From positions 62,058 to 126,057 of the forward strand of contig CAZHTF010000002.1 of the NCBI GenBank assembly GCA_964535305.1: a DNA stretch of 64,000 bases, in the 5' to 3' direction. The position numbers and the translations under genes are program-made. The notes under the pieces are model-generated. The model was given only the letters and a program-made list of their open reading frames with translations. It made no database searches and was not told the DNA's origin. Source of the DNA: an uncultured Planctomycetales bacterium. GTDB taxonomy: Bacteria > Planctomycetota > Phycisphaerae > UBA1845 > Fen-1342. Shown here one piece after another: positions 1 to 64,000 of the stretch (its first letter is position 1; each line of letters starts with the position of its first letter).

Positions 1-1
1 C

Positions 2-589
2 GAGCTACTGGCACGCTCCGCGTGGCTGGAGACGCTGATCGTCGACGCGGGCCGCGTGCCGCTGGAATGGATGCGGCCGAGCGAGCGGTCGGATTCGCTC
101 TTCGAGCGCTTCTCGCCGGCAACCGCCGCGCGGCTGCGTGCCATGAAGACCTCGCTGACTCAGGCGGGTCTGGACCTGCTGGGGCGCATCACTGGGCACT
201 CGCAGCATCGCGCCGAAGTGATTCTGGAAGGCCGCGCCCGCGCGATCGACCACATGAAGGCCGGCGTGCTGCGGCAGATGGGCAAGAGCGTCCGTGCCCG
301 CGCGTTCGTCTCAGACCTCGGCTCGCCCGCGCACGCCTACTCGGAGCACTACGCGCTGCTCACCGCGCCGCTGCTGGTCATCGCCGGTGGGCGCGACCGC
401 ATCGCAAACGCGGCTGTGACGCGCGAGGCGTTCTTCGAGCGCGTCTGCGCCGTCGACAAGGAATTTCGGCTGTTCGAAGAGTTCGCCCACGGCGAGTTTG
501 AAGCAGCCCCGCGCGCCTGCGAGCGCGTCTACCCGGGCATCGCCGATTGGATCCGCAACCGAAATGCGCTCGCGGACGCCGCGGATTGA
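2..589 (+). CDS. alpha/beta-fold hydrolase, C-terminal part (5' end outside window)
   Basis: The frame is open from base 2 to TGA at 587-589; the track ORF 56..589 starts at an internal GTG. The C-terminal hydrolase pattern is present: LLVIAGGRDRI (Asp strand) and EEFAHGEF (His). Confidence 0.6.
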   Translation, partial: ELLARSAWLETLIVDAGRVPLEWMRPSERSDSLFERFSPATAARLRAMKTSLTQAGLDLLGRITGHSQHRAEVILEGRARAIDHMKAGVLRQMGKSVRARAFVSDLGSPAHAYSEHYALLTAPLLVIAGGRDRIANAAVTREAFFERVCAVDKEFRLFEEFAHGEFEAAPRACERVYPGIADWIRNRNALADAAD

Positions 590-684
590 CGCGCGCCGCG
601 CAGCAGATCTGCGCCGCAGAACCCGCGCCGCGCCGGCGGCGGATCGCGATCCATTTCCGCGCCGACAGTCACCGACGCACCTGG

Positions 685-1920
685 TTAGGTCAACAGGTAA
701 TCCGCTGCCACGCGGATCGGGATCGGCGGAAAGCGCATCCGCAGTCGCCACAACTGGAATTGGCTCAGCGGGACACCGATCTGCGAGCAAACCCAGCGGA
801 TCATCTCGGATTGTCGCGGGACTTCCGCGGCGACCGGGGCTGAATCGGCGCGGCCCATGTCGTCGAGCTGCTCGGGAATGGGGATCCCATGAAAGTCCAC
901 GCCGCGCAGATACGGGTGTTCGGATTGAATCGTGCTGTAGACGTGAAGTGTGACCGGGCTGTCGATCAATCCCTCAGCCAAGAAAATGTCATAAACCAGC
1001 CGCTCGCAGGGTGTGGTGACAGCCATCGTAACCGCGTCCCTGCGGTGCTCCTGCCGCGGCATGTCGCTCATGCGCTCGCCTGTAACAACGTCGACCGCGG
1101 CGAGCTGCCCGACGGCACCGGGTGCAAGCTCATCTTCAAACGTCACGCCGCCAACGACGCGGCGGTGAATCGGTGGCAGCGGCTGCGAGGAGAATGCGGG
1201 CAGCACGAATAACGCCGTCAGATCGTCCGTCCCGCTGCCACCCAACAGCGGGCGGCGCGTCACCAGTGAAGACGGCCCGTCGGAGTGCAGCAGCGTGGTG
1301 CGCGAAATCTGCCAATGCAGGTTGGGACGATTGCGGCGCAGACCAAAATGCCCGCGAATGCGCGCGACATCGGGCATGAAGCCGTCCAGCGGCGGCAACA
1401 GGAAATCGGCCTGATACATGACCGCCGCCTGCACACCCAGAAAGTAGGCATTCGCGCGGAAGCCATCGCGTCGCAGGGCGGTCTCAAGCCGCGTGCGACC
1501 CTCGGGCGACAGCGCCCCGAGCATGCTGGTAGCCGAGGCGCGATCACCTGCGTGAATCTGCGTCAGCCGTTCGAACGCGGCATAGGCGCCGTTTGCTTCG
1601 CGGATTGCGTCGCTGTTGACGCCGATCGCCGCCGCGGCTTCGAGAAAGCGGTGAAACCCGGCTCGGCCTGGGATGTGCGCTGGCGAAGGGCAGCCGCCCG
1701 AGCCTTGTCCGACATTCCAGATTTTCCACGCCAGGCTGCGATCCAGTCCGAGACGGTTGGAGACCTCGACCGCGCGCTCAACACCCTGGCACGCCGCGAG
1801 TACATCCGCCGTCGCACGCCGCAATTGCCGAAGAATGTTTGCAGCTTCGGTCTGGAAGGCGTCCGTGGCCTGGGCGATTTCGGGTGCGTCAGCGTCGGCG
1901 GGTGGTTTACGGGCCGGCAT
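685..1920 (-). CDS. hypothetical protein (411 aa), no family recognised
   Basis: This is a long ORF with balanced, protein-like composition, unlike the Arg/Ala-rich overlapping frames. ATG is at 1918-1920. A lower-GC 237-bp upstream region could hold its promoter. Confidence 0.6.
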   Translation of the reverse strand: MPARKPPADADAPEIAQATDAFQTEAANILRQLRRATADVLAACQGVERAVEVSNRLGLDRSLAWKIWNVGQGSGGCPSPAHIPGRAGFHRFLEAAAAIGVNSDAIREANGAYAAFERLTQIHAGDRASATSMLGALSPEGRTRLETALRRDGFRANAYFLGVQAAVMYQADFLLPPLDGFMPDVARIRGHFGLRRNRPNLHWQISRTTLLHSDGPSSLVTRRPLLGGSGTDDLTALFVLPAFSSQPLPPIHRRVVGGVTFEDELAPGAVGQLAAVDVVTGERMSDMPRQEHRRDAVTMAVTTPCERLVYDIFLAEGLIDSPVTLHVYSTIQSEHPYLRGVDFHGIPIPEQLDDMGRADSAPVAAEVPRQSEMIRWVCSQIGVPLSQFQLWRLRMRFPPIPIRVAADYLLT

Positions 1921-2157
1921 GGATTTAAGCGTACTTGGCGCGGACGGTAGGGATCAAGCTCTGTCTGAACATTTCTTTAAGAGCGCTCGCAAGTTACTCC
2001 CGCTCGAGACCAGCATATCACGGACAAAGAGGGCCCGCAATCGATCTGTCGCGCTGCGGCGCGACGCGGTTGGATTATCGATAGCAGCGACACGTTGTTT
2101 CTGAAATAGCGCTGGCACGATTCGCAAATTCCATCCCGTCTGTCGGCGACCCGATCT

Positions 2158-3597
2158 TCAGCCGCCCAACGTCCGCCGCAAAAGCTTCGCGATGACGACG
2201 GCAAAGCCGAATCCGAGCGCCAGTACACCGCCGCCCCACATGAGCACCGCCGGCTGCTCGCGCCAGGTGACCGCAACGGTTTCGGCGTAAATCGACGCGA
2301 CGCGCGCCGCGGGCGCGTTTAACCAAAGCGCCAGCACAAAACCGATCGAAAGCCAAGGCCCATACGGAATCAGCACGCTGCGTTTCAGAAACATGCCGAG
2401 CGCCCAGCCCACCATCGCCAACCCGACCGAGAGCAAGAGCCCAAGCAGCGCCACGTCCCATCCGGCACAGGCCCCCGCCGCGGCGAGAATGTAGATGTCG
2501 CCCACGCCGAACGCCTCGCGCCCGAAGACGAGCGTGAAAACGATCCGCAGCAGCCAGCCGGCGGAGGCTGCGATTACCGCGCCCGTGCAGGCGATCGCCA
2601 TGCCCGCCAGCGGCGCGATCCCGGCGATCGGCAACCAGCGCAGCGCCGCCAACCAGGCGTCCTGCACGGGCTGCACGCGTTCGATCAACAGGTAACAGAG
2701 CACGCCGCTCATCAGCGGCAGCGCCAGCCATCGCAGCTCCGCGAATGTCTGAGCGCGGGCCGCGCCGCTCTCGCGCTCGATCTCGGCTTCGACCCGTGCA
2801 TCGGAATCGCGCGATTGTCCGCCGGCGAGTGCCGTTACCACGAATATCACGCCAAAACCCAGCCAGATCAGCGGGTCGCGCAGCTCAGGGCTCTGACCGC
2901 TGCCGGCCAGCAGCCCCAGCGCCGTCAACAAAAGCGCGGCGACGCCGATGCGGGCCAACCGCGAAGCGGCGGGTTGCTCCTTCGTTGGCGTCGCGAGCGG
3001 CTCAAGCGCCGGCTCGGGCTCCAACGGGCCGCGCCACAAAAGGAATCCCGAAACCAGCAGCGTCGCGCTCGCGCCGCCCAGTAGCGGGGCGTGGAAAGCG
3101 CTGGCAAGCTCTGCCGCGCGCGGCCAGAAGGCCAGCGCCAGCACGCCGATCAGCAAGGCGAAGTTCGTGACGCGCACGTCGACCAGGTACCAGCGCAGGT
3201 CCACGACCGAGCTGGCGATCAGCGCCGCGATCAGCACCAGCCAAGATGCCAGCAGCGGCCAATCTGTCGCGAGGCGGGGCTGCTGCACGTGCAGGCGTGC
3301 AGCGGCGTCGAAGATCAGCACGTATGCCAGCAAAAACGCCAGCCCGCTGAGCGCCTCGACCAGCGGATACTGCGGCGAAATCGGAACGCGACAGGCGCGG
3401 CAGCGGCCGCGCAGCAGCAGCCAGCTCAGCACCGGAATGTTGTCGCCAGCGGAAATGGGTGCCCGGCAGGTTGGGCAAAACGAGCGCGAGGGGGACAGCA
3501 GCGACATGCCCGCCGGCAGGCGAAACACAACTACGTTCAGAAAGCTGCCGACGCAGAGGCCTAGCAGCCAGGCGAGCAGCGGCAGCGCCACAGTCAT
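2158..3597 (-). CDS. pilD: prepilin peptidase (peptidase A24 / PilD family) with a large internal insertion
   Basis: The N-terminal zinc-binding motifs CPTC...CRAC sit in FLNVVVFRLP...SFCPTCRAPI...RGRCRACRVPISPQYPLVE. The two catalytic Asp contexts are SSVVDLRWY and FGVGDIYILAAAG. The protein is multi-TM. ATGA overlap with aroK at 3594-3597. Confidence 0.85.
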   Translation of the reverse strand: MTVALPLLAWLLGLCVGSFLNVVVFRLPAGMSLLSPSRSFCPTCRAPISAGDNIPVLSWLLLRGRCRACRVPISPQYPLVEALSGLAFLLAYVLIFDAAARLHVQQPRLATDWPLLASWLVLIAALIASSVVDLRWYLVDVRVTNFALLIGVLALAFWPRAAELASAFHAPLLGGASATLLVSGFLLWRGPLEPEPALEPLATPTKEQPAASRLARIGVAALLLTALGLLAGSGQSPELRDPLIWLGFGVIFVVTALAGGQSRDSDARVEAEIERESGAARAQTFAELRWLALPLMSGVLCYLLIERVQPVQDAWLAALRWLPIAGIAPLAGMAIACTGAVIAASAGWLLRIVFTLVFGREAFGVGDIYILAAAGACAGWDVALLGLLLSVGLAMVGWALGMFLKRSVLIPYGPWLSIGFVLALWLNAPAARVASIYAETVAVTWREQPAVLMWGGGVLALGFGFAVVIAKLLRRTLGG

Positions 3598-4187
3598 CTG
3601 GGCACATCCGCAAGCGCGGTATCAACCCACTCGAGAACTCGCGCCGTGACCTGCTCCGCGCTCAGCGCGGCCGTGTCGATCTTCACCGCCGCCAGCTGCG
3701 CGTAGAGCGGTTCGCGTTCGCGGCTCAGTCTGTTCAGTTCTTCCAGCAGCGGCAGCTCCGTCAACGCCGGCCGGAGCGTGGCCGACCGCGGATCGTGCGT
3801 CAACCGCCGACAGAGCTCCTCCGGCGGCGCGGTGAGCCAGACGCAGGCGTGCGGTGCGAGCACGGCGCGATTGTCGGCCCGCAGCACGGCCCCACCGCCT
3901 ACGCTGAGCACGGCGGCGAATTGTGGCGGCGCAGCGGTCGGCGGCGCTTGCGGCGCGGACGGCAGCGCCGCGCACAGGGCCGCGTGTTCCAGCTCGCGGA
4001 AGTGTGCCTCGCCGCGGGCCGCGAATAGCGCGGCGACGCTCGCGCCGGCGGCGCGCTCGATCTGCTGATCCAGGTCGATGAATGCCCGGTCAAGCCGCTG
4101 CGCGACGCGCAGGCCGATCGTGGTCTTGCCGCTGCCGCGCGGGCCGATGAATACCAGGACTGTCGCGTTTGGGGAGAAACGCCGCAT
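3594..4187 (-). CDS. aroK: shikimate kinase
   Basis: Walker A is in VLVFIGPRGSGKTTIG, followed by FIDLDQQIE and ALFAARGEAHFRELE. I chose the ATG at 4185-4187 (MRRFSPNATVLVFIG) rather than the longer track start at 4265. Confidence 0.85.
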   Translation of the reverse strand: MRRFSPNATVLVFIGPRGSGKTTIGLRVAQRLDRAFIDLDQQIERAAGASVAALFAARGEAHFRELEHAALCAALPSAPQAPPTAAPPQFAAVLSVGGGAVLRADNRAVLAPHACVWLTAPPEELCRRLTHDPRSATLRPALTELPLLEELNRLSREREPLYAQLAAVKIDTAALSAEQVTARVLEWVDTALADVPR

Positions 4188-4201
4188 GCGCGCCGCTTCA
4201 G

Positions 4202-5041
4202 TCAACGATACACCGTATGCCGCAGCGTCTCGCGCGGGCGCTCGGCGTCGAAGAGCACGGCACACAAGCGGTCATCCGTCTGCCCGGGGTTGATACACAG
4301 CGTCTGACCGACCCAGTCGTGATAATCGCCGGTGACCTGCGGCGATTCGTGCACATGCCCATGCAGGGCGCAGATCGGGCTGCGCGTCTCGATGAACTTT
4401 CGCACGGCCCGCGAGCCGATCGGCGCATCCAGATGCGGCAAGCGGTCGAGTTTGGTCGCGTAGGGCGGCGCGTGGCAGACGAAGATCCAGGGCGCGGGCA
4501 CCATCGGGAAGAGCTGCAGGTCGACCGCCAGTGCCTCGGGCCGCTTGAAGTGCTCCGCAGACGAGACTGCGCGAATCGCAGCCGAGGTCACGTCCCAGAT
4601 CGAGCCGCCGTTCTGCGGCAGCGGGTCGCCGGGCAGATCCAAGCGTTCAAAATCCTTAACGAAGTGCGGCGTGGGCGGTGTGCGAGCGTAGCCCGTGAAG
4701 TGTACGCCGTTGATCGGCAGCGGCTTCTCGCCATTCAGCAGGGCCAGCGCGCCACTGCTTCGCAGGCGTGCGACATGCGTCTCGGTCAGCAGCCAGTCGT
4801 GGTTTCCGAGGATGCACGCGATGGTCAAGTTGGGCCGCAGCTTGGTCCAGGTTTGGATGCGCGCGGAGAACACGTCGTCGACGTACGCCGCCTGCGAGGC
4901 GGCCGGATCGGCGCCGTTGCCATCGGGAAACAGGTCGCCCCCGAGCAGCAGAACGTCCGGCGTTTCGGCGGCGATCAAGCGCTCAAGTTGATCATAGAGC
5001 GCGACGCGACCATGCAGGTCGCTCGTGAAACAGATCTGCAT
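4202..5041 (-). CDS. metallophosphoesterase (calcineurin-like)
   Basis: The motifs appear in order: SDLHG, GGDLFPDG, GNHDW and LHGHVHESP. Confidence 0.8.
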   Translation of the reverse strand: MQICFTSDLHGRVALYDQLERLIAAETPDVLLLGGDLFPDGNGADPAASQAAYVDDVFSARIQTWTKLRPNLTIACILGNHDWLLTETHVARLRSSGALALLNGEKPLPINGVHFTGYARTPPTPHFVKDFERLDLPGDPLPQNGGSIWDVTSAAIRAVSSAEHFKRPEALAVDLQLFPMVPAPWIFVCHAPPYATKLDRLPHLDAPIGSRAVRKFIETRSPICALHGHVHESPQVTGDYHDWVGQTLCINPGQTDDRLCAVLFDAERPRETLRHTVYR

Positions 5042-5076
5042 TCGTACACAGTCCCGCGGCTAGCCCCCGGGGCAAA

Positions 5077-5316
5077 TCAGTACAACGTATTCTCGGCGAG
5101 CGCATCGAGGTTGTCGAGCGCTCGCTGCAGCGAATCCGTGAGTTCATCGCCGGCCTGCAGCAGCGGCGCGTCGCCGTCGGGCGTGGAGTAGCGCGGCTCG
5201 AACGTGCCCGAGCGACGGGCGCCGCAGCCCGCGCCAGCAGCCGTGAGCGCCGCGATGCAAAGCGCTTTCAAGGGTAAATCCCAAGCCGTTTTACCACGAG
5301 CCAGACGACAGCGCAT
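5077..5316 (-). CDS. small putative lipoprotein (79 aa)
   Basis: A signal-like N-terminus ends in AAGAGC (a weak lipobox). The ORF sits between two same-strand genes with gaps of 26 and 35 nt. No family recognised. Confidence 0.45.
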   Translation of the reverse strand: MRCRLARGKTAWDLPLKALCIAALTAAGAGCGARRSGTFEPRYSTPDGDAPLLQAGDELTDSLQRALDNLDALAENTLY

Positions 5317-5342
5317 GCAGGTTCCTCGGGCCCACCTGCTGA

Positions 5343-7466
5343 TTACTTCGGCGTTCCGAGGCGCGGAACTTGCGGTTGAATTTCCCCGTACGTTTGGAGT
5401 TTTCTTTGGAGAACGGCATATTGTCCCGGGGCAGGCTCAAACACGGCCTGGTACTCGCCTAGTTCTGAATAGGGCACGTTCATCAAGACAATCCAGTCGA
5501 GGCCGCGTTGCCGCGCCTGCGTCAGCCAATCGCCTCGCCAATCCAGCAGCACAACTTCGCGCGCCAGGTGCGGCCCGAAGAATGGGAAATCCCAACTGTC
5601 GCCGTCATGCGAGACATAGCCAAGCCGCTCGATCGGCGGCCGGGCCGAGTCGATCGTGCGGGCCATGTCTGCCTGCATCGGCCGCACGGTCGCCCGCCGC
5701 CGCTCGCGCGGCAGATCGAAAATGGTCCGTGCGGATGCGTCCATGCGTGTCACAGCGATCGACGGGGCCATGGGCTTGCGTTCATTGTGAAGGTGCACAT
5801 CCAGCATATGCGCCGCGCCGATCCCCGCGACGACGACGCCCACGATGACACCGCGCGGCCCGCGGCGGTCGAGCAAGCGCGCCGCCAGCGGAGCAGCCAG
5901 CACCGCCGCTGGCAGCAGGTAGCGGTTGATCGAGTTCATGAACATGAACGTGCCCAGGCACGTCAGCACGTGCGCCAACAAATTCGCGGCCAGCAACCAC
6001 GCCAGCGTGCGTTGCGGCGTCGCACGATCGCGGCACAGCCACGCCGCGATTGCCGCGAGCAGTGCCGCCACGATCCCGGCGCGGACGTCAATCGCGACGG
6101 CCAGCAGCAGCGCCGCGATGCCGCCGAGCGCCAACAGCGCGCCTGCGCGGCGGATCGCCAGCAGCGCTGCCAAAGCCCCGACCGGCAGCAACACGAAGCC
6201 TGTCAAGCCAAACCACGATACGTCTTCGTGCACCGTGCGATAGAGCGTGTCTTCCAACCGCATGGCGCGGCGGTCGGAGGTGTCATCGACATTCGCGCCC
6301 AGCCAGCGGCCCAGAGCGCGAATGGCGGGAATGCGGCGCTTGTCGGGCGTGATGTCGTAGGTCTCGAACGGCAGCTCAAATGCATCCACGCCGCAGCGAA
6401 TCAGGTTGGCGCGGATCTGCTGTGCATCGCGTTTGGCGGAGATGGGCGAGAGCGCGTCGACGCGATTGAGCGTACCGAGCTCGTGCAGGTTGTCAACATA
6501 CGACTCGCCGCCGACGACGAGGATCAGCGGCAGGACCAGCAGTGCGTAGCGCAGCAGGAAAATCAGCGGCCGCTGCTGATATGACCAGATCGCGGCGAGC
6601 AGCAGCGTGACGAAAAGCGGCGCCAGCAGCAAGGCGGTGCCCTTCGTGGACAGCATCAGCCCGGCGGCGACGCCGCTGATCACGATCAGGCCGCTGCTTG
6701 CCCGCTGTGCGGCGCGCAGCATGAGAAACAGGCTGGCGGCGACAGTCCAGGCGAAGAGCAGGTCGATCTGCGTGCTAGTGGATTGCAGCAGCGGCTGCGG
6801 CATCAGGCAGATCAGCAGCCCCGCCAGCAACGCCGCCCGCCGGCGCACGCGCAGCGCGCGGGCCAGGCCGTACACACATGGCAGCAGCCACACCCACGAA
6901 AGGAGCTGCACGAACCCGGCCAGGTAATCGCCGCGCACGAAGATCAGCGCGTACATCTGCAGGATCGACGCACCGCGCGGGTAGTCGTTGTGCAGCGGAT
7001 TGTGCGAGGGGAAATCGGCCACCTGCTGATGCTGCATCCAGAACGCCGCCCGCGCCAGGTGGCAGGTCATCGCATCCCAGGTATTCGGCGGGACGTAGAG
7101 CACCAGGAAGCTCGCGGCGCACAGCGAAAGCAGCGCCGCGCCACCTGCGATCATCAGTGGCGCGTAACGCCGCAGCAGTTGCAGAAAACGCCGCGGCTGA
7201 CCTGCGGACCAGGGCCACAGCCGCGGCCGGCCGCGCCGCAGCCAGATGACCAGCGCCACGGTGGCGAGCGCGGCATGCAGGCCGGCGAGTGCGGCCGCCG
7301 ACAGCCACGGCCGCAGCGAGACCAGGTGTGCCACGCCGACGGCCTGTGCGTACGCGAGCACGCCCAGGCCGACCAGCGCTTCGGCGCCCGGGCGCAGCCG
7401 CAGCAGATTTCCAATCGTCAGCGAAGCAAACAGCGTGCAGAGCAGCGTGAGCGCCAGCAGCAGCAT
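5343..7466 (-). CDS. multi-pass membrane protein, probable GT-C-fold (GT39/ArnT-like) glycosyltransferase
   Basis: The 707-aa protein has many hydrophobic helices and a soluble C-terminal domain. It begins 6 nt downstream of a polyprenol-phosphate-type GT2. The function is inferred from architecture and context only. Confidence 0.65.
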   Translation of the reverse strand: MLLLALTLLCTLFASLTIGNLLRLRPGAEALVGLGVLAYAQAVGVAHLVSLRPWLSAAALAGLHAALATVALVIWLRRGRPRLWPWSAGQPRRFLQLLRRYAPLMIAGGAALLSLCAASFLVLYVPPNTWDAMTCHLARAAFWMQHQQVADFPSHNPLHNDYPRGASILQMYALIFVRGDYLAGFVQLLSWVWLLPCVYGLARALRVRRRAALLAGLLICLMPQPLLQSTSTQIDLLFAWTVAASLFLMLRAAQRASSGLIVISGVAAGLMLSTKGTALLLAPLFVTLLLAAIWSYQQRPLIFLLRYALLVLPLILVVGGESYVDNLHELGTLNRVDALSPISAKRDAQQIRANLIRCGVDAFELPFETYDITPDKRRIPAIRALGRWLGANVDDTSDRRAMRLEDTLYRTVHEDVSWFGLTGFVLLPVGALAALLAIRRAGALLALGGIAALLLAVAIDVRAGIVAALLAAIAAWLCRDRATPQRTLAWLLAANLLAHVLTCLGTFMFMNSINRYLLPAAVLAAPLAARLLDRRGPRGVIVGVVVAGIGAAHMLDVHLHNERKPMAPSIAVTRMDASARTIFDLPRERRRATVRPMQADMARTIDSARPPIERLGYVSHDGDSWDFPFFGPHLAREVVLLDWRGDWLTQARQRGLDWIVLMNVPYSELGEYQAVFEPAPGQYAVLQRKLQTYGEIQPQVPRLGTPK

Positions 7467-7472
7467 CTTCGC

Positions 7473-8354
7473 CTATACGCGATGCTCGTGGGCAAGCGGC
7501 TCGGTGGCGCGCGGCGGGGGGTGCGTGCCGCTCGAGGCGCGCTGCTGCGCCTCGGCGCTGACGCCGCTGGCGTGCAGTGCGTCGGCGCTGGCGCGCAGCA
7601 GTTCACGAGGTTCCGTGGCGGCGCGCTGCTGGCAAGCGCTGATCGCACTGAAGCGGATGCGGGCCAGCACGCGCAGGTACATCACGCCGTCGTGCCAGCG
7701 CACTTTCTTGCCCTCGGCCACGCTGCGCGGCTTGTAGCTGACGGGCAGTTCCTGGATTTTGTAGCCCAGCCGCAGCAGCTTGGCGGTGATCTCGGGCTCG
7801 ATCTCGAAGCCGGTGGCGCGCAGCCTCAACCGGGCCGCCGTTGCCCGCGAAAGGATCTTGTAGCCACAAGCCATGTCCGTAAGACGTGCGGCGTAGAGCA
7901 CGTTGGTCACGCGCGTGAGGAACCAGTTTGCCCAGCGTGTCACCGCGGGGACGCTGCGATCGAAGCCCGCCTTGAAGCGCGAGCCGTAGACCACTTCTGC
8001 CTGCCCGGCGAGCACGGGTGCGACCAGTTTCGGCAGGTCGTCGGGATCCAGCTCCAGGTCGCCGTCCTGAAATGCCAGCACGGCGCCGTTGGCCAGGCCG
8101 ATCCCGTTTCGCAGGGCGCCGCCTTTGCCGAAATTGGCCGGGCTGTGGAAGACGATACCGCGCACATCCGGCGGAAAGCGGTAGCGGTCGAGAATCTGGC
8201 GCGTTGCGTCGCTCGAGCCATCGTTCACGACCACGATCTCGGTCTTAGCGCGTTCGAAACGCAGCGCACACACCCGATCCAACACCTGCTGGATCGAGCG
8301 CTCCTCATTGAACGCCGGGATGATGATCGAAACCACCTGCTCGGCCTGGCTCAT
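7473..8354 (-). CDS. family 2 glycosyltransferase (polyprenol-phosphate sugar synthase-like)
   Basis: GT2 motifs are VSIIIPAFNEE, VVVNDGSSDAT, GKGGALRNG and FQDGDLELDPDD. I chose the ATG at 8352-8354 (MSQAEQVV); the upstream part of the track ORF looks non-coding. Confidence 0.85.
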   Translation of the reverse strand: MSQAEQVVSIIIPAFNEERSIQQVLDRVCALRFERAKTEIVVVNDGSSDATRQILDRYRFPPDVRGIVFHSPANFGKGGALRNGIGLANGAVLAFQDGDLELDPDDLPKLVAPVLAGQAEVVYGSRFKAGFDRSVPAVTRWANWFLTRVTNVLYAARLTDMACGYKILSRATAARLRLRATGFEIEPEITAKLLRLGYKIQELPVSYKPRSVAEGKKVRWHDGVMYLRVLARIRFSAISACQQRAATEPRELLRASADALHASGVSAEAQQRASSGTHPPPRATEPLAHEHRV

Positions 8355-8579
8355 ATACGCTCCGCGCCAACACCTCCAGTATCCGCGATTTGTAGCGAAA
8401 TGGGAACCAAGCCACGGGAGCCCGGCCGCGAACGGCCCGCCGCCCACCTGGACATTTCTCGTCCTACAACGCATTCTGCGCGGTGCGCGTGACCTGCGCG
8501 CAGCGCCTGCGAGTAATCCTGCATGCGAGCCTGCCGTAGCGCTCGCATCAGCCGAGTCGCTCGTCGTTAGGAGAAAATC

Positions 8580-10229
8580 GTGAAGAAGATGATGACCCCA
8601 CTGTCGCGGTTCTTACTCGCAGCGGCGGCGTGTCTGGGCAGCACGCTGGGCGCATCGGCCGCTGATACGAACTATCACGGTCCGTTGTGCTTTCCGAGCT
8701 GGCCAAATTTCCAGAACGACTGCGGATCGATCGCCATCCCCGACCTGGGCAGCGCCAGCGTCTCGATCAACGTCCCGTTCGACCCGGCGGGAAACATCAT
8801 CGCGCGGGTTGACGCACGCGTCTGGGTGCAACACACCTATCAAGGCGACCTGTCGTTCACGCTGACCGGCCCAGACGGCAACAGCGTGCTCCTGCAAGCC
8901 CGCGCTGGCGGCGGCGGATTCTCAGAGGATGACTTCGGCCGCTGGTACATCATCACGCCCCCGCCAACGCCCCAATTTCAGCCGGTCTATTACAGCGACC
9001 TGTCACTGAACGGACAGTACGACGCGCCGAACGTCGCGCCGCCCGGCTATCTGCACGCCCACGATCCCAACGCGATCCCGTTCATTCTGGGCACGTACTG
9101 GCAACCCTCGACACCGCTGTCGTCCTTCGTGGGTGGCAGCAAAGTCGGAACCTGGACGCTGACGGTCACCGACCACGCCGCCCAGGATGTCGGCGCGATC
9201 CGCTACTTTGGCCTGGTGATCAACAGTGTGCCGATCGCCGAGCCGCTCGCCGTAATCTCGGCCCCGCCGGCGTTCGACTGTATCTGTGCCGGCGCGACCA
9301 TCAGCGGCACCGCCGACGACCCGATCGGGCAATTCGTTCGCTACGACCTGGAGTATTCGGCCAGCCCGAACGGTCCTTGGACGCTGATCAACAGCAGCAC
9401 TACGCCGGTCAACAACGGTCCGCTGGGCGCCTGGCCGCCGCTCGTCCCGGACGGTCTGTATTTCCTGCGGCTAACGACAATCAACGGCCTGAATTTAAGC
9501 CAGCAGTTCACCAGCGTGGTCCGCGCGTCCAGCGGCTTTGATACGGTCGCGGTTGTCTCGCCGGCGAACAACGGAATCGTCGGCGGCACGGTCTGCCTGA
9601 GCGGCACGGTCGACGACGAAGGCTGCTTCGACAGCTACACAGTGGATTACCGGCCGGCCGGCGCGCTGAACTGGACGCTGCTGACGACCAGCAACACGCC
9701 GGTGATCAACAGCACGCTCGCTAGCATCAACAGCAGCACGCTGGCGGATGGCGACTATGACTTCCGCGTAACCGGCGCGACGCGCTGCGGGCAGTTGCGC
9801 TCGCAAACGCTGCGCGTCACCGTCGACAACTCCGCGCCGATCGCCACCATCACTTCACCCACCAATTGCAGCACGCGCGGCGGCGTGGTCGCCATTAGCG
9901 GCACCGCCACTGACGCGCACCTGTCCGGCTGGCTGCTGCAGTACACCGGCGGGGCCAGCAACGGCTGGGTGACGATCGCCAGCGGCAACGCGCCGGTGAT
10001 CAACGGCGTGCTGGCCAACTGGAACACGACCGGCCTGCAGCGCTGCGCCTACACGTTGCGGCTGGTCGTCAGCGACCGGGCCGGCCTGGACTGTTCGGGC
10101 TATACGAACGCAAGCGAGTTTGAGGTGTCGCTGAACATCGGTTGCACTGGCGACATCACGCAGGATGGCGCCGTGAACGAAGCGGACCTGGGAGCGCTGC
10201 TGGGCAACTGGCAGGTGCTCTGCCCGTAG
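8580..10229 (+). CDS. secreted protein: N-terminal proprotein-convertase P-domain, three Ig-like repeats, C-terminal dockerin-like tag
   Basis: AGGAGA lies 5 nt before the GTG at 8580. The signal peptide is MKKMMTPLSRFLLAAAACLGSTLGASA. The P-domain signature is VWVQHTYQGDLSFTLTGPDGNSVLL. Three ~95-aa repeats follow the pattern ISGTA.D....Y.L.Y......W..I. The tail is CTGDITQDGAVNEADLGALLGNWQVLCP. Confidence 0.8.
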   Translation: MKKMMTPLSRFLLAAAACLGSTLGASAADTNYHGPLCFPSWPNFQNDCGSIAIPDLGSASVSINVPFDPAGNIIARVDARVWVQHTYQGDLSFTLTGPDGNSVLLQARAGGGGFSEDDFGRWYIITPPPTPQFQPVYYSDLSLNGQYDAPNVAPPGYLHAHDPNAIPFILGTYWQPSTPLSSFVGGSKVGTWTLTVTDHAAQDVGAIRYFGLVINSVPIAEPLAVISAPPAFDCICAGATISGTADDPIGQFVRYDLEYSASPNGPWTLINSSTTPVNNGPLGAWPPLVPDGLYFLRLTTINGLNLSQQFTSVVRASSGFDTVAVVSPANNGIVGGTVCLSGTVDDEGCFDSYTVDYRPAGALNWTLLTTSNTPVINSTLASINSSTLADGDYDFRVTGATRCGQLRSQTLRVTVDNSAPIATITSPTNCSTRGGVVAISGTATDAHLSGWLLQYTGGASNGWVTIASGNAPVINGVLANWNTTGLQRCAYTLRLVVSDRAGLDCSGYTNASEFEVSLNIGCTGDITQDGAVNEADLGALLGNWQVLCP

Positions 10230-10290
10230 CCAGGTCTGCGGGGCGGCCAGATGCCGCTCGCGAGCGGCCGAAAGCGAAAGCGCGCGGGGT

Positions 10291-10313
10291 CGAGGCGAAC
10301 GGGAATCGCCTCG
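10291..10313. terminator. hairpin between convergent genes (possible bidirectional terminator)
   Basis: CGAGGCGA-acgggaa-TCGCCTCG forms an 8-bp stem. A T4 run lies 11 nt downstream on the plus strand. A 16-bp perfect palindrome GCCGCTCGCGAGCGGC is at 10253-10268. Confidence 0.3.
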
Positions 10314-10370
10314 GCCCTGCGTCGTTTTGGTGCAAGCGGATGCGCGATAAGATCGATTCGCAGCGCGGCG

Positions 10371-10964
10371 TTAGATCAGCTCGACCTGCCAATACTCGAT
10401 TTCGATCGGCGTGGCGCGGCCGAAGATCGTGACGATGACGCGGACCATGCCCTTCTGCGTGTTGACTTCGTCCACCACGCCTTCGAAATTCTCGAACGGG
10501 CCTTCGCGTACCTTGACCTTGTCGCCCTTCTTGAAATTCACGTTTGCAAGCGTGGGGGCTTCTTCCGGCTTGACGGCGGCGGCCAGCATTTTCTCCACGT
10601 CGACCGGCTTCATGGGCGAGGGCTTGCCGCCCGAGCCGATGAAATCCCCGACGCCGCTGGTTTCCTTGATGACGAACCAGACGTTTTCTGGAACGCTGCC
10701 GTCGCGTTCGGTGGCCATCTCGACGAAGACATAGCCGGGATAGAGCTTGCGCATGTAAACCCGCGCGGCCCCCGCGCGGACGCGTTTTTCGCGCTGCGTG
10801 GGCACGAGGATGCGGCCGACGCGCTCCTCGAGATTCTCGATCTTGATCTTGCGCTCGAGCGCGTCGCGGACCTGGTCTTCGCGGTTGGAAGCGACCCGCA
10901 GCACGTACCAGTGCATCCCGGGGCGGGTTGAGAGATCGCCGGTGCTGGAATCGGTCGCGGTCAT
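10371..10964 (-). CDS. nusG: transcription termination/antitermination factor NusG
   Basis: The NGN start is HWYVLRVASNREDQV. The KOW region is KKGDKVKVREGPFENFEGVVDEV...VRVIVTIFGRATPIEIEYWQVE. It directly follows secE. Confidence 0.9.
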   Translation of the reverse strand: MTATDSSTGDLSTRPGMHWYVLRVASNREDQVRDALERKIKIENLEERVGRILVPTQREKRVRAGAARVYMRKLYPGYVFVEMATERDGSVPENVWFVIKETSGVGDFIGSGGKPSPMKPVDVEKMLAAAVKPEEAPTLANVNFKKGDKVKVREGPFENFEGVVDEVNTQKGMVRVIVTIFGRATPIEIEYWQVELI

Positions 10965-11555
10965 TCAGCTGGCTCCATCACCGCCGCCGAACATGTATCC
11001 GAGCACGCTGCCGACCCGCAGGACGCCGATGCCATCGAAGAAGAGCATGAACGCGAGGTCAACCAGGAAGAGGATCGTGCCCAGCAGCAGGACGGTGATG
11101 ATGACCACGCGCGTCGCGCCGAAGACTTCGCGGCGTGTGGACCAGCTCACCTTCTTCATCTCGTGTTCGGTCGCGATCAGGAATTCGACGAAGCCGCGGT
11201 GCTGGCCGACGTAATGGAAGATCAAGTAGCTGAGCCCCGCCAGCACGGCGACCGGGATCAGCATCCGCAGCCAGAGGCTGTCGGCGATGAAGGCGAAGCG
11301 GCGCAACTGGTCATGCAGGAAGCTGGCGGCCGCCAGCGCGATCAGCGCCGCGCCGACCGCAGTGCACCAGCGCACGGTGGCGCCTTGGCCGGGCAGGTAG
11401 AGCTGGAAGGGCTGGCCAGCCGGTTTGCGTGCGAGCGCGCGGCCGCCGGAGGGGCCGGGCAAAGCGCCCGCGGCGCCGTCGGTGTGCGTGGCTTCGGTGT
11501 CGTCGTCCTTTTCGGAGCTCAACACCGCGCCTCCTTTTTGATCGCGTTTCGACAT
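10965..11555 (-). CDS. secE: preprotein translocase subunit SecE (3-TM form with charged N-terminal extension)
   Basis: The conserved C-terminal segment is FLIATEHEMKKVSWSTRREVFGATRVVIITVLLLG. The gene holds the canonical position between tRNA-Trp and nusG. Confidence 0.8.
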   Translation of the reverse strand: MSKRDQKGGAVLSSEKDDDTEATHTDGAAGALPGPSGGRALARKPAGQPFQLYLPGQGATVRWCTAVGAALIALAAASFLHDQLRRFAFIADSLWLRMLIPVAVLAGLSYLIFHYVGQHRGFVEFLIATEHEMKKVSWSTRREVFGATRVVIITVLLLGTILFLVDLAFMLFFDGIGVLRVGSVLGYMFGGGDGAS

Positions 11556-11607
11556 TGCGGCTCCAGCTCGCGGGATCGGACGCCGCTCGTCCCGCCCGGT
11601 GGATCAA

Positions 11608-11680
11608 CAGGAGCGGAGGGAGTCGAACCCCCAACCTGCTGATTTGGAATCAGCTGCTCTGCCAATTGAGCTACGCTCCT
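11608..11680 (-). tRNA. tRNA-Trp (anticodon CCA)
   Basis: I folded the cloverleaf by hand. The acceptor is AGGAGCG/CGCTCCT, the D stem GCTC/GAGC and the anticodon stem GCTGA/TCAGC with loop TTCCAAA. The T arm is GGGGG-TTCGACT-CCCTC. No CCA end is encoded. Confidence 0.9.
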
Positions 11681-11702
11681 TCGCGTGCCGGTCAGGCGGC
11701 GG

Positions 11703-11870
11703 CTACTTGCGCTTGATCTTGTGGAGCGTGCGCTTGCGCAACCGCGGGCTGTATTTCATCAACTGGATCTTGGGTACGCCGCCGACGACGTTGATCGTCG
11801 TGCGGTAGTTGAGATCGCCGGTCTCGCCGCATTGCAGCCAGACCCACTCGCGTTTCTGCGCCTTGGCCAT
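11703..11870 (-). CDS. rpmG: 50S ribosomal protein L33 (55 aa; below the ORF-track cutoff)
   Basis: My translation is MAKAQKREWVWLQCGETGDLNYRTTINVVGGVPKIQLMKYSPRLRKRTLHKIKRK. It has the L33 C-terminal pattern KY.P..RKRTLHK. The position between tuf and tRNA-Trp is canonical. Confidence 0.85.
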   Translation of the reverse strand: MAKAQKREWVWLQCGETGDLNYRTTINVVGGVPKIQLMKYSPRLRKRTLHKIKRK

Positions 11871-11960
11871 GAGCCACCAATCCGATCCGCGACGCTCCGG
11901 CCGACCCGCCGCGCGAACGCATCCGCGTTCGGCGTGAATCAGCGCGCCGCCGCGCGGCTG

Positions 11961-13193
<1,233 letters not shown>

Positions 13194-13323
13194 TCGATGC
13201 TCTCCGATGCCCACCGGCGGTTGTCGCGCCGGGAGTGACCCGAGCGGTCACGTTCCACTCGCAAGCCCGATGTTCGCCCGATTCATTCCGTTCCGTACTG
13301 CACCCAGACCGCGACGCCCACAA

Positions 13324-13395
<72 letters not shown>

Positions 13396-13475
13396 GACGC
13401 GCGGCGCAACTCCCAGACGCGAAGACTGCGCTCTTGAAGCGCAACGCGTTCGGCCGGCGCGAAGCCGGATTGAGC

Positions 13476-13503
13476 ATTGTATAAGCGGCCGATTCCTTGT
13501 CAA
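13476..13503 (-). promoter_or_regulatory. sigma70-like promoter for the tRNA-Thr/tuf transcription unit
   Basis: On the minus strand it reads TTGACA, a 16-nt spacer, then TACAAT. It lies about 80 nt upstream of the tRNA-Thr 5' end. Confidence 0.5.
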
Positions 13504-13640
13504 AAGCAAAAATCAGCACGCCAGCTCCGCCGATGCGCCGCGGAGACATTCGCGCAACCAGCAGCACGCCCGCTGGTTATACTAGGAAAAGCAAGGAACG
13601 CGGCGTTCGCAGCGGCCCGCCGCGCCAATCGGGAGGCACC

Positions 13641-14138
13641 GTGTCGCTGGCTGACCTGCCGCATCGATTCCGCGATTCAACCAGCGACTGGCGTAGCCGG
13701 CTTCGCACCTGGCGCAGCGACGTGCAAGCCGACCCCAGCCTGCTCTGGCGAACACCCGCAATCCGAATCACGCTCTGGATCCTCTTCGGCGGGCTGCTCT
13801 ACTGGTCCGTCGCAAGCGGCGTGTCGACGATCTCCGGCGGCTTTGACGGTGACGCACAGCGCGAACGAACCGCCACGCTTTTCGTCGCCTGCACCGAGCC
13901 CGCCTGCCTGCATGCCGCCACCGTCACGCGGCCGATCTCATTCCGCGAGTGGCCGCTGACCTGCCAACGTTGTGGGAAAGCCAGCGTGCAGCGCGGCAAG
14001 CCCTGCGGCGATTGCCGCCGCTGGTTCGCGCCGGCAGACGCAGCGTGTCCGCATTGCGCCGCAGCCGCGAAGTTGCGGAAGCCCATCGAAAAGCCGCGCC
14101 GCTCGACCGATCCGGACGACGCCGAGGATGATTGGTAG
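13641..14138 (+). CDS. single-TM protein with Cys-rich (zinc-ribbon-like) C-terminal domain
   Basis: GGGAGG lies 4 nt before the GTG at 13641. The TM helix is ITLWILFGGLLYWSVA. The Cys pairs are CTEPAC, CQRC, CGDC and CPHC. The start is uncertain (the track ORF begins at 13497). Confidence 0.5.
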   Translation: MSLADLPHRFRDSTSDWRSRLRTWRSDVQADPSLLWRTPAIRITLWILFGGLLYWSVASGVSTISGGFDGDAQRERTATLFVACTEPACLHAATVTRPISFREWPLTCQRCGKASVQRGKPCGDCRRWFAPADAACPHCAAAAKLRKPIEKPRRSTDPDDAEDDW

Positions 14139-14247
14139 ATCGCGTGTCGCGCGGTGCAGCAAGCGGCGCCGCCGCGTGACAGCCGCGTGACACGCTCGTC
14201 GCGGCCCTCTCGAAATCACGAATCATCCGCTGCTGCGTCGAGCAGGC

Positions 14248-15222
14248 TCACGCGGCGGGCGGCTCGAAAACCCGCAGTAGAATCTCCGTCGAATCCGCAG
14301 CCAATCGCGCCTGCCAGAGCGTCACGCGCTGCTGCGCTGCAAGATCCGTCAGCTCGGATTCGTCGAGCACCATCGCAGCGGTGGATAGTGCGTCTGCACA
14401 GGCGGCGCTCGGCGCAAGTGCCCACGCCCCGACGAATTCCACCGCCGCGACGCCGCTGCGCGGATCGATGATGTGCGGGCCATGCAGCGCTCGGCCCGAG
14501 CCGCCCAGCGCGGCATCGCGCAGCACGACATGCCCCAGAACCGCGGCCGGATCCAGCGGGTTTCGCAGCGCGACGCGCCAGCCGGCAGCGGCGCCGCTCG
14601 GCGCGCCGAGCGCGCGCACTGTACTGTCGCCGGAGCTGAGCAGCGCCGCGCGGATCGACCAATCCGTCAGCAACTGCAAGCCGCGGTCGACGGCAAAGCC
14701 CTTGCCAATCGCGCCCAGGTCGAGCTGCACGCCAGCCGCTTCGATCGTGACGCTGCGGGCCGCCGCGTCGATCCGCACGGCGTGCATCATGCCGATCGGT
14801 GCCGTTGTCGCCGATCCGCGCTGGCCTGCATCGCGATCGCCGACGCCATCCGCGCCGCGTTGAGTGAGGTCAACGGCCGCGCCGCGCTGCGTCAGCCCGC
14901 CGACGCTGACATCAAACGCGCCGCGCGTCACCTGGGTCAATCGCGCGGCGAGTTGCAGACACTCGAGCACATCTGGGCCGACGCGCGTCGGTTCGCCGAC
15001 GCAGGCACGATTGATTCTCGAAATGTCGCTATGCGGCACATAGCGGCTCAGCTCCTGCTCGAGCCGATCGACCTCCTCAAACGCGGCCCGCGCGGCGCTT
15101 GCGGCGTACTCTGCCTGCTCGTCGGCGATCAGCAACCGCCAGGTGCACGCCATCGCGTCATGCGTGAACGCCTGCAGCCCGTGCGGCGCAGGCTCATACG
15201 CGATCGCCGGCGGGTTGCTCAC
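14248..15222 (-). CDS. apbE: FAD:protein FMN transferase (ApbE family)
   Basis: ApbE-like motifs are AMACTW (equivalent to AMGT), FDVSVGG, LDLGAIGKGFAVDR, SSGDS and HIIDPRSG. I chose the GTG at 15220-15222, which forms a GTGA overlap with the upstream gene's stop. Confidence 0.8.
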   Translation of the reverse strand: MSNPPAIAYEPAPHGLQAFTHDAMACTWRLLIADEQAEYAASAARAAFEEVDRLEQELSRYVPHSDISRINRACVGEPTRVGPDVLECLQLAARLTQVTRGAFDVSVGGLTQRGAAVDLTQRGADGVGDRDAGQRGSATTAPIGMMHAVRIDAAARSVTIEAAGVQLDLGAIGKGFAVDRGLQLLTDWSIRAALLSSGDSTVRALGAPSGAAAGWRVALRNPLDPAAVLGHVVLRDAALGGSGRALHGPHIIDPRSGVAAVEFVGAWALAPSAACADALSTAAMVLDESELTDLAAQQRVTLWQARLAADSTEILLRVFEPPAA

Positions 15223-16784
15223 GGAGCCGCTTCCTGCTCGCTGAGAACGAACGCTTCGTACAAACCGCGCTCGACCCACACGCTGGCGCGCACGTCCGGC
15301 CGCAGGCTGTAGACAAACTCCAAGTAGCCCGCCTCGGGCAGGTGCGCGGCTTCCAGCGCCAGCTCAGGAAACACCACCAACAGCGGCGCTGGCCGCAGCT
15401 CGTCCGCGTGCGCCCAGTAGCCGACGCGCTCCAGCCGCCGCAGGTACCAGGGCAGCGGCCACGGGTCATGCGCCAGCACCTGCACGAGCAGCGGCGGTCC
15501 GCCAGGCGCGGTGCGCTGGTATTCGCGGGCGAGGCGCTCGACCCAGGCGCCCAGGTCGCGCACGCCGCCCAGTGCGTGTGCATAGGCGTACGGATTGCGC
15601 GGGTCCGCGGCGAAGCGTGTGTTGCTCGCGCGGGCCAGCAGCCCCAGGTGCGTGCCCGCCGCCAGCAACGCGGCCGTCGCCAGCGTGCGGATTTTCCAAT
15701 CTGGCCGCTGCACGACGCGCGCCAGCGCGACGCCCGCGAGCAGGCTCAGCCCATGCAGGAATCCCAGGCTGCACCAGGGTGTCTTGTACGGAATCGCAGC
15801 GTAGCACGCGATCAGTAGCAACGTGTACAGCGCCATGAAGCGCGCCAGAAGAGCGCCCGCGTCGGCCCGCGGCGTGAATCGCCAGAGGCTGAGCGCCGCC
15901 CCGGCCAGGCCCGTGAGCAGCAGCGGTGCTTCGGTCCAGATGGGTCCGGGCGCGTCGTACGTCCAGGTCAGCAGCGCCAGGTAATAGTACCAGGGGTGCG
16001 CGTGAGCGCCGTCGCCATCGGCACGCTGCAGATAGTGGAAATACGTCGCGATCGAATCCCACGGTCCGCGCGCGTGGCTGAAGAATGCCGAGAAGAGCGT
16101 GACGGATACGACCGCGGCCAGCGCCAGTCCGATGCACACGTCGCGCAGTGCGGCGGATCGCGTGCGCGCGGGGAACACCGCCGCCGCGCCGCCGGGCAAC
16201 CAGCGCGTGATTGCGCAGGCCGCCGCCATGCTAGCGATCACGATCAAACATGTTTCTTTGGTCGCGTGCAGACAGCCGAGCGCCAGCCCGCCCGCGGCGC
16301 ACCAGGCCCAGTGCCCGTCGCGCAGCCAGCGCCACACACAGGCGATCAGCGCGAACGAGAAGAACACCAGCAGCGATTCGTGGATGTAGTAGCAGGCGTA
16401 GTAGCTGCTCGCCGGCGAGACGGAATAAAGTCCGACCGCGACCAGCGTTGCCACCCGTCCGAGCTCAAGCGTGAGCAGCAGCGTCAGGCACAGCGTACCC
16501 AGGCAGAACATCGCCGGGACGACACGCAGGGCTGCCTCGTCGAGCTGTGCGATCGAGCGCGCCGCGCTGCAGCGCGCCAGCGGCAGCGTGAAGTAATACA
16601 GCGTCGGCCCATGGTATTCGTGTGGATCGTAGACGTAGCGGCCGCTCTGCAGCAGCAGGTCGAGCTTGGCGGCGTGCACCGCCTCGTCCGTGTGCATCGG
16701 CCGCTCGCGCAGCGCCGGCAGCCGCAGCCACGCCGCGAGCAACAGGATCCCCGAAAACAGCAGCGCGAAACTGCGGCCGCTCAT
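15219..16784 (-). CDS. TIGR03663 / Agl23-like GT-C-type integral membrane protein
   Basis: The 521-aa polytopic protein carries the family hallmarks as I recall them: an N-terminal DE dipeptide (HTDEAVHA) and HGP (YDPHEYHGPTLYY). ATGA overlap with the discoidin gene at 16781-16784. Confidence 0.7.
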   Translation of the reverse strand: MSGRSFALLFSGILLLAAWLRLPALRERPMHTDEAVHAAKLDLLLQSGRYVYDPHEYHGPTLYYFTLPLARCSAARSIAQLDEAALRVVPAMFCLGTLCLTLLLTLELGRVATLVAVGLYSVSPASSYYACYYIHESLLVFFSFALIACVWRWLRDGHWAWCAAGGLALGCLHATKETCLIVIASMAAACAITRWLPGGAAAVFPARTRSAALRDVCIGLALAAVVSVTLFSAFFSHARGPWDSIATYFHYLQRADGDGAHAHPWYYYLALLTWTYDAPGPIWTEAPLLLTGLAGAALSLWRFTPRADAGALLARFMALYTLLLIACYAAIPYKTPWCSLGFLHGLSLLAGVALARVVQRPDWKIRTLATAALLAAGTHLGLLARASNTRFAADPRNPYAYAHALGGVRDLGAWVERLAREYQRTAPGGPPLLVQVLAHDPWPLPWYLRRLERVGYWAHADELRPAPLLVVFPELALEAAHLPEAGYLEFVYSLRPDVRASVWVERGLYEAFVLSEQEAAP

Positions 16785-17512
16785 TCCTTCTCAGGCACGC
16801 CGTAGATCTCGACCTCGACGTAATGGTTTTGGTCGTCGGCGGTGCTGCCGCGGCTGTAGAGCCGCACGTAGCGGCCGATGGCCTCTTTGGCGTCGAGCAG
16901 GCGACCTTCGTGCGACTCCCAGAATTCCTTCTCCGAGCCGACGCCCATGCGGGCGGAATTGTCGTGATCGTTGCTGTAGAGCGTGCGGACGTCCTTCTCG
17001 AACTTCGGATCGTCGCTGACCTGAATGATCACATCGTGGTAGACTCGGGCATTCTGGTGATAGCGCCACACCAGCAGCGCGTAAATGCGGGCCCGCTGCT
17101 GCAGATCGATCTGCACCCACTGCAGACCGGGCCCGAGCTCGACATAGCTGCCGTCCGCCGCTTCCTTGTCTTCGTCGGTCACCAGCTTCAGGCTGCCGAT
17201 GATCGGCTCCGGGTCGCTGCTGCTGACGGGTTTGCCGGCGGCGAGGTTCTTCACGCCGCGCGGCGCCAGGAAATCCGGCCGCGGGCCGCTCCGCGGTTTT
17301 TCGAGATTCGTCCCGCGCGGCGCGTCTTTGGGCGTTCCGCGAAATGCGGGCTTGGGCAGCTTGAATTCGAGCGGAACAAGTCCGTCGCCGACGGCCGAAC
17401 GCGATGCCGCGGCGTCCTGGGCCAGCGCCGGAGTGAGCAGCGCCAGCGTGGAGCTGCTGAGCAGCGCAGTCAGCATGCGCGTGACGCCGATTCGGACGCT
17501 TGCTGCGATCAT
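16781..17512 (-). CDS. secreted discoidin (F5/8 type C) domain protein
   Basis: The signal peptide is MIAASVRIGVTRMLTALLSSSTLALLTPALA. The discoidin-like core runs GKPVSSS...YVELGPGLQWVQIDLQQRARIYALLVW...GRYVRLYSRGS...YVEVEIYG. The ATG at 17512 lies 1 nt after the upstream stop. Confidence 0.8.
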   Translation of the reverse strand: MIAASVRIGVTRMLTALLSSSTLALLTPALAQDAAASRSAVGDGLVPLEFKLPKPAFRGTPKDAPRGTNLEKPRSGPRPDFLAPRGVKNLAAGKPVSSSDPEPIIGSLKLVTDEDKEAADGSYVELGPGLQWVQIDLQQRARIYALLVWRYHQNARVYHDVIIQVSDDPKFEKDVRTLYSNDHDNSARMGVGSEKEFWESHEGRLLDAKEAIGRYVRLYSRGSTADDQNHYVEVEIYGVPEKE

Positions 17513-17513
17513 G

Positions 17514-18053
17514 CTAGCTCCTCGCGCTGATACGCCGAGATGCAGCCAGGTACACATGCAATCCGCTCAGCACCAGCAGCACCAGGCCGCTGTAGCGGTG
17601 CAGCGTGATCAGCCGCACCTGTTCAGCATAGCCGAAGCTTGAAGACATCGCGGCCATCATCGAGCCGCCACTCAGCAGCGCCGCGAGCAGCGCCGTCCAG
17701 AAAACCAGCTTCTCGCTCGGCCAGAAGCCGCTGAACATGCCGAACCGACAGCGCCCGCCCCAGATCAGCCCGGCAAGCATGGACGCGAGCAGGAACAGCG
17801 GCGCGGCTGCCACGTGCAGCAGCAGCGGCCAGCCCGCCAGCCCATCGGCCAGCGCGCCGTTCAGACCGCTGCCGCCCAGCACGATTACGCTCAGGCCCAG
17901 CAGCCAATACACGCACCACGCCGCCGCTCCATCTCGCCGCGGACCGGGCTGGGCTTTTCCCGCGCCAGATGTGGCCCGATGCGCGATGATGACCAGCAGC
18001 AGCAGACCGGCGGCTGCATAAATCGCGGTCTGGAACAGCTCGCGCTCGTTCAT
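17514..18053 (-). CDS. 4-TM membrane protein with intramembrane His residues (possible b-type haem subunit)
   Basis: It starts at MNERELF, with an ATGA overlap to the cytochrome stop at 18050-18053. Only the C-terminal 179 aa of track ORF 17514..18806 look protein-like. His residues sit in helices: IIAHRA, LLLHVAAAP, TLHRYSG and LSGLHVYL. Confidence 0.65.
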   Translation of the reverse strand: MNERELFQTAIYAAAGLLLLVIIAHRATSGAGKAQPGPRRDGAAAWCVYWLLGLSVIVLGGSGLNGALADGLAGWPLLLHVAAAPLFLLASMLAGLIWGGRCRFGMFSGFWPSEKLVFWTALLAALLSGGSMMAAMSSSFGYAEQVRLITLHRYSGLVLLVLSGLHVYLAASRRISARS

Positions 18054-19969
18054 CGCGGCTGCTCCGCGCCGAAGCTCTCGGAGAGCCCGCGCAGGCCGGC
18101 GAGCGCGTACGCCAGCAGCGTGAGCGCCAGCACGCCGACACTCACCCAGCCGATCCAGATCAGCGGCGTTCGAAACGCGAACGCGCGGCCCAGGGCGCCG
18201 GCCAGGGCCGGGTCGCTCGTGTGCAGCTCGAACATGCGGGTCGGTCCGCCGGGCGCGTCGCGCATGTCGGCGGGAATCACGGACCCAAAGTAAATCGGGG
18301 CGTCCGCGCTGTGACAATCCGCGCAGCCGCGCGCGCCCAGCGACTGCGCCGCCGGCCGCACATCGTGCGCCAGCGACCAGCGATAGGCGGCGGCGCCGGG
18401 TTCGGCGGTGACTTGCAGCCGCCCGTCCCCGCCGAGCTGGTACAAGCGCCCGTCGCGGACATAGACGGCCGGGCCACCATCGCCGGCCAGTTGCTTGAGC
18501 AGCGCGGAGATCTCGGCGTCTGCCAGTGGTGCGACCGGCTCGCCGGCGCGCGGCTTGGCCCGCGTCATGACCTTGTTTGCCGCGGCCTGGAGCGCAGCGG
18601 GCGCAATTGCCTCCAAGTAATCCGCGCGCAGCCGGGCCCAGTACGCCGGCCACATCTGCCGGAACGGCGCGATGCGGCCATCCAGGTCGCGGGCGAAGAC
18701 CGGGGCAACGATCAGCGGCGGCGAGCGCTCGTCGCGCTCCTTGCTGGCGATACCCAGACCATGCGCCATCGAGGTCTGCACGCGCAGTGTGTTGCCCACC
18801 GGCCACGGCCCGCTATGACACGCGGTGCAGCTCAGCTTCTCAAAGTGCAGCGGCGGCAGTCCGCGATGCTGCGGATGCGGCGCGGCGCACAAGCCGCCGC
18901 GCGGGCCGAGGTGGCAGCCTTCGCAACTGTACGCATCGCGGGCGCCGTCGCCCATCAGCCGCGCCTCGCCGCGGAAGCCGCGCACCATGTCGTGATCAAT
19001 GCCATGCCGATGGCAATCGCTGCAGGAAAGCCCGGCGGAGATGTGCACGTCGCCGGCGTGCCGCTCAGGCGCCAGCGACACATCGCCGATCCACTTCTGC
19101 GAATGGCAGAACTCGCAGCGATCCGCGGCGGGTCGGCGGGTGATGTCGAAAAAGACGCGCTCGTCGGCGTCAAAGCGATTGGGGTCGTACACGACCTTCG
19201 GCAGGCTCGCGGCGCCGCTCGCCGGCGCCAGCGGGTCAAACTCCTCCGGCACCGCCTTCACCTCGCCGCGGATCGCGGCCAATCCGAGGGCGGCGGTCGC
19301 GGACCAGCGCAGGTTCTGAGCGGCGATCTGCCGGGCCGCCTCGGCCGCGTCGTACGCCGCGCTCTGGCTGTGGCAGGTCATGCAGTCGATTTCGCGCGTG
19401 CCTGCGAGCTGCCAGCGGGCTTTTTCGGAGCTGGCTTCGGTTTCCGCCACCGTTAGCTCGGCCTCTCCGCCGCCGGGCATGTGCCGCCCGAAGCGCTGTG
19501 TCATCTGCCAGGCCGACAGCGCCGCGCCCGGCAGGCTCGTGCCGAACCAGCCGCGATGAGACATTGGAAGCTGCAGCCCGAGCCGCGGCTCAAACAGAAT
19601 CCATGGCTCAGAGGGTCGCCCGGGCGGGATTTCCGAGCGCGTCGCGTTGAAGTGCCACCCGCTGCTTATCCGCGCGTATTCATGACACTTCCCGCAGGTC
19701 ACGCGCGGCGAATAAGGCTGCGGATCCGCGTCGGTCGGACTGATCGCGCGCCCGTCGGCGTCATAGAGCGTCAGCCGATGCACGTACGCCGATCCACTGT
19801 CGCTGCGAAGCTGCCGGGCCGCAGTAGCTGATGCCGCTGGCGGCGCGTCCGGCGCTTGCGCCTGGCAAATCGCCGTGAACAGCGCCAGCAGCGGCGCCAG
19901 GGCGGCGGACAGCGGGAAATCCAAGCTGCGCCGGCCGGTCATGCGGACCCTTGGCACCTGCGGCGACAC
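18050..19969 (-). CDS. membrane-anchored heptahaem c-type cytochrome
   Basis: There are seven CxxCH motifs: CGKCH, CMTCH, CEFCH, CSDCH, CEGCH, CTACH and CADCH. It has an N-terminal signal sequence and a C-terminal TM helix LIWIGWVSVGVLALTLLAYALAG. An alternative ATG start is at 19942. Confidence 0.9.
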   Translation of the reverse strand: MSPQVPRVRMTGRRSLDFPLSAALAPLLALFTAICQAQAPDAPPAASATAARQLRSDSGSAYVHRLTLYDADGRAISPTDADPQPYSPRVTCGKCHEYARISSGWHFNATRSEIPPGRPSEPWILFEPRLGLQLPMSHRGWFGTSLPGAALSAWQMTQRFGRHMPGGGEAELTVAETEASSEKARWQLAGTREIDCMTCHSQSAAYDAAEAARQIAAQNLRWSATAALGLAAIRGEVKAVPEEFDPLAPASGAASLPKVVYDPNRFDADERVFFDITRRPAADRCEFCHSQKWIGDVSLAPERHAGDVHISAGLSCSDCHRHGIDHDMVRGFRGEARLMGDGARDAYSCEGCHLGPRGGLCAAPHPQHRGLPPLHFEKLSCTACHSGPWPVGNTLRVQTSMAHGLGIASKERDERSPPLIVAPVFARDLDGRIAPFRQMWPAYWARLRADYLEAIAPAALQAAANKVMTRAKPRAGEPVAPLADAEISALLKQLAGDGGPAVYVRDGRLYQLGGDGRLQVTAEPGAAAYRWSLAHDVRPAAQSLGARGCADCHSADAPIYFGSVIPADMRDAPGGPTRMFELHTSDPALAGALGRAFAFRTPLIWIGWVSVGVLALTLLAYALAGLRGLSESFGAEQPR

Positions 19970-19989
19970 ATATGAAGTACGCAGCGGTC

Positions 19990-20880
19990 TTACAGCTTGG
20001 TCGGCATCGTCGCCGGCGCGGTCGTCGGCGTGGGCGTCTGGGCTGGAGCCGGGGCGGGCGACTTCCCCGGAATCGGCGGGGCCGCGAAGGGCGGGGCCGC
20101 CACCGGCGTGATTGAGACCGTGCCGCCGCCGGGCAGCGTGCCGGTGATGGTCGGGGCCGGCGGGCGCATCCGCGTTACGGCCTTGTCATACGCGGCCTGC
20201 TGCTCCGCCGTCAGCGCCGCGCGGATGTCGTTCGAGAAGCGCTGCAACATCTCGGCCCGCTGCGGATCCTCGAGCGCGGCGACCTCATTCACCGTTCGCC
20301 GGAAGGTTTCCTTGGTGGTCTCGAGCGCCTTGGCCTGCTCCGGCGTCAGATTCAGGCCGCGCGCGATCCGCACGATGTCGACCGGGCGCAGGGCGCCGTC
20401 CGGGGCGCGCAGCAGCCGCGCCACGGTCTGCTCGTACGTGGCGCGTTGCGCCGGCGTCAGTGCAGAAACCAGGTCGCGCAGGAATTCCTCTTCGGCCCGC
20501 GCGCCAGGCGCCATCAGCCGCAACTGCTCATTGATCTGGTTTTTCTTCTGCTGATCCCCGGCCTGCTCGGCTGCCTGAAGCTCGGCATAAAGCGCCTTGA
20601 TCTCCTCGACACGCCGCTGCACAGCCTCCTGTTCCTGCTTGATATCGGAATCGAAGCGCGTGAACAGTCCCTCGACGTGCTTACTTTCCTCAGCGCTCAG
20701 CTCAAGCTGGCTGACGATGTAGCGCAGCTTCTCCTGACCCGCGAGCACACGCTGCGTCGTCTTGCGCGGCGGCGGCTGGCCCGGCCCGGCCGAAGGCTGA
20801 ACTGTGAGCTGGCCAATCGCTGTCAGCGGCGCGGCGAGCAGCAGCAGCGCCAGCGGTAGTCTCGAAATCACACGTCGCAT
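19990..20880 (-). CDS. periplasmic LTXXQ-repeat (Spy/CpxP-like) protein with Pro-rich tail
   Basis: The signal peptide is MRRVISRLPLALLLLAAPLTAIG. Repeated motifs are LSAEESK, LTPAQRATYEQ, LTPEQAKALE and LTAEQQAAYDK. GGAG lies 7 nt before the ATG at 20880. Confidence 0.75.
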   Translation of the reverse strand: MRRVISRLPLALLLLAAPLTAIGQLTVQPSAGPGQPPPRKTTQRVLAGQEKLRYIVSQLELSAEESKHVEGLFTRFDSDIKQEQEAVQRRVEEIKALYAELQAAEQAGDQQKKNQINEQLRLMAPGARAEEEFLRDLVSALTPAQRATYEQTVARLLRAPDGALRPVDIVRIARGLNLTPEQAKALETTKETFRRTVNEVAALEDPQRAEMLQRFSNDIRAALTAEQQAAYDKAVTRMRPPAPTITGTLPGGGTVSITPVAAPPFAAPPIPGKSPAPAPAQTPTPTTAPATMPTKL

Positions 20881-20901
20881 GCAAGATCTCCGTACCACAA
20901 G

Positions 20902-20928
20902 ATTCCCGCCAGACCCAGAGAATTCCCG
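20902..20928. repeat. direct repeat ATTCCCG ... ATTCCCG, 20 bp start-to-start
   Basis: The copies are at 20902-20908 and 20922-20928. They lie 22-48 nt upstream of the LTXXQ gene start (CGGGAAT on the coding strand). Confidence 0.5.
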
Positions 20929-21152
20929 AGAACTTCAAGGATAGGTCAAGCCGTGCGGCGAATCAACGTGCTAGCGGTTCCACACGCGTGGCGTCTGGCG
21001 CAGCGAGCGTCGCACCTGCGAGCGAGCCGCGTCCGTAACTCCGAATGGGTCGCGGGATGTCGCTGCGGGCGCAGCGCGCGTGCGGACAAGGCTTCGACGA
21101 GCCGCCGGCGGGTGATCGATTGCGATCCAGTCGGGCCGGCCAGATCAACGCC

Positions 21153-21164
21153 TGAAACGTTACA
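21153..21164. promoter_or_regulatory. candidate LacI-family operator (near-palindrome TGAAACGTTACA)
   Basis: 10 of 12 positions are self-complementary around a central CG. This resembles the TG.AA.CG.TT.CA class of LacI/CcpA sites. It sits in an AT-richer stretch about 100 nt upstream of the LacI gene. Confidence 0.3.
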
Positions 21165-21265
21165 TTAACAATCCGAAGAAATTTCTATTGACGCCACATC
21201 GTCCCAACAATTATCGTGCGTTTCAGCGTTGTATCTGTTCCAAGTCTGTTACAACGAGCGTCAAG

Positions 21266-22270
21266 ATGTCGTCCGTTCGGCGAATCGCACAAAGCGCGGG
21301 CGTTTCGATCGCGACCGTCTCGCGCGTACTCAATAACAGCCCCGACGTCAGCATCCCGACGCGCGAAGCCGTGCTGTCTGTCGCAAACCGCGTGGGCTAC
21401 GCCCGCAGTCGCCTGCGCAAGGCCGCCGACAGCACCATCGGCTTCGTGCACACCGCCGTCCGAACACTCTCGCACGCATTCGACGCGGCGGTGTTGGACG
21501 GCATCGTGCGGGCGGCGGACGAAGCTCGGCACGATGTGCTGATCCTCTCGCTACCGCGCGACAGGCAGCAGAACGAGAGTTATCGCCAATATTTCCAGCG
21601 CAAGGGCGTCGGTGGCGTAATCCTGCGGACCACCGCAGCCACGCGGGACGTTTGCCGCGAGATCGCGGCGGACGGCTTCCCTCACGTTGTGATCAGCGAG
21701 CAGTTTGACGAGCCGTTCGTCAATTTTGTGGACGGCACCTCTGCGGATGAAAGCCGTCGCGCGGTGCAGTACCTAATCGGGCTGGGCCATACGCGGATCG
21801 CGTTTGCGATGCACAATGTTCCTGACCGCGACCATCTGGACCGTCTCGAAGGCTATCGGCGGGCGTTGCAGGCCGCCGGGATCGAGCCCGACGAGCGCGT
21901 GCTGTTTCGCCAGCCGGCGAACCTGGCCGGCGGCGCGACGGTTCTGACCATGGTCATGAACATGCCCGAGCGGCCGACGGCCCTGTTCTCAGCCGACCCG
22001 GCGCTGGCGATTGGCGCAATCAAGAAGGCGCACGAGTCGGGTGTGCGCATCCCGCAGGATCTTTCGATCGTCGGGTTCGACGACACCGACGTGCGCTTCA
22101 GCGTGCACCCGACGCTTACCGCCGTCTGCCAGGACGCGGTGGCGCTGGGCTACGAAGCGGCCCGCTGGATCACGCGCGGCGCGACCCGCGAGCCGCTGCG
22201 CAAGACGCTTCCAACGTTTTTCGAGGTGAACGGCTCGGTCGCGCCGCCTTGCGCCGCGGTCCGGCCCTGA
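21266..22270 (+). CDS. LacI-family transcriptional regulator
   Basis: The HTH region is MSSVRRIAQSAGVSIATVSRVLNNSPDVSIPTREAVLSVANRVGY. A periplasmic-binding-protein-like sugar-binding fold follows (IVGFDD). Confidence 0.9.
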   Translation: MSSVRRIAQSAGVSIATVSRVLNNSPDVSIPTREAVLSVANRVGYARSRLRKAADSTIGFVHTAVRTLSHAFDAAVLDGIVRAADEARHDVLILSLPRDRQQNESYRQYFQRKGVGGVILRTTAATRDVCREIAADGFPHVVISEQFDEPFVNFVDGTSADESRRAVQYLIGLGHTRIAFAMHNVPDRDHLDRLEGYRRALQAAGIEPDERVLFRQPANLAGGATVLTMVMNMPERPTALFSADPALAIGAIKKAHESGVRIPQDLSIVGFDDTDVRFSVHPTLTAVCQDAVALGYEAARWITRGATREPLRKTLPTFFEVNGSVAPPCAAVRP

Positions 22271-22298
22271 TGGGCGAAGTGAGCATGGAGGATTTTCG

Positions 22299-23372
22299 AT
22301 GTGCCGTTCCGCAACATGCCCTGATCGCGTACGAAAGCCCGGCGGCGCTGGGGCGTTCACGCTGATCGAGCTGCTGGTCGTGGTCGCGATCATCGCATTG
22401 CTGATCTCGATTCTCCTGCCTTCGCTGCAGGCGGCCCGCGAGCAAGCCAAGCTGGTCAAATGCCTGGCCAACATGCGCTCCGCCGCCCAGGCCACTGAGA
22501 ATTTCCGCAACGCGCGCGGCCGGGCGCAAATCGTGACCGACGAAGTTGGCCTGGCCTCCGCCGACCCGTCGCGTCAACGCTACTCCTACGGCGACGGCGG
22601 CGAGCTGATCTCGTGGCCGGTTGCGCTGGCGCAGGGCAACGGCATGTCGTTCCGCAACAATTGGGACTGGGGCGTGCGGGCGCGCGACTACGTCGAAGCC
22701 CAGTCGCGCGAGTCGTTCATGAAAAAAGACCTGGAGTGGCTGGTGTGCCCGTCGGACCGCGTCCGCATCGCCACGCCTTACTATGTGCGGAACAAAGGCG
22801 GCTCCAACGACGGGCTGCGCGGCGCCGGCGACCCTGGAAACCCGATCAGTAGCGCGCCGAACATGTCGTACTGGGGCTATCTCAGCTACGGCATCAACGA
22901 AGACCTGGTCGGGGCCGAAGTGGCCGAAAGCAACGGTTTCCCCGCGTGCTTCCGCGTCACCTGGCAGGGCAACAATTGCATCGAATGCCGTGGCGAATTC
23001 GGCTACCCGCCGACCTCACCGTGTGGCGGCTCGCGCGACGGCCGACGGCTGCGCGGCGACTTGGACAAGATCTATCTCCCCGCGGATGTCGGCCTGATCT
23101 TCGAGGCCGGTCGCGACGACGACACGCAGTCCATCACCGGCTTTGCGAACCTGGTCATTAGCGCGCAGGCGCAGGGGCCTTACCTGGGCGATTTCCAGCA
23201 GCAGCACAGCGCCCGCATGCCCACCACGCGCCATCCGAAGGGCGCGATCGACGTGCTGTTCGCCGACATGCACGGCGAGAAGGTCACCCCGACCAAGTTC
23301 GGCCCGAACGGACTTCCCACGGAGTACTCGCCGCGTGTGCGAGTGTCGCCTTACATGCCTGGTTGTGACTAG
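22299..23372 (+). CDS. prepilin-type N-terminal cleavage/methylation protein (DUF1559-like pseudopilin)
   Basis: GGAGGA lies 6 nt before the ATG. The leader and helix are GGAGAFTLIELLVVVAIIALLISILLPSL. The C-terminal HPKGAIDVLFADMHG is a variant of the H-X9-DG motif. Confidence 0.85.
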   Translation: MCRSATCPDRVRKPGGAGAFTLIELLVVVAIIALLISILLPSLQAAREQAKLVKCLANMRSAAQATENFRNARGRAQIVTDEVGLASADPSRQRYSYGDGGELISWPVALAQGNGMSFRNNWDWGVRARDYVEAQSRESFMKKDLEWLVCPSDRVRIATPYYVRNKGGSNDGLRGAGDPGNPISSAPNMSYWGYLSYGINEDLVGAEVAESNGFPACFRVTWQGNNCIECRGEFGYPPTSPCGGSRDGRRLRGDLDKIYLPADVGLIFEAGRDDDTQSITGFANLVISAQAQGPYLGDFQQQHSARMPTTRHPKGAIDVLFADMHGEKVTPTKFGPNGLPTEYSPRVRVSPYMPGCD

Positions 23373-23414
23373 CGCCGGCGCAAGTGTCGGCCGAGAAAAC
23401 GGAGGAGGAGTGCG

Positions 23415-24089
23415 ATGATGAAGCGAAGTGGACGACTTGTTTGTGTGCTGTCACTGGCGACGATGCTGAGCAGCGCGTCGCTCTCGCAGGCGGATGTCGC
23501 CGTCACCGTGGATCCGAACCAGACCTGGCTCGGGTTCATGAACGTGTTTGACCTGCCGGTGGGCAGCGGCGGGTACGTCTTCGGCAGCCCCTGGGGCACC
23601 GGCGACCTGGCCGCGGCGTTCAACGGCCCGAACCTGCGGCTGAGCCCGAACACGAATACATACAATGCATCCGATCCATTCTGGGTCCAGCCCAACGGCG
23701 CCGGCAACAAGTGGATGAATGCCAACATGTACGTCGAGAACCCGGCCCTGGTCGGCCAGACGATCGTGTTCTCCGGCCAGACATTGCTGAACAACTTCGC
23801 GCCCGGCTATACCTCGCGCGCGTTCATCAAGGTCCTGGACCCGGCGCAGGGCTTCGCGACCATCCTCGAGACGTATGCACCGCTGGTCTCGGGCCAGAAC
23901 TTCTCGCTGAGCCTCGCCGTTCCGAACACGGCCGGCCTGCTGCCGCAGTACGGTTTCGTGACCGACGGCGCCAACGCCAACCCGGCCACGGTCGATGCGC
24001 TGGGCGGGGCGATCGTCGGCCCGATTCCCGAACCGTCGAGTTTGCTGCTGGCGTCGCTGGCCGGCATCGTCTTCCTTCGTCGCCGCTAA
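23415..24089 (+). CDS. PEP-CTERM sorting-domain secreted protein
   Basis: GGAGGAGG lies upstream of the start. It has a signal peptide. The C-terminus PIPEPSSLLLASLAGIVFLRRR shows PEP, a TM helix and a basic tail. Confidence 0.8.
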   Translation: MMKRSGRLVCVLSLATMLSSASLSQADVAVTVDPNQTWLGFMNVFDLPVGSGGYVFGSPWGTGDLAAAFNGPNLRLSPNTNTYNASDPFWVQPNGAGNKWMNANMYVENPALVGQTIVFSGQTLLNNFAPGYTSRAFIKVLDPAQGFATILETYAPLVSGQNFSLSLAVPNTAGLLPQYGFVTDGANANPATVDALGGAIVGPIPEPSSLLLASLAGIVFLRRR

Positions 24090-24143
24090 GTACAGCGGCC
24101 GCGAGATGCGGTTGCATCTGCAGTTGGGTGACGTGACGCTCAA

Positions 24144-24175
24144 AGCGTCAGGCGGCCTTCGGGCCGCCTGACGCT
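24144..24175 (+). terminator. strong stem-loop (14-bp perfect stem, TTCG loop) downstream of the PEP-CTERM gene
   Basis: The structure is AGCGTCAGGCGGCC-ttcg-GGCCGCCTGACGCT. No clear U tract follows, so intrinsic-terminator function is inferred only. Confidence 0.45.
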
Positions 24176-24205
24176 TCGGGCTGAGCGCGGGGCGCAGGGG
24201 TCAAA

Positions 24206-26449
24206 ATGCCGAAGTCGAGTCCGATTCCGTCGCCGTTCGCGATCATCGCCACACTGGCCGCGCTCCTGCTCGCGCCTCCCGCCTCGGCGCAGCTAACCAA
24301 TGGCGGTTTTGATAGCGCTGGCGGATCGCTGCTGGGGTGGACGCCCTTTAACAACGGCGCGGGCAACGTGCTGTCGTCGACAACCACGCCGCGCTCGAAC
24401 CCGAGCTGCGCGAAGGTGTTCGGCGGCTTCAACGGCAATCCGAATTACTCGGGGCTGTATCAGAGTGTCGCGACCAGCGCGGGGCAAAATTGGCAGTTAT
24501 CGGCGCATGTGCGTCACAACGCCGGCGACAGCCTGCAGGGCACTTCAAACAAGCTGGTGATGAAAATCGAGTTCTATCGCGTCGTCGGCGGCGCGTATGG
24601 CACGGCGGACATGCTGAGCGAATCGCAGGTCGATGCGCTCACCGCGGCCTCGCCGACCGGCACCTGGCTGCCCGTAAGCTGGCAGGCGCTGGCGCCGCCG
24701 CAAGCGGTCGAAGCGCGGGTCAGCTTTGTTTTCGTGCAGGTCAGTTCCGCGGGCGGCGCGGCGCTGCTGGATGATGTGAGTTTCACCTCCAATACGACCC
24801 CGGCAAGCTGGGCGCTGATCTGGAGCGACGAATTCGACGGTCCGTCGGTTGACCCGCTGCGCTGGCGGATCGAAGACCGCCATCTGATCAAGAACGCCGA
24901 GCTGCAGTACTACGCCCCGGATGAAGTCTACATTCAGAACGGGACGCTCGTACTCCGCAGCCGCAACCGCGTCTATTCCGGCTTCGACAGCAACGGCAAC
25001 TGGGGAACGTACAACTACACCTCCGGCTTGGTCGAAAGCCAGGGACGCTTCGGCATGGCGTACGGACGCATCGAGGTGCGCGCCAAGCTGCCTTCCACGC
25101 GCGGGCTTTGGCCGGCCCACTGGATGCTCCCGACCTCCGGCCTTTGGCCGCCAGAGATCGACATCATGGAGCTGCTCGGGCACGAGCCGACGCGCATCTA
25201 CATGACGCATCACTGGGGCTCCTGGCCAAACGTGCAGAGCAACGGCGGGACGTACGTCGGACCGAACTATTCGCAAGGATTCCACACGTTTGCGGTGGAA
25301 TGGTCTCCAGCCCGGATCGACTGGTTCATCGATGGCGTGCAGCGTTTCAGCAGCAGCGTCTCGATTCCGGCCGAGCCGTTCTACATCATTCTGAACACCG
25401 CGGTGGGCGGGAATTTCCCGGGGAATCCGGATGGATCGACCGTCTTCCCGCAATATCACGAAATTGACTACGTGCGCGTCTACGTACCGGCCGACCCGGG
25501 CGCAGCGACGGTCAGCGGCGTCGACACGACGCGCCGCGGGGCCCTGGCGGACGGCACGCTGAGCAGCGCTGAGTACGCCGTCGCGTTCAGCGGGATCAAC
25601 AGCGGCTTTGGCGACCGGCTGGGAGCGCAGTCGCGGCTGTGGCTGGATTCGTCGGCGGACGGCCGGCTGAACCTGGCGATCGAGTCGCGCACGGCATGGC
25701 CAGCGCCCAGCGCGTACGGCGCGGTGATCTACGTCGATTCGATCCCGGGCGGCTTTGCGTCGACGTACGAGCTGCGCGATGTCGCCGATCGCTCGCGACG
25801 GCTCGCGTCGGGCAAGGGCAGCGCCGGGCAGCGTTCGGATCTGTACTTCGCGCCGGGCTTCCGGGCCGATTTTGCGATTGTGCTCGAAGACACGGCCGCC
25901 ACCGTCTACCGCCTCGACCGCGCGGCGCACACGCGGCTGAACGCGGCCGGCTTGAACGCTAGCAGCGACCTGCTGGGCGGCCGCGAGCTGGCGTATCAGA
26001 GTGATGCCGGCACGCTGCGCGAGCTGCATTTGCCAGCGAGCCTGCTGGGGCTGAGCGGCAGCGCGCCGGCGAACGCGCCGCGGCTGCTCGCGACGCTCTT
26101 GAATGGCGACAACGCATTTCGCACGAACGAATTTGTTGGCGCCGCGCCGGGCAATGCCTGGGATGCGTTCAATCCTGGCGCGGGGCCGGCGCTGCTCAAG
26201 AGCGGCGATTTCGCGAGCTTTACGCTCACGCCGCCCAGCAACTGCGGCGCGGGTTGCGGCTCAGCTTCGAGCAGTGCGGATTTTGACTTTGACTGTGACG
26301 TGGATTCGGCCGATCTCGGCGTGCTGCTCGCGTTCTATCGCACGACGGAGCTGGTGAACCGCGATCACGGCGACGCCGACGGAGACGGCGACGTTGACGA
26401 AGCCGATCTCGGCCTGTTGTTGAGTTTTTATGCGGCAGCCTGCCCGTGA
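24206..26449 (+). CDS. GH16 beta-glucanase (laminarinase-like) with N-terminal CBM4/9-like module, an unknown middle domain and a C-terminal dockerin-like tag
   Basis: It has a signal peptide. The GH16 catalytic motif is EIDIMEL, set in GLWPAHWMLP...WPPEIDIMELLG. WSDEFDG and FHTFAVEW are also present. The tail ends GDGDVDEADLGLLLSFYAAACP. Confidence 0.9.
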   Translation: MPKSSPIPSPFAIIATLAALLLAPPASAQLTNGGFDSAGGSLLGWTPFNNGAGNVLSSTTTPRSNPSCAKVFGGFNGNPNYSGLYQSVATSAGQNWQLSAHVRHNAGDSLQGTSNKLVMKIEFYRVVGGAYGTADMLSESQVDALTAASPTGTWLPVSWQALAPPQAVEARVSFVFVQVSSAGGAALLDDVSFTSNTTPASWALIWSDEFDGPSVDPLRWRIEDRHLIKNAELQYYAPDEVYIQNGTLVLRSRNRVYSGFDSNGNWGTYNYTSGLVESQGRFGMAYGRIEVRAKLPSTRGLWPAHWMLPTSGLWPPEIDIMELLGHEPTRIYMTHHWGSWPNVQSNGGTYVGPNYSQGFHTFAVEWSPARIDWFIDGVQRFSSSVSIPAEPFYIILNTAVGGNFPGNPDGSTVFPQYHEIDYVRVYVPADPGAATVSGVDTTRRGALADGTLSSAEYAVAFSGINSGFGDRLGAQSRLWLDSSADGRLNLAIESRTAWPAPSAYGAVIYVDSIPGGFASTYELRDVADRSRRLASGKGSAGQRSDLYFAPGFRADFAIVLEDTAATVYRLDRAAHTRLNAAGLNASSDLLGGRELAYQSDAGTLRELHLPASLLGLSGSAPANAPRLLATLLNGDNAFRTNEFVGAAPGNAWDAFNPGAGPALLKSGDFASFTLTPPSNCGAGCGSASSSADFDFDCDVDSADLGVLLAFYRTTELVNRDHGDADGDGDVDEADLGLLLSFYAAACP

Positions 26450-26526
26450 GTCGGCGGGCGTGGCCTGGCGAATCAGGAACCGACCGGAAGCGGGATAAAG
26501 CGAATCAACCTCGAGGAGTCTGATCG

Positions 26527-29500
26527 ATGCACGCGCGATTTCATTGCAGATTTACATTCGCCGCCGGCCTGGCGCTGCTCATCGCGCAGCCGGCCGCGGC
26601 CCAGGGGCTGAATCAGAATTTCAACGCGGTGACCGGTGTGGGCGGCGGCGACTTCTTCAGCGGCGCCGGCTTCGTCGAAGTCACCGACTGGGACAGCGGA
26701 ATCAGCGGTGAAAACGCGTTCGTCGGTACCGTCGGCAACGCACGCATCGGGGCAGCTGCGGCCCGCGGCGTTCCCGGCGGCGGCCTGGGCAGCAGCGGCG
26801 CCGGCGAAGTCGAGATCAGCGGCGTGCGCTACGACATCTTCGAGGAGAATTTCAGCAGCGCCACCGGAACAGGTGCGGCGACTTTCCTGGTCGGAAACGG
26901 ATTTCCCGACACCTCCGGCTTCACCCCAGGTTGGGACGCTGGCCTCGTCGGTGAGGCCGCGTTCGCCGGCATGTTCGGCGGCGCAACGCTGGTCGGATCC
27001 GTAACCGCACAGGGCCTTACCAGCGGCGGCATCGGCAACAGCGGCGCAGGCCGCCTCGATGTCGACAACGTCACGCTCGGCGCAACCGGCAATTGGTACG
27101 GCGGCGTGCAGTGGCCCGCCAGCGCTTTCCCCGGAGCTACGCCCCTGCTGAACGCGGGTTTTGACGACGCGGGCGGCTCGCTCAATAACTGGGTCGAATT
27201 CAGCGCCGGCTTCAACGTGCTCGCCGACGCGATCACGCCGCGCTCCGGAACGCATGTCTGCAAGCTTTTCGGGCGATTCAGTGGCGTGGCGAACACCTCC
27301 GGCGTGTACCAGCAGTTGCCGGCCCAGCCGGGTCAGACCTGGGAGATCGATTGCTTCTCGCGGCACAACAGCGGCGACGCGCTGGTCGCCACCGGCAATT
27401 CCGTCGCGCAGCGAATTGAGTTTCTCGACGCGAACAACGCGGTGTTGCTGCAACAGAACGCGACGATTCTGAACTCCGCTTCGCCGCTCGATACCTGGAT
27501 CGACAACGCCCCGCTGCAGCTCGTGGCGCCGGCCGGCACGACCGCCGTGCGGGCGGTGATTGAGTTCTCGCAGCCCGGCGTGCAAGGCGGGGCAGGCCTG
27601 GTCGACGATGTCACGATGCGGCTCGTCTCCGGACCGTCCCCGGTCAATCTGGCGAACTTCTCGCTCAGCGCCGCCGTCCGCGGCGTGGCCAATTCCGCTG
27701 GCGAGGTTCTGGGCGATGTGCAGTTGCGGATCGAAGACGCCGCAGGCAATCGCCGACTGTTCCGCGCCCGGGCGACGGGTGCGTATCAGACGATTGGCGG
27801 CCCGCTTTCGACGGCGATCGAGGCCGATGCGAACGGTGTTCCGGCGACCGGCGTGTTTGACGTGAACTCGCCGCGCTACACGCTGGTCGTCGCGTTTGAT
27901 AACGAGGCTGGCGGGCGCTGGGGCACCGGCGGCACGCTGGAAATCGACGATCTGCGGCTCTCGAATTCAAATCCGGCGGGCAGCGACTGGTTCGCCGGCG
28001 CGTACTTTGACGGCCTGACGCTGCCGACCACGAACCTAGCGCAGCTCACACTTAGCGCGGATGTGAAGGGCAGTGTCTCCGGCGGCGCGTACGAATTGCG
28101 TCTTGAAGCGCTCAAGACGCTGAACGCCGGTATCAACGAGAACTTTGACGCCGCCAGCGGCACCGGTGGCGGGCTGTTCCTTGACGCCGCCGCGATCACA
28201 GGCGGAACGACGTTCGGCTTCACCAACAATTGGGATGACGGCATCAACGGCGAGGCGGCCTTTGGCGGAATCTTCGGCCAGGTGGACGTGCTGGCGGGCG
28301 GCGGCTTCTCGGCGCGCGGGCTGATTGGCGGCGGGCTCAGCGGCGCCGCCGGCGAAATCCGCGTCGAGGAGATGATCATCGGCCCCGGCGGCGGCTGGTT
28401 TGCCGGTTTGGATTGGGGCGGGCAGGGCCTGGCTTCAAGCGACCTCAGTCAGGTGATCCTCACCGCAAACGTGCGCGGCACGAGCGCCTCAGGCGGCCCG
28501 CTCGGCATGTATGAGCTGCGCATCGAAGACGCGCAGGGCGATCGGCTCTACTTCCCGATGACCGCCAACGGAAACTGGCAGAGCGTCGGCGGCCCGCTCA
28601 GCACTGCAACCGCCGGCCCGCGCCTCGGTGGTGGCGGCGATGGAACCTTCAACCTCGACTCGCCCGCCTACCACGTCGTGCTCTCGTTCATCAATCCGGA
28701 AACGACCTGGATCTTCGGCGGCGCGCTGGCGATCGACAACCTGTTCCTCACGCCGGTCACATCCACCAGCGAGGTCGGCCGCGTCTCATTCCGCGGCACA
28801 GCCAACGGCGCCTATCAGCGCATCGGCGGCCCGCTCTCGCAGGGAACCACCAACCTCGGCGACTTCACGCAGGACTTCTCCGATGCGACCGGCACCGGCG
28901 GCGGCGCGTACGGACCCGCCGGCCTGCCGGATTGGGACGACGGCGTCACTGGCGAATCCGCCTTCTTTGGCACGTTCGGGAACGCCGTGGTTGGCGGCGG
29001 CCCCTCGGCACAGGCGTGCCTCAACTGCGGCAACCCGGGTCCCGCCGGACAGGTGGTCGTCTCGAACGTGCAGCCCAACAGCGGTGGCTGGTTCGCCGGC
29101 CTGTTCTGGGCAAACGTCCGCGCGAACCTCGCCGGCGACCTCAGCGCCGTCACACTCTCCGCGACCGTCCGCGGTACGGCCAATACCGCCGCCGGTGAGA
29201 CGCTCGGCGTCTACGGCCTGCGCGTAGAGGACAGCGACCTGACCTCGCTCGTGTTCGAGCTGCCCGCCAACGGCAACTGGCAGAACATCGGCGGCCCGCT
29301 CTCGACCGCACAGGTGGTCCAGATCGGCGCAGGTGACGGCGTGTTCAACTTCAACCAGGCGACCTACACCGTAACGCTCGCGATGGTCGGCACCAGCAGC
29401 AACTGGGGCCCGGGCGCAACGCTGACGATCGACAACCTGTTCCTCACCGGCGTCAACCTCGACGACGCCGACACATACACCGTTACGCTTTCGTTCGAAG

Positions 29501-29730
29501 ACGCGAACACGACCTGGGGCACCGCCGGTCGCCTGACGTTCGACAATGTGTTCCTAGGCGTCTCGTGTCCGGGTGATCTGAACGGGGACAACAACGTCAA
29601 CGAGCAGGATCTTGGGACGCTGTTGGCTTCGTGGCAGACCGGCCCAGGCGGCGACCTCGACGGCGACGGCGATACGGACGAGGCGGACCTCGGCGTGCTG
29701 CTGGCAAACTGGCAGCGCACCTGCCCGTAA
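26527..29730 (+). CDS. 1067-aa secreted repeat protein with an internal CBM4/9-like module and a double dockerin-like tag
   Basis: GAGGAG lies upstream of the start and a signal peptide is present. Two alternating repeat types are described in the findings. The CBM segment LLNAGFDDAGGSLNNWVEF... is paralogous to the GH16 N-terminus. The tail is CPGDLNGDNNVNEQDLGTLLASW...DLDGDGDTDEADLGVLLANWQRTCP. Confidence 0.8.
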   Translation: MHARFHCRFTFAAGLALLIAQPAAAQGLNQNFNAVTGVGGGDFFSGAGFVEVTDWDSGISGENAFVGTVGNARIGAAAARGVPGGGLGSSGAGEVEISGVRYDIFEENFSSATGTGAATFLVGNGFPDTSGFTPGWDAGLVGEAAFAGMFGGATLVGSVTAQGLTSGGIGNSGAGRLDVDNVTLGATGNWYGGVQWPASAFPGATPLLNAGFDDAGGSLNNWVEFSAGFNVLADAITPRSGTHVCKLFGRFSGVANTSGVYQQLPAQPGQTWEIDCFSRHNSGDALVATGNSVAQRIEFLDANNAVLLQQNATILNSASPLDTWIDNAPLQLVAPAGTTAVRAVIEFSQPGVQGGAGLVDDVTMRLVSGPSPVNLANFSLSAAVRGVANSAGEVLGDVQLRIEDAAGNRRLFRARATGAYQTIGGPLSTAIEADANGVPATGVFDVNSPRYTLVVAFDNEAGGRWGTGGTLEIDDLRLSNSNPAGSDWFAGAYFDGLTLPTTNLAQLTLSADVKGSVSGGAYELRLEALKTLNAGINENFDAASGTGGGLFLDAAAITGGTTFGFTNNWDDGINGEAAFGGIFGQVDVLAGGGFSARGLIGGGLSGAAGEIRVEEMIIGPGGGWFAGLDWGGQGLASSDLSQVILTANVRGTSASGGPLGMYELRIEDAQGDRLYFPMTANGNWQSVGGPLSTATAGPRLGGGGDGTFNLDSPAYHVVLSFINPETTWIFGGALAIDNLFLTPVTSTSEVGRVSFRGTANGAYQRIGGPLSQGTTNLGDFTQDFSDATGTGGGAYGPAGLPDWDDGVTGESAFFGTFGNAVVGGGPSAQACLNCGNPGPAGQVVVSNVQPNSGGWFAGLFWANVRANLAGDLSAVTLSATVRGTANTAAGETLGVYGLRVEDSDLTSLVFELPANGNWQNIGGPLSTAQVVQIGAGDGVFNFNQATYTVTLAMVGTSSNWGPGATLTIDNLFLTGVNLDDADTYTVTLSFEDANTTWGTAGRLTFDNVFLGVSCPGDLNGDNNVNEQDLGTLLASWQTGPGGDLDGDGDTDEADLGVLLANWQRTCP

Positions 29731-29773
29731 TCGACGCGAGCGTCGGCACGCAACCTGCGCGAGGTTCACCAGC

Positions 29774-31321
29774 GTGTGTAGCGAACAGCGGCGGCCTGAT
29801 GCGACCCGCGTACAGGCCGCCGCCCGCATTTTCCCCACCGGCGGCCCAGCACGGCGCGGCCCGTCTCGGCGCAGTGCGTCTGCGTGCGCCGCGTCGATCG
29901 CTGGGCAACGCGCGATCGATCGCCGCCGCCGCGCGGCCCGCCGCGCCGGCCAGCCGCCCGGTCCCCTGGTGGTGCTGGCGCTGGCGATCCTCTCGAGCGC
30001 TGGCGTGCTCTTCTGGCCAATTCCGGCGCCGCAGGGCGCGCGGATGTGGACGTTCGCCCGGCTGCACCACGGGATGTACACCGCAGCCATCAACGACTGG
30101 AACGCGCGCGAGTCGCCGCGGATCGAGCTGGCACTGCTGAGCATTCAAGCGGTCGAGCAGCGAATGCTGTCGGCGTTCCTGGCGCAGACCAGCGCCGCCG
30201 AGCTGATTGAGGCTGAACGGCGGATCGCGGCCCGCACCTTTGCCGGTCCGCTCGAGAGCGTCGGATTCGTCGACCTGACCGACTGGCTCCGCGAAGACGG
30301 TCTGGATCAGTCGATCAACGCGGCCTCTTTCACGCCCTGGTCGACGCGCGGGCGGATCTTCGGCCTGCCGCACGACGTGCATCCGGTCATGCTTGGCTAT
30401 CGGGCCGACTTGCTCGAAGCGGCCGGGATCGACGTGTCGCAGATCGAAACCTGGGACGACTTCGTTCGCCTGCTGCGGCCGATGATGGCGCAGCGCGACG
30501 CGCGCGGCGGCCCGCGGCATTTTCTGCTGAACCTCTGGGAGACGCACGTCGAGGCGATCGAGCTGCTCGTCCTGCAGGCGGGTGGCGCGCTGTTTGACGA
30601 GGCCGGCGCGCCGACGCTGGATCGTCCGCTCCATGCGCACGCCATCGCCCAAATCGTGGCGTGGTGCAGCGGACCGGAGCGGATCGCCGCCGACGCGCCG
30701 TACTTCGCCGCCTCCGGCAACAAATTGCTGCTGGACGGATACGTGCTGGCCTCGTTCGTGCCCGATTGGATGTGCAACATCTGGCGGCACGAGATTCCGC
30801 AGCTCGCCGGCAAGGTCAAGCTGATGCCGCTGCCGGCGTGGCGCCCCGGCGGCCTGCGGACCAGCGTCTGGGGCGGCACGATGCTGGGTATCTCGCGCAC
30901 GGCGAAAGACCCGCGCGGCTTGTGGCGCTTCGCCAAGCACCTGTATCTTTCGCCGGCACTGGCGCGCGCGCTGTATCTGCAGGGCGACATCGTCACCCCG
31001 GTGCGCACGTTGTGGGACGACCCGGTTTTCGACCGGCCGGACGCATTCTTCTGCAATCAGCCGAAAGGCCGCATGTATCTGGAGCTGGCACCGACCGTGC
31101 CGCCGCGCAGCAGTTCGCCCTTCGGCGCGATCGCCACGGCGCGGCTGCAGGATGCGGTGGTGCAACTCGCGGCGTACGCGCGCAGCAGCCGCAAGTACAC
31201 GGTCGCGGAGCTTGAGCCCGAGGCGCAGCGGCTGCTGGGGCTGGCCCAGGCGGACGTGTCGCGGCATGTGGCCCGCAACGCATTTTTTGAGCCGCCGGCC
31301 CGCGGCGCGGAGGCTCGATGA
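29774..31321 (+). CDS. ABC transporter extracellular solute-binding protein (family 1, sugar type), N-terminally anchored
   Basis: Operon context is ATGA coupling to the permease at 31318-31321. The anchor helix is PLVVLALAILSSAGVLFW. The start is uncertain: GTG 29774 (GAGG 9 nt upstream), GTG 29969 or ATG 30044. Confidence 0.75.
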   Translation: MCSEQRRPDATRVQAAARIFPTGGPARRGPSRRSASACAASIAGQRAIDRRRRAARRAGQPPGPLVVLALAILSSAGVLFWPIPAPQGARMWTFARLHHGMYTAAINDWNARESPRIELALLSIQAVEQRMLSAFLAQTSAAELIEAERRIAARTFAGPLESVGFVDLTDWLREDGLDQSINAASFTPWSTRGRIFGLPHDVHPVMLGYRADLLEAAGIDVSQIETWDDFVRLLRPMMAQRDARGGPRHFLLNLWETHVEAIELLVLQAGGALFDEAGAPTLDRPLHAHAIAQIVAWCSGPERIAADAPYFAASGNKLLLDGYVLASFVPDWMCNIWRHEIPQLAGKVKLMPLPAWRPGGLRTSVWGGTMLGISRTAKDPRGLWRFAKHLYLSPALARALYLQGDIVTPVRTLWDDPVFDRPDAFFCNQPKGRMYLELAPTVPPRSSSPFGAIATARLQDAVVQLAAYARSSRKYTVAELEPEAQRLLGLAQADVSRHVARNAFFEPPARGAEAR

Positions 31322-32205
31322 GCGCCGCGCCTTCGGCCAATTCCAGCCCGCGGGCGGCCTGGGTGCTGCTGGGGCCGTTTCTGTTGATTTTCGCGCTGTT
31401 TGGCGCGTATCCGCTGCTGCGCGCGGTGCTGCTTGCGTTTCAGCAGACCTTCGGCCCGGGCACGGCCCGCTACGTGGGCCTGAGCAATTTCTGGCATCTC
31501 TCGCAGGATCCGCTTTTCTGGAAGGCGCTGGCCAACACCTGTGTGTACACGGCCGGCTCGGTGTTCATTCAGTTGCCGCTGGCGCTGGGCCTAGCGCTGC
31601 TGCTGAATCGCGAGGGCGTGCGGGCCCGCGGCCTGCTGCGCGCTCTGTTCTTCGCGCCGTCGCTGGTGGGCGTCGTTTTCGTGGCGATGATGTTCAGCGT
31701 CATCTTCGAGAAACGCACCGGCCTGCTGAATCAACTGCTGCACCGCGCGATCGGCTTCGATCTCGAGTTCCCCTGGCTTGATCGCTACGTGATGGCGGCC
31801 CTGATCGTGGCTTCGTTGTGGCTGTATGTCGGCTTCAACATGGTCTATTTCCTCGCCGCATTGCAGAATGTGCCCACGCATCTGCTCGAGGCCGCGCAGA
31901 TCGACGGCGCCGGCGCCGCGCGGCGCTTCCTGCATGTCACGCTGCCGAGCATCCGCCCGGTGGCGGCCTTCGTCGTGCTGCTCTCGATCATCGGCAGCTT
32001 CCAGCTCTTTGAGTTGCCCTGGGTCATGCTCAACAGCAGCGGCGGGCCCGACAACCGCGGCCTGACGATCGTGCTGTACCTCTACCAGACCGGCTTCCAG
32101 ACCGGCGATCTGGGCTACGCATCCGCCATCGCCTGGGTGCTGGCGCTACTGTTGATGGCCTGCTCGATCGCGATGCGGCGTGTGCTGCGCGGAGACGTCG
32201 CGTGA
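31318..32205 (+). CDS. carbohydrate ABC transporter permease (MalF-like)
   Basis: It has six TM segments. The EAA loop is EAAQIDGAGAARRFLHVTLPSIRP. Confidence 0.9.
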   Translation: MSAAPSANSSPRAAWVLLGPFLLIFALFGAYPLLRAVLLAFQQTFGPGTARYVGLSNFWHLSQDPLFWKALANTCVYTAGSVFIQLPLALGLALLLNREGVRARGLLRALFFAPSLVGVVFVAMMFSVIFEKRTGLLNQLLHRAIGFDLEFPWLDRYVMAALIVASLWLYVGFNMVYFLAALQNVPTHLLEAAQIDGAGAARRFLHVTLPSIRPVAAFVVLLSIIGSFQLFELPWVMLNSSGGPDNRGLTIVLYLYQTGFQTGDLGYASAIAWVLALLLMACSIAMRRVLRGDVA

Positions 32206-33065
32206 CGCAGCGATCGCTCAAATCAGCGCTGGCCGCCGGCGCGACGCAGCTCGTGCTGTGGTCGACCGCTCTGCTCGTGTTGCTGCCGTTTCTCTGGTTG
32301 GCTTGCGCGGCGCTGAAGCGCAACGAGGACTTTTTTACGTCGCTCTTTCTGCCCGCGGGTGACGGCTGGCTGGGCGTGGCCTGGTCGCGGCTGACGCTCG
32401 AACACTTCCGCATGCTGTTCGCCGAGCTCGGCATCGGCCGGGCCTTGCTGAACTCGTGCTTCCTGGCATCGACGACGGCAATCCTGGCGTCGTTGGCGGC
32501 CGCCATGGGCGGGTTCGCCTTGGCGCGGCTGCGTTTTCCAGGGCGTCGCGCCGTGGAAGCGCTGGTGCTGGCCGCGATCATCATTCCGCCGCCGCTGCTG
32601 CTGGCGCCCGGTTTTCAACTGCTGTTTCACCTGGGGCTGCTGGACACGATGGCGGGGCTGATCCTGCCGGCGGCCGCGCCGGCCTTCGGCGTCTACCTGT
32701 TTCGCCAGGCGACGCTCAGCGGCGTTCCCGGCGAGCTGCTCGAAGCGGCCCGCATCGACGGCTGCGGCGAGGTACGCGCGTTCTTTTCCATCGGTCTGCC
32801 GCTGGTGATGCCGATGTTCTCTGCATTTGTCATGATCACGTTCCTCGGAACGTGGAACAATTTCCTTACGCCGCAGGTCGTCATGCAAAGCCCCGGGCAG
32901 TTTCCGCTGGCGGTGAGCGTGGCGCAGCTTCGCGGCGTGTATTACCAGGAGTACGGCCTGTTGATGGCCGGGACGCTGGTCTCGGTCGTGCCTGTGCTGG
33001 CGCTTTTCCTGCTGCTGCAGCGCGATTTCATTCGCGGACTGACCAGCGGCGCCGTGAAGGGTTGA
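32202..33065 (+). CDS. carbohydrate ABC transporter permease (MalG-like)
   Basis: GTGA overlap with the upstream permease. The EAA loop is EAARIDGCGEVRAFFSIGLPLVMP. Confidence 0.9.
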   Translation: MTQRSLKSALAAGATQLVLWSTALLVLLPFLWLACAALKRNEDFFTSLFLPAGDGWLGVAWSRLTLEHFRMLFAELGIGRALLNSCFLASTTAILASLAAAMGGFALARLRFPGRRAVEALVLAAIIIPPPLLLAPGFQLLFHLGLLDTMAGLILPAAAPAFGVYLFRQATLSGVPGELLEAARIDGCGEVRAFFSIGLPLVMPMFSAFVMITFLGTWNNFLTPQVVMQSPGQFPLAVSVAQLRGVYYQEYGLLMAGTLVSVVPVLALFLLLQRDFIRGLTSGAVKG

Positions 33066-33072
33066 CCGAGCC

Positions 33073-34551
33073 GTGATCGGAGGATTCGTGAGCACCGACC
33101 TGTTTCCGAGTGATTTCCAGTGGGGCGCGGCCTCGAGCGCGTTCCAGATCGAGGGCGCCGCAAGTCCGCTGCAGCGCGGCGAGTCCATCTGGGACGAATT
33201 CTGCCGCCGACCGGGCGCAGTGCGCGGCGGGGCCGACGGGCAGAGCGCCTGCGAGCATGTCGAGCGCTTCGAGGCCGATGTCCGCCTGATGCGGCAGATC
33301 GGCCTGCAGGCGTATCGGCTTTCGCTGAGCTGGCCACGCGTCGTGCCGAACGGCGAAGGCGCGGACAGCGCCGCCGGCCTGGACTTCTACGATCGTTTGA
33401 TCGACGCGCTGCTCGCCGCCAACATCACCCCTTGGGTCACGCTCTATCACTGGGACCTGCCGCTACCGCTCTGGCGCCGCGGCGGGTGGCAGAACCGCGA
33501 TTGCGCCCGCTGGTTCTCTGAGTACGCTGGCAGCGCCGTGCGGCGGCTGTCTGACCGCGTCACGCATTGGATCACGCTGAATGAGCCGCAGGTCTTTCTG
33601 AGCCTGGGCCTGGGCGAAGGCGTGCACGCGCCGGGTGTGCGCCTGCCGCTGGGTGAGCAACTGCTTGCGGCGCATCACGCCTTGCTCGCGCACGGGCACG
33701 CCGTCCAGGCGATTCGCGCTTCGGCGCGGCGCGGCTGCGCCGTTGGCTGGGCGCCGGTCGGGCGCGTCGAGTTCCCCGACAGCGACTCGCCGCAGGATGT
33801 CGAAGCCGCGCGACAGGCCACGTTCTCGATCGAGAAGGCGGATCTGTGGAGCAACACCTGGTTCGCCGACCCGGTCTGCCTCGGACACTACCCGGCCGAC
33901 GGCCTGCGGCTAATGGCGGATCACCTGCCGCGGATCGACGCCCAGGACCTGCGCATCATCCACCAGCCGCTGGATTTCTTCGGCGTGAACATCTACTCGG
34001 GCACGCGCGTCCGCGCCGGCAGCGATGGGCGGCCCGTGCGCCTGCCCGCGCCGCCGGGCCACGCGCGGAACACGCTGCGCTGGCCGCAGCAGCCCGAAGC
34101 GCTGCGCTGGGGCCCCCGCTTCCTTTGGGAGCGCTATCGCCTGCCGATCGTGATCGCTGAGAACGGCATGAGCAATCTCGATTGGGTCAACCTGGACGGC
34201 GCCGTGCACGACCCGCAGCGGATTGACTACACCCGCCGGCATCTGCTCGAACTGGCCCGGGCCATCGGCGACGGCGCAGACGTCCGTGCGTATTTCCATT
34301 GGTCTATTATGGACAATTTCGAATGGGCCGAAGGCTACGAAGAGCGCTTCGGCCTGATTCACGTCGATTTCGCGACGCAGAAGCGAACCCTGAAGGACTC
34401 CGCGCTATGGTATCGAACCGTGATTCAATCCAACGGCGCTGCGCTGACCAGCTCGCGCGCGGTGCACAGCATGCTCGCGGCGGAGCCGCCGCTGCCGAAA
34501 GCGGCGTACGCCACGCCGGACGGATCGCCCCAGTCTGCCGCGCTTGTGTAA
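33073..34551 (+). CDS. GH1 beta-glucosidase
   Basis: GH1 motifs are FQWGAASSAFQIEGA, TLYHWDLP, WITLNEP (acid/base), IVIAENG (nucleophile) and HWSIMDNFEWAEGY. An alternative GTG start is at 33088. Confidence 0.95.
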   Translation: MIGGFVSTDLFPSDFQWGAASSAFQIEGAASPLQRGESIWDEFCRRPGAVRGGADGQSACEHVERFEADVRLMRQIGLQAYRLSLSWPRVVPNGEGADSAAGLDFYDRLIDALLAANITPWVTLYHWDLPLPLWRRGGWQNRDCARWFSEYAGSAVRRLSDRVTHWITLNEPQVFLSLGLGEGVHAPGVRLPLGEQLLAAHHALLAHGHAVQAIRASARRGCAVGWAPVGRVEFPDSDSPQDVEAARQATFSIEKADLWSNTWFADPVCLGHYPADGLRLMADHLPRIDAQDLRIIHQPLDFFGVNIYSGTRVRAGSDGRPVRLPAPPGHARNTLRWPQQPEALRWGPRFLWERYRLPIVIAENGMSNLDWVNLDGAVHDPQRIDYTRRHLLELARAIGDGADVRAYFHWSIMDNFEWAEGYEERFGLIHVDFATQKRTLKDSALWYRTVIQSNGAALTSSRAVHSMLAAEPPLPKAAYATPDGSPQSAALV

Positions 34552-36503
34552 TGACCTGGCTCGCGCTCGCGGCGGGTGCGCTGCAGGCGCAATCGGCGGC
34601 GCAGTCCGCGGCGGCAGACCCGCAGATGTCAGCACCGCAGGCACAGGCTACCGCCGCGCAACGGGCACAAGTCGCGGCGCCGCGCTACAGCGTCTCGCCG
34701 GACGAGCACGGTGCATGGTCGTTCGTCGCTCCGGATGGGCAGCGTTTTCTTTCGCTGGGTGTGAACAACGTTTCGCCCAGCGCGTGGAACCCGCGCGAAG
34801 GCACGCGCTATTACGACGCGGTGCAGCGGCAATTCGGCGGCGACGTCGGCAAGTGGAGCGCTGCGACCCGCGCGCTGCTCAAACAGCACGGCTTCAACAC
34901 GCTGGGGGCCTGGAGCCGCAAGGATGTGCGCGCCGGCGAGGGTCTGCATCGCACCATCGTGTTGTATGTCGCGGCGCATGGCACGGACCGCTGCCTGGCG
35001 TCGCTGCGGCCGGGCTTTGAGGGCTTTGTGCGCGAGAACATCCGCATCGCGCTCGAGCAATTCCCGGATCGCACGGCGCTGCTGGGCGTATTTCTCGACA
35101 ACGAAGCGCCTTGGTGGGGTCGCAGCGGCTGGGACATTTTGCCCACGTACACGCTACTGGAGCGTGCCTTCGAGCAGCCGGCCGACGACCCGGCCCGAGC
35201 CGCGGCGCTGCGCTTCCTGCAAGCGCGACACGCCAGCCCAGCGGAATTCGCCCGCGCCTGGGATCTGGAGCTGAAGGATTGGAGCGAGCTGGATCTGGAT
35301 CTGCTGCGAAACTCGGCCAACGCGGCCGCCAGTGCCGACCGGGCCGCCTTCACCGCGCACGCGGCGCAGGAGTATTTCCAGGTCGCCTGCCGCGTGGTGC
35401 GCGAAGTGTTGCCCGGCGTGCTGATTCTAGGCGTGCGCTACGCCGGCAGCGCGCCGGAGGGCGTGCTCGCAGCAGACGCGCAGTGCAGCGACGTGATCTC
35501 GCTCAACGACTACAACGCCGACCCGCAGGCCAGCTTCGAAAACTACGCCCGCTTCTGGCTCAAGACCCGCAAGCCGCTGATGATCACGGAGTTCGCCTGG
35601 CGCGCGAAGGAAAACAACAGCGGCTGCCCCAACTCGCGCGGCGCGGGACCTGTCGTCGCCACTCAGCAGGAGCGCGCCCAGCGCTACCAGGCGTTTCTTC
35701 GGCATCTCGCCAGCATCCCGATCATCGTCGGCGCACACTGGTTCGAGTTCGCCGACCAATCGCCGCAGGGCCGCTTCGACGGCGAGGATTCCAACTACGG
35801 CATCGTCGATCTCGACAACCGGCCGTACGACGTGCTGCTCGGCGCGATGCAGCAGGTGCACAACGAGCTGCCCACGATTCGCCGCGACAAGCTGCGGAGA
35901 ATGCCAGACGTGCTCGCGCCGCCGCAACGGCCGACCTACACGCCCGGGCAGCATCCTGGGCGGCCGGCGACACTGGATCTGTTGAGCTACTGGGCCGGAG
36001 AGCCGGAGCTGTGGGGCGCGGCGGACGCCAAGGTCACCTGGCGACGCGAAGGCCCCGAACTGCTGCTCGAGTTCGTCAGCGGTGCGTCCTACGGCGGTGG
36101 GATCAACCTCCGCGGACCCAAATCCTGCGAGATCAGCGCAGCCGGCCCGGGCGCGACCGACCTGGATGGCTACAGCGCTTTTGTGCTGGAGCTCGACGCA
36201 CCGCGTGGACTGCAATTGAACCTGGTGCTCGCGGAGGCCGGGGCAGGCCCGCTGGGGCAGGCGCAGTTCGGTTCGGACGCCGGCGACGACGGCGAAGCCT
36301 ACATCTCCGCGCCGTTGTTCGGCCGCGGCGTCCGGCACACCTATCGCATCGCGATTGCCGACCTGGAGCGGCAGCGGCTCTGGGGCAACCAGGCCGGCAA
36401 GCAGCGGATCGACATGCACGCGATTCGCAATTTCGGAATCCAGATCCAGGGCCGCCCCGAACGCGGGCTGGTGCGGATTCATGCGGCGAGATTGGAGCGC
36501 TAG
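34551..36503 (+). CDS. secreted clan GH-A-like glycoside hydrolase (GH50/GH42-like TIM barrel) with a C-terminal CBM11/CIA30-like domain
   Basis: The ATG overlaps the GH1 TAA by 1 nt (TAATG). The signal-like start is MTWLALAAGALQA. Candidate catalytic motifs are FLDNEAPWW and MITEFAW. HWFEFADQSPQGRFDGEDSNYGIVD is also present. The family assignment comes from motif memory only. Confidence 0.7.
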   Translation: MTWLALAAGALQAQSAAQSAAADPQMSAPQAQATAAQRAQVAAPRYSVSPDEHGAWSFVAPDGQRFLSLGVNNVSPSAWNPREGTRYYDAVQRQFGGDVGKWSAATRALLKQHGFNTLGAWSRKDVRAGEGLHRTIVLYVAAHGTDRCLASLRPGFEGFVRENIRIALEQFPDRTALLGVFLDNEAPWWGRSGWDILPTYTLLERAFEQPADDPARAAALRFLQARHASPAEFARAWDLELKDWSELDLDLLRNSANAAASADRAAFTAHAAQEYFQVACRVVREVLPGVLILGVRYAGSAPEGVLAADAQCSDVISLNDYNADPQASFENYARFWLKTRKPLMITEFAWRAKENNSGCPNSRGAGPVVATQQERAQRYQAFLRHLASIPIIVGAHWFEFADQSPQGRFDGEDSNYGIVDLDNRPYDVLLGAMQQVHNELPTIRRDKLRRMPDVLAPPQRPTYTPGQHPGRPATLDLLSYWAGEPELWGAADAKVTWRREGPELLLEFVSGASYGGGINLRGPKSCEISAAGPGATDLDGYSAFVLELDAPRGLQLNLVLAEAGAGPLGQAQFGSDAGDDGEAYISAPLFGRGVRHTYRIAIADLERQRLWGNQAGKQRIDMHAIRNFGIQIQGRPERGLVRIHAARLER

Positions 36504-36516
36504 GTCGGGCGTGTCC

Positions 36517-36912
36517 TCAGCCGCCTGCAGACGCCGTCGATTCGAGCGGTCCGGGTACGCTCAGCGGACGCAGCGTGACGACGCCGCGTCGTACGGCGTC
36601 GCGCCAGCGCTCGACCGCGGCGGAGCGATCCGACTCGCTGGCGTAATACAAATACCCATGCGTCTGGCCGGTCAGCTTCTCGAGCGACACGATCGTGTAC
36701 AGCCGAACGCCGCGATCATCGTCTTCCAGCAGGTCGACCAGAGCCTGGACGGCCTGCGGGTCGCCGGCATGTGCAAGCTGAACCGCGGCCCGGGCGCGGT
36801 CGAGCGGATAGAGCGACTGCAGTTGCTCGCGCCGAGCGCGATTGGTGTCGCAGCCCGGCAGCGCGAGCGCCAGGAGTGCGATCCGAAAGAGCGCCAGGCG
36901 TCTGGCTTGCAT
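36517..36912 (-). CDS. HEAT-repeat lipoprotein
   Basis: The lipobox is in ALALPGC. HEAT-like segments are AAVQLAHAGDPQAVQALVDLLEDDDRGVRLYTIVSLEKL. Confidence 0.65.
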   Translation of the reverse strand: MQARRLALFRIALLALALPGCDTNRARREQLQSLYPLDRARAAVQLAHAGDPQAVQALVDLLEDDDRGVRLYTIVSLEKLTGQTHGYLYYASESDRSAAVERWRDAVRRGVVTLRPLSVPGPLESTASAGG

Positions 36913-37130
36913 GCGGGCGGATTATAGGGGGCCGCGTGCGTGATTCAGAGCCGCGGATGAAGCGCGGCGCGACAAGCTCCCAATTTCGGAGCCGCGACCG
37001 GTGGGAGCGAGCTTGAAGAAGTCGCGGTTTTGAATCGCGACGCGTCGCGGATGCACCCCAATCCGCGCGGCGCCGCTTGCGGCTCTTTCCCGAACGCTTG
37101 CCAGCCGCTAGCGTGCGTCTGAGCATCCGT

Positions 37131-37478
37131 ATGAGCCAAGAGTTCACCTGCAGCATTGAAACGCTCGACGCGGCCGGCACGCTGGTGCGTGTGAGCGGCG
37201 ACGTCGATCTGCAAACCTCGCCAACGCTGCGCGACAAGCTGCTGAGCCTGCTCGAGACCACCGCCGCCAAGCGCCTGGTGATCGAACTTTCCAGCGTCGC
37301 GTACATGGATTCTTCGGGCGTGGGGACGCTGGTGGATCTCAAGCGGCGGGTCGAAAAGGTCGGCGGCAAGGTGCTGCTGGTCGGAATGCAGGCCCGCGTT
37401 CGCAACGTCTTCGAGATCACGCGGCTCGACCGCTTCTTCGTGATCCTCAACTCACTCGACGAGGCCCGCAAGGCGTGA
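37131..37478 (+). CDS. STAS-domain protein (anti-sigma-factor antagonist / MlaB-like)
   Basis: STAS features are VRVSGDVDLQTSPTLRDKL, LVIELSSVAYMDSSGVGTLV and VRNVFEITRLDRFF. GTGA overlap with the MlaE gene. Confidence 0.8.
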   Translation: MSQEFTCSIETLDAAGTLVRVSGDVDLQTSPTLRDKLLSLLETTAAKRLVIELSSVAYMDSSGVGTLVDLKRRVEKVGGKVLLVGMQARVRNVFEITRLDRFFVILNSLDEARKA

Positions 37479-38323
37479 GCAGCCAGCCCGATTCGCCGCT
37501 TTGGCGTCGCGCGCCGGAAGCGCTCGGGGAATCCGTCGCACGCGGCGGAAAAAAGCTGATCGAAGGCGTCGAATACGTCGGCGGCGTGACCGAGCTGGTC
37601 GGGCGCGTCGGCGGCCGCGTGCTGCACTCCTTCCGCCCCAAAGCCGAGCGCATCCGCTTCGAAGCGCTGCTGCAGCAGTGTGTGCGCTTCGGCGTGAGGA
37701 GCATTCCGATCGTGGCGCTGGTGCAGCTCTTCATCGGCATCATCCTGGCGCTGAATCTGGCGCCGGTGCTGGAGTCGTACGGCCAGATCGAGCGCGTCGC
37801 CGACGTGGTCGCGATCGCGGTCGTGCGCGAGCTCGGCCCGCTGATCACGGCCATTCTGCTGAGCGGCTTTGCGGGCGCTTCAATTGCCGCCGAGCTGGGC
37901 GCCATGGTCGAGGGCGAGGAGATCAAGGCGCTGCGGGCGCATGCCCTGGACCCGATTCGTTTCCTGGTCGCGCCGCGCGTGATCGCCACCACGCTGATGA
38001 CGATCGGGCTGGCCGTGATGGCGGACGTGGTCGGCGTGTTGGGCGGCATGTTTACCGCCGTCTTCATCCTCCGCATCGACGCGCTGGGCTACCTGGACCT
38101 TACGGCCAAGGCAATCTCGTTCGACGATTATTTCACCGGCCTCTCGAAGGCCGCGGTCTTCGGGTTGATCATCGCCAGCCTGGCATGTTACGAGGGGTTG
38201 AATGTGCGCGGCGGGGCCGAGGGCGTCGGCCGCGCAACCACCACCACCGTGGTCAAAAGCATCGTGGCCCTGATCGCGGCGGACACGGTGTTTGCGGCGA
38301 TTTTCTATGTCATCGGCTGGTAA
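37475..38323 (+). CDS. mlaE: MlaE-family ABC transporter permease
   Basis: The MlaE-like core is AIAVVRELGPLITAILLSGFAGASIAAELGAMVEGEEIKALRAHALDPIRFLVAPRVIA. Confidence 0.85.
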   Translation: MSSQPDSPLWRRAPEALGESVARGGKKLIEGVEYVGGVTELVGRVGGRVLHSFRPKAERIRFEALLQQCVRFGVRSIPIVALVQLFIGIILALNLAPVLESYGQIERVADVVAIAVVRELGPLITAILLSGFAGASIAAELGAMVEGEEIKALRAHALDPIRFLVAPRVIATTLMTIGLAVMADVVGVLGGMFTAVFILRIDALGYLDLTAKAISFDDYFTGLSKAAVFGLIIASLACYEGLNVRGGAEGVGRATTTTVVKSIVALIAADTVFAAIFYVIGW

Positions 38324-39278
38324 CCCGCAGCGGCGCGTGGGGATCGACGAAGCCGGCTACGGCCCGCTGCTGGGGCCGCTCACGATCGGCGCCAGCGTCT
38401 GGCAGCTCGCAGACGCCCAGGAATCGCGCGACTTCTGGCAACTGCTGGACGAGGTCGTCGCGCGACCTGGCCGGGCGGAGCGCGCCCGGCTGGTCGTCGG
38501 CGATTCGAAAGCGGTCTTCCATCAGGCCGGCGGCATCTGGTCCCTGGAGCGACCGGTGCTCGCATTTGCCAGTGCCGCTGGCCTGAACTGCGAGCGCTTC
38601 ACGACGCTGCTGAGCGGTCTGGGCGTCGACCTACACGCCGCGGGCGCAGAGCGGTCGGACATGGATCAGCCGCTACCGCTGGATGCGGCGCGCTCGGCGT
38701 ATGCGGCGGCGGCCGGGGCGCTCTCCGCCGTGCAGCAGACCGGCCCGCTGCGGCTGGAGCGGCTGGCGCTGCGCGTGGTCACGCCGCCGATGTTCAATCA
38801 GCGTGTCCGGCAGACACACAACAAGTCGGCGGTGCTGATGGAGCAGGTGCTGGGCCTGGTGGATTGGGCCACGCGGCTGGAGCCGCGGCTGCCGACGCGT
38901 ATTGTGGTCGATCGCCAGGGCGGCCGCGCGGATTACCGTCGCGAGCTGCTGCGGGCATTCCCCGAGTTTGCGCTGACGGAGCTTGAAGTCGGTCCGCGGC
39001 GTAGTGCGTATCGGATGGATGGCCCGCGCGGCTGCTGGTCGATCGAGTTTGTTGTGGACGCCGATGCGGAGCATTTGCCGGTGGCGCTGGCGAGCATGCT
39101 AGCCAAGTATGTGCGCGAGCTCTACATGGATGCGTTTAATCGCTATTGGACCGGGCGCGTCCCGGGCGTGAAGCCCACCGCCGGCTACCCGAACGACGCG
39201 CAGCGCTTTCTGTCACAGATCGCGGAGGCGATCGCCGCGGAAGGCGTCCCGCGCGAGAGCCTGGTGCGCTCGCGCTGA
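38307..39278 (+). CDS. divergent RNase HII-family protein with a long insertion
   Basis: RNase H2 motifs appear in order: GIDEAGYGPLLGP, VVGDSK, VALASMLAK and TAGYPND. The protein is about 320 aa versus about 200 typical. An alternative GTG start at 38337 avoids the overlap with mlaE. Confidence 0.6.
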   Translation: MSSAGNPQRRVGIDEAGYGPLLGPLTIGASVWQLADAQESRDFWQLLDEVVARPGRAERARLVVGDSKAVFHQAGGIWSLERPVLAFASAAGLNCERFTTLLSGLGVDLHAAGAERSDMDQPLPLDAARSAYAAAAGALSAVQQTGPLRLERLALRVVTPPMFNQRVRQTHNKSAVLMEQVLGLVDWATRLEPRLPTRIVVDRQGGRADYRRELLRAFPEFALTELEVGPRRSAYRMDGPRGCWSIEFVVDADAEHLPVALASMLAKYVRELYMDAFNRYWTGRVPGVKPTAGYPNDAQRFLSQIAEAIAAEGVPRESLVRSR

Positions 39279-39326
39279 GCGCGCGGAAGAGCGCGGCACT
39301 TGCCTGGCGCACTAGAATTCCCGCAC

Positions 39327-42300
39327 ATGAGAACGCCAACCGGGCGCGACCCGCGCCGCATTCGTCGATTCGTGAGAATCTCCGCAGCCGGCCGCGCCGC
39401 GCTCGCCGCACTTTGCCTCGCCGCGGCGGCGGCGCTGGCCAATGCCGACGATTGGTCGCCGCAGGTGCGTCCGCTGCTGGAGGCCCTGCGGGCCGGGGCG
39501 GCGGCGGACGTGCCGCAGGGCGCGCGGGCATACATCGACGGCTCGCAGGACGCGCGCGTCGTGCAAGACGCCAGCGCGCTCGCGGCGCTCGCCTTGCATT
39601 ACGCCCCAGAACGAAACGCACGCCAGGATGGCGAGGCCTGGCTGCTGCAACTGGCCGAACGCGACCCCGAGCTCCTCCGCCGCGGCGACAGTCTGCTGGC
39701 GCTGGGCCACGCACGCCTGATGGCGAATGAAGTGCCCGCGGCGCTCGCGATTTTGGCCGATGCGGCCGATGCATTCGAGCGCGCCGCCGAGCCGGCGCCG
39801 TTGGCGCAAGCCTGGTTGAAGCTGGCGCAGGCCTGGAGCGTCTGCCATGATTGGGAGGCGCTGCCGGCCCGCTTTGGAATCTCGCGGCCGGCGTCGGCCG
39901 AGTCGGCCCAGGCGATTCGCGAGGCGCAGCTCGCGGAGCTGCGTAAGAAGCTCTCCAAGCACGCGCAGGCATCCAGCCTGCTGCCGCAACTGGACCTGCT
40001 CCGCGCGCGAATGCTGCTCGCCGCCGACGAGAATTCCGCCGAGGGCCGCGCGCTACTCGAGCAGCTCGCGTCACAGCCGCTCGAGATCGCCGCCGTCGCG
40101 GAAGCGACGCTGCGGCTCGCGGAGCTGGACGAAGCACAGCGGCGTTTCGCGGACGCGCTGCGGCGTTACGAGGCGTTGGCGCGCGGCAGCGGCGAGCTGG
40201 CCGACACTGCGCAGCAGCGCAGCGTTGCGCTGCGCCGGCCGCAGTTGCAGCTCGACTCGCCCGCGGTGATTCGGCCGGATCAGGCGTTCTCGCCGCGGCT
40301 GCGCGCGCGAAATCTGCGGCAGGTACGGGTCGAGCTGCGGCGGGTCGATCTGTCCGAGTGGCTGGGCACCCAGCAGGGCCGGCTGATCGAGGCACAATTG
40401 CCGATTTCCGGCTCACTACTGCTGACGCACGAGATCTTGCCGGACGCGGCCGAGCCTCTTGAGTGGATCGAGTGCGGTGCGGCCACGGCGCTGCGCGAGC
40501 CGCTGCCGGCTGGTGCGTACGTGCTGAGCGCCGAAGGAACGGCCTTGGGCGGCGGCGAAACAGTGCAATTACGCAAGCTGCTGCTGTGCACCGTGCTCGA
40601 AGTGGTGATGATCGCCGGCCCGACCCGGGCCACAATCTGGCTGCCGCAGTCACAATCCGAACAAGCCGAGCCACCGTCGACGACGCTGCCGGCCAGCGTG
40701 ACGCAAGCCACGAGCGCGCCGGCGACCGCGCGATTCTGGATGCACGGCAGCTACGTGCCGACGACGGTTGAGCTGCGTGAGCCCTTGGCGCAATTTGAGC
40801 TGCCGCCGGAGTCGCGGCTGTTCGCCGACCGCCGCTGGACGTGTCTGATCGAGCACGCCGGCCAGATTGCGTTGTGCCGCGGAACGCTGCCTAGCGCGAT
40901 CGACGCGGCCCTGGGCAGCGGGCAGGCTGCCATGATCGGCGCGCCGCGCGTGCTGAGCGCCGGCGAGACATTCAGCGTTTTCGGCGCGCTGCTGGATACC
41001 GCCGCCGAGTCAATCGACCTGCTGCTGCTGGACGCGGTGGATCGACAGATCCAGACGCGCCGCGTGCCGGTCACAGCGGCGGGCACGTTCGCGGCGACGT
41101 TCGCGATTGAGCCGGCGATGGCGGGCCAGACGTATCGCGTCGTCGCGCGGCTCGGTTCGCAAGCGCTGGCGAACTGGCGCGGACGGCTGACGCTCAGCGT
41201 CCTCGGGCACACGGACCCGCCATTCGCGCTTTGGCCGGAGCTGCCGGCCTGGATTCGGCCCGACGGTCCGCCGATGCTGGGCACGCTGCGCGCGGGGTAC
41301 GTGTGGGGCACGCCTTCGCCCAGCGCGCTCTACGTCGTGAATGCGCGCTCTGTTCCGCTGCCGCGATCCGGCCCGCGTAGCGAATGGCCCGCACCGACGC
41401 GCTATGCGCTGCGCGTGCGCTTCGCGCAGCCGCAGGCGGCCGCGGTGCAGATCGGCCGCGCGGAGCTGGCGCTGGACGAGCGGCCTACCGCGATCGGGCT
41501 GTGGATCAACGCGCGCCTGCCCGACGGCCGCGAGAAGGAAGCATTTGCCGACGCCATCTCCGGGCCGCAGCCGCTGCACGCCTGGCTGCAACATGCGCCC
41601 GCGCAGCCGCGCGTCGGTCAGCCGCTGCGCTTTTTCGCCGGCTGGTTCGACCCGCAGCGCAGCCTGGCGGGTGATTCGCCGCGGCTGCGCATCACTCGCG
41701 ACGGGCGCGCTCTGCCGGCCCCGCGGCTGGCGCCCAGCACCGAGGGGCTCGAAAGCGAAGCCTGGACCGCGCCACAGGCCGGCGAATACCAGGTCGTGTT
41801 CGAGCTGGATGGCGCGCCGCGCGCGACGCTCGCGCTGAATGTCGACCAGGCCGACGCGCCGCCGGAGACAGTCCGACTGCGCGACGCACTCGCGCTGCCG
41901 GCAGCGACGGGTGCATCCGATCCCGCCGCGCCGCACACCGCTGCGCTGCAGCTCGACGGACGGATCGAAGCGCCCACGCTGGCGCTGCTGCTGGATTCGG
42001 AAACGCGCGCCGCGGCGGTCGTGCCGCCAGGAGCCGCAGGCCAAATCACGCTGAGCGTCCCTACGGCGGGGCGGTTGACGAATGCAGCCGGCGCGCGCCA
42101 AGCGACGGACGCACCGGGCACGTTGCAATTCACGAGCGCGCCGCCGGCCGGACGGGCGGCGCTGCTCCAGGTGCGCGATGGGCAAGTGCAGGTCGTCGCG
42201 CAGCGCGCCGTGCGCGGCGAGCTCGCGGCCCCGAGCGTCGCACGCGTCGATGATCGCACACTCTCGCCGGGGCAGACTATCCGCATGCGCGTCGGCGGCC

Positions 42301-43460
42301 TGCAACGCGGCGCGACCGTGCTCGCGCGGCTGGTCGCAGCGCAGGCCGGTGGCGAAGTGACCTGGCTGCCGGGTAGGGCGCGGCCAGACCTGCAGACCGG
42401 CGGCCTGCCGATCGTCAGCAGCAGCGGCGCAAGTGAATCGATCCCCGGCGGTGAGCCGGACATCTCCCGCACGACCGCGCTCTTCGAAGGCGAACCGCAG
42501 TGGATCGGCAGCGTCGCGGCGAATGCCGACACGCTCGACATCGACGTACCGCTGCCAAACACACCTGGCGTTTTCCGGCTGCTGATCTCGCACTGGTCGC
42601 GGCTGGGCGTGTCACCAGTGCGCAGCCTGACGCTCGATACTCGCCGCGGGCTGCATGCGGCGGCCAGCGCTCCGCGGGCGTGCTACGTTGGAGACCGCGT
42701 GTTGGCGGCGCTGGAGCTGACCAATCCCTCCGATGAGCCGATCACGGCGCAAGTCACCATCGAGCGCGCCCAGGGCGTCAGCGTCGAGCGGCTCGAGGCC
42801 GCCGGCAAGGCCGCCGATTCCGCCGCGCTCGCGGTGTTGATCGCGCCGCGGACGACGCTGCCGGTGCGTGCCCTTTTCGAGGCGGCCGCGGTCGGCAGCG
42901 CCGAGTTGGTGTTCGCAATCGCCAGCGGCGCCGCGTCGCAGTCGCACCGCATCTCGATCGACGTGCGCGACGCGGGCCCGTCGCCCAGCGCCAAACCGCC
43001 GTCCTGGAAGTTTCTGCGGTCGGTGCTCGCACTGGAGCGCGCACACGCAAGCGATAACCCGTTCGATGATCCGCGCGGGGCGCGCTACGACCGTGTGCTG
43101 CTGGCGGCTGGTGATCGCGTGCCGCCGAACCAGCCGATCCTGGTGCGCTACGAATTCGAGCTCGATCAGCCGGCGCGGGACGTGACCTTCACGCAGCGCT
43201 TGCCGGCGACCTGCCACACGGTGTTGAACGAAACCGGTCAGCCGCAGTCGCTGCCGGGCCGTTTCACGCGGCAGCTCGACCAAATCGAGTGGACCTTTCC
43301 AAAGCTGGACCGCGGCAAGCACACGCATGAGTTCGTAATGATCGCGGTCCGTCCGGGCGCGTGCCTGCTGCCGGCGCCGACTGTCCACGCGGGCGAAAAC
43401 ACGATCCCGGTGCTGGTCGAGCCGGAGGACTTTCGGCTGGGTGTCGCAGAAGCGCGGTAG
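39327..43460 (+). CDS. 1378-aa secreted protein: N-terminal TPR-like region plus MG/Ig-like beta-sandwich repeats (alpha-2-macroglobulin-like, no thioester motif)
   Basis: The signal peptide is RISAAGRAALAALCLAAAAALANA. A helical Ala/Leu-rich repeat region spans about 300 aa. Repeated MG-like segments follow, for example LRARNLRQVRVELRRVDL and LPAGAYVLSAEG. I found no CxEQ. The family call has low certainty. Confidence 0.7.
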   Translation: MRTPTGRDPRRIRRFVRISAAGRAALAALCLAAAAALANADDWSPQVRPLLEALRAGAAADVPQGARAYIDGSQDARVVQDASALAALALHYAPERNARQDGEAWLLQLAERDPELLRRGDSLLALGHARLMANEVPAALAILADAADAFERAAEPAPLAQAWLKLAQAWSVCHDWEALPARFGISRPASAESAQAIREAQLAELRKKLSKHAQASSLLPQLDLLRARMLLAADENSAEGRALLEQLASQPLEIAAVAEATLRLAELDEAQRRFADALRRYEALARGSGELADTAQQRSVALRRPQLQLDSPAVIRPDQAFSPRLRARNLRQVRVELRRVDLSEWLGTQQGRLIEAQLPISGSLLLTHEILPDAAEPLEWIECGAATALREPLPAGAYVLSAEGTALGGGETVQLRKLLLCTVLEVVMIAGPTRATIWLPQSQSEQAEPPSTTLPASVTQATSAPATARFWMHGSYVPTTVELREPLAQFELPPESRLFADRRWTCLIEHAGQIALCRGTLPSAIDAALGSGQAAMIGAPRVLSAGETFSVFGALLDTAAESIDLLLLDAVDRQIQTRRVPVTAAGTFAATFAIEPAMAGQTYRVVARLGSQALANWRGRLTLSVLGHTDPPFALWPELPAWIRPDGPPMLGTLRAGYVWGTPSPSALYVVNARSVPLPRSGPRSEWPAPTRYALRVRFAQPQAAAVQIGRAELALDERPTAIGLWINARLPDGREKEAFADAISGPQPLHAWLQHAPAQPRVGQPLRFFAGWFDPQRSLAGDSPRLRITRDGRALPAPRLAPSTEGLESEAWTAPQAGEYQVVFELDGAPRATLALNVDQADAPPETVRLRDALALPAATGASDPAAPHTAALQLDGRIEAPTLALLLDSETRAAAVVPPGAAGQITLSVPTAGRLTNAAGARQATDAPGTLQFTSAPPAGRAALLQVRDGQVQVVAQRAVRGELAAPSVARVDDRTLSPGQTIRMRVGGLQRGATVLARLVAAQAGGEVTWLPGRARPDLQTGGLPIVSSSGASESIPGGEPDISRTTALFEGEPQWIGSVAANADTLDIDVPLPNTPGVFRLLISHWSRLGVSPVRSLTLDTRRGLHAAASAPRACYVGDRVLAALELTNPSDEPITAQVTIERAQGVSVERLEAAGKAADSAALAVLIAPRTTLPVRALFEAAAVGSAELVFAIASGAASQSHRISIDVRDAGPSPSAKPPSWKFLRSVLALERAHASDNPFDDPRGARYDRVLLAAGDRVPPNQPILVRYEFELDQPARDVTFTQRLPATCHTVLNETGQPQSLPGRFTRQLDQIEWTFPKLDRGKHTHEFVMIAVRPGACLLPAPTVHAGENTIPVLVEPEDFRLGVAEAR

Positions 43461-43614
43461 CGACCCGCCGCGGACCTGCGGAGCGCCACAGCGGACCGCT
43501 GCGGAATTCGGCGGCTTGGGCGCCGAACTAGACGGATTCCCGTCGGCTTGACGCAAGCAACAACTCTCCGCCGCACAACGACGGTTCGTCGTCGCGAGCG
43601 CGCGCGGGTTGCTG

Positions 43615-43643
43615 TTGCGTGGCAAAAATCGCGCGGCTACACT
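43615..43643 (+). promoter_or_regulatory. candidate promoter for the secretin gene (TTGCGT, 17 nt, TACACT)
   Basis: This is a hexamer match only, inside the 347-bp intergenic region. It would give a leader of about 160 nt. Confidence 0.25.
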
Positions 43644-43807
43644 TCCGATCGATTGCTGGCGAAGCCGTGGAGGCCGCGTAAGCGCGTGCAACCCACCACG
43701 CTCGGACCGCTCTGGGTTGGCCGGTTCGAGGTGCGACTTGTCGGGCGAAGAGTCGCGGTTTCGCTGACAGGCTGCCGGTTGTCTCACCGAGATCGAAGGA
43801 GATTCCT

Positions 43808-46800
43808 GTGAATAGGGCATTTGGTCGCTTGGTCGGAGTGGCCTTGCTGCTAGCGCTGGGTGCTGCGCCGCTGCTTGCCGAAGGCGAGGAACTGAAGCCG
43901 ATCAATCAGGCCTTCGATCGACAGGAATATTCGCAGGCGTATGAGCTGTTCAAGAAGCTCGATCGCGCAAAGCTTGGGGATGCCGACAAGAAATCCTACG
44001 ATGAACTCGCCAAGCTGCTACCAGCGGCGATCGCCGGTCAGCAGACGGCCGAGCGCGACCTGGCTGCGGCCGATCAGGCGCTGGCCGCGGGCAGCAGCGA
44101 TGACGCCAATCGGCTGTACGCGGGTGTGGTCGCGAATCGCTTCGCGCTGCCCGCGGCGCAGCAGCACGCAACCGCGCAGCGGCTGAAGCTGCAGCAGGGC
44201 AGCGCCGGCACATTGGTCTCGACCGGCTCGAGCTCGAGCAGCGGCGGCGCCGGCCCGACGCCGCGCTCGAATCAACCGGTTGGCCAGCTTGTCCCGATCG
44301 ACGGCGCCCGCGCCGCCGCGCCTGCGCCGGTCGCGGCCAAGCCAGCCGCGGCTGCCCAGCCAGTCGTTGCACAGCCGGCGACCGCGCAGCCGGTGATGAC
44401 GGCGAACGCTTCGAGCACGCCCACGCAGAGCCAAGGCATGGCGCCGCTCAGCAGCGGTTCATCCGCAGCGATGGAGCCGTCGTTCACGGCCACGCCGCTG
44501 CCAGTCGCCGTAGGCGAGACGGGACGTGTCGACATCGTGACCGACCTGAAGCGGCGCGACGAACTGCTCTGGCAGCGTGCGGTAGCCAAGCTCTCGGAGC
44601 TGAGCCGCACGGCGCGCGAGGCGGTCGTGAAGGAGAATTTCGACGAGGCCCGGCAACTGGCTGACACCGCGGTGCAGACGATCGAATCCGCCCGCGGCTA
44701 CGCCGACCCGCCGGAGAAATACGAAGTGGCGCGGGCCGCGGCGCAGGCGTTGCGGCAGGAAGTTGCCGACGCGTCATCCGCCGCCGAGGTGCAGAAGACG
44801 CGTGACGCGCAGGAAGAGATCGCGGCCCGCATCGTGGCGCGCAAGGCCGAGCAGGAACGGCTGAAGGCCGAGAAGATCGAGCAGTTGTTCAACACGGCTC
44901 GGCAGCTTCGCAGCGAGCGGCGTTTCGCCGAAGCGGTTGAGACGGTGCGGCAGATCCTGGCGATCGACCCGGGCAACGACAAGGCCACGGCCCAGCTCGA
45001 GCTGCTCGAGGATTTCGCCTCGTTCGCCGAGCAGCGCGATCTGCATGATGTGTTTCTGCGCAGCTCGCGCTCGATTTTGATGGATGCGGACGAAGTCAAG
45101 ATTCCGTATCCGCAGGACGTGCTCTATCCGCGGAACTGGCTGGAGCTGAGCGCTCGGCGGGCGAGCGCCGGGCTGGTCGCGCCGCGCTCCGAGGAAGATC
45201 GCGAGCTGAATTCTCGCCTGGAAGACCGGATCGACGACATCAATCTCGAAGAGACCTCGCTCGAGCAGGTGGTCGGCTTCCTGCGCGAGCTGAAGGAAGT
45301 GAATATCAATGTCGATTGGGAGGATCTGGAGCTCAACGGCATCAAGCGCGAAAAGCCCGTCAGCCTGAAGCTGCGCGACGTGGCCTTCAAGACCGTCTTG
45401 GGAGAAGTGCTCGCGCAGGTCGGGTCCGAGGCGCCGCTGGCCTACACCATCGCCGACGGCGTGCTGCGGGTCGCAACCAAGACCAAGCTCGACCGCGACA
45501 AGTTCATCCTGGTCTATGACATCCGCGACTTGCTGGTCGATATTCCGAAGTTCAGCGACGCACCGGCTTTCGGCTCCGACGCCTTCGCCAAGGGCCCGGA
45601 AGCCAACAGCGTCGGCGGATCGAGCGCCGGCGGCACACTGACTTCGAACCTCTTCAGCGAATCGCCAAGCCCGACCGACCTGCCCGACCCGAAGGTCAAC
45701 CAGAACATGGTCGCCTCCGTCATGGACATCCTCCGCACCACGGTCGAGCCGGATTCGTGGCGCGAGTCGGGCGGCGGCGACGGCGCGCTACGCGAGCTCA
45801 ACGGCCAGCTCATCGTCTATAACACGTCCGAGGCGCATCGGCAGGTCGCTGACCTGCTCGGGCAACTGCGGGCCACCCGCGCACTGCAGATCTCGGTCGA
45901 GAGCCGCTTTCTGATCGTCACCTCGAACTTCCTGGAAGAAATCGGCGTCGACCTGGATTTCGTCTTCAACTCCGGCAACGCCGGCTTTGACCGCGCGTTC
46001 AACGCGCAGAACGCTCCAATCGTCGACCCCTTCACCGGCGCCCCCGTGCTGATCCCGCGGCAGTTCTCGCGCGGCGGCTTCCTGCCCGCCGTCCCGGCGG
46101 TCGGCACGCCCTTCGGCACGACCGCCGCCCCGCAGCAGCCTTTCGGCCAGGCCGGGCTGGTGCCGTCGTTTGGCGGTGTGGTGCCGCAGATCGATGAGAT
46201 GACACCCATCACGGCGCAGCAAAGCTCGCTCTCAGTGACCGATCCCAGCGCGCTGAACACCGGCGTGCCGGGCTCGATCGCGCAGCGGGCCGGTTTCGGC
46301 CCGGCGCTGAACATCGCCGGCTCCTTCCTGGATAACCTGCAGGTCGATTTCCTGATCCGCGCCACGCAGGCCAACGCGCGCTCCAGCATCATCCAAGCCC
46401 CGCGGCTGGTGCTCTTTAATGGGCAGCGCGCCTTTGTCGCCATTGCCCGAAATCGCAGCTACGTCGCCAGCCTGAACCCGGTCGTCGCTGAGGGTGCCGT
46501 CGGCGTGCAGCCTATCATCAACAACATCCCCAGCGGCGTAACGTTGGATGTCGAGGGCACCATCGGCGCCGATCGCCGCTACGTCACACTCACCGTGCGA
46601 ACCTCGCTCGCTCAGGAGCCGCGCTTCGAACGCTTCGAAGTGCAGCGCAGCGGCGGCGCGGCGAGCGGCTCGCCCAGCTTGTTCGTCCTGCTGCCCGACC
46701 AGGAAATCCGCCAGATCAATACGACCGTCTCGGTGCCCGACGGCGGCACGGTCCTGCTCGGCGGCCTGAAGCAGGTCGGCGAAATCGAGATCGAGGCCGG

Positions 46801-46966
46801 CGTGCCGATCCTCAGCAAGATCCCCGTGCTCAAGCGGGCTTTCACCAACACCACCACCGTCAAGGACACGCAGACCCTACTGATCCTGCTCAAGGCCAAA
46901 ATCCTCATCCAGAAGGAAGCCGAGGAAGAGGCCTTCCCGACGCTCAGCTCCAGCATCGGCGGCTGA
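43808..46966 (+). CDS. secretin (type II/III secretion / PilQ family) with a long N-terminal TPR/coiled-coil extension
   Basis: AAGGAG lies 6 nt before the GTG and a signal peptide is present. The secretin C-domain includes LQISVESRFLIVTSNFLEEIGVDLDF and IIQAPRLVLFNGQRAFVAI. It also includes VSVPDGGTVLLGGL...GVPILSKIPVLKRAF...LLILLKAKIL. Confidence 0.85.
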   Translation: MNRAFGRLVGVALLLALGAAPLLAEGEELKPINQAFDRQEYSQAYELFKKLDRAKLGDADKKSYDELAKLLPAAIAGQQTAERDLAAADQALAAGSSDDANRLYAGVVANRFALPAAQQHATAQRLKLQQGSAGTLVSTGSSSSSGGAGPTPRSNQPVGQLVPIDGARAAAPAPVAAKPAAAAQPVVAQPATAQPVMTANASSTPTQSQGMAPLSSGSSAAMEPSFTATPLPVAVGETGRVDIVTDLKRRDELLWQRAVAKLSELSRTAREAVVKENFDEARQLADTAVQTIESARGYADPPEKYEVARAAAQALRQEVADASSAAEVQKTRDAQEEIAARIVARKAEQERLKAEKIEQLFNTARQLRSERRFAEAVETVRQILAIDPGNDKATAQLELLEDFASFAEQRDLHDVFLRSSRSILMDADEVKIPYPQDVLYPRNWLELSARRASAGLVAPRSEEDRELNSRLEDRIDDINLEETSLEQVVGFLRELKEVNINVDWEDLELNGIKREKPVSLKLRDVAFKTVLGEVLAQVGSEAPLAYTIADGVLRVATKTKLDRDKFILVYDIRDLLVDIPKFSDAPAFGSDAFAKGPEANSVGGSSAGGTLTSNLFSESPSPTDLPDPKVNQNMVASVMDILRTTVEPDSWRESGGGDGALRELNGQLIVYNTSEAHRQVADLLGQLRATRALQISVESRFLIVTSNFLEEIGVDLDFVFNSGNAGFDRAFNAQNAPIVDPFTGAPVLIPRQFSRGGFLPAVPAVGTPFGTTAAPQQPFGQAGLVPSFGGVVPQIDEMTPITAQQSSLSVTDPSALNTGVPGSIAQRAGFGPALNIAGSFLDNLQVDFLIRATQANARSSIIQAPRLVLFNGQRAFVAIARNRSYVASLNPVVAEGAVGVQPIINNIPSGVTLDVEGTIGADRRYVTLTVRTSLAQEPRFERFEVQRSGGAASGSPSLFVLLPDQEIRQINTTVSVPDGGTVLLGGLKQVGEIEIEAGVPILSKIPVLKRAFTNTTTVKDTQTLLILLKAKILIQKEAEEEAFPTLSSSIGG

Positions 46967-46967
46967 C

Positions 46968-47999
46968 ATGCCCGCCCGCCGTACCGACTTCCCACAGCGC
47001 CCGTCGCAGACCCGCGGCGGGCGCTGGCGTTACATCGTCGCGACCTGCTTGCTCGCAGACGTAAGCGTGTGCCTGGCGCAGTTCCCGGCAGCCGCGGTGA
47101 TTCCGCCGAGCAGTGCCCCCACTACTCGACCAGTCGACGCGCCACACAGCCAGCCGCCCGCCGGCGCGACTCAGGCCGCCGACGGACTGAAGCGATTCGC
47201 GCAGGGCGTCGCGATCGATTGGCATTCACCCGCCGTGCATGTCGATGGCCGCATTGTGCTGCGCGAGGGGCCGCTGGAGTTTCTGGCATGCTTCGCGGGC
47301 AAAGAGCACGAGAGCATCGTGCGGCTGAACGCCTCCGCGGCGCACATTTACCAGGCGCTCGGACTGATCGGCGTCGCGCCCGGCGCGCCGCCGCGCTGGG
47401 ACGACGCCGCGCAGCGCTACGAACCGGCCAGCGGCGACCTATTGGAACTCTCGTTTGCGTGGCGCGATGGCGCGGAGCTGCGGCGGGCGCCGGCGGCGAG
47501 CTGGCTGCTGGAAAGCGAGTACGAGCAAGTCGCGCCGCAACGCTTCTGGCACTTCGCCGGTTCGCGGCTGCTGGACGACGGTACGCTGGCTTGCGAGCGC
47601 TCCGGATCAGGCGTGGCGCTCGTGGATTTCTCAGACAGCCTGCTGGCGCTGCCGCGCGGGTTCGCCAACCGCGATGCGGAGCTCTGGTCGCGCGCGAATA
47701 CCGCCGCGATCCCAGCGATTGAAACGCCCGTCACGCTGATTCTGCAGCCGGCGCGCTGGCAGCCGCGCAGCGTGCAGATCGATGCGCACGGGCGGATCTC
47801 GATCGACGGCCGCCGCGCGCAGCCCGAAGATCTGCTCGAATCACTGCGGCTGATGCGCCAACTTGAGCCGGCGGCCGCGCAGCCGATTCTGGATGCGGCA
47901 CTGCTTCGGGCCGACATCGTCGCGCTCCGGCGGAAAATCGAACGCGCCGGGATCGCGGCGGACGCGATCCGCTTCGAGCGTATCCCGCCGCGCCGGTAA
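46968..47999 (+). CDS. YdjY-like periplasmic protein with an ExbD-like C-terminal segment (tentative)
   Basis: It starts 1 nt after the secretin stop. The core is VHVDGRIVLREGPLEFLACFAGKEHESIVRL. The tail is VQIDAHGRISIDGRRAQPEDLLESL. The family names are recalled, not searched. Confidence 0.55.
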   Translation: MPARRTDFPQRPSQTRGGRWRYIVATCLLADVSVCLAQFPAAAVIPPSSAPTTRPVDAPHSQPPAGATQAADGLKRFAQGVAIDWHSPAVHVDGRIVLREGPLEFLACFAGKEHESIVRLNASAAHIYQALGLIGVAPGAPPRWDDAAQRYEPASGDLLELSFAWRDGAELRRAPAASWLLESEYEQVAPQRFWHFAGSRLLDDGTLACERSGSGVALVDFSDSLLALPRGFANRDAELWSRANTAAIPAIETPVTLILQPARWQPRSVQIDAHGRISIDGRRAQPEDLLESLRLMRQLEPAAAQPILDAALLRADIVALRRKIERAGIAADAIRFERIPPRR

Positions 48000-48075
48000 C
48001 TACGTTTCGCCTGCTGTCGGGACCCACCGGGCGAAACAGGTTTGACGCCCCGCTGCAATGCGCGGCAGCGGGCGC

Positions 48076-50010
48076 TTACGCACCGGACTGCTTCTCGCTC
48101 AGCTCGAACCACACCTCTTCCGCCAGTGAGAGCTCGGCCTTGGCCGCGTCGAGCTCGGCCTGCAGCCTGGCTGCCGCGCCTGGATCGCGATAGCTCTGCG
48201 GATCGGCGAAGCGCTCATGCAGCGCGACGATCTGCGCCTCGCGCTGGCCAATCAGCGCTTCAACCTGCGCCAACCCCAGCCGCCGAAGCTGCGCCCGCGC
48301 CTGCCCGACGGCATCGCGCTGCGGCTTGGGGCTGTTCGCCGCGGCCACCGGCCTGGCGGGTTTGTCATCCGGCCTGCCGACCTGGACCTGGGCCGCCTCG
48401 CGCTCGATTTGCTCGATGTACGCCGTGTAATTGCCGCTGAACGTGCGGTGCGACGCATCCCGCAGCACCAGCAGCCGGTCGACAATGCGATCGAGAAAAT
48501 AGCGATCATGGCTGACGACCAGGATTGCACCGTTGAAATCGACCAGCGCGTCTTCGAGCGCCTCGCGCGAGGAAATGTCCAGGTGGTTGGTAGGCTCGTC
48601 CAGAATCAGCACATCCGGGTTCAGCATCAGCAGCATCAGCAGCCGCAGTCGCGATTGTTCACCGCCGGAAAGATCGCGGATCGGCTTGAAGACGTCGTCG
48701 CCGCTGAAGAGGAAGCGTCCCAGCAGGCTGCGTGCGCTTTGCTCGGAGAGATCCGGCCGCGCTTCCTGCATTTGCCGCAGAATGGTCCACTCATGCGTCA
48801 GGCTGGCGGCGTCCTGCGCGAAATAGCCGACGCGGGCGCGCGGGTCGATCTCGCAGCGGCCGGCGTCCGCGGGCATGACGCCGACAATCACCTTGAGCAG
48901 CGTGGATTTGCCCGTGCCATTCGGACCGGTGATGCCCAGGGCCTGCCCCGGATTGACCAGCAGCGAGACACCTTCAAAAAGCGGCCGCCCGCCAAGCTGC
49001 TTCGAAAGGTCCTGCGCGCGCAGCGTGGCGCGGGCACCGCCCTGCGACCCGTCAAACTCCAGCTTCAACTCGCGGCGCTGCTGCGGCGTGTCCAGCACGA
49101 ACGCATTCTCGCCGAGCATGCGCTCCAGCCGCGTGCGGCGGCCCTTGGCCTGCGCCGAGCGTTGCCCGGCCAGGTGCTGGGCGATGAAGGAGCGCTCCTT
49201 TTCGATGAAGGCGCGGTCTTTCTCGAATTGGCGCTGCTGGGTGAGGGCCTCGACGCGGCGCGTTTCGACGTAGGTGCTGTAATTCCCGGCGTACGAGCGC
49301 AGCTTGCCGCGCTCCAGCAGCACGATCCGCTGTGCCAGGCGATCAAGCAGGTAGCGATCGTGCGAGATGATCACGGCCCCGCCGGCGTGCGCCGCCAGAA
49401 AGCCCTCGAGCCAGCGAACCGCGTCGATATCCAGGTGATTGGTCGGCTCATCCAGCAGCAGAAACTGCCGCTGCGCCAACAGCAGCTTGGCGAGCGCGAC
49501 GCGGCACTTCTGCCCGCCGGAGAGCACCGCGATCGGCTTCTGGTACTCGTCGGGCGCGAAACCAAGCCCGCCCAGCACCTCGGCCGCTTTGCGCTCCAGG
49601 TTGTACCCATCCGCGGCCAGGAAGCGCTCGTTGACGCGCTCGTACTGATCCATCAGCGTGTGCAGCCCCGCGCCGTGCGCGCTGGCCATCGCCTCGGAGA
49701 GCTCGTGCATGCGGCGTTCGAGCGCCAGCAGCTCGGCGAAGGCGCTCATGGTCTCATCGTGCACAGTGCTGGAAGAATCCAGCGCCGGCTCCTGCGGCAG
49801 ATAGCCGACTTCCAGCCCGCGGGCCACATGCACGCGGCCCATGTCCGCCGCCATTTGCCCGGCGATCAGGCGAAAGAGCGTGGTCTTGCCGGCCCCGTTC
49901 GAGCCGACCAGCCCAACGATCTCGCCCGGGACGAACTCGATCGAGAGGTCGTCAAGCACGACGCGCCCGCCGAGCTGCTTGGTCAGGTTTTCGATGCGTA
50001 TCAGGGACAT
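48076..50010 (-). CDS. ABC-F family ATPase (Uup-like, C-terminal coiled coil)
   Basis: There are two ABC cassettes and no TM domain. Walker A motifs are GSNGAGKTT and GPNGTGKST. Signature motifs are LSGGQKCR and LSGGEQSR. A C-terminal helical tail is present. Confidence 0.92.
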   Translation of the reverse strand: MSLIRIENLTKQLGGRVVLDDLSIEFVPGEIVGLVGSNGAGKTTLFRLIAGQMAADMGRVHVARGLEVGYLPQEPALDSSSTVHDETMSAFAELLALERRMHELSEAMASAHGAGLHTLMDQYERVNERFLAADGYNLERKAAEVLGGLGFAPDEYQKPIAVLSGGQKCRVALAKLLLAQRQFLLLDEPTNHLDIDAVRWLEGFLAAHAGGAVIISHDRYLLDRLAQRIVLLERGKLRSYAGNYSTYVETRRVEALTQQRQFEKDRAFIEKERSFIAQHLAGQRSAQAKGRRTRLERMLGENAFVLDTPQQRRELKLEFDGSQGGARATLRAQDLSKQLGGRPLFEGVSLLVNPGQALGITGPNGTGKSTLLKVIVGVMPADAGRCEIDPRARVGYFAQDAASLTHEWTILRQMQEARPDLSEQSARSLLGRFLFSGDDVFKPIRDLSGGEQSRLRLLMLLMLNPDVLILDEPTNHLDISSREALEDALVDFNGAILVVSHDRYFLDRIVDRLLVLRDASHRTFSGNYTAYIEQIEREAAQVQVGRPDDKPARPVAAANSPKPQRDAVGQARAQLRRLGLAQVEALIGQREAQIVALHERFADPQSYRDPGAAARLQAELDAAKAELSLAEEVWFELSEKQSGA

Positions 50011-50151
50011 TCAGGAGGGTTAGTGTAGCGAGTTCACACCGCTAGACAGCCGGGCTGCGACCGTCGATTCGCGCGGGCGCGGCGGTTTTCGCACCGTGCG
50101 GCTTACGCTATCATCCCGCGAAATTTCAGCCGGGAAAATTGAGGTGCAGAC

Positions 50152-50463
50152 ATGCCTCAGCGCGTCCGAGTCGCCGCGGCGGCGGAATTACCGCCGGGCA
50201 AGTGCGTCGCGATCAACGTCGGCGCCAATCGCGTGGCGGTCTTCAATGTCGGCGGCGAGTATTTCGCGATCGATGACAAGTGCCCGCATCGCGGCGGTCC
50301 GCTGTCGGAAGGTGAGCTCGACGGCACGACCGTCAGTTGCCCGTGGCACGCCGCAACTTTCGACCTGCGCAGCGGCGCGGTCACCGGTCCGCCGGCGAAT
50401 ACTTGCGTGAAGTGCTACGCGGTGAAGCTCGACGCGGGCGAAGTCTTCGTCGAAACGCCGTAG
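50152..50463 (+). CDS. Rieske [2Fe-2S] domain protein (NirD-like small subunit)
   Basis: GAGGTG lies 5 nt before the ATG. The Rieske motifs are CPHRGGPL and CPWHAATF. Confidence 0.85.
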   Translation: MPQRVRVAAAAELPPGKCVAINVGANRVAVFNVGGEYFAIDDKCPHRGGPLSEGELDGTTVSCPWHAATFDLRSGAVTGPPANTCVKCYAVKLDAGEVFVETP

Positions 50464-50571
50464 AGATCGCTGACCGCACCGTGTGCATTGTCTTCAAGCC
50501 GCGCGTCAGCACGACCGCCTCGTGCGACTCGCGCGCTTGCGGGCTGCGTTCCACAGTAGGGAGTCGGTCTG

Positions 50572-50796
50572 CTAGCGGCCCAGCAGCGGCAACAGAATCG
50601 CCGTGGTCGAGCTGTCTTCCGCGCCGAGTTGCACCAGCGCCTGCAAAAACGCCGCAAACAGGCTGTTTACCGCGGTGATAATGCCGTTCTCGGCGGTTGT
50701 CCGCAGCGTCGGGTCGCAGTCGCCGAAGAGAAATGTCGTACCCAGCAGTGGCGCGGCCCAGCGCATCAGCCGCAATTCGATCGATGGCTTGCTCAT
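50572..50796 (-). CDS. hypothetical small protein (74 aa)
   Basis: Composition is balanced. It lies on the same strand, 99 nt downstream of the zinc-ribbon gene. No family recognised. Confidence 0.35.
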   Translation of the reverse strand: MSKPSIELRLMRWAAPLLGTTFLFGDCDPTLRTTAENGIITAVNSLFAAFLQALVQLGAEDSSTTAILLPLLGR

Positions 50797-50895
50797 GCTC
50801 GTGTTACCCTTCAGATTCCCGGCGGTTGCGACTCGACTTCATCATCGCTGCGAGCGGACTGTCCGGCAAGCGTGCCCGATCGACCCGGTTCGCAT

Positions 50896-51423
50896 CTAGA
50901 ACGGCCAGATTAACCGCCGCAGGAACCGCAGCCCGCGGGCCATCTCCCGCGGGTTGCGGACGTTCGTCGCGGCCGCATCGACGACCGAGGCGGACTGCGC
51001 GTCGAGCTGGGCTTTCAGCAGGGCCGCGTACACATACGCGTCCTGCTCCTTCCACTGCTCCGGGTGATCCTGCATGTACTCCCAATAGATTTGGCATTTC
51101 TCCAGCTCGCCGCGGTCCAGCCAGATTCCGCGACACTTCGGGCAGTGGTCGTACTGAATTTCTTTCCAGAATGCGAAGGCCGCCTTGTCCATCGGTGTGC
51201 CGCAGGTCATGCACCAGAGCGTCTCGGAGCGGTTGCTGCGATCGGCTAGGTCCATCATCGCCTGCCGCACGTCCTCAGGCATGCTGAGCTCGCGCCGCCC
51301 GAGGATCACGTCCATGCGCTCCCCGCTGAGCCAGTTCCCGCCGCACTGCCCGCAGTTGTAGATGCGGACGCCTTCGTATTCGATCGGCTCAGCCTGACAC
51401 TTGCACGCCGGACAGCGTGGCAT
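50896..51423 (-). CDS. double zinc-ribbon (zf-TFIIB-like) protein
   Basis: There are two CxxC...CxxC units: CPACKC...CGQCGGNWL and CMTCG...CPKCRGIWLD. Confidence 0.7.
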   Translation of the reverse strand: MPRCPACKCQAEPIEYEGVRIYNCGQCGGNWLSGERMDVILGRRELSMPEDVRQAMMDLADRSNRSETLWCMTCGTPMDKAAFAFWKEIQYDHCPKCRGIWLDRGELEKCQIYWEYMQDHPEQWKEQDAYVYAALLKAQLDAQSASVVDAAATNVRNPREMARGLRFLRRLIWPF

Positions 51424-51464
51424 GTTGCGCTCCTTCGCGCAGCATGATAGCTGGCTCGCGGCGG

Positions 51465-52469
51465 CTACTCGATGATCCGGCGGCGCGGCGTACCGGGCTG
51501 CTTGCGGCGTCCGCCGGGTGCTGCATCGCCCGGGCGCGGCGCAGGCGGACGCGGCCTGCCGCCGCCGCGCGATGACGCACCACGCGGAACCACGCTGCGC
51601 CCGGCGACATCGCGACTGCTCGAGTCGCGCGCGGCGGACTCGCGCGGAGCAGCGCCCAGCTTTCGGCGGCGCCGCTTGTGCGGTTCGGCACCGCGCTGCT
51701 CGGCCCGTTCGGCGGCCTGCTCGGTCGCAGCGCGCAGCGCGTGCACTTCGGCCGCTGTCAAGCGACGACTGGCGCCCAAAGGCAGCCCTTTCAGCGCCAG
51801 CGGTCCGATCTCAATGCGCTTCAGGCGCGTCACCGGGAAGCCCAGCTTGGCCAGCATCCGCCGCACCTGCCGATTGCGGCCTTCGCGGAGCGTGAGCTCA
51901 AGCACGCTGCGGTCGCGCGTGCGGTGGACGATCTGGACGCCTGCGGCGCGGGCTTTGCCCTCGGCCAGGTGTACACCTTCGCGCAGCACGCTGGGCACCT
52001 CATCCGGCACGAAGGCGCGCACCTCGGCCCGATAGCGTTTCTGAATGCCGTAGCGCGGGTGGGTGACGCGCGCCGCGAGCTCACCGTCGTTGGTCAGCAG
52101 CAGCAGGCCGGTGCTCTCGGCATCCAGTCGGCCGACGACGAAGAGCCGCGTGGACATCTGCGGCAGCAGGTCGATGGCGCGCGTGCGCCGCGCTGGATCG
52201 AAATCGGTGCAGACCACGCCCTTGGGTTTGTGCAGCACCCAGTATTCGAGCCGCTGCATTTGCACGCGCTCGCCATCGACAATCACCACGTCGCTGCGTG
52301 GGTCGACGAACGCCGGCAGCTTCTCGATCACCTGGTCGTTCACCAGCACGCGGCCCTCGGCGATGAGGGACTCAGCGTGACGGCGTGACGTAACGCCCGC
52401 GTCAGATAGGAACTTCTGCAGACGTACGCTTCGCGTCGGGCTGGCTAGCTGCTTGCTGTTCACGTGCAC
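51465..52469 (-). CDS. rluB: pseudouridine synthase, RsuA/RluB family, with Arg-rich tail
   Basis: The S4 domain is RLQKFLSDAGVTSRRHAESLIAEGRVLVND. The catalytic motif is VGRLDAESTGLLLLTNDGEL. Possible GTG starts are at 52469 and 52463. Confidence 0.85.
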   Translation of the reverse strand: MHVNSKQLASPTRSVRLQKFLSDAGVTSRRHAESLIAEGRVLVNDQVIEKLPAFVDPRSDVVIVDGERVQMQRLEYWVLHKPKGVVCTDFDPARRTRAIDLLPQMSTRLFVVGRLDAESTGLLLLTNDGELAARVTHPRYGIQKRYRAEVRAFVPDEVPSVLREGVHLAEGKARAAGVQIVHRTRDRSVLELTLREGRNRQVRRMLAKLGFPVTRLKRIEIGPLALKGLPLGASRRLTAAEVHALRAATEQAAERAEQRGAEPHKRRRRKLGAAPRESAARDSSSRDVAGRSVVPRGASSRGGGRPRPPAPRPGDAAPGGRRKQPGTPRRRIIE

Positions 52470-52574
52470 TCACTCCGGGCCGCGGCCCGCTAGTGTAGTG
52501 CAATCTGCGATGCATCGCGGCCGGCCCGCGGCACACGTTCATGTCATCGGCCGCGTCCAACCTCCGCGCCGGCT

Positions 52575-53198
52575 TTACGCCCGGCGTCGCAGCATCGCCG
52601 CAAGCAAGCCTGCACTTACTAGCAGCAGCGCCGAAGATGGCTCGGGGACGGCTTGGAATTCCAGCGTGAACGGCAGCGAGTCGGCATGCACGCCGTTCAC
52701 GTCAAACACCTGGAACGTGGCGCGGAAAGTCTGGCCGGGCTGCGCGCCGGGCGCGATGCCGTAGCGCAGGTGCTCGTGCCACCAGAGCAGCGGGTTGTTT
52801 TCGTTGTCGCCTGAGAAGGTGTGCGTGTCGCCGTCGTTCGACAGGATCGGATTCAGAGCCGAGTCAAACATCTCGAAGCCGGGATCAAAGCTGATGCGGC
52901 GGATGGCGGCCCCGACCAGCGACGCCAGTCCGAAGCGGCCATTGGCCGGGTCGTCGACTTTCAGGCCGTCCCAGCCGGGCTCGATGCTGGCGAAATATCC
53001 CGCCAGCGGACCGCTGGTGACCGGATCGAGCGCGTAGGGCGAAGCGACCTGCGTCGGATACGCGACCTGCAGCCGCTGCTGCGAGCTGCCATCGTGCGAG
53101 ATCAGGAAGTCGATCGCGGTAGCGCTGGCGGTCGCGGCGCAGCTCCAGGCGAGCGCCAGCGTGGCCAGCATCGAGTGTGCAGAACAAATCTTTCGCAT
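52575..53198 (-). CDS. PEP-CTERM sorting-domain secreted protein
   Basis: A signal peptide is present. The C-terminus is AVPEPSSALLLVSAGLLAAMLRRRA. Confidence 0.8.
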   Translation of the reverse strand: MRKICSAHSMLATLALAWSCAATASATAIDFLISHDGSSQQRLQVAYPTQVASPYALDPVTSGPLAGYFASIEPGWDGLKVDDPANGRFGLASLVGAAIRRISFDPGFEMFDSALNPILSNDGDTHTFSGDNENNPLLWWHEHLRYGIAPGAQPGQTFRATFQVFDVNGVHADSLPFTLEFQAVPEPSSALLLVSAGLLAAMLRRRA

Positions 53199-53299
53199 CT
53201 TTCCCTCACTTTTCCCACATGAATAGAACGAACGTCCTTCAAACCCCAGGCTGAAGCACTCGCGCGCTCAGCCTCCTAAATTCAGTATCACAATCACAA

Positions 53300-54811
53300 T
53301 CAGCGACACGAGCTGCCCCAGGCGCCCAGCAACGTCCCCAGATCGGCCTCGTCGACGCGGGCATCGCCGTTGGTGTCGCCCTGCTCGCGCGTCGCGCCCT
53401 GAAGCTGCCAGTTCGCCAGCAGCAGGCCCAGGTCGGCTTCGTCAACATCGCAATCGCCGCAGCGCGGCTCGATATCCGCGGCCTGGCAACCCGCGCCGGG
53501 GCAGTCGCCGACGCCTCGCATCGCCGTCACCGCAAAGATGCCGATGCGGCCCGCGCCGCTGTAGTCCGCGAAGCTGATGCTGCGGATACGGCGCGTCGGA
53601 TCGGTCGGGAAGGTGACGCGCTTCAGGTAGTAGCCGTCCGCGGGCGACTGTGAAACATCGATCGCCGCGCCATTGCTGCAATGAAACCCGCCGCCCGCAC
53701 GCGACCCGCTTGGCCCAACGGAAAGGTGCGCAGGCAGCGCCGCGCTCACATGCCAATGCTCCAGCGGGAAGTACCGCGGCGAGGAAGCGGCGCGACGGAC
53801 GTTCACCGATTGCGGCGAGCCAGTCTCGTACGTGAGCGTAACGACCAGCCGATCGTTGCTGGTGAAGCTACCGGCGGCGCCGAGCAGCAGCTCGACGCTC
53901 TCGTAGGCGTCGAGCACGCCCTGCGCGGTGAAATCGACGCTCGCGGCACACGAGTGCACACCGTCGTCGATGAGACAGTTATTGGCGGCGCCGGCCAGAC
54001 TCGCACCGCTGGGTCCGCCGAGCTGAAACACATCGAGCTGCCCGTTCTGCGGCAGCCCGCGCGATGTCCCCAGATGACCATTCAGAAGCCAGGCGCGGCC
54101 CGCGCCGTCGAACGCGTAGGGTGTGTCGCTGGCATCGCTGTCGACCACGTCGACGTTGAAGACGCTCTGCAGATCGAGCGCGACCGGGCGCACACAGCTC
54201 GGACTCGACACGAACACAAGCGAGAAATCATCGGACGCGCTGAAGACATCCGACGTGATCCGCAGCTCGCCGGCAAACGTACCGCCGCGGCGTGTCAGCC
54301 AGAGTGGGTGAAAATGGGCCCCGTTCTCGTCGCCGAAAGCATAGTTGTCGCCGTCCTCTTCGAGCAATAGGTTTCCAAATGAGTCGGCGATGGCGAGATT
54401 TTCGCCATCGGGCCAGTAGGTGCGCTGCAGAAACGTACGGAACGCCGCGCCACCGGTAAAGGCGCTGGTCATGGCGTGGCAGGGTGTGCTGGCGTCAACG
54501 AAGTGCACGCCGGGATTGGTGTTGACGTACACGAAGCCGCCGAATTCGGGCCGAGCCAGGATCGCGTTCAGCGCAATACGCGCCAGCGTGCTGGCGGCCC
54601 CGGGCTGCGGCGGCAACCAGTAACCGGCGGGGATTTCGCCGCCGATGGCCGGGTCGTTCAGCAGAAACAGCTTCATGGGCGCCAAGCTCGGGCATGTGCC
54701 AGTGCCGTTGGGGTCGGCCGGGCTGTGCCCGACAGTGATGCCGTTGTGCGCCAGCACGGGCGGCGCAACGAGCGTGACGATCAGCAGTGTGTGGCCGAGC
54801 AATCGCTTCAT
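53300..54811 (-). CDS. secreted protein with a C-terminal double dockerin-like tag
   Basis: I chose the ATG at 54811 (MKRLLGHTLLIVTLVAPPVLA); the upstream part of the track ORF looks non-coding. The tail is CGDCDVDEADLGLLLANW...GDTNGDARVDEADLGTLLGAWGSSCR. Confidence 0.75.
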   Translation of the reverse strand: MKRLLGHTLLIVTLVAPPVLAHNGITVGHSPADPNGTGTCPSLAPMKLFLLNDPAIGGEIPAGYWLPPQPGAASTLARIALNAILARPEFGGFVYVNTNPGVHFVDASTPCHAMTSAFTGGAAFRTFLQRTYWPDGENLAIADSFGNLLLEEDGDNYAFGDENGAHFHPLWLTRRGGTFAGELRITSDVFSASDDFSLVFVSSPSCVRPVALDLQSVFNVDVVDSDASDTPYAFDGAGRAWLLNGHLGTSRGLPQNGQLDVFQLGGPSGASLAGAANNCLIDDGVHSCAASVDFTAQGVLDAYESVELLLGAAGSFTSNDRLVVTLTYETGSPQSVNVRRAASSPRYFPLEHWHVSAALPAHLSVGPSGSRAGGGFHCSNGAAIDVSQSPADGYYLKRVTFPTDPTRRIRSISFADYSGAGRIGIFAVTAMRGVGDCPGAGCQAADIEPRCGDCDVDEADLGLLLANWQLQGATREQGDTNGDARVDEADLGTLLGAWGSSCR

Positions 54812-54872
54812 GAAAATCCACTCCAGAGCCAGGTTGAACAACGACGACGGCGGTTTTCTTCGTAGGCGCTGC

Positions 54873-55619
54873 CTAGGGATTCGGCACACGGAAAGCGGGA
54901 TTCCATTCGTCGCGCAGCAGCTCGGTCTGTTGCGAATCGTAGGCGAATGTCTGCTCAAAAGCGTGCGTGGCGGCATGACCGTCGGCGTACGTGTAATTTT
55001 CTCGACCGCGGTGCCGCCGCAACGCCACTTCCGTGCCTGGCGGCGAGAGCGGCATGCCGGTCAGCGCATTCGGCGTCCAATGGTCGGCGTGGATGTGATC
55101 GCCGCTGGTCTCGACGCCGCTGGTGTCGACGAATTCGCCGAAATGAATCGCGCTTGACGAATATCGGATCAGGCCGCGGGCCGAATAGCCGTAGCGCGGC
55201 GTCATGTCGATCGAACCCGGCGGCGGAAGTTGCCGCGGCGAGATGTAAATGTTGATCGCGTAGCTGTTGAGCCGATCGTTGATCAGTTGTTGCGCGGGCG
55301 TATCGCTCGGGTTGAACCAGTCGTCGCTGCGATCCGACGGGCAGCGATACAGCAGCTTGTCGCCCGCGTAGGGCAGCAACGTGTTCAGCCAGCCGCCCGC
55401 CTGTGTCAGCCCGCGATTCAGCGGGAACTGGTCGCGGTTGTCGTTGGCGTATAGCGCTGCCGCCACACCCATGTTCCGCATATTGCTCAGGCAAGCGGTG
55501 CGTTTGGCCTGATCGCGAGCCGCGGAAAGGCTCGGGGCCACGATCGCGATCAGCAGCGCGATCACCGCCACCACCACCAGCAACTCGATCAGCGTGAATC
55601 CACGGACGCGGCACGCCAC
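54873..55619 (-). CDS. prepilin-type N-terminal cleavage/methylation protein (DUF1559 / H-X9-DG pseudopilin)
   Basis: I chose the GTG at 55619, which has GGGAG 6 nt upstream. The leader is RGFTLIELLVVVAVIALLIAIVAPSL. The H-X9-DG motif is exact: HRGRENYTYADG. Confidence 0.8.
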   Translation of the reverse strand: MACRVRGFTLIELLVVVAVIALLIAIVAPSLSAARDQAKRTACLSNMRNMGVAAALYANDNRDQFPLNRGLTQAGGWLNTLLPYAGDKLLYRCPSDRSDDWFNPSDTPAQQLINDRLNSYAINIYISPRQLPPPGSIDMTPRYGYSARGLIRYSSSAIHFGEFVDTSGVETSGDHIHADHWTPNALTGMPLSPPGTEVALRRHRGRENYTYADGHAATHAFEQTFAYDSQQTELLRDEWNPAFRVPNP

Positions 55620-55791
55620 GCTTCGCTCCCACGCGTCAAAGCCGATTCGGAATCCTAACTCCGGACAGTTGAAGTACGTAGCCTGGCTTGCCGCGGATTT
55701 CCTGCCCTTACCGAAAATTAGCGCGACCCCTGCCGCGCGAACTTCCTCGTCCAGCGGCGAGCGGTTCGGAGTGTCCGTGGAGGTGCCGACG

Positions 55792-57339
55792 CTACGCAGT
55801 TGTCGCCGGGCGGGCGCTGACCGGCGAGCGCGCAGGTGCATCCGTCCCGCCGCCGTTCAGAAGTTGCTGCCGGGCGTTGAATGCCAGCGCGACGAACAAG
55901 GCGGTCAGCAGCGTCTGGATCGCTAACCCGGACCAGAAGAGGCCAGTTTGATGCGCAACCAGGACAACGCCGATCGGTGAGATCGCGGACGCGATACCAA
56001 ACTGGTAGTCGTTGCGCGCCCCGGACTCAAAGGCGGTGATGTTGACGATCGCGTCGATCAGCAGCGGGGCGAACTTGATTACCAGAGCAATCACCGAGCC
56101 CCACCAGAGCTTCTGCCCACGCGCCGCGCGGCTGTACACCAGCGCCGTGTCCAGTACGCAACTGAGCACCAAAGCCAGCGCGACTGGAATCATCGCCGTC
56201 GGCGTCTGCCAGAGGTAGCTCAGCGCACTGCGCGCCGCCGAGCTCACACCGAAATCCAGCCGGTACAGCAATGCGTACAACGTTCCGACCGCCAACAAGC
56301 CGCACAACAGCGGGACCATCAGCAACACAGCGCGAATCGACTTGAGCGGTGCGCCCAGCGCCGCGCGGCGATCAACGACGCTCAACTCATGCGCCACGCC
56401 CGTCAGGGCGAACTGCGCCACGACCAGCACCGACGCGGCCGACACCAGCGCCTGGGCGAAGTCCTGTGTGTCTTCGAACATCCACGGATGCCCGGCGGAC
56501 AGCGCGCAGCCGGTGATCGCGACAATTGCCCAGAAACTCGTCAGCAACAATCCGAGCAGCGCGGTGAAGGGCGGACCGTCGGGTGTGCGGATCTTAGTGA
56601 TGCAGGCCCGCAGGCAGATACCCGCGAAAATGAGCTGGAATACTGGCGCAATCGCCACCGCACTGGAATCGGTCGACGGTGAAGCCGAAGTGACGATGTT
56701 GTACACGCTCGACGCGCTCAGCACGCCGAAGAGCAGCGCCAGGCCCGGCACGAGCGTGAGCAGCACCCAGCCACCGAAGACGCCGATCAAAATCATTACG
56801 CCCAGGACGTTGGTCTTCCCGGCGGACCCCAGGGCGATGATCAGCGTCAGTGCGGCGATGGCCAGCGCCTGCGTCAACAGCACGATCTGACCGATGTACC
56901 AGCCGCTGAGCGCCAGCGGCGTGCCCAGGCTGTTCGCGTAGTGCGCGCAGAAGAAGCTGCCGATCAGCAAGCTCGTCGCATACAGCAGAAATGCCTGCAC
57001 CGGCGGGCCGGTCATGTAGCCCAGCACGATCTTGGTGCTGCTCATCGGCGAAAGCCGGTGCGATTCGATCATGCCGGTCTGGAAATCGCGCAAGACCGAC
57101 TTGCGCACCGCGCCAGGACCCAACAGAAACAGGAAGAACGCCTGCGCCGCGGTCGTGATCCCCAGCCAGAACGCACTGACCGAACCGTGCTCGGCGGGGG
57201 AAGCCGAGCGATAGCTGAGCAGCGCCCCGGCCAGCGCCAGCAGGATGAAGACGACCACGATGGTCACGTGCGTGCGGATCGTGCCCGACAGCCAGAAGTG
57301 CAGCCGCAGCAGCGGATTCCAAGACATGCTGACGCTCAT
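55792..57339 (-). CDS. polytopic ABC-2-type transporter permease (about 12 TM)
   Basis: It starts 5 nt after the ABC ATPase stop and is hydrophobic throughout. The ABC-2-like loop is ESHRLSPMSSTKIVLGY. Confidence 0.7.
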   Translation of the reverse strand: MSVSMSWNPLLRLHFWLSGTIRTHVTIVVVFILLALAGALLSYRSASPAEHGSVSAFWLGITTAAQAFFLFLLGPGAVRKSVLRDFQTGMIESHRLSPMSSTKIVLGYMTGPPVQAFLLYATSLLIGSFFCAHYANSLGTPLALSGWYIGQIVLLTQALAIAALTLIIALGSAGKTNVLGVMILIGVFGGWVLLTLVPGLALLFGVLSASSVYNIVTSASPSTDSSAVAIAPVFQLIFAGICLRACITKIRTPDGPPFTALLGLLLTSFWAIVAITGCALSAGHPWMFEDTQDFAQALVSAASVLVVAQFALTGVAHELSVVDRRAALGAPLKSIRAVLLMVPLLCGLLAVGTLYALLYRLDFGVSSAARSALSYLWQTPTAMIPVALALVLSCVLDTALVYSRAARGQKLWWGSVIALVIKFAPLLIDAIVNITAFESGARNDYQFGIASAISPIGVVLVAHQTGLFWSGLAIQTLLTALFVALAFNARQQLLNGGGTDAPARSPVSARPATTA

Positions 57340-57343
57340 TGAA

Positions 57344-58285
57344 TCAATCCACCTGTCCGATGCCGGCACGCAGATAAGCCTGCTCGAGATCGGGCTCGAG
57401 CGGGCGAAACTCGGCCACCGGCAGGCCGGCGGCGAGCAGCTTGGTCAATAGCTTAGCCGCCTCCTCGCGGGCGCTGCCGTACTCGAGCACCAGCACGTCG
57501 CCATCGGCCTGGATCCGGGCGATGCCATCGATCTCTTCGAGCCGCGCCGCCAGATCGCCGACGCGCTGCGCCAGCACCACGCGGTAGTTGCAGCGTTCGT
57601 GCGAGGCGGCCCCGGTCACGTGCGCGACCGTGCCGAATTTCAGCAGCGCGCCGCGCTCCATGATCGCGATGTGCGTGCAGTATTCGGCCAGGTCTGCCAG
57701 GATGTGCGACGAGACGATAATCGCTTTGCCCTGGTCACGCAGGCTGGCGAGCAATTGGCGGAACTGAATCCGCCCGGCCGGGTCCAGGCCGGCGGCCGGC
57801 TCATCCAGCAGCACCACGTGCGGATCGGGCAGCAGCGTGCGCGCCACTTGAAGCCGCTGCCGCATGCCGCGCGACAGCGCCGCGATCTTGGCGCCACGCT
57901 TTTCGGTCAGCCACAGTGCTTCGAGCCAGTGGTCGATCCGCTCGTTGGCGACGTTGGCGTTCAGGCTGTAGGCGTCGGCAATGAACCGTAGGAATTGCTC
58001 GACGGTCAGCGCGTCGTAGCTGGCGGGCGTATCCGGGGCGAAGCCCAGGTGCCGCCCAACGCGCGTGGCCTGCGTGCCAACATCGGCGCCCATCACGCGA
58101 ATCTGTCCGCGGGCGAAGTTCTGCAGCCCGGCGCAGGCTCGCAGCGTAGTGGTTTTTCCGGCCCCGTTCGGGCCGATCATGCCCAGCAGCTCGCCGCCGC
58201 CAAGCGAGAAGGAGACATCCGAGACGGCCAGGAAGCGGCCGAACTGCACGTGCAGATGTTCGATTTCGAGCAGCGCGTTGCTCAT
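57344..58285 (-). CDS. ABC transporter ATP-binding protein (ABC-2 exporter type)
   Basis: It starts MSNALLEIEHL. Motifs are Walker A GPNGAGKTT, signature LSRGMRQR and Walker B VVLLDEP. Confidence 0.9.
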   Translation of the reverse strand: MSNALLEIEHLHVQFGRFLAVSDVSFSLGGGELLGMIGPNGAGKTTTLRACAGLQNFARGQIRVMGADVGTQATRVGRHLGFAPDTPASYDALTVEQFLRFIADAYSLNANVANERIDHWLEALWLTEKRGAKIAALSRGMRQRLQVARTLLPDPHVVLLDEPAAGLDPAGRIQFRQLLASLRDQGKAIIVSSHILADLAEYCTHIAIMERGALLKFGTVAHVTGAASHERCNYRVVLAQRVGDLAARLEEIDGIARIQADGDVLVLEYGSAREEAAKLLTKLLAAGLPVAEFRPLEPDLEQAYLRAGIGQVD

Positions 58286-58330
58286 TCGGGCCGACTCCCG
58301 CGCCTCGCTTCCAGGCCTTCGAGGATTATC

Positions 58331-58609
58331 ATGGACGTGCGCGCGGATCTTCACAAGCGACCGCGACGCAGGAGCGCGGGCCATCGGCTCGCGGCGACGA
58401 TCATGGGCGCGTTCTGGCTGCCGCCAATGCTGTTCGGTGGGGTGCTGGTCCTGTTTGGCGTGCTGATTTTCTATCAGCCGGCACTACTGTCCTACCTGGT
58501 GGCATCAGTTTTCGTTCTGGGCGGGCTGACGACCATGTTGCTTGCGTGGCTGATGCGCGGCCGCGTTTCATATCGGCGTGTGGAGTTCTTAGCGCGCGAC
58601 GACGCCTGA
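58331..58609 (+). CDS. small 2-TM membrane protein
   Basis: GAGGA lies 5 nt before the ATG at 58331. The TM helices are FWLPPMLFGGVLVLFGVLIF and LVASVFVLGGLTTMLLAWL. An alternative ATG is at 58403. Confidence 0.45.
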   Translation: MDVRADLHKRPRRRSAGHRLAATIMGAFWLPPMLFGGVLVLFGVLIFYQPALLSYLVASVFVLGGLTTMLLAWLMRGRVSYRRVEFLARDDA

Positions 58610-58717
58610 GCTCCAGGAACTCGACTGCCGCGCGGCGCCGATTTTGAAGCCCAAGCGTACGGCGGGTACAGTTTCGCATTGGTTTTGCCGAGCGATTCTT
58701 CAGGGAGGTGCTGACAC

Positions 58718-59710
58718 ATGCAACGGATTGCATGCCTTGCGAGCTGCGGCTTGCTGGGGCTGTTGCTGGTTGGTTGCAGCTCGTCGGATTCGCGTGAGGT
58801 GCGTCCGCGGCCGTTGCCGGATCCGCTGCTGGCGATTCGGCCGCCGCCTGCGCCGCCGCCGCGGGTCGTGCAGCCGCCGCCGACCAAGCCGCGTGCGACG
58901 CAGCCACCGCCGGCGCCTGCGATCAGCAGGGCCGGTTGGGTTCCGAGCGGCGGCGTGAAGCGCGGCAAGTGGCGCACGATCGTGGTGCACCACTCCGCCA
59001 GCGGCAACTCCAGCCCGCAGGGCATGCATCAGTGGCACCTGCAGCGCGGCTGGGAGAATGGGCTGGGCTACCACTTCGTCATTGGCAACGGCGTGAACTT
59101 CGGCGACGGCGAGGTCTATGTCGGCCCGCGCTGGCGCAGGCAGCAGACCGGGGCGCACTGCAAGAGCAGCTCGGGCACGTTCTTCGGCATTTTCCGACCG
59201 AGCAACTTCTTCAACGAACGCGGAATCGGCATCTGCCTGGTCGGAAACTTCCAGAACGCACGCGCCACGCCTAGCCAGCTCGAGTCGCTCAAGCAGCTCA
59301 CACGATTCCTGTGCAACGAGGCCGGCATCGGTGCGGGCCAGATCTACGGCCACGGCGAAGTCACCGGCGCCACCGAATGCCCAGGCCGCAACCTGAACAT
59401 GTCCGTCGTTCGGCGGAACGCAGGCGCGTCGGTCGCTGCTAACACAGACTGGCTGCAGCGCCTGCCGCTGGTTGCGGAGCTCGGCGAACACGCCGCCATT
59501 GTGTATCGCGCGTTGCAGCAGCCCGCGCTGACGGCCAAGCGGCTGCTCGAACCGATGGACGCGGCGGACGCCCGCGCGCGACACACCTTGCGACATCTGA
59601 TCGGCTTTGAGCACGCCGACCTGTGCGCGACGTGCCATCTTCACGACGTGGATGCCGACGGTTTGGATTTGATCATCCAGCTCTGCAGCGCTGGTGCGAA
59701 TCGCAACTAG
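58718..59710 (+). CDS. N-acetylmuramoyl-L-alanine amidase (amidase_2/PGRP type) lipoprotein
   Basis: The lipobox is in LLLVGCSS. The amidase_2 core runs WRTIVVHHSA...GYHFVIGNG...GAHC...GICLVGNF...IYGHGE...ECPG. The last ~90 aa are not recognisable. Confidence 0.8.
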   Translation: MQRIACLASCGLLGLLLVGCSSSDSREVRPRPLPDPLLAIRPPPAPPPRVVQPPPTKPRATQPPPAPAISRAGWVPSGGVKRGKWRTIVVHHSASGNSSPQGMHQWHLQRGWENGLGYHFVIGNGVNFGDGEVYVGPRWRRQQTGAHCKSSSGTFFGIFRPSNFFNERGIGICLVGNFQNARATPSQLESLKQLTRFLCNEAGIGAGQIYGHGEVTGATECPGRNLNMSVVRRNAGASVAANTDWLQRLPLVAELGEHAAIVYRALQQPALTAKRLLEPMDAADARARHTLRHLIGFEHADLCATCHLHDVDADGLDLIIQLCSAGANRN

Positions 59711-59756
59711 CCTCGCGCGGCTGCGCGCTTCAAAGCCCCTGCAACGATTGTGCGGC

Positions 59757-61130
59757 CTACCGCGCAGAAAGCGAGCGGGCTGCGGCGGGCGTCCGGGACT
59801 CAACCACGATTTCGAGCAGTAGCGCCTTGGCGTCGCGCGAGGCCTCGATCCGCACGCGCTGCCCGATCGGCGTCGCTGAGACGAGATTCAGAAGACCGGT
59901 CGGGTCGTCGACCGTACGTCCGTTGAAGCGCAGCAGCAGATCGCCGGGTAATAAGCCCGCGCGAAACGCAGGCCCATCCGCCTCGACTTCTTGCACCACC
60001 GCGCCGCGCGGCACCTGCAGACCAGCGCGGTCGCGCTCGTCGCTGCGCGGCGTGCGAACGCTCATGCCAAGATAGCCAGCCTGCGACGCGGAACCCAGCA
60101 ACGATTCAATCTTCTCGCGCCGCGCCGGGGTCAGCGGGATCGCGAAGCCCGCGCCGTCGTCGGCGGCATTGCGCGTGTGCATCGCGGTGATCACGCCCAC
60201 CAATTCGCCGCGCACGTTGAACAGTGGCCCGCCGGAGTTTCCCGGATTGATGACGGCGGTGGTTTGGAGCATGTCGTCGTAGGCGCGGTTTTCGCCATCG
60301 CCGAGCCCGGGCAGCCGCCGATCGAGATTGGAGATTACACCGACCGAGAGGCTGGGTTTGCCGTCGCCGCCGAGGCCAAACGGATTGCCCAGCGCCAGCG
60401 TCCACTGCCCGCGCGCGACGCTGCTCCAGTCGCAGAAGCGCGCCGCCGTCAGGCCCATGCGCTGCACGTGCAGGATGGCCAGGTCGGCCCGCGCGTCGGC
60501 GGCATGCACGCGCGCGTCGGCGATCGTGCCATCGTGAAACACGACCTCGATGCGTGCCGCAGTCTGCACCACGTGCTCGTTCGTGAGGATGTACCCGTCC
60601 GCGCGAATCACCGTCCCGCTGCCATTCACGGCAATCAGCGGCTCTTCTCGGCCGGCTGCCGCCTCGGGCGGCAGCGGCAGGCTCGCCCGTCGGCGCTTGA
60701 CGCGCACGCCGACGACGCTGGCCGACGCCCGCTGGGCCACTTCCTCAAACTGACGCTGCATGCGCTCGAGATCCGGAACATCGACCCCGCCCACTTTCGA
60801 ATCGCTGCTCAGCTCGCCCGCGACGCTACCGCGTGCATCCTGCACAAGAACCACGCCCGCCTGCATGGCCGCGATCGGTTTCAGCAGAGCAAGCTGCTGG
60901 GCGGCTGCATCCGGCGCAGCTGCGACGTCACGCGGCCGGGTCGCTTTCTCCGCACGTGCCGCATCTTGCGCAAGCTTCCCTGACCCTGAATCCTGCGGCA
61001 ACGTGGGTGGCGCGGCGCGCTGGCCGCGCATCGGCGTAGCAATCAGCAGGAGTGCAAGCGCGGCGATCAACCCGATGACAACCCGCCGCGTTGCGACGTC
61101 GCTGGTACGGCCCGGTCCAAATTCCGGCAT
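59757..61130 (-). CDS. HtrA/DegP-family serine protease with PDZ domain
   Basis: Catalytic contexts are TNEHVV, DLAILHV and NPGNSGGPLFN. The PDZ region is GAVVQEVEADGPAFRAGLLPGDLLLRFNG. I chose the ATG at 61130 (MPEFGPG... followed by a TM helix). Confidence 0.9.
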   Translation of the reverse strand: MPEFGPGRTSDVATRRVVIGLIAALALLLIATPMRGQRAAPPTLPQDSGSGKLAQDAARAEKATRPRDVAAAPDAAAQQLALLKPIAAMQAGVVLVQDARGSVAGELSSDSKVGGVDVPDLERMQRQFEEVAQRASASVVGVRVKRRRASLPLPPEAAAGREEPLIAVNGSGTVIRADGYILTNEHVVQTAARIEVVFHDGTIADARVHAADARADLAILHVQRMGLTAARFCDWSSVARGQWTLALGNPFGLGGDGKPSLSVGVISNLDRRLPGLGDGENRAYDDMLQTTAVINPGNSGGPLFNVRGELVGVITAMHTRNAADDGAGFAIPLTPARREKIESLLGSASQAGYLGMSVRTPRSDERDRAGLQVPRGAVVQEVEADGPAFRAGLLPGDLLLRFNGRTVDDPTGLLNLVSATPIGQRVRIEASRDAKALLLEIVVESRTPAAARSLSAR

Positions 61131-61400
61131 GGCAGATCGACTCCCCGCGGCGCGACGCCTCAGACAACGCCGCAGCGCTGGCCTGCGGCGCGGAATCACG
61201 CCCCCTCGTTCTTCGGCTGGCGCGACCCAAGCGCTAAATGACAACCATTCCAATCGCCGCGCGGCGTGCTTTGTGCGTCATTCTCGGGCGAGGATTGCGG
61301 CGAGAGCGCGGTTTGGAGTCGGAACTGCGCATCGGAAGCGGTGCGCGCGATTCAGCGCGAGGAGCAGCGGCGCTGCTCGGATCGGCGTGATGACGCCTGA

Positions 61401-62399
61401 TTACGCGCGCGGGTGCGCCTTCTCGTACTGTTCCTTCACGGTCGAAGGCGTCAGGTGCGTGTAGATCTGCGTGGTGCTCAGGCTCTGATGCCCGAGCAGC
61501 TCCTGCAGACTGCGCAGGTCCGCGCCGCGCTGCAGCATGTGCGTCGCGAAGCTGTGCCGGAGCGTGTGCGGGCTGACCGACAAATCCAGCCCCGCTTCCA
61601 GCAGATATTTGTCCAGCTTGCGGCGAACGCTGCGCGTGCTCAGCCGCTGCCCGTGCTTGTTGATGAACAGCGATTCGGCGTCAGCCTGCAGCGCCGGCGT
61701 GCTGCGTCGCCGCAGATCGAGGTAGTGCAGGATGGCGCGAACAGCGCCCGGACCAATCGGCACGACGCGCTCTTTCTTGCCCTTGCCGCGCACGTGCACC
61801 TGGCTGGCGCTGAAATCCATGTCGATCACGTTCAGCGCCACCAACTCGCTGACGCGCATCCCGGTGGTGTAGAGCGTCTCCAGAATCGCGCGATCCCGCG
61901 CGCCCAGAAGCGTGCTGGTGTCACAGTTCGAGAGCAGGCGTTCGATCTGCTCGATCTCAAGATACTTGGGCAAGCGCTTGTCCTGCTTGGGCGTGCGAAT
62001 CGAAGCGACCGGGTTACTGGCGAGCATGCCGCGCCGAACGACAAACTTGAAGAAGCTGCGGAGCGTCGCCAACTTTCGAGCCACGGTGCTCTTGCAGTAA
62101 TTCTGATCGTGAAGCTGCGACATGAAAGTGCGCACGGTCTCGGTGTCGATGGCGAGCAGCCGCTTGTCGAGCTCGCTCGCCGCAACCGATGACGCAAAGG
62201 ACGCGTTGTGACCATTCTCGCCGTGGCTGTGTCCGTGCCCGTTTGGCGCGGGCTTGATCAGCGTCCCGTTGGTTGAGAACAGGTACGCGCAGAACTGGTC
62301 GAGATCGGCGGTGTAGCAGCGGGCGGTGTGCCCGGAGAAATGCCGCTCCGACCGCAGGTACTCGATGAACTGCTGAATGATGTTTGGCTTTTCGTTCAT
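61401..62399 (-). CDS. tyrosine recombinase, XerC/XerD family
   Basis: The N-terminal region is FIEYLRSERHFSGHTARCYTADLDQF. The catalytic region is HTLRHSFATHMLQRGADLRSLQELLGHQSLSTTQIYTH. The ATG is at 62399 (MNEKPNI). Confidence 0.9.
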   Translation of the reverse strand: MNEKPNIIQQFIEYLRSERHFSGHTARCYTADLDQFCAYLFSTNGTLIKPAPNGHGHSHGENGHNASFASSVAASELDKRLLAIDTETVRTFMSQLHDQNYCKSTVARKLATLRSFFKFVVRRGMLASNPVASIRTPKQDKRLPKYLEIEQIERLLSNCDTSTLLGARDRAILETLYTTGMRVSELVALNVIDMDFSASQVHVRGKGKKERVVPIGPGAVRAILHYLDLRRRSTPALQADAESLFINKHGQRLSTRSVRRKLDKYLLEAGLDLSVSPHTLRHSFATHMLQRGADLRSLQELLGHQSLSTTQIYTHLTPSTVKEQYEKAHPRA

Positions 62400-62485
62400 G
62401 GGACGTTCGCTTGCGCGCCTCAGGGGCCGTTTTTTCCTTCCAACTTCTCTGCTGCCGTGCACTCGCGGAAACGCGCGCTGCGTCC

Positions 62486-62698
62486 CTACAGCGCCACCAG
62501 CGTCTCCGTGCTGGGCTCGACACGCCGCCCAAGCTCAAAGCTCAGGATCGCCGCGTCGTACCAGTCAAAGTCGCAGCGCGGGTCTGCGGCCATCTCTACG
62601 AATGTCGCCAGAACCGCGGATTCCTGCCCCTCGAAAAAGCGAAATACGAAGCGGTGCTGGCGCTTCAACAGATTCAAACATCGAACATTGCTGCTCAT
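62486..62698 (-). CDS. hypothetical small protein (70 aa)
   Basis: Its ATG at 62696-62698 overlaps the TGA of the upstream lipoprotein gene (ATGA). Only this C-terminal part of track ORF 62486..63379 looks protein-like. Confidence 0.45.
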   Translation of the reverse strand: MSSNVRCLNLLKRQHRFVFRFFEGQESAVLATFVEMAADPRCDFDWYDAAILSFELGRRVEPSTETLVAL

Positions 62699-63405
62699 CA
62701 GGACCGCCCATCCGCATTGGCTTCGGCGGCTTCGCTGCCGCCGTCCAGCAGCATCGTCCGAATCACCGCCCAACAGCAGTAACGGACGAAGAGTTCTTGG
62801 GACTTGAGCGGCTTGCGCCAGGCGAAAGCGCTCTCCTGCGGATTGCGGCTGGCGGCATAAGCGCGCATTTCGTGCTGCGTGCCCTCGTGCGCGCCCTGAA
62901 AAACGCGCTGAATCTGCAGCGTCGGCCCATCCGAAAGCATCGGCGACGGTCCGTCCGGTGCAGACGCCTGCCGCGTCGAGTCGACCACGTCGCGCCAGGC
63001 GCCGCGGCCGCGCTCGCTCAGCTCGTAGACCTGCAGGACCAAGCCCAGGATCGGCGTGTATGGCTCGAACTCCGTGACTGCCAGGACCAACGTTCCGTCG
63101 GCGTTGAAACGCCGCGCCAGCTCGAATGCGTCTTCGGGGGTCTCGACGCGCGTCTTGCCGCGCTCCGCGAGGGCGGCAAGCGTAAGATTCACCGGGATCA
63201 CCGCCGTCTGACGGTGAGCTAGCGCCTCGGAAGCCAGCAGATCGGTGATCTTCAGGGCGTCGAATTCCTGACCGCCGCTCAGATTCAGCACCGGCGCGAC
63301 CACCCAGGTCCGGGTTCGCGGGTTCGATCGCACGCGCTCTTCCGCGCGCTGCGAGCAGCCGACCAAGAACGACAGCCATCCCATCACCAAAACCAGCGAG
63401 AGCAC
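62698..63405 (-). CDS. lipoprotein with a TolB-N/LpoB/CsgG-like alpha/beta fold pattern
   Basis: I chose the GTG at 63405, giving the signal peptide VLSLVLVMGWLSFLVGC. The pattern VVAPVLNLSG...ITDLLASEAL...AVIPVN...ADGTLVLAVTEFEPY is typical of this lipoprotein class. Confidence 0.6.
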   Translation of the reverse strand: MLSLVLVMGWLSFLVGCSQRAEERVRSNPRTRTWVVAPVLNLSGGQEFDALKITDLLASEALAHRQTAVIPVNLTLAALAERGKTRVETPEDAFELARRFNADGTLVLAVTEFEPYTPILGLVLQVYELSERGRGAWRDVVDSTRQASAPDGPSPMLSDGPTLQIQRVFQGAHEGTQHEMRAYAASRNPQESAFAWRKPLKSQELFVRYCCWAVIRTMLLDGGSEAAEANADGRS

Positions 63406-63525
63406 GCGCGAGTGCCGCGCTCGCTGTCCGAAACCACTCCCGATTTCCGCAGTGAACGGGGTGGCGATGGGAGCCTTACATTTGATCTTAGAGCCGAAAA
63501 TGTTCGCCGGCAAACCGTCTTCGGA

Positions 63526-63543
63526 ATCGGTTTTATCGGTTTT
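63526..63543. repeat. tandem 9-mer ATCGGTTTT x2
   Basis: Read directly from the sequence within the low-GC intergenic region 63406-63628. Confidence 0.6.
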
Positions 63544-63554
63544 TCGTCGAAAGA

Positions 63555-63567
63555 CTGATAATATCAG
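63555..63567. repeat. 13-bp perfect palindrome CTGATA-A-TATCAG
   Basis: Read directly from the sequence. It sits about 150 nt upstream of the lipoprotein gene start. Confidence 0.6.
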
Positions 63568-63628
63568 ACCGCACGGCGAAATTCCGCCAAACCAAGTACC
63601 AAAAAACGCCCACCGACCGCCGCGCACG

Positions 63629-64000
63629 CTATTCATCCGACGTCGACTCCGAGTACGTGCGTGACTCTTCCCCAATCGGCGTCGCGTTCAGTTGCGGCCG
63701 CGCAGCAACTTCATCTGTGACACCTGCTGGGATTGACAAGATGTTCTCCGCCGAGCCAACCGGGCTGACGAAATACACCCGCCCGTTCGCGGCCCACACC
63801 GGGTTAAACGCGATTACGCCACGCTGCCCGAGCTTCATGCGCGACCCGCTGCGCACGTCGCACGCCCAGAGCTCGGCCTGCTGCACGCGGGGTTCCGGGC
63901 CAAACGTGCGCACATCCCGGCGAACCTCCGTAAAGACGAGATACCGGCCGTCTGGAGACCAGCGCGGCGCGATGCACGCGGCCGCGTCGCTATGCGCTAC
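63629..64000 (-). CDS. TolB-like beta-propeller (PD40 repeat) protein, C-terminal fragment (5' end outside window)
   Basis: The frame is open to the window edge. PD40-like strings are WSPDGRYLVFTE and IAFNPVWAANGRVYFVS. Confidence 0.6.
   Translation of the reverse strand, partial: VAHSDAAACIAPRWSPDGRYLVFTEVRRDVRTFGPEPRVQQAELWACDVRSGSRMKLGQRGVIAFNPVWAANGRVYFVSPVGSAENILSIPAGVTDEVAARPQLNATPIGEESRTYSESTSDE

Follow-up and report, generated by a model that had tools for sequence, protein, structure and literature searches.

A widespread membrane and periplasm gene module joining a heptahaem cytochrome c with cytochrome b, CBM32-like, GT-C and ApbE proteins

What do a multihaem cytochrome, a discoidin-like protein, a glycosyltransferase-like membrane protein and a flavin transferase have to do with one another? 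The question was raised by a first-pass annotation of a 64 kb stretch of DNA from an uncultured Planctomycetales bacterium (the window, meaning the whole stretch that was analysed), which had described six minus-strand genes with near-zero spacing as one unit. An ORF check of the window found six minus-strand ORFs within 14248-20898, at the positions that had been given for them:

19990..20898, minus strand: LTXXQ protein, secreted, Spy/CpxP-like (302 aa)
18050..19969, minus strand: heptahaem c-type cytochrome (639 aa; 630 aa from ATG)
17514..18053, minus strand: FdnI/HydC-type cytochrome b membrane subunit (179 aa)
16781..17512, minus strand: discoidin/CBM32-fold secreted protein (243 aa)
15219..16784, minus strand: TIGR03663 (Agl23-like) GT-C-fold polytopic membrane protein (521 aa)
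14248..15222, minus strand: ApbE-family FAD:protein FMN transferase (324 aa)

The domain assignments of all six genes held up in profile searches, together with a structure match for the discoidin protein. So did the tight coupling, and every overlap that had been described was found. The cytochrome and b subunit genes share an ATGA (18050-18053), the b subunit and discoidin genes are separated by 1 nt (TAG-C-ATG, 17512-17516), the discoidin and GT-C genes share another ATGA (16781-16784), and the GT-C and apbE genes share a GTGA (15219-15222). The LTXXQ stop codon lies 20 nt from the GTG of the cytochrome gene, or 47 nt if the ATG of the database gene call is the real start.

Conservation of the gene cluster

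Conservation of the gene order had been proposed as a check against chance juxtaposition. The order of the cytochrome, b subunit, discoidin, GT-C and ApbE genes was kept across phyla, and the arrangement was repeated in dozens of species-level genomes; therefore, the juxtaposition is not due to chance. According to the HMM searches, the cytochrome and the b subunit occurred together in 80 of 85 loci. Among 63 cytochrome loci, 46 had the discoidin gene, 42 the GT-C gene, 42 the ApbE gene and 39 all three. The discoidin, GT-C and ApbE genes were collinear and contiguous in 39 of the 41 loci that had the whole trio. Relatives of the cytochrome were present in at least 582 stretches of species-representative genomes, and the five-gene module in at least seven bacterial phyla. 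Its hosts include Planctomycetota, Sumerlaeota/BRC1, KSB1, Omnitrophota and Calditrichota, as well as MAGs labelled Kiritimatiellota, Verrucomicrobia or Bacteroidota. On the basis of these sequence comparisons, the window carries, at 14248-19969, one copy of a module of the membrane and periplasm that is widespread and uncharacterised.

Five of the six genes of the proposed unit are thus conserved, and the LTXXQ gene falls outside it. A tblastn search detected this gene in no other locus, the window itself being the 1 of 63 comparable loci that has it. Its product has a signal peptide and three LTxxQ motifs and matched PF07813 (26.3 bits; cut-off, 24.3 bits), and the gene points the same way as the cluster, starting the row 20-47 nt ahead of the cytochrome gene. 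It is lineage specific and does not belong to the conserved module. The window in turn holds a reduced version of the module, with the LTXXQ chaperone gene gained in front. The whole 64 kb contained no gene for a Gfo/Idh/MocA dehydrogenase (Gfo), and an ortholog of the divergent GT2 that is a usual cluster member elsewhere was missing. Because the window lacks both, the first-pass annotation could not have seen them.

The haem proteins

The cytochrome carries an AxA-type signal peptide and seven CxxCH motifs, and its periplasmic domain is anchored by a single transmembrane (TM) helix at the C terminus, in agreement with the earlier description of seven motifs and a C-terminal membrane anchor. 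Seven motifs were found in 77 of 84 orthologues, and the other seven had six plus one variant motif. Nine invariant His residues could serve as distal ligands. The protein has more than 1000 homologues; its matches to the cytochrome c7/c3 Pfam models were weak, and its structure model (pLDDT 45.6) was unusable.

The membrane subunit had been described as a four-helix, dihaem b-type protein. Five hydrophobic segments were predicted instead, corresponding to an extra N-terminal helix and the four-helix core of FdnI. The protein of the window scored 19 bits against PF01292, below the cut-off; 12 of 16 orthologues matched this model (best E = 1e-18), and the family profile matched Escherichia coli FdnI (1kqf_C) over its whole length (E = 4e-7). 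His80 and His152 are invariant and are equivalent to FdnI His57 and His155, the haem bP ligands. Of the haem bC pair, the TM1 His (His18 equivalent) is lost and the TM4 His (equivalent to His169, beside the menaquinone site) is 79% conserved, which leaves this pair incomplete. Therefore, the dihaem assignment is only half supported. From these alignments, the protein is a true FdnI relative with one invariant bis-His site only. Some orthologues also keep the C-terminal "GxVSxxWAKxHHPxWW" tail of FdnI. Besides the extra helix and the missing His18 equivalent, the subunit differs from FdnI in that its partner is a multihaem cytochrome c and not an Fe-S subunit.

The first-pass annotation knew of no complex that combines these functions. 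We found no description of the gene combination in the literature searched. However, the cytochrome and b subunit pair has a precedent, because its architecture, a periplasmic multihaem cytochrome c with a HydC/FdnI-type cytochrome b domain, is that of the CbcL/MtoC/MtrH class (Geobacter, Dechloromonas and Rhodoferax) (PMC6295460). Members of this class have 3-23 haems and 4-6 TM helices and occur in 15 phyla, including Planctomycetes, and the CbcL-type proteins are inferred to be quinol oxidases or quinone reductases, with a proposed role in exchanging electrons of the quinone pool with partners in the periplasm (PMC6295460). Natural fusions of the cytochrome and the b subunit, found in 9 of 84 orthologues, resemble them further as a single polypeptide with the anchor plus four TM helices. 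The likeness to CbcL is one of architecture; in the window, two separate genes encode the pair, and the b subunit has no TM1 haem ligand. The partners also differ from those in metal-respiration clusters, being here a Tat-exported Gfo, the CBM32-like protein, GT-C and ApbE.

The discoidin, GT-C and ApbE proteins

The discoidin protein is the most conserved cluster member (55-73% identity) and has more than 7000 homologues, every one annotated "hypothetical." The sequence from the window scored below the Pfam cut-off (21 versus 28 bits). In its AlphaFold model (pLDDT 72.5), the beta-sandwich at 80-240 was confident, and Foldseek matched the model to CBM32, F-lectin and chitosan-binding modules (probability, 1.0; target TM-score, 0.7-0.78). 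An N-terminal segment, residues about 50-80 ("LPKPAFxGTP..NLE.PR.GPRP"), is invariant despite predicted disorder. Orthologues outside Phycisphaerae are lipoproteins.

The polytopic protein had been likened to the TIGR03663 family for its DE and HGP hallmarks. It scored 157 bits against this model (cut-off, 126 bits), both motifs are invariant, and the PMT Pfam model was matched as well. About 11 TM helices are predicted, with a soluble domain of some 135 aa at the C terminus; positive-inside counting places this domain in the periplasm. No homologue with a solved structure was found. In Haloarcula, Agl22 (GT2) and Agl23 (TIGR03663) act jointly on dolichyl-phosphate-hexose (PMC11182771). Similarly, in orthologous clusters, GT-C is paired with a small GT2, which matches the dolichyl-phosphate hexose transferase, AglJ and PpgS models. 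The differences are the bacterial host, the location in a redox cluster, the recurrent fusion to ApbE and, for the window, the missing orthologous GT2.

ApbE matched PF02424 (E = 2e-43) and keeps the conserved Ser/His/Asp motifs SGSG, HIIDPR[ST]G and ADALST (compared with PMC12052999). It had been expected to serve an extracytoplasmic acceptor. This premise is doubtful, because the whole clade is without a signal peptide or lipobox; a hydrophobic N terminus was found in 0 of the 120 closest homologues, and the reading frames of the clade close a few codons upstream of the start. In a large flavinylation survey, one of its four target gene classes had to show a signal peptide or lipidation site, a condition that would have excluded this clade (PMC8238504). 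Fusions with ApbE at the C terminus of GT-C were found in 4 of 42 loci and in 7 of 150 representatives clustered at 50% identity. ApbE has no export signal, yet these fusions join it to a GT-C domain that is predicted to be periplasmic. The signal peptide is likewise absent, or the protein is fused to its partner, in Klebsiella pneumoniae ApbE2 and the N-terminal ApbE domain of trypanosomatid fumarate reductase (PMC12052999). These act on a canonical FMN-binding domain with D..[ST]GA[ST], whereas the cluster has no such domain or motif. A conserved [ST]GA[ST] or D..[ST]G[AG][ST] motif was absent from the cytochrome, b subunit, discoidin, GT-C, Gfo and GT2 proteins, as had been noted for the operon partners. 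The sequence PASGAAS in the cytochrome, then named as the closest candidate, was not conserved across orthologues. The flavin acceptor may be encoded elsewhere in the genome.

The Gfo partner and the possible function of the module

In the usual cluster, a Tat-exported Gfo was encoded directly upstream of the cytochrome (56 of 72 loci), with a gap of less than 400 bp in 90%; an orthologue was present in 59 of 72 loci. A twin-arginine motif was found in 59 of 62 Gfo proteins, and the Rossmann GxGxxG, EK and D..H motifs are kept. In these signals and motifs they resemble Zymomonas GFOR and the glycoside 3-dehydrogenases Bacteroides BT2158 and Alistipes AL3. Among proteins of solved structure, DgpA and GFOR are the closest relatives. 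In NCBIfam, inositol 2-dehydrogenase and the family of the BT_2158 glycoside 3-dehydrogenase were among the matches, all with scores far below the equivalog cut-offs. A second Tat-exported Gfo followed ApbE in at least eight loci. Sugar-catabolic genes in or near the clusters encode an NCS1 permease, an FGGY kinase, a xylose-isomerase-like protein, an altronate dehydratase and a cytoplasmic Gfo. Gfo was absent nearby in 13 of 72 loci, e.g., the tgt-yajC-cytochrome-b-discoidin loci, as in the window. Therefore, the haem module can exist without an adjacent Gfo.

We tentatively favour a role as a quinone module of CbcL-like type, with haem c and haem b, in which glycoside dehydrogenases of the periplasm with bound NAD(P) are re-oxidised; a CBM32-like subunit and enzymes dedicated to glycosylation and flavinylation would accompany it. 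The heptahaem cytochrome c and the FdnI-type cytochrome b would link redox partners in the periplasm to the quinone pool by electron transfer. The usual donor would be the Tat-exported Gfo related to GFOR, DgpA and BT2158-type glycoside 3-dehydrogenases, with non-exchangeable NAD(P); through its re-oxidation, periplasmic sugar or glycoside oxidation would feed the respiratory chain. The CBM32-like protein would be a third subunit for glycan binding or docking. The Agl23-like GT-C would carry out a lipid-linked-sugar-dependent glycosylation, with the GT2 of other genomes as polyprenyl-phosphate-sugar synthase. ApbE would provide covalent FMN, needed to convert between the two-electron chemistry of NAD(P)H and the one-electron chemistry of haem. 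The sequence comparisons show the anatomy of the module, its protein families, the synteny, the fusions and the lack of export signals; from these we infer the direction of electron flow, the partnership of Gfo with the cytochrome and the targets of glycosylation and flavinylation.

In LacABC, FAD-GDH and fructose dehydrogenase, a Tat-exported periplasmic sugar dehydrogenase passes electrons to quinone by way of a membrane-associated multihaem cytochrome c; in such flavoprotein-cytochrome c complexes, the catalytic subunit is of the GMC type and contains FAD, and the cytochrome subunit has three haems. The proposed module would share this electron-transfer logic and would differ in its NAD(P)-dependent dehydrogenase, seven-haem cytochrome and separate b subunit. 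The glucoside 3-dehydrogenase LacABC is cytochrome c dependent (PMC8121099). For GFOR, BT2158 and AL3, the proposed route of NAD(P)H recycling is the reduction of a second sugar, and a cytochrome partner is known for none of them (PMC8121099; bioRxiv 10.1101/2024.03.25.586180).

The cytochrome c and b pair could instead be a general quinol oxidase for extracellular or periplasmic acceptors (metal or humic, cf. CbcL/ImcH), next to which the sugar-related genes are incidental. The CbcL/MtoC/MtrH architecture, the loci without Gfo (the window included) and the many carriers that are MAGs from sediment or anoxic habitats fit this view. However, tblastn and ORF inspection found no genes for an outer-membrane conduit or extra periplasmic cytochromes in the loci examined, the adjacency of Gfo across phyla is hard to call incidental, and the CBM32-like protein, GT-C and ApbE are left without a role, and we consider this explanation unlikely. 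There is also a small chance that two modules are neighbours by accident, a redox pair with or without Gfo and an envelope glycosylation set (discoidin, GT-C and GT2), with ApbE serving an unrelated flavoprotein, such as NQR or RNF, elsewhere in the genome. Indeed, in loci L025, L032 and L045, discoidin-GT-C-ApbE lies at a distance from the cytochrome or on the other strand; in L051, L063 and L068, ApbE accompanies Gfo-cytochrome-b while discoidin and GT-C are missing; L015, L029, L040 and L081 have discoidin but neither GT-C nor ApbE; and the cluster yielded no acceptor motif. Yet the trio and the cytochrome are together in 39 of 63 loci from several phyla, usually with the trio directly downstream and overlapping. 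ApbE tracks both sets, being fused to GT-C yet kept beside Gfo-cytochrome-b when GT-C is absent, and a housekeeping NQR/RNF ApbE would be expected to be exported, which the clade of the window is not.

It is highly improbable, in our view, that ApbE is not a protein flavin transferase here and that, alongside the Agl23-like protein, it instead cleaves FAD as a pyrophosphatase, traffics flavin or uses a non-protein acceptor for FMN. The Ser/His/Asp residues linked to the transferase reaction are conserved, ApbE is kept in the GT-C-free clusters L051, L063 and L068, and a non-protein acceptor is without precedent. These points outweigh for us the absence of an export signal and of a canonical acceptor motif in any partner, the recurrent fusion to a GT-C/flippase-type protein, the FAD hydrolase activity of some ApbE homologues (PMC12052999) and the in vitro translocation of lipid-linked oligosaccharides by Agl23 (PMC11182771).

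The route by which Tat-exported Gfo enzymes of the periplasm that bind NAD tightly become re-oxidised is described as an open question, for which cytochromes are one possibility (PMC8121099; bioRxiv 10.1101/2024.03.25.586180). The module, so far without a description in the literature searched, is widespread and is made of components of known kinds, namely a CbcL-like pair, a TIGR03663 protein and ApbE.

Cluster layout and conservation

The six minus-strand reading frames that the first-pass annotation had joined into one coupled operon were found as described. They are listed here with the neighbouring genes that are discussed below.

Genes in and around the cluster (coordinates, strand, description)
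5343-7466, minus, PMT_2-type GT-C of 707 aa, forming a second, independent GT2 and GT-C pair with the GT2 at 7473-8474
7473-8474, minus, GT2 (AglJ/PpgS-like), directly upstream of the PMT_2-type GT-C
10371-13395, minus, conserved housekeeping block (nusG, secE, tRNA-Trp, tuf, tRNA-Thr), 3' of ApbE and directly downstream of the operon
13497-14138, plus, 213-aa ORF with CxxC...CxxC...CxxC zinc-ribbon-like motifs, convergent with the operon end
14248-15222, minus, ApbE (ORF)
15219-16784, minus, TIGR03663 GT-C (ORF)
16781-17512, minus, discoidin-like protein (ORF)
17514-18053, minus, small membrane protein, the b subunit (ORF)
18050-19969, minus, heptahaem cytochrome c (ORF)
19990-20898, minus, LTXXQ protein (ORF)
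21188-22270, plus, LacI-family regulator, divergent from the LTXXQ gene, with about 290 bp between the two
22299-23372, plus, N-methyl/prepilin-type protein
23415-24089, plus, 224-aa protein with a C-terminal PEP-CTERM-like tail, PEPSSLLLASLAGIVFLRRR
24206-26449, plus, 747-aa secreted protein

The junctions also agreed with the annotation: 20 nt between the LTXXQ and cytochrome genes (47 nt if a downstream ATG is the start), then an ATGA overlap, a 1-nt gap, a second ATGA overlap and a GTGA overlap. A scan for promoters and terminators gave nothing beyond shuffle expectation inside the operon, and an Rfam scan found two tRNAs only, with no FMN or other riboswitch and none upstream of the operon. 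The LacI-family regulator beside the operon could place it under sugar-responsive control. The convergent 213-aa ORF had no Pfam match, and the plus-strand genes from 22299 to 26449 are typical of Planctomycetota.

The annotation had made the operon depend on a gene order shared with other genomes, and this order was conserved for five of the six genes, with the LTXXQ gene as the exception. More than 1000 homologues of the cytochrome family were scored, and at least 582 stretches matched the cytochrome in a scan of species-representative genomes. A census by tblastn and HMM covered the best 80 of these at least 582 stretches with 10-kb flanks, plus four loci from metagenome contigs. The b subunit was found in 80 of 85 loci. 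Counts for the remaining genes refer to the 63 loci in which 6 kb or more of sequence follows the cytochrome gene; discoidin was present in 46 of these, GT-C in 42, ApbE in 42 and all three together in 39. In a separate count of 41 loci having all three genes, they were collinear and contiguous in 39. Carriers were labeled as Phycisphaerae, Planctomycetales, Pirellulales, Gimesia, Sumerlaeia/BRC1, KSB1, Omnitrophota, Calditrichota, Kiritimatiellota, Verrucomicrobia and Bacteroidota-type MAGs. The five genes very probably form one conserved functional module.

The LTXXQ gene was present in the window alone (1/63 loci) and is a lineage-specific addition, not a part of the conserved unit as had been proposed. 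Its product passed the LTXXQ/Spy-CpxP profile marginally (26.3 bits; cut-off, 24.3) and carries the motifs LTPAQ, LTPEQ and LTAEQ.

The haem proteins and the neighbouring dehydrogenase

The window cytochrome carries a signal peptide, seven CxxCH motifs and a membrane anchor at its C terminus. Seven haem-binding motifs were present in all of its orthologues (84/84), as seven CxxCH in 77 of them and as six plus one variant in the other seven. A sequence search of the PDB gave weak NrfA matches only, spanning one haem pair (6e-5). An AlphaFold model of the cytochrome, built from a 22-sequence alignment, was discarded (pLDDT of 45.6; no Foldseek match with an E value below 1).

The partner membrane protein had been described as having four transmembrane helices, but five hydrophobic segments were counted. 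The window protein scored 19.2 bits against PF01292, below the cut-off of 30.1; the same family was matched by 12 of 16 b-subunit orthologues (best E = 1.3e-18), and the b-subunit family profile aligned over its full length to Escherichia coli FdnI (1kqf_C; 4.3e-7). Judged from these alignments, the core of four helices most likely represents a cytochrome b of the FdnI/HydC type. Equivalents of the FdnI haem bP ligands, His57 and His155, were 97 to 100% conserved in the b-subunit alignment, and that of His169, next to the menaquinone site, was 79% conserved. The ligand in TM1, His18, is replaced or lost, and a His in the extra helix was present in 47%. The dihaem subunit of the first-pass annotation is thus well supported for one b haem, of which the bP pair is kept, but uncertain for the second, since the His18 equivalent is lost.

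Other features of the b subunits varied among loci. The copies in four loci (L003, L009, L039 and L059) keep a C-terminal extension, GxVSxxWAKxHHPxWW, typical of formate dehydrogenase gamma subunits, which is lost from most others, the window copy included. A search of the cytoplasmic loops for a conserved Ser or Thr, as an alternative flavin acceptor, returned only a conserved Cys motif, RCRF, which occurs in the cytoplasmic loop of many b subunits.

CbcL, MtoC and MtrH join multihaem c and HydC/FdnI domains in one polypeptide, whereas the window pair is encoded by two overlapping genes. They are regarded as enzymes that oxidize quinol or reduce quinone and interact with periplasmic partners (PMC6295460). 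Cytochrome-b fusions of about 800 aa were also found in 9 of the 84 cytochrome orthologues, in which the FdnI core of four helices comes straight after the anchor helix.

A highly conserved Gfo/Idh/MocA dehydrogenase gene was present in 59 of 72 loci. It adjoined the cytochrome gene on the upstream side in 56 of the 72, with a gap of less than 400 bp in 90%, and a twin-arginine signal was found in 59 of 62 Gfo sequences. A Gimesia maris MAG (L048) is among the carriers of the Gfo and cytochrome genes. The solved relatives of this protein are DgpA, GFOR and a glucuronide 3-dehydrogenase. At least eight loci have a second Tat-exported Gfo, related to the BT_2158 family of glycoside 3-dehydrogenases, located 3' of ApbE. 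In the 64-kb window, tblastn with four Gfo orthologues gave nothing at E < 1; a minority of the other loci are likewise Gfo-less, among them L018, which has the same gene set as the window.

A small GT2, which matches polyprenyl- and dolichyl-phosphate sugar transferase models, is usually divergent from the Gfo gene (29/63 loci). The window has a paralogous GT2 only, in the GT2 and PMT_2 pair at 5343-8474; at 29 to 35% identity to the GT2 of the orthologous clusters, it is a paralogue rather than a missing cluster member. Genes of sugar catabolism are often found inserted within the clusters or close by, for example those for an NCS1 permease, a cytoplasmic Gfo, an FGGY kinase, a xylose-isomerase-like protein and altronate dehydratase. 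In locus L063, two paralogous Tat-signal proteins of about 320 to 330 aa without a Pfam family (7119-8078 and 15037-16041) flank the Gfo-cytochrome-b-ApbE genes, alongside altronate dehydratase and a sulfatase-like gene.

An Alistipes fosmid, P1C11, with a Gfo-type glycoside 3-dehydrogenase operon is reported to carry GT2 and GT39 (PMT-family GT-C) genes as well (bioRxiv 10.1101/2024.03.25.586180), possibly an echo of the Gfo, GT2 and GT-C association in the orthologous clusters. How the non-exchangeable cofactor of such Gfo enzymes is re-oxidized in vivo is explicitly an open question (PMC8121099; bioRxiv 10.1101/2024.03.25.586180). Liu et al. proposed a second, unidentified sugar as the hydride acceptor (PMC8121099), and Nasseri et al. 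offered as an alternative "specialized proteins, such as cytochromes" (bioRxiv 10.1101/2024.03.25.586180).

The discoidin-like protein, the GT-C and ApbE

The discoidin-like protein of the window remained below the Pfam F5/8 type C cut-offs (20.5 to 21.4 bits versus about 28), and a PDB sequence search gave no match. The assignment made in the first-pass annotation was nevertheless confirmed by structure prediction: the AlphaFold model (pLDDT of 72.5) has a confident beta-sandwich, and Foldseek aligned it with a probability of 1.0 and target TM-scores of 0.7 to 0.78 to CBM32, F-lectin and chitosan-binding modules. The modelled fold, with its invariant His/Asp/Asn/Trp clusters, is putatively carbohydrate binding. 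Of all the cluster members, this protein is the best conserved, with 55 to 73% identity across phyla, and it belongs to a highly conserved and entirely unannotated family of more than 7000 homologues. Its N-terminal motif, at residues 50 to 80 or so, is invariant yet predicted to be disordered.

Two variants of the family were also seen. Three database homologues (P0242, P0243 and P0246) are tandem two-domain proteins of 350 to 424 aa that score above the Pfam F5/8 type C cut-offs, the tandem-domain homologues reaching 62 bits. In orthologues outside the Phycisphaerae group (in L041, L059, L070 and L082), the invariant LPKPxFxGTP is preceded by a lipobox (L..C) and a long Pro/Ala/Glu/Thr linker of low complexity, which indicates that they are tethered lipoproteins; in the window copy the signal is of the AxA type.

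The GT-C exceeded the curated TIGR03663 (Agl23) cut-off (157.3 bits versus 126.25), and the DE and HGP hallmarks noted in the first-pass annotation (D33, E34, H58, G59 and P60) were invariant in 27 sequences. It had no match in a PDB sequence search. Lipid-linked sugar flippase/transferase activity in TIGR03663 has been assayed for the Haloarcula protein only (PMC11182771).

ApbE matched PF02424 with 149 bits (cut-off, 25.6; E = 2e-43) over 258 of 266 model positions. The motifs SGSG, HIIDPR[ST]G and ADALST were conserved in the window protein and in 44 cluster orthologues; with active-site residues assigned by motif rather than by structural superposition, they contain the Ser/His/Asp equivalents of the conserved Ser241, His257 and Asp285 of Vibrio cholerae ApbE (PMC12052999). 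ApbE had been presented as an extracytoplasmic flavin transferase without an acceptor among its operon partners. The absence of an acceptor was upheld and extends to the cluster families; the extracytoplasmic location is doubtful, because no hydrophobic N-terminal 11-mer was found in the 120 closest homologues (0/120; median N-terminal length, 24 residues) and the reading frames were closed 0 to 14 codons upstream of the start in many loci. Together these observations define an ApbE clade without a Sec or lipoprotein signal.

The flavinylation motif D..[ST]G[AG][ST] was absent from every conserved family of the 85 loci, and a per-column scan for a conserved [ST]G[AGSV][ST] found no such column in the cluster families. 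Two candidate sites were rejected, ASGG[T/L/I/V] in Gfo, which is variable, and PASGAAS in the cytochrome, the closest match of the first-pass annotation, which is unique to the window. The cluster also has no neighbour with [S/T]GA[S/T] of the kind used to recognize clusters by Meheust et al. 2021 (FMN_bind, DUF2271, DUF3570 or NqrB/RnfD). [quoted passage not shown]

GT-C-ApbE fusions occurred in 4 of 42 loci and in 7 of the best 150 representatives (50% clustering); all seven were Pfam confirmed and had no transmembrane helix in the linker. With no recognizable acceptor and a recurrent fusion to GT-C, the ApbE clade points to a new flavinylation motif or to a new use of ApbE chemistry. The fusions raise a question of topology. 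A positive-inside count over 42 GT-C orthologues gave 11 transmembrane helices and a C-terminal domain predicted to be outside, with 10.7 Lys plus Arg in total in the predicted inside loops versus 3.0 in the predicted outside short loops. An amphipathic segment at residues 258 to 275 was considered as a twelfth helix, which would put the C-terminal domain in the cytoplasm, and rejected for its mean hydropathy of -0.2. The paradox of a signal-less ApbE fused to a domain predicted outside therefore stands: either the topology call is wrong, or ApbE is able to work on both sides of the membrane. We infer that the latter would suit only an ApbE substrate that folds before it leaves the cytoplasm and crosses the membrane in its folded state, as Tat substrates like the Gfo dehydrogenases do. 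The GT-C of locus L025 (about 4762-6663) has two extra helices inserted between TM10 and TM11, which keeps the helix parity.

Proposed function, alternatives and significance

Our overall reading, which we hold tentatively as the most likely of those considered but at somewhat less than even odds, is that the haem module re-oxidizes periplasmic Gfo dehydrogenases and feeds quinone, with an accessory subunit and maturation enzymes. Its core would be the cytochrome c and FdnI-type b pair in a CbcL/MtoC/MtrH architecture, and the Tat-exported Gfo enzyme is the periplasmic partner most consistent with the gene adjacency. The haem module would act as the electron sink for the Gfo enzymes and pass the electrons on to quinone. 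It is well established that a flavin is normally required for a hydride of NAD(P)H to reach a haem, a one-electron carrier, and this would give a rationale for ApbE in the cluster. The discoidin-like protein is probably a structural or substrate-binding subunit. By analogy with Agl22/Agl23, the GT2 and GT-C pair may perform a lipid-linked-sugar-dependent modification (PMC11182771); since the GT-C and ApbE genes follow immediately after the discoidin gene, the discoidin N-terminal motif is a speculative candidate for the glycosylation target.

A bolder version, which we regard as rather doubtful, makes the cluster an unrecognized respiratory entry point, in which Gfo dehydrogenases with non-exchangeable NAD(P) have a dedicated heptahaem c/FdnI-b quinone reductase and a non-canonical flavinylation serves the hydride-to-single-electron step. 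This flavinylation would lack the [ST]GA[ST] motif and depend on a signal-less ApbE physically tied to an Agl23-like GT-C. In the most radical form, a flavin or a modified acceptor would be passed across the membrane via the GT-C/flippase, as in lipid-linked glycosylation, which would account for an ApbE that has no export signal but is fused to a protein whose tail is predicted to be periplasmic.

Other explanations have to be weighed against these. The haem pair might be a general EET-type quinol oxidase, a role that its CbcL-like architecture would suit but that leaves the recurrent upstream Gfo gene hard to account for; we consider this unlikely. Such a pair is also found next to other genes, as in the Gfo-less tgt-yajC-cytochrome-b-discoidin arrangement of L020, L029, L040 and L081. 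It is equally improbable, in our view, that two or three independent modules are merely neighbours. Separable parts are seen in L051, L063 and L068, which have Gfo-cytochrome-b-ApbE without discoidin or GT-C, and in L032 and L045, where the discoidin-GT-C-ApbE trio is on the opposite strand. A further variant, in L024 and L035, has the order Gfo-ApbE-cytochrome. The cytochrome-b and GT-C-ApbE fusions reinforce two of the cluster's links. A role of ApbE that is non-transferase or directed at a non-protein target, compatible with either of these two explanations, would agree with the missing acceptor, whereas the conserved catalytic motifs speak against it; we think it very unlikely.

Every component belongs to a known family, and systems that run from dehydrogenase to cytochrome to quinone, as proposed here, are of a known kind. 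The new elements are a Tat-exported dehydrogenase of the NAD(P) type as the proposed donor, a CBM32-like subunit, an embedded Agl23-like GT-C and a signal-less ApbE without an acceptor motif that is recurrently fused to GT-C. Literature searches for the gene combination and for TIGR03663, with most subscription journals outside their coverage, found no description.

Periplasmic Gfo-type dehydrogenases start a recently recognized, broad-specificity breakdown of glycans via 3-keto-glycosides; a part for cytochromes in re-oxidizing their tightly bound NAD(P)H has been put forward, although no such cytochrome has been identified (PMC8121099; bioRxiv 10.1101/2024.03.25.586180). The cytochrome c/b module, which lies directly downstream of Gfo in most of the genomes examined, in several phyla, offers a specific candidate for this re-oxidation that can be put to the test, and the cluster reveals an unexplained branch of ApbE biology. 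If the proposal is true, abundant degraders of polysaccharides, Planctomycetota and relatives among them, would channel extracytoplasmic sugar oxidation straight into respiration.
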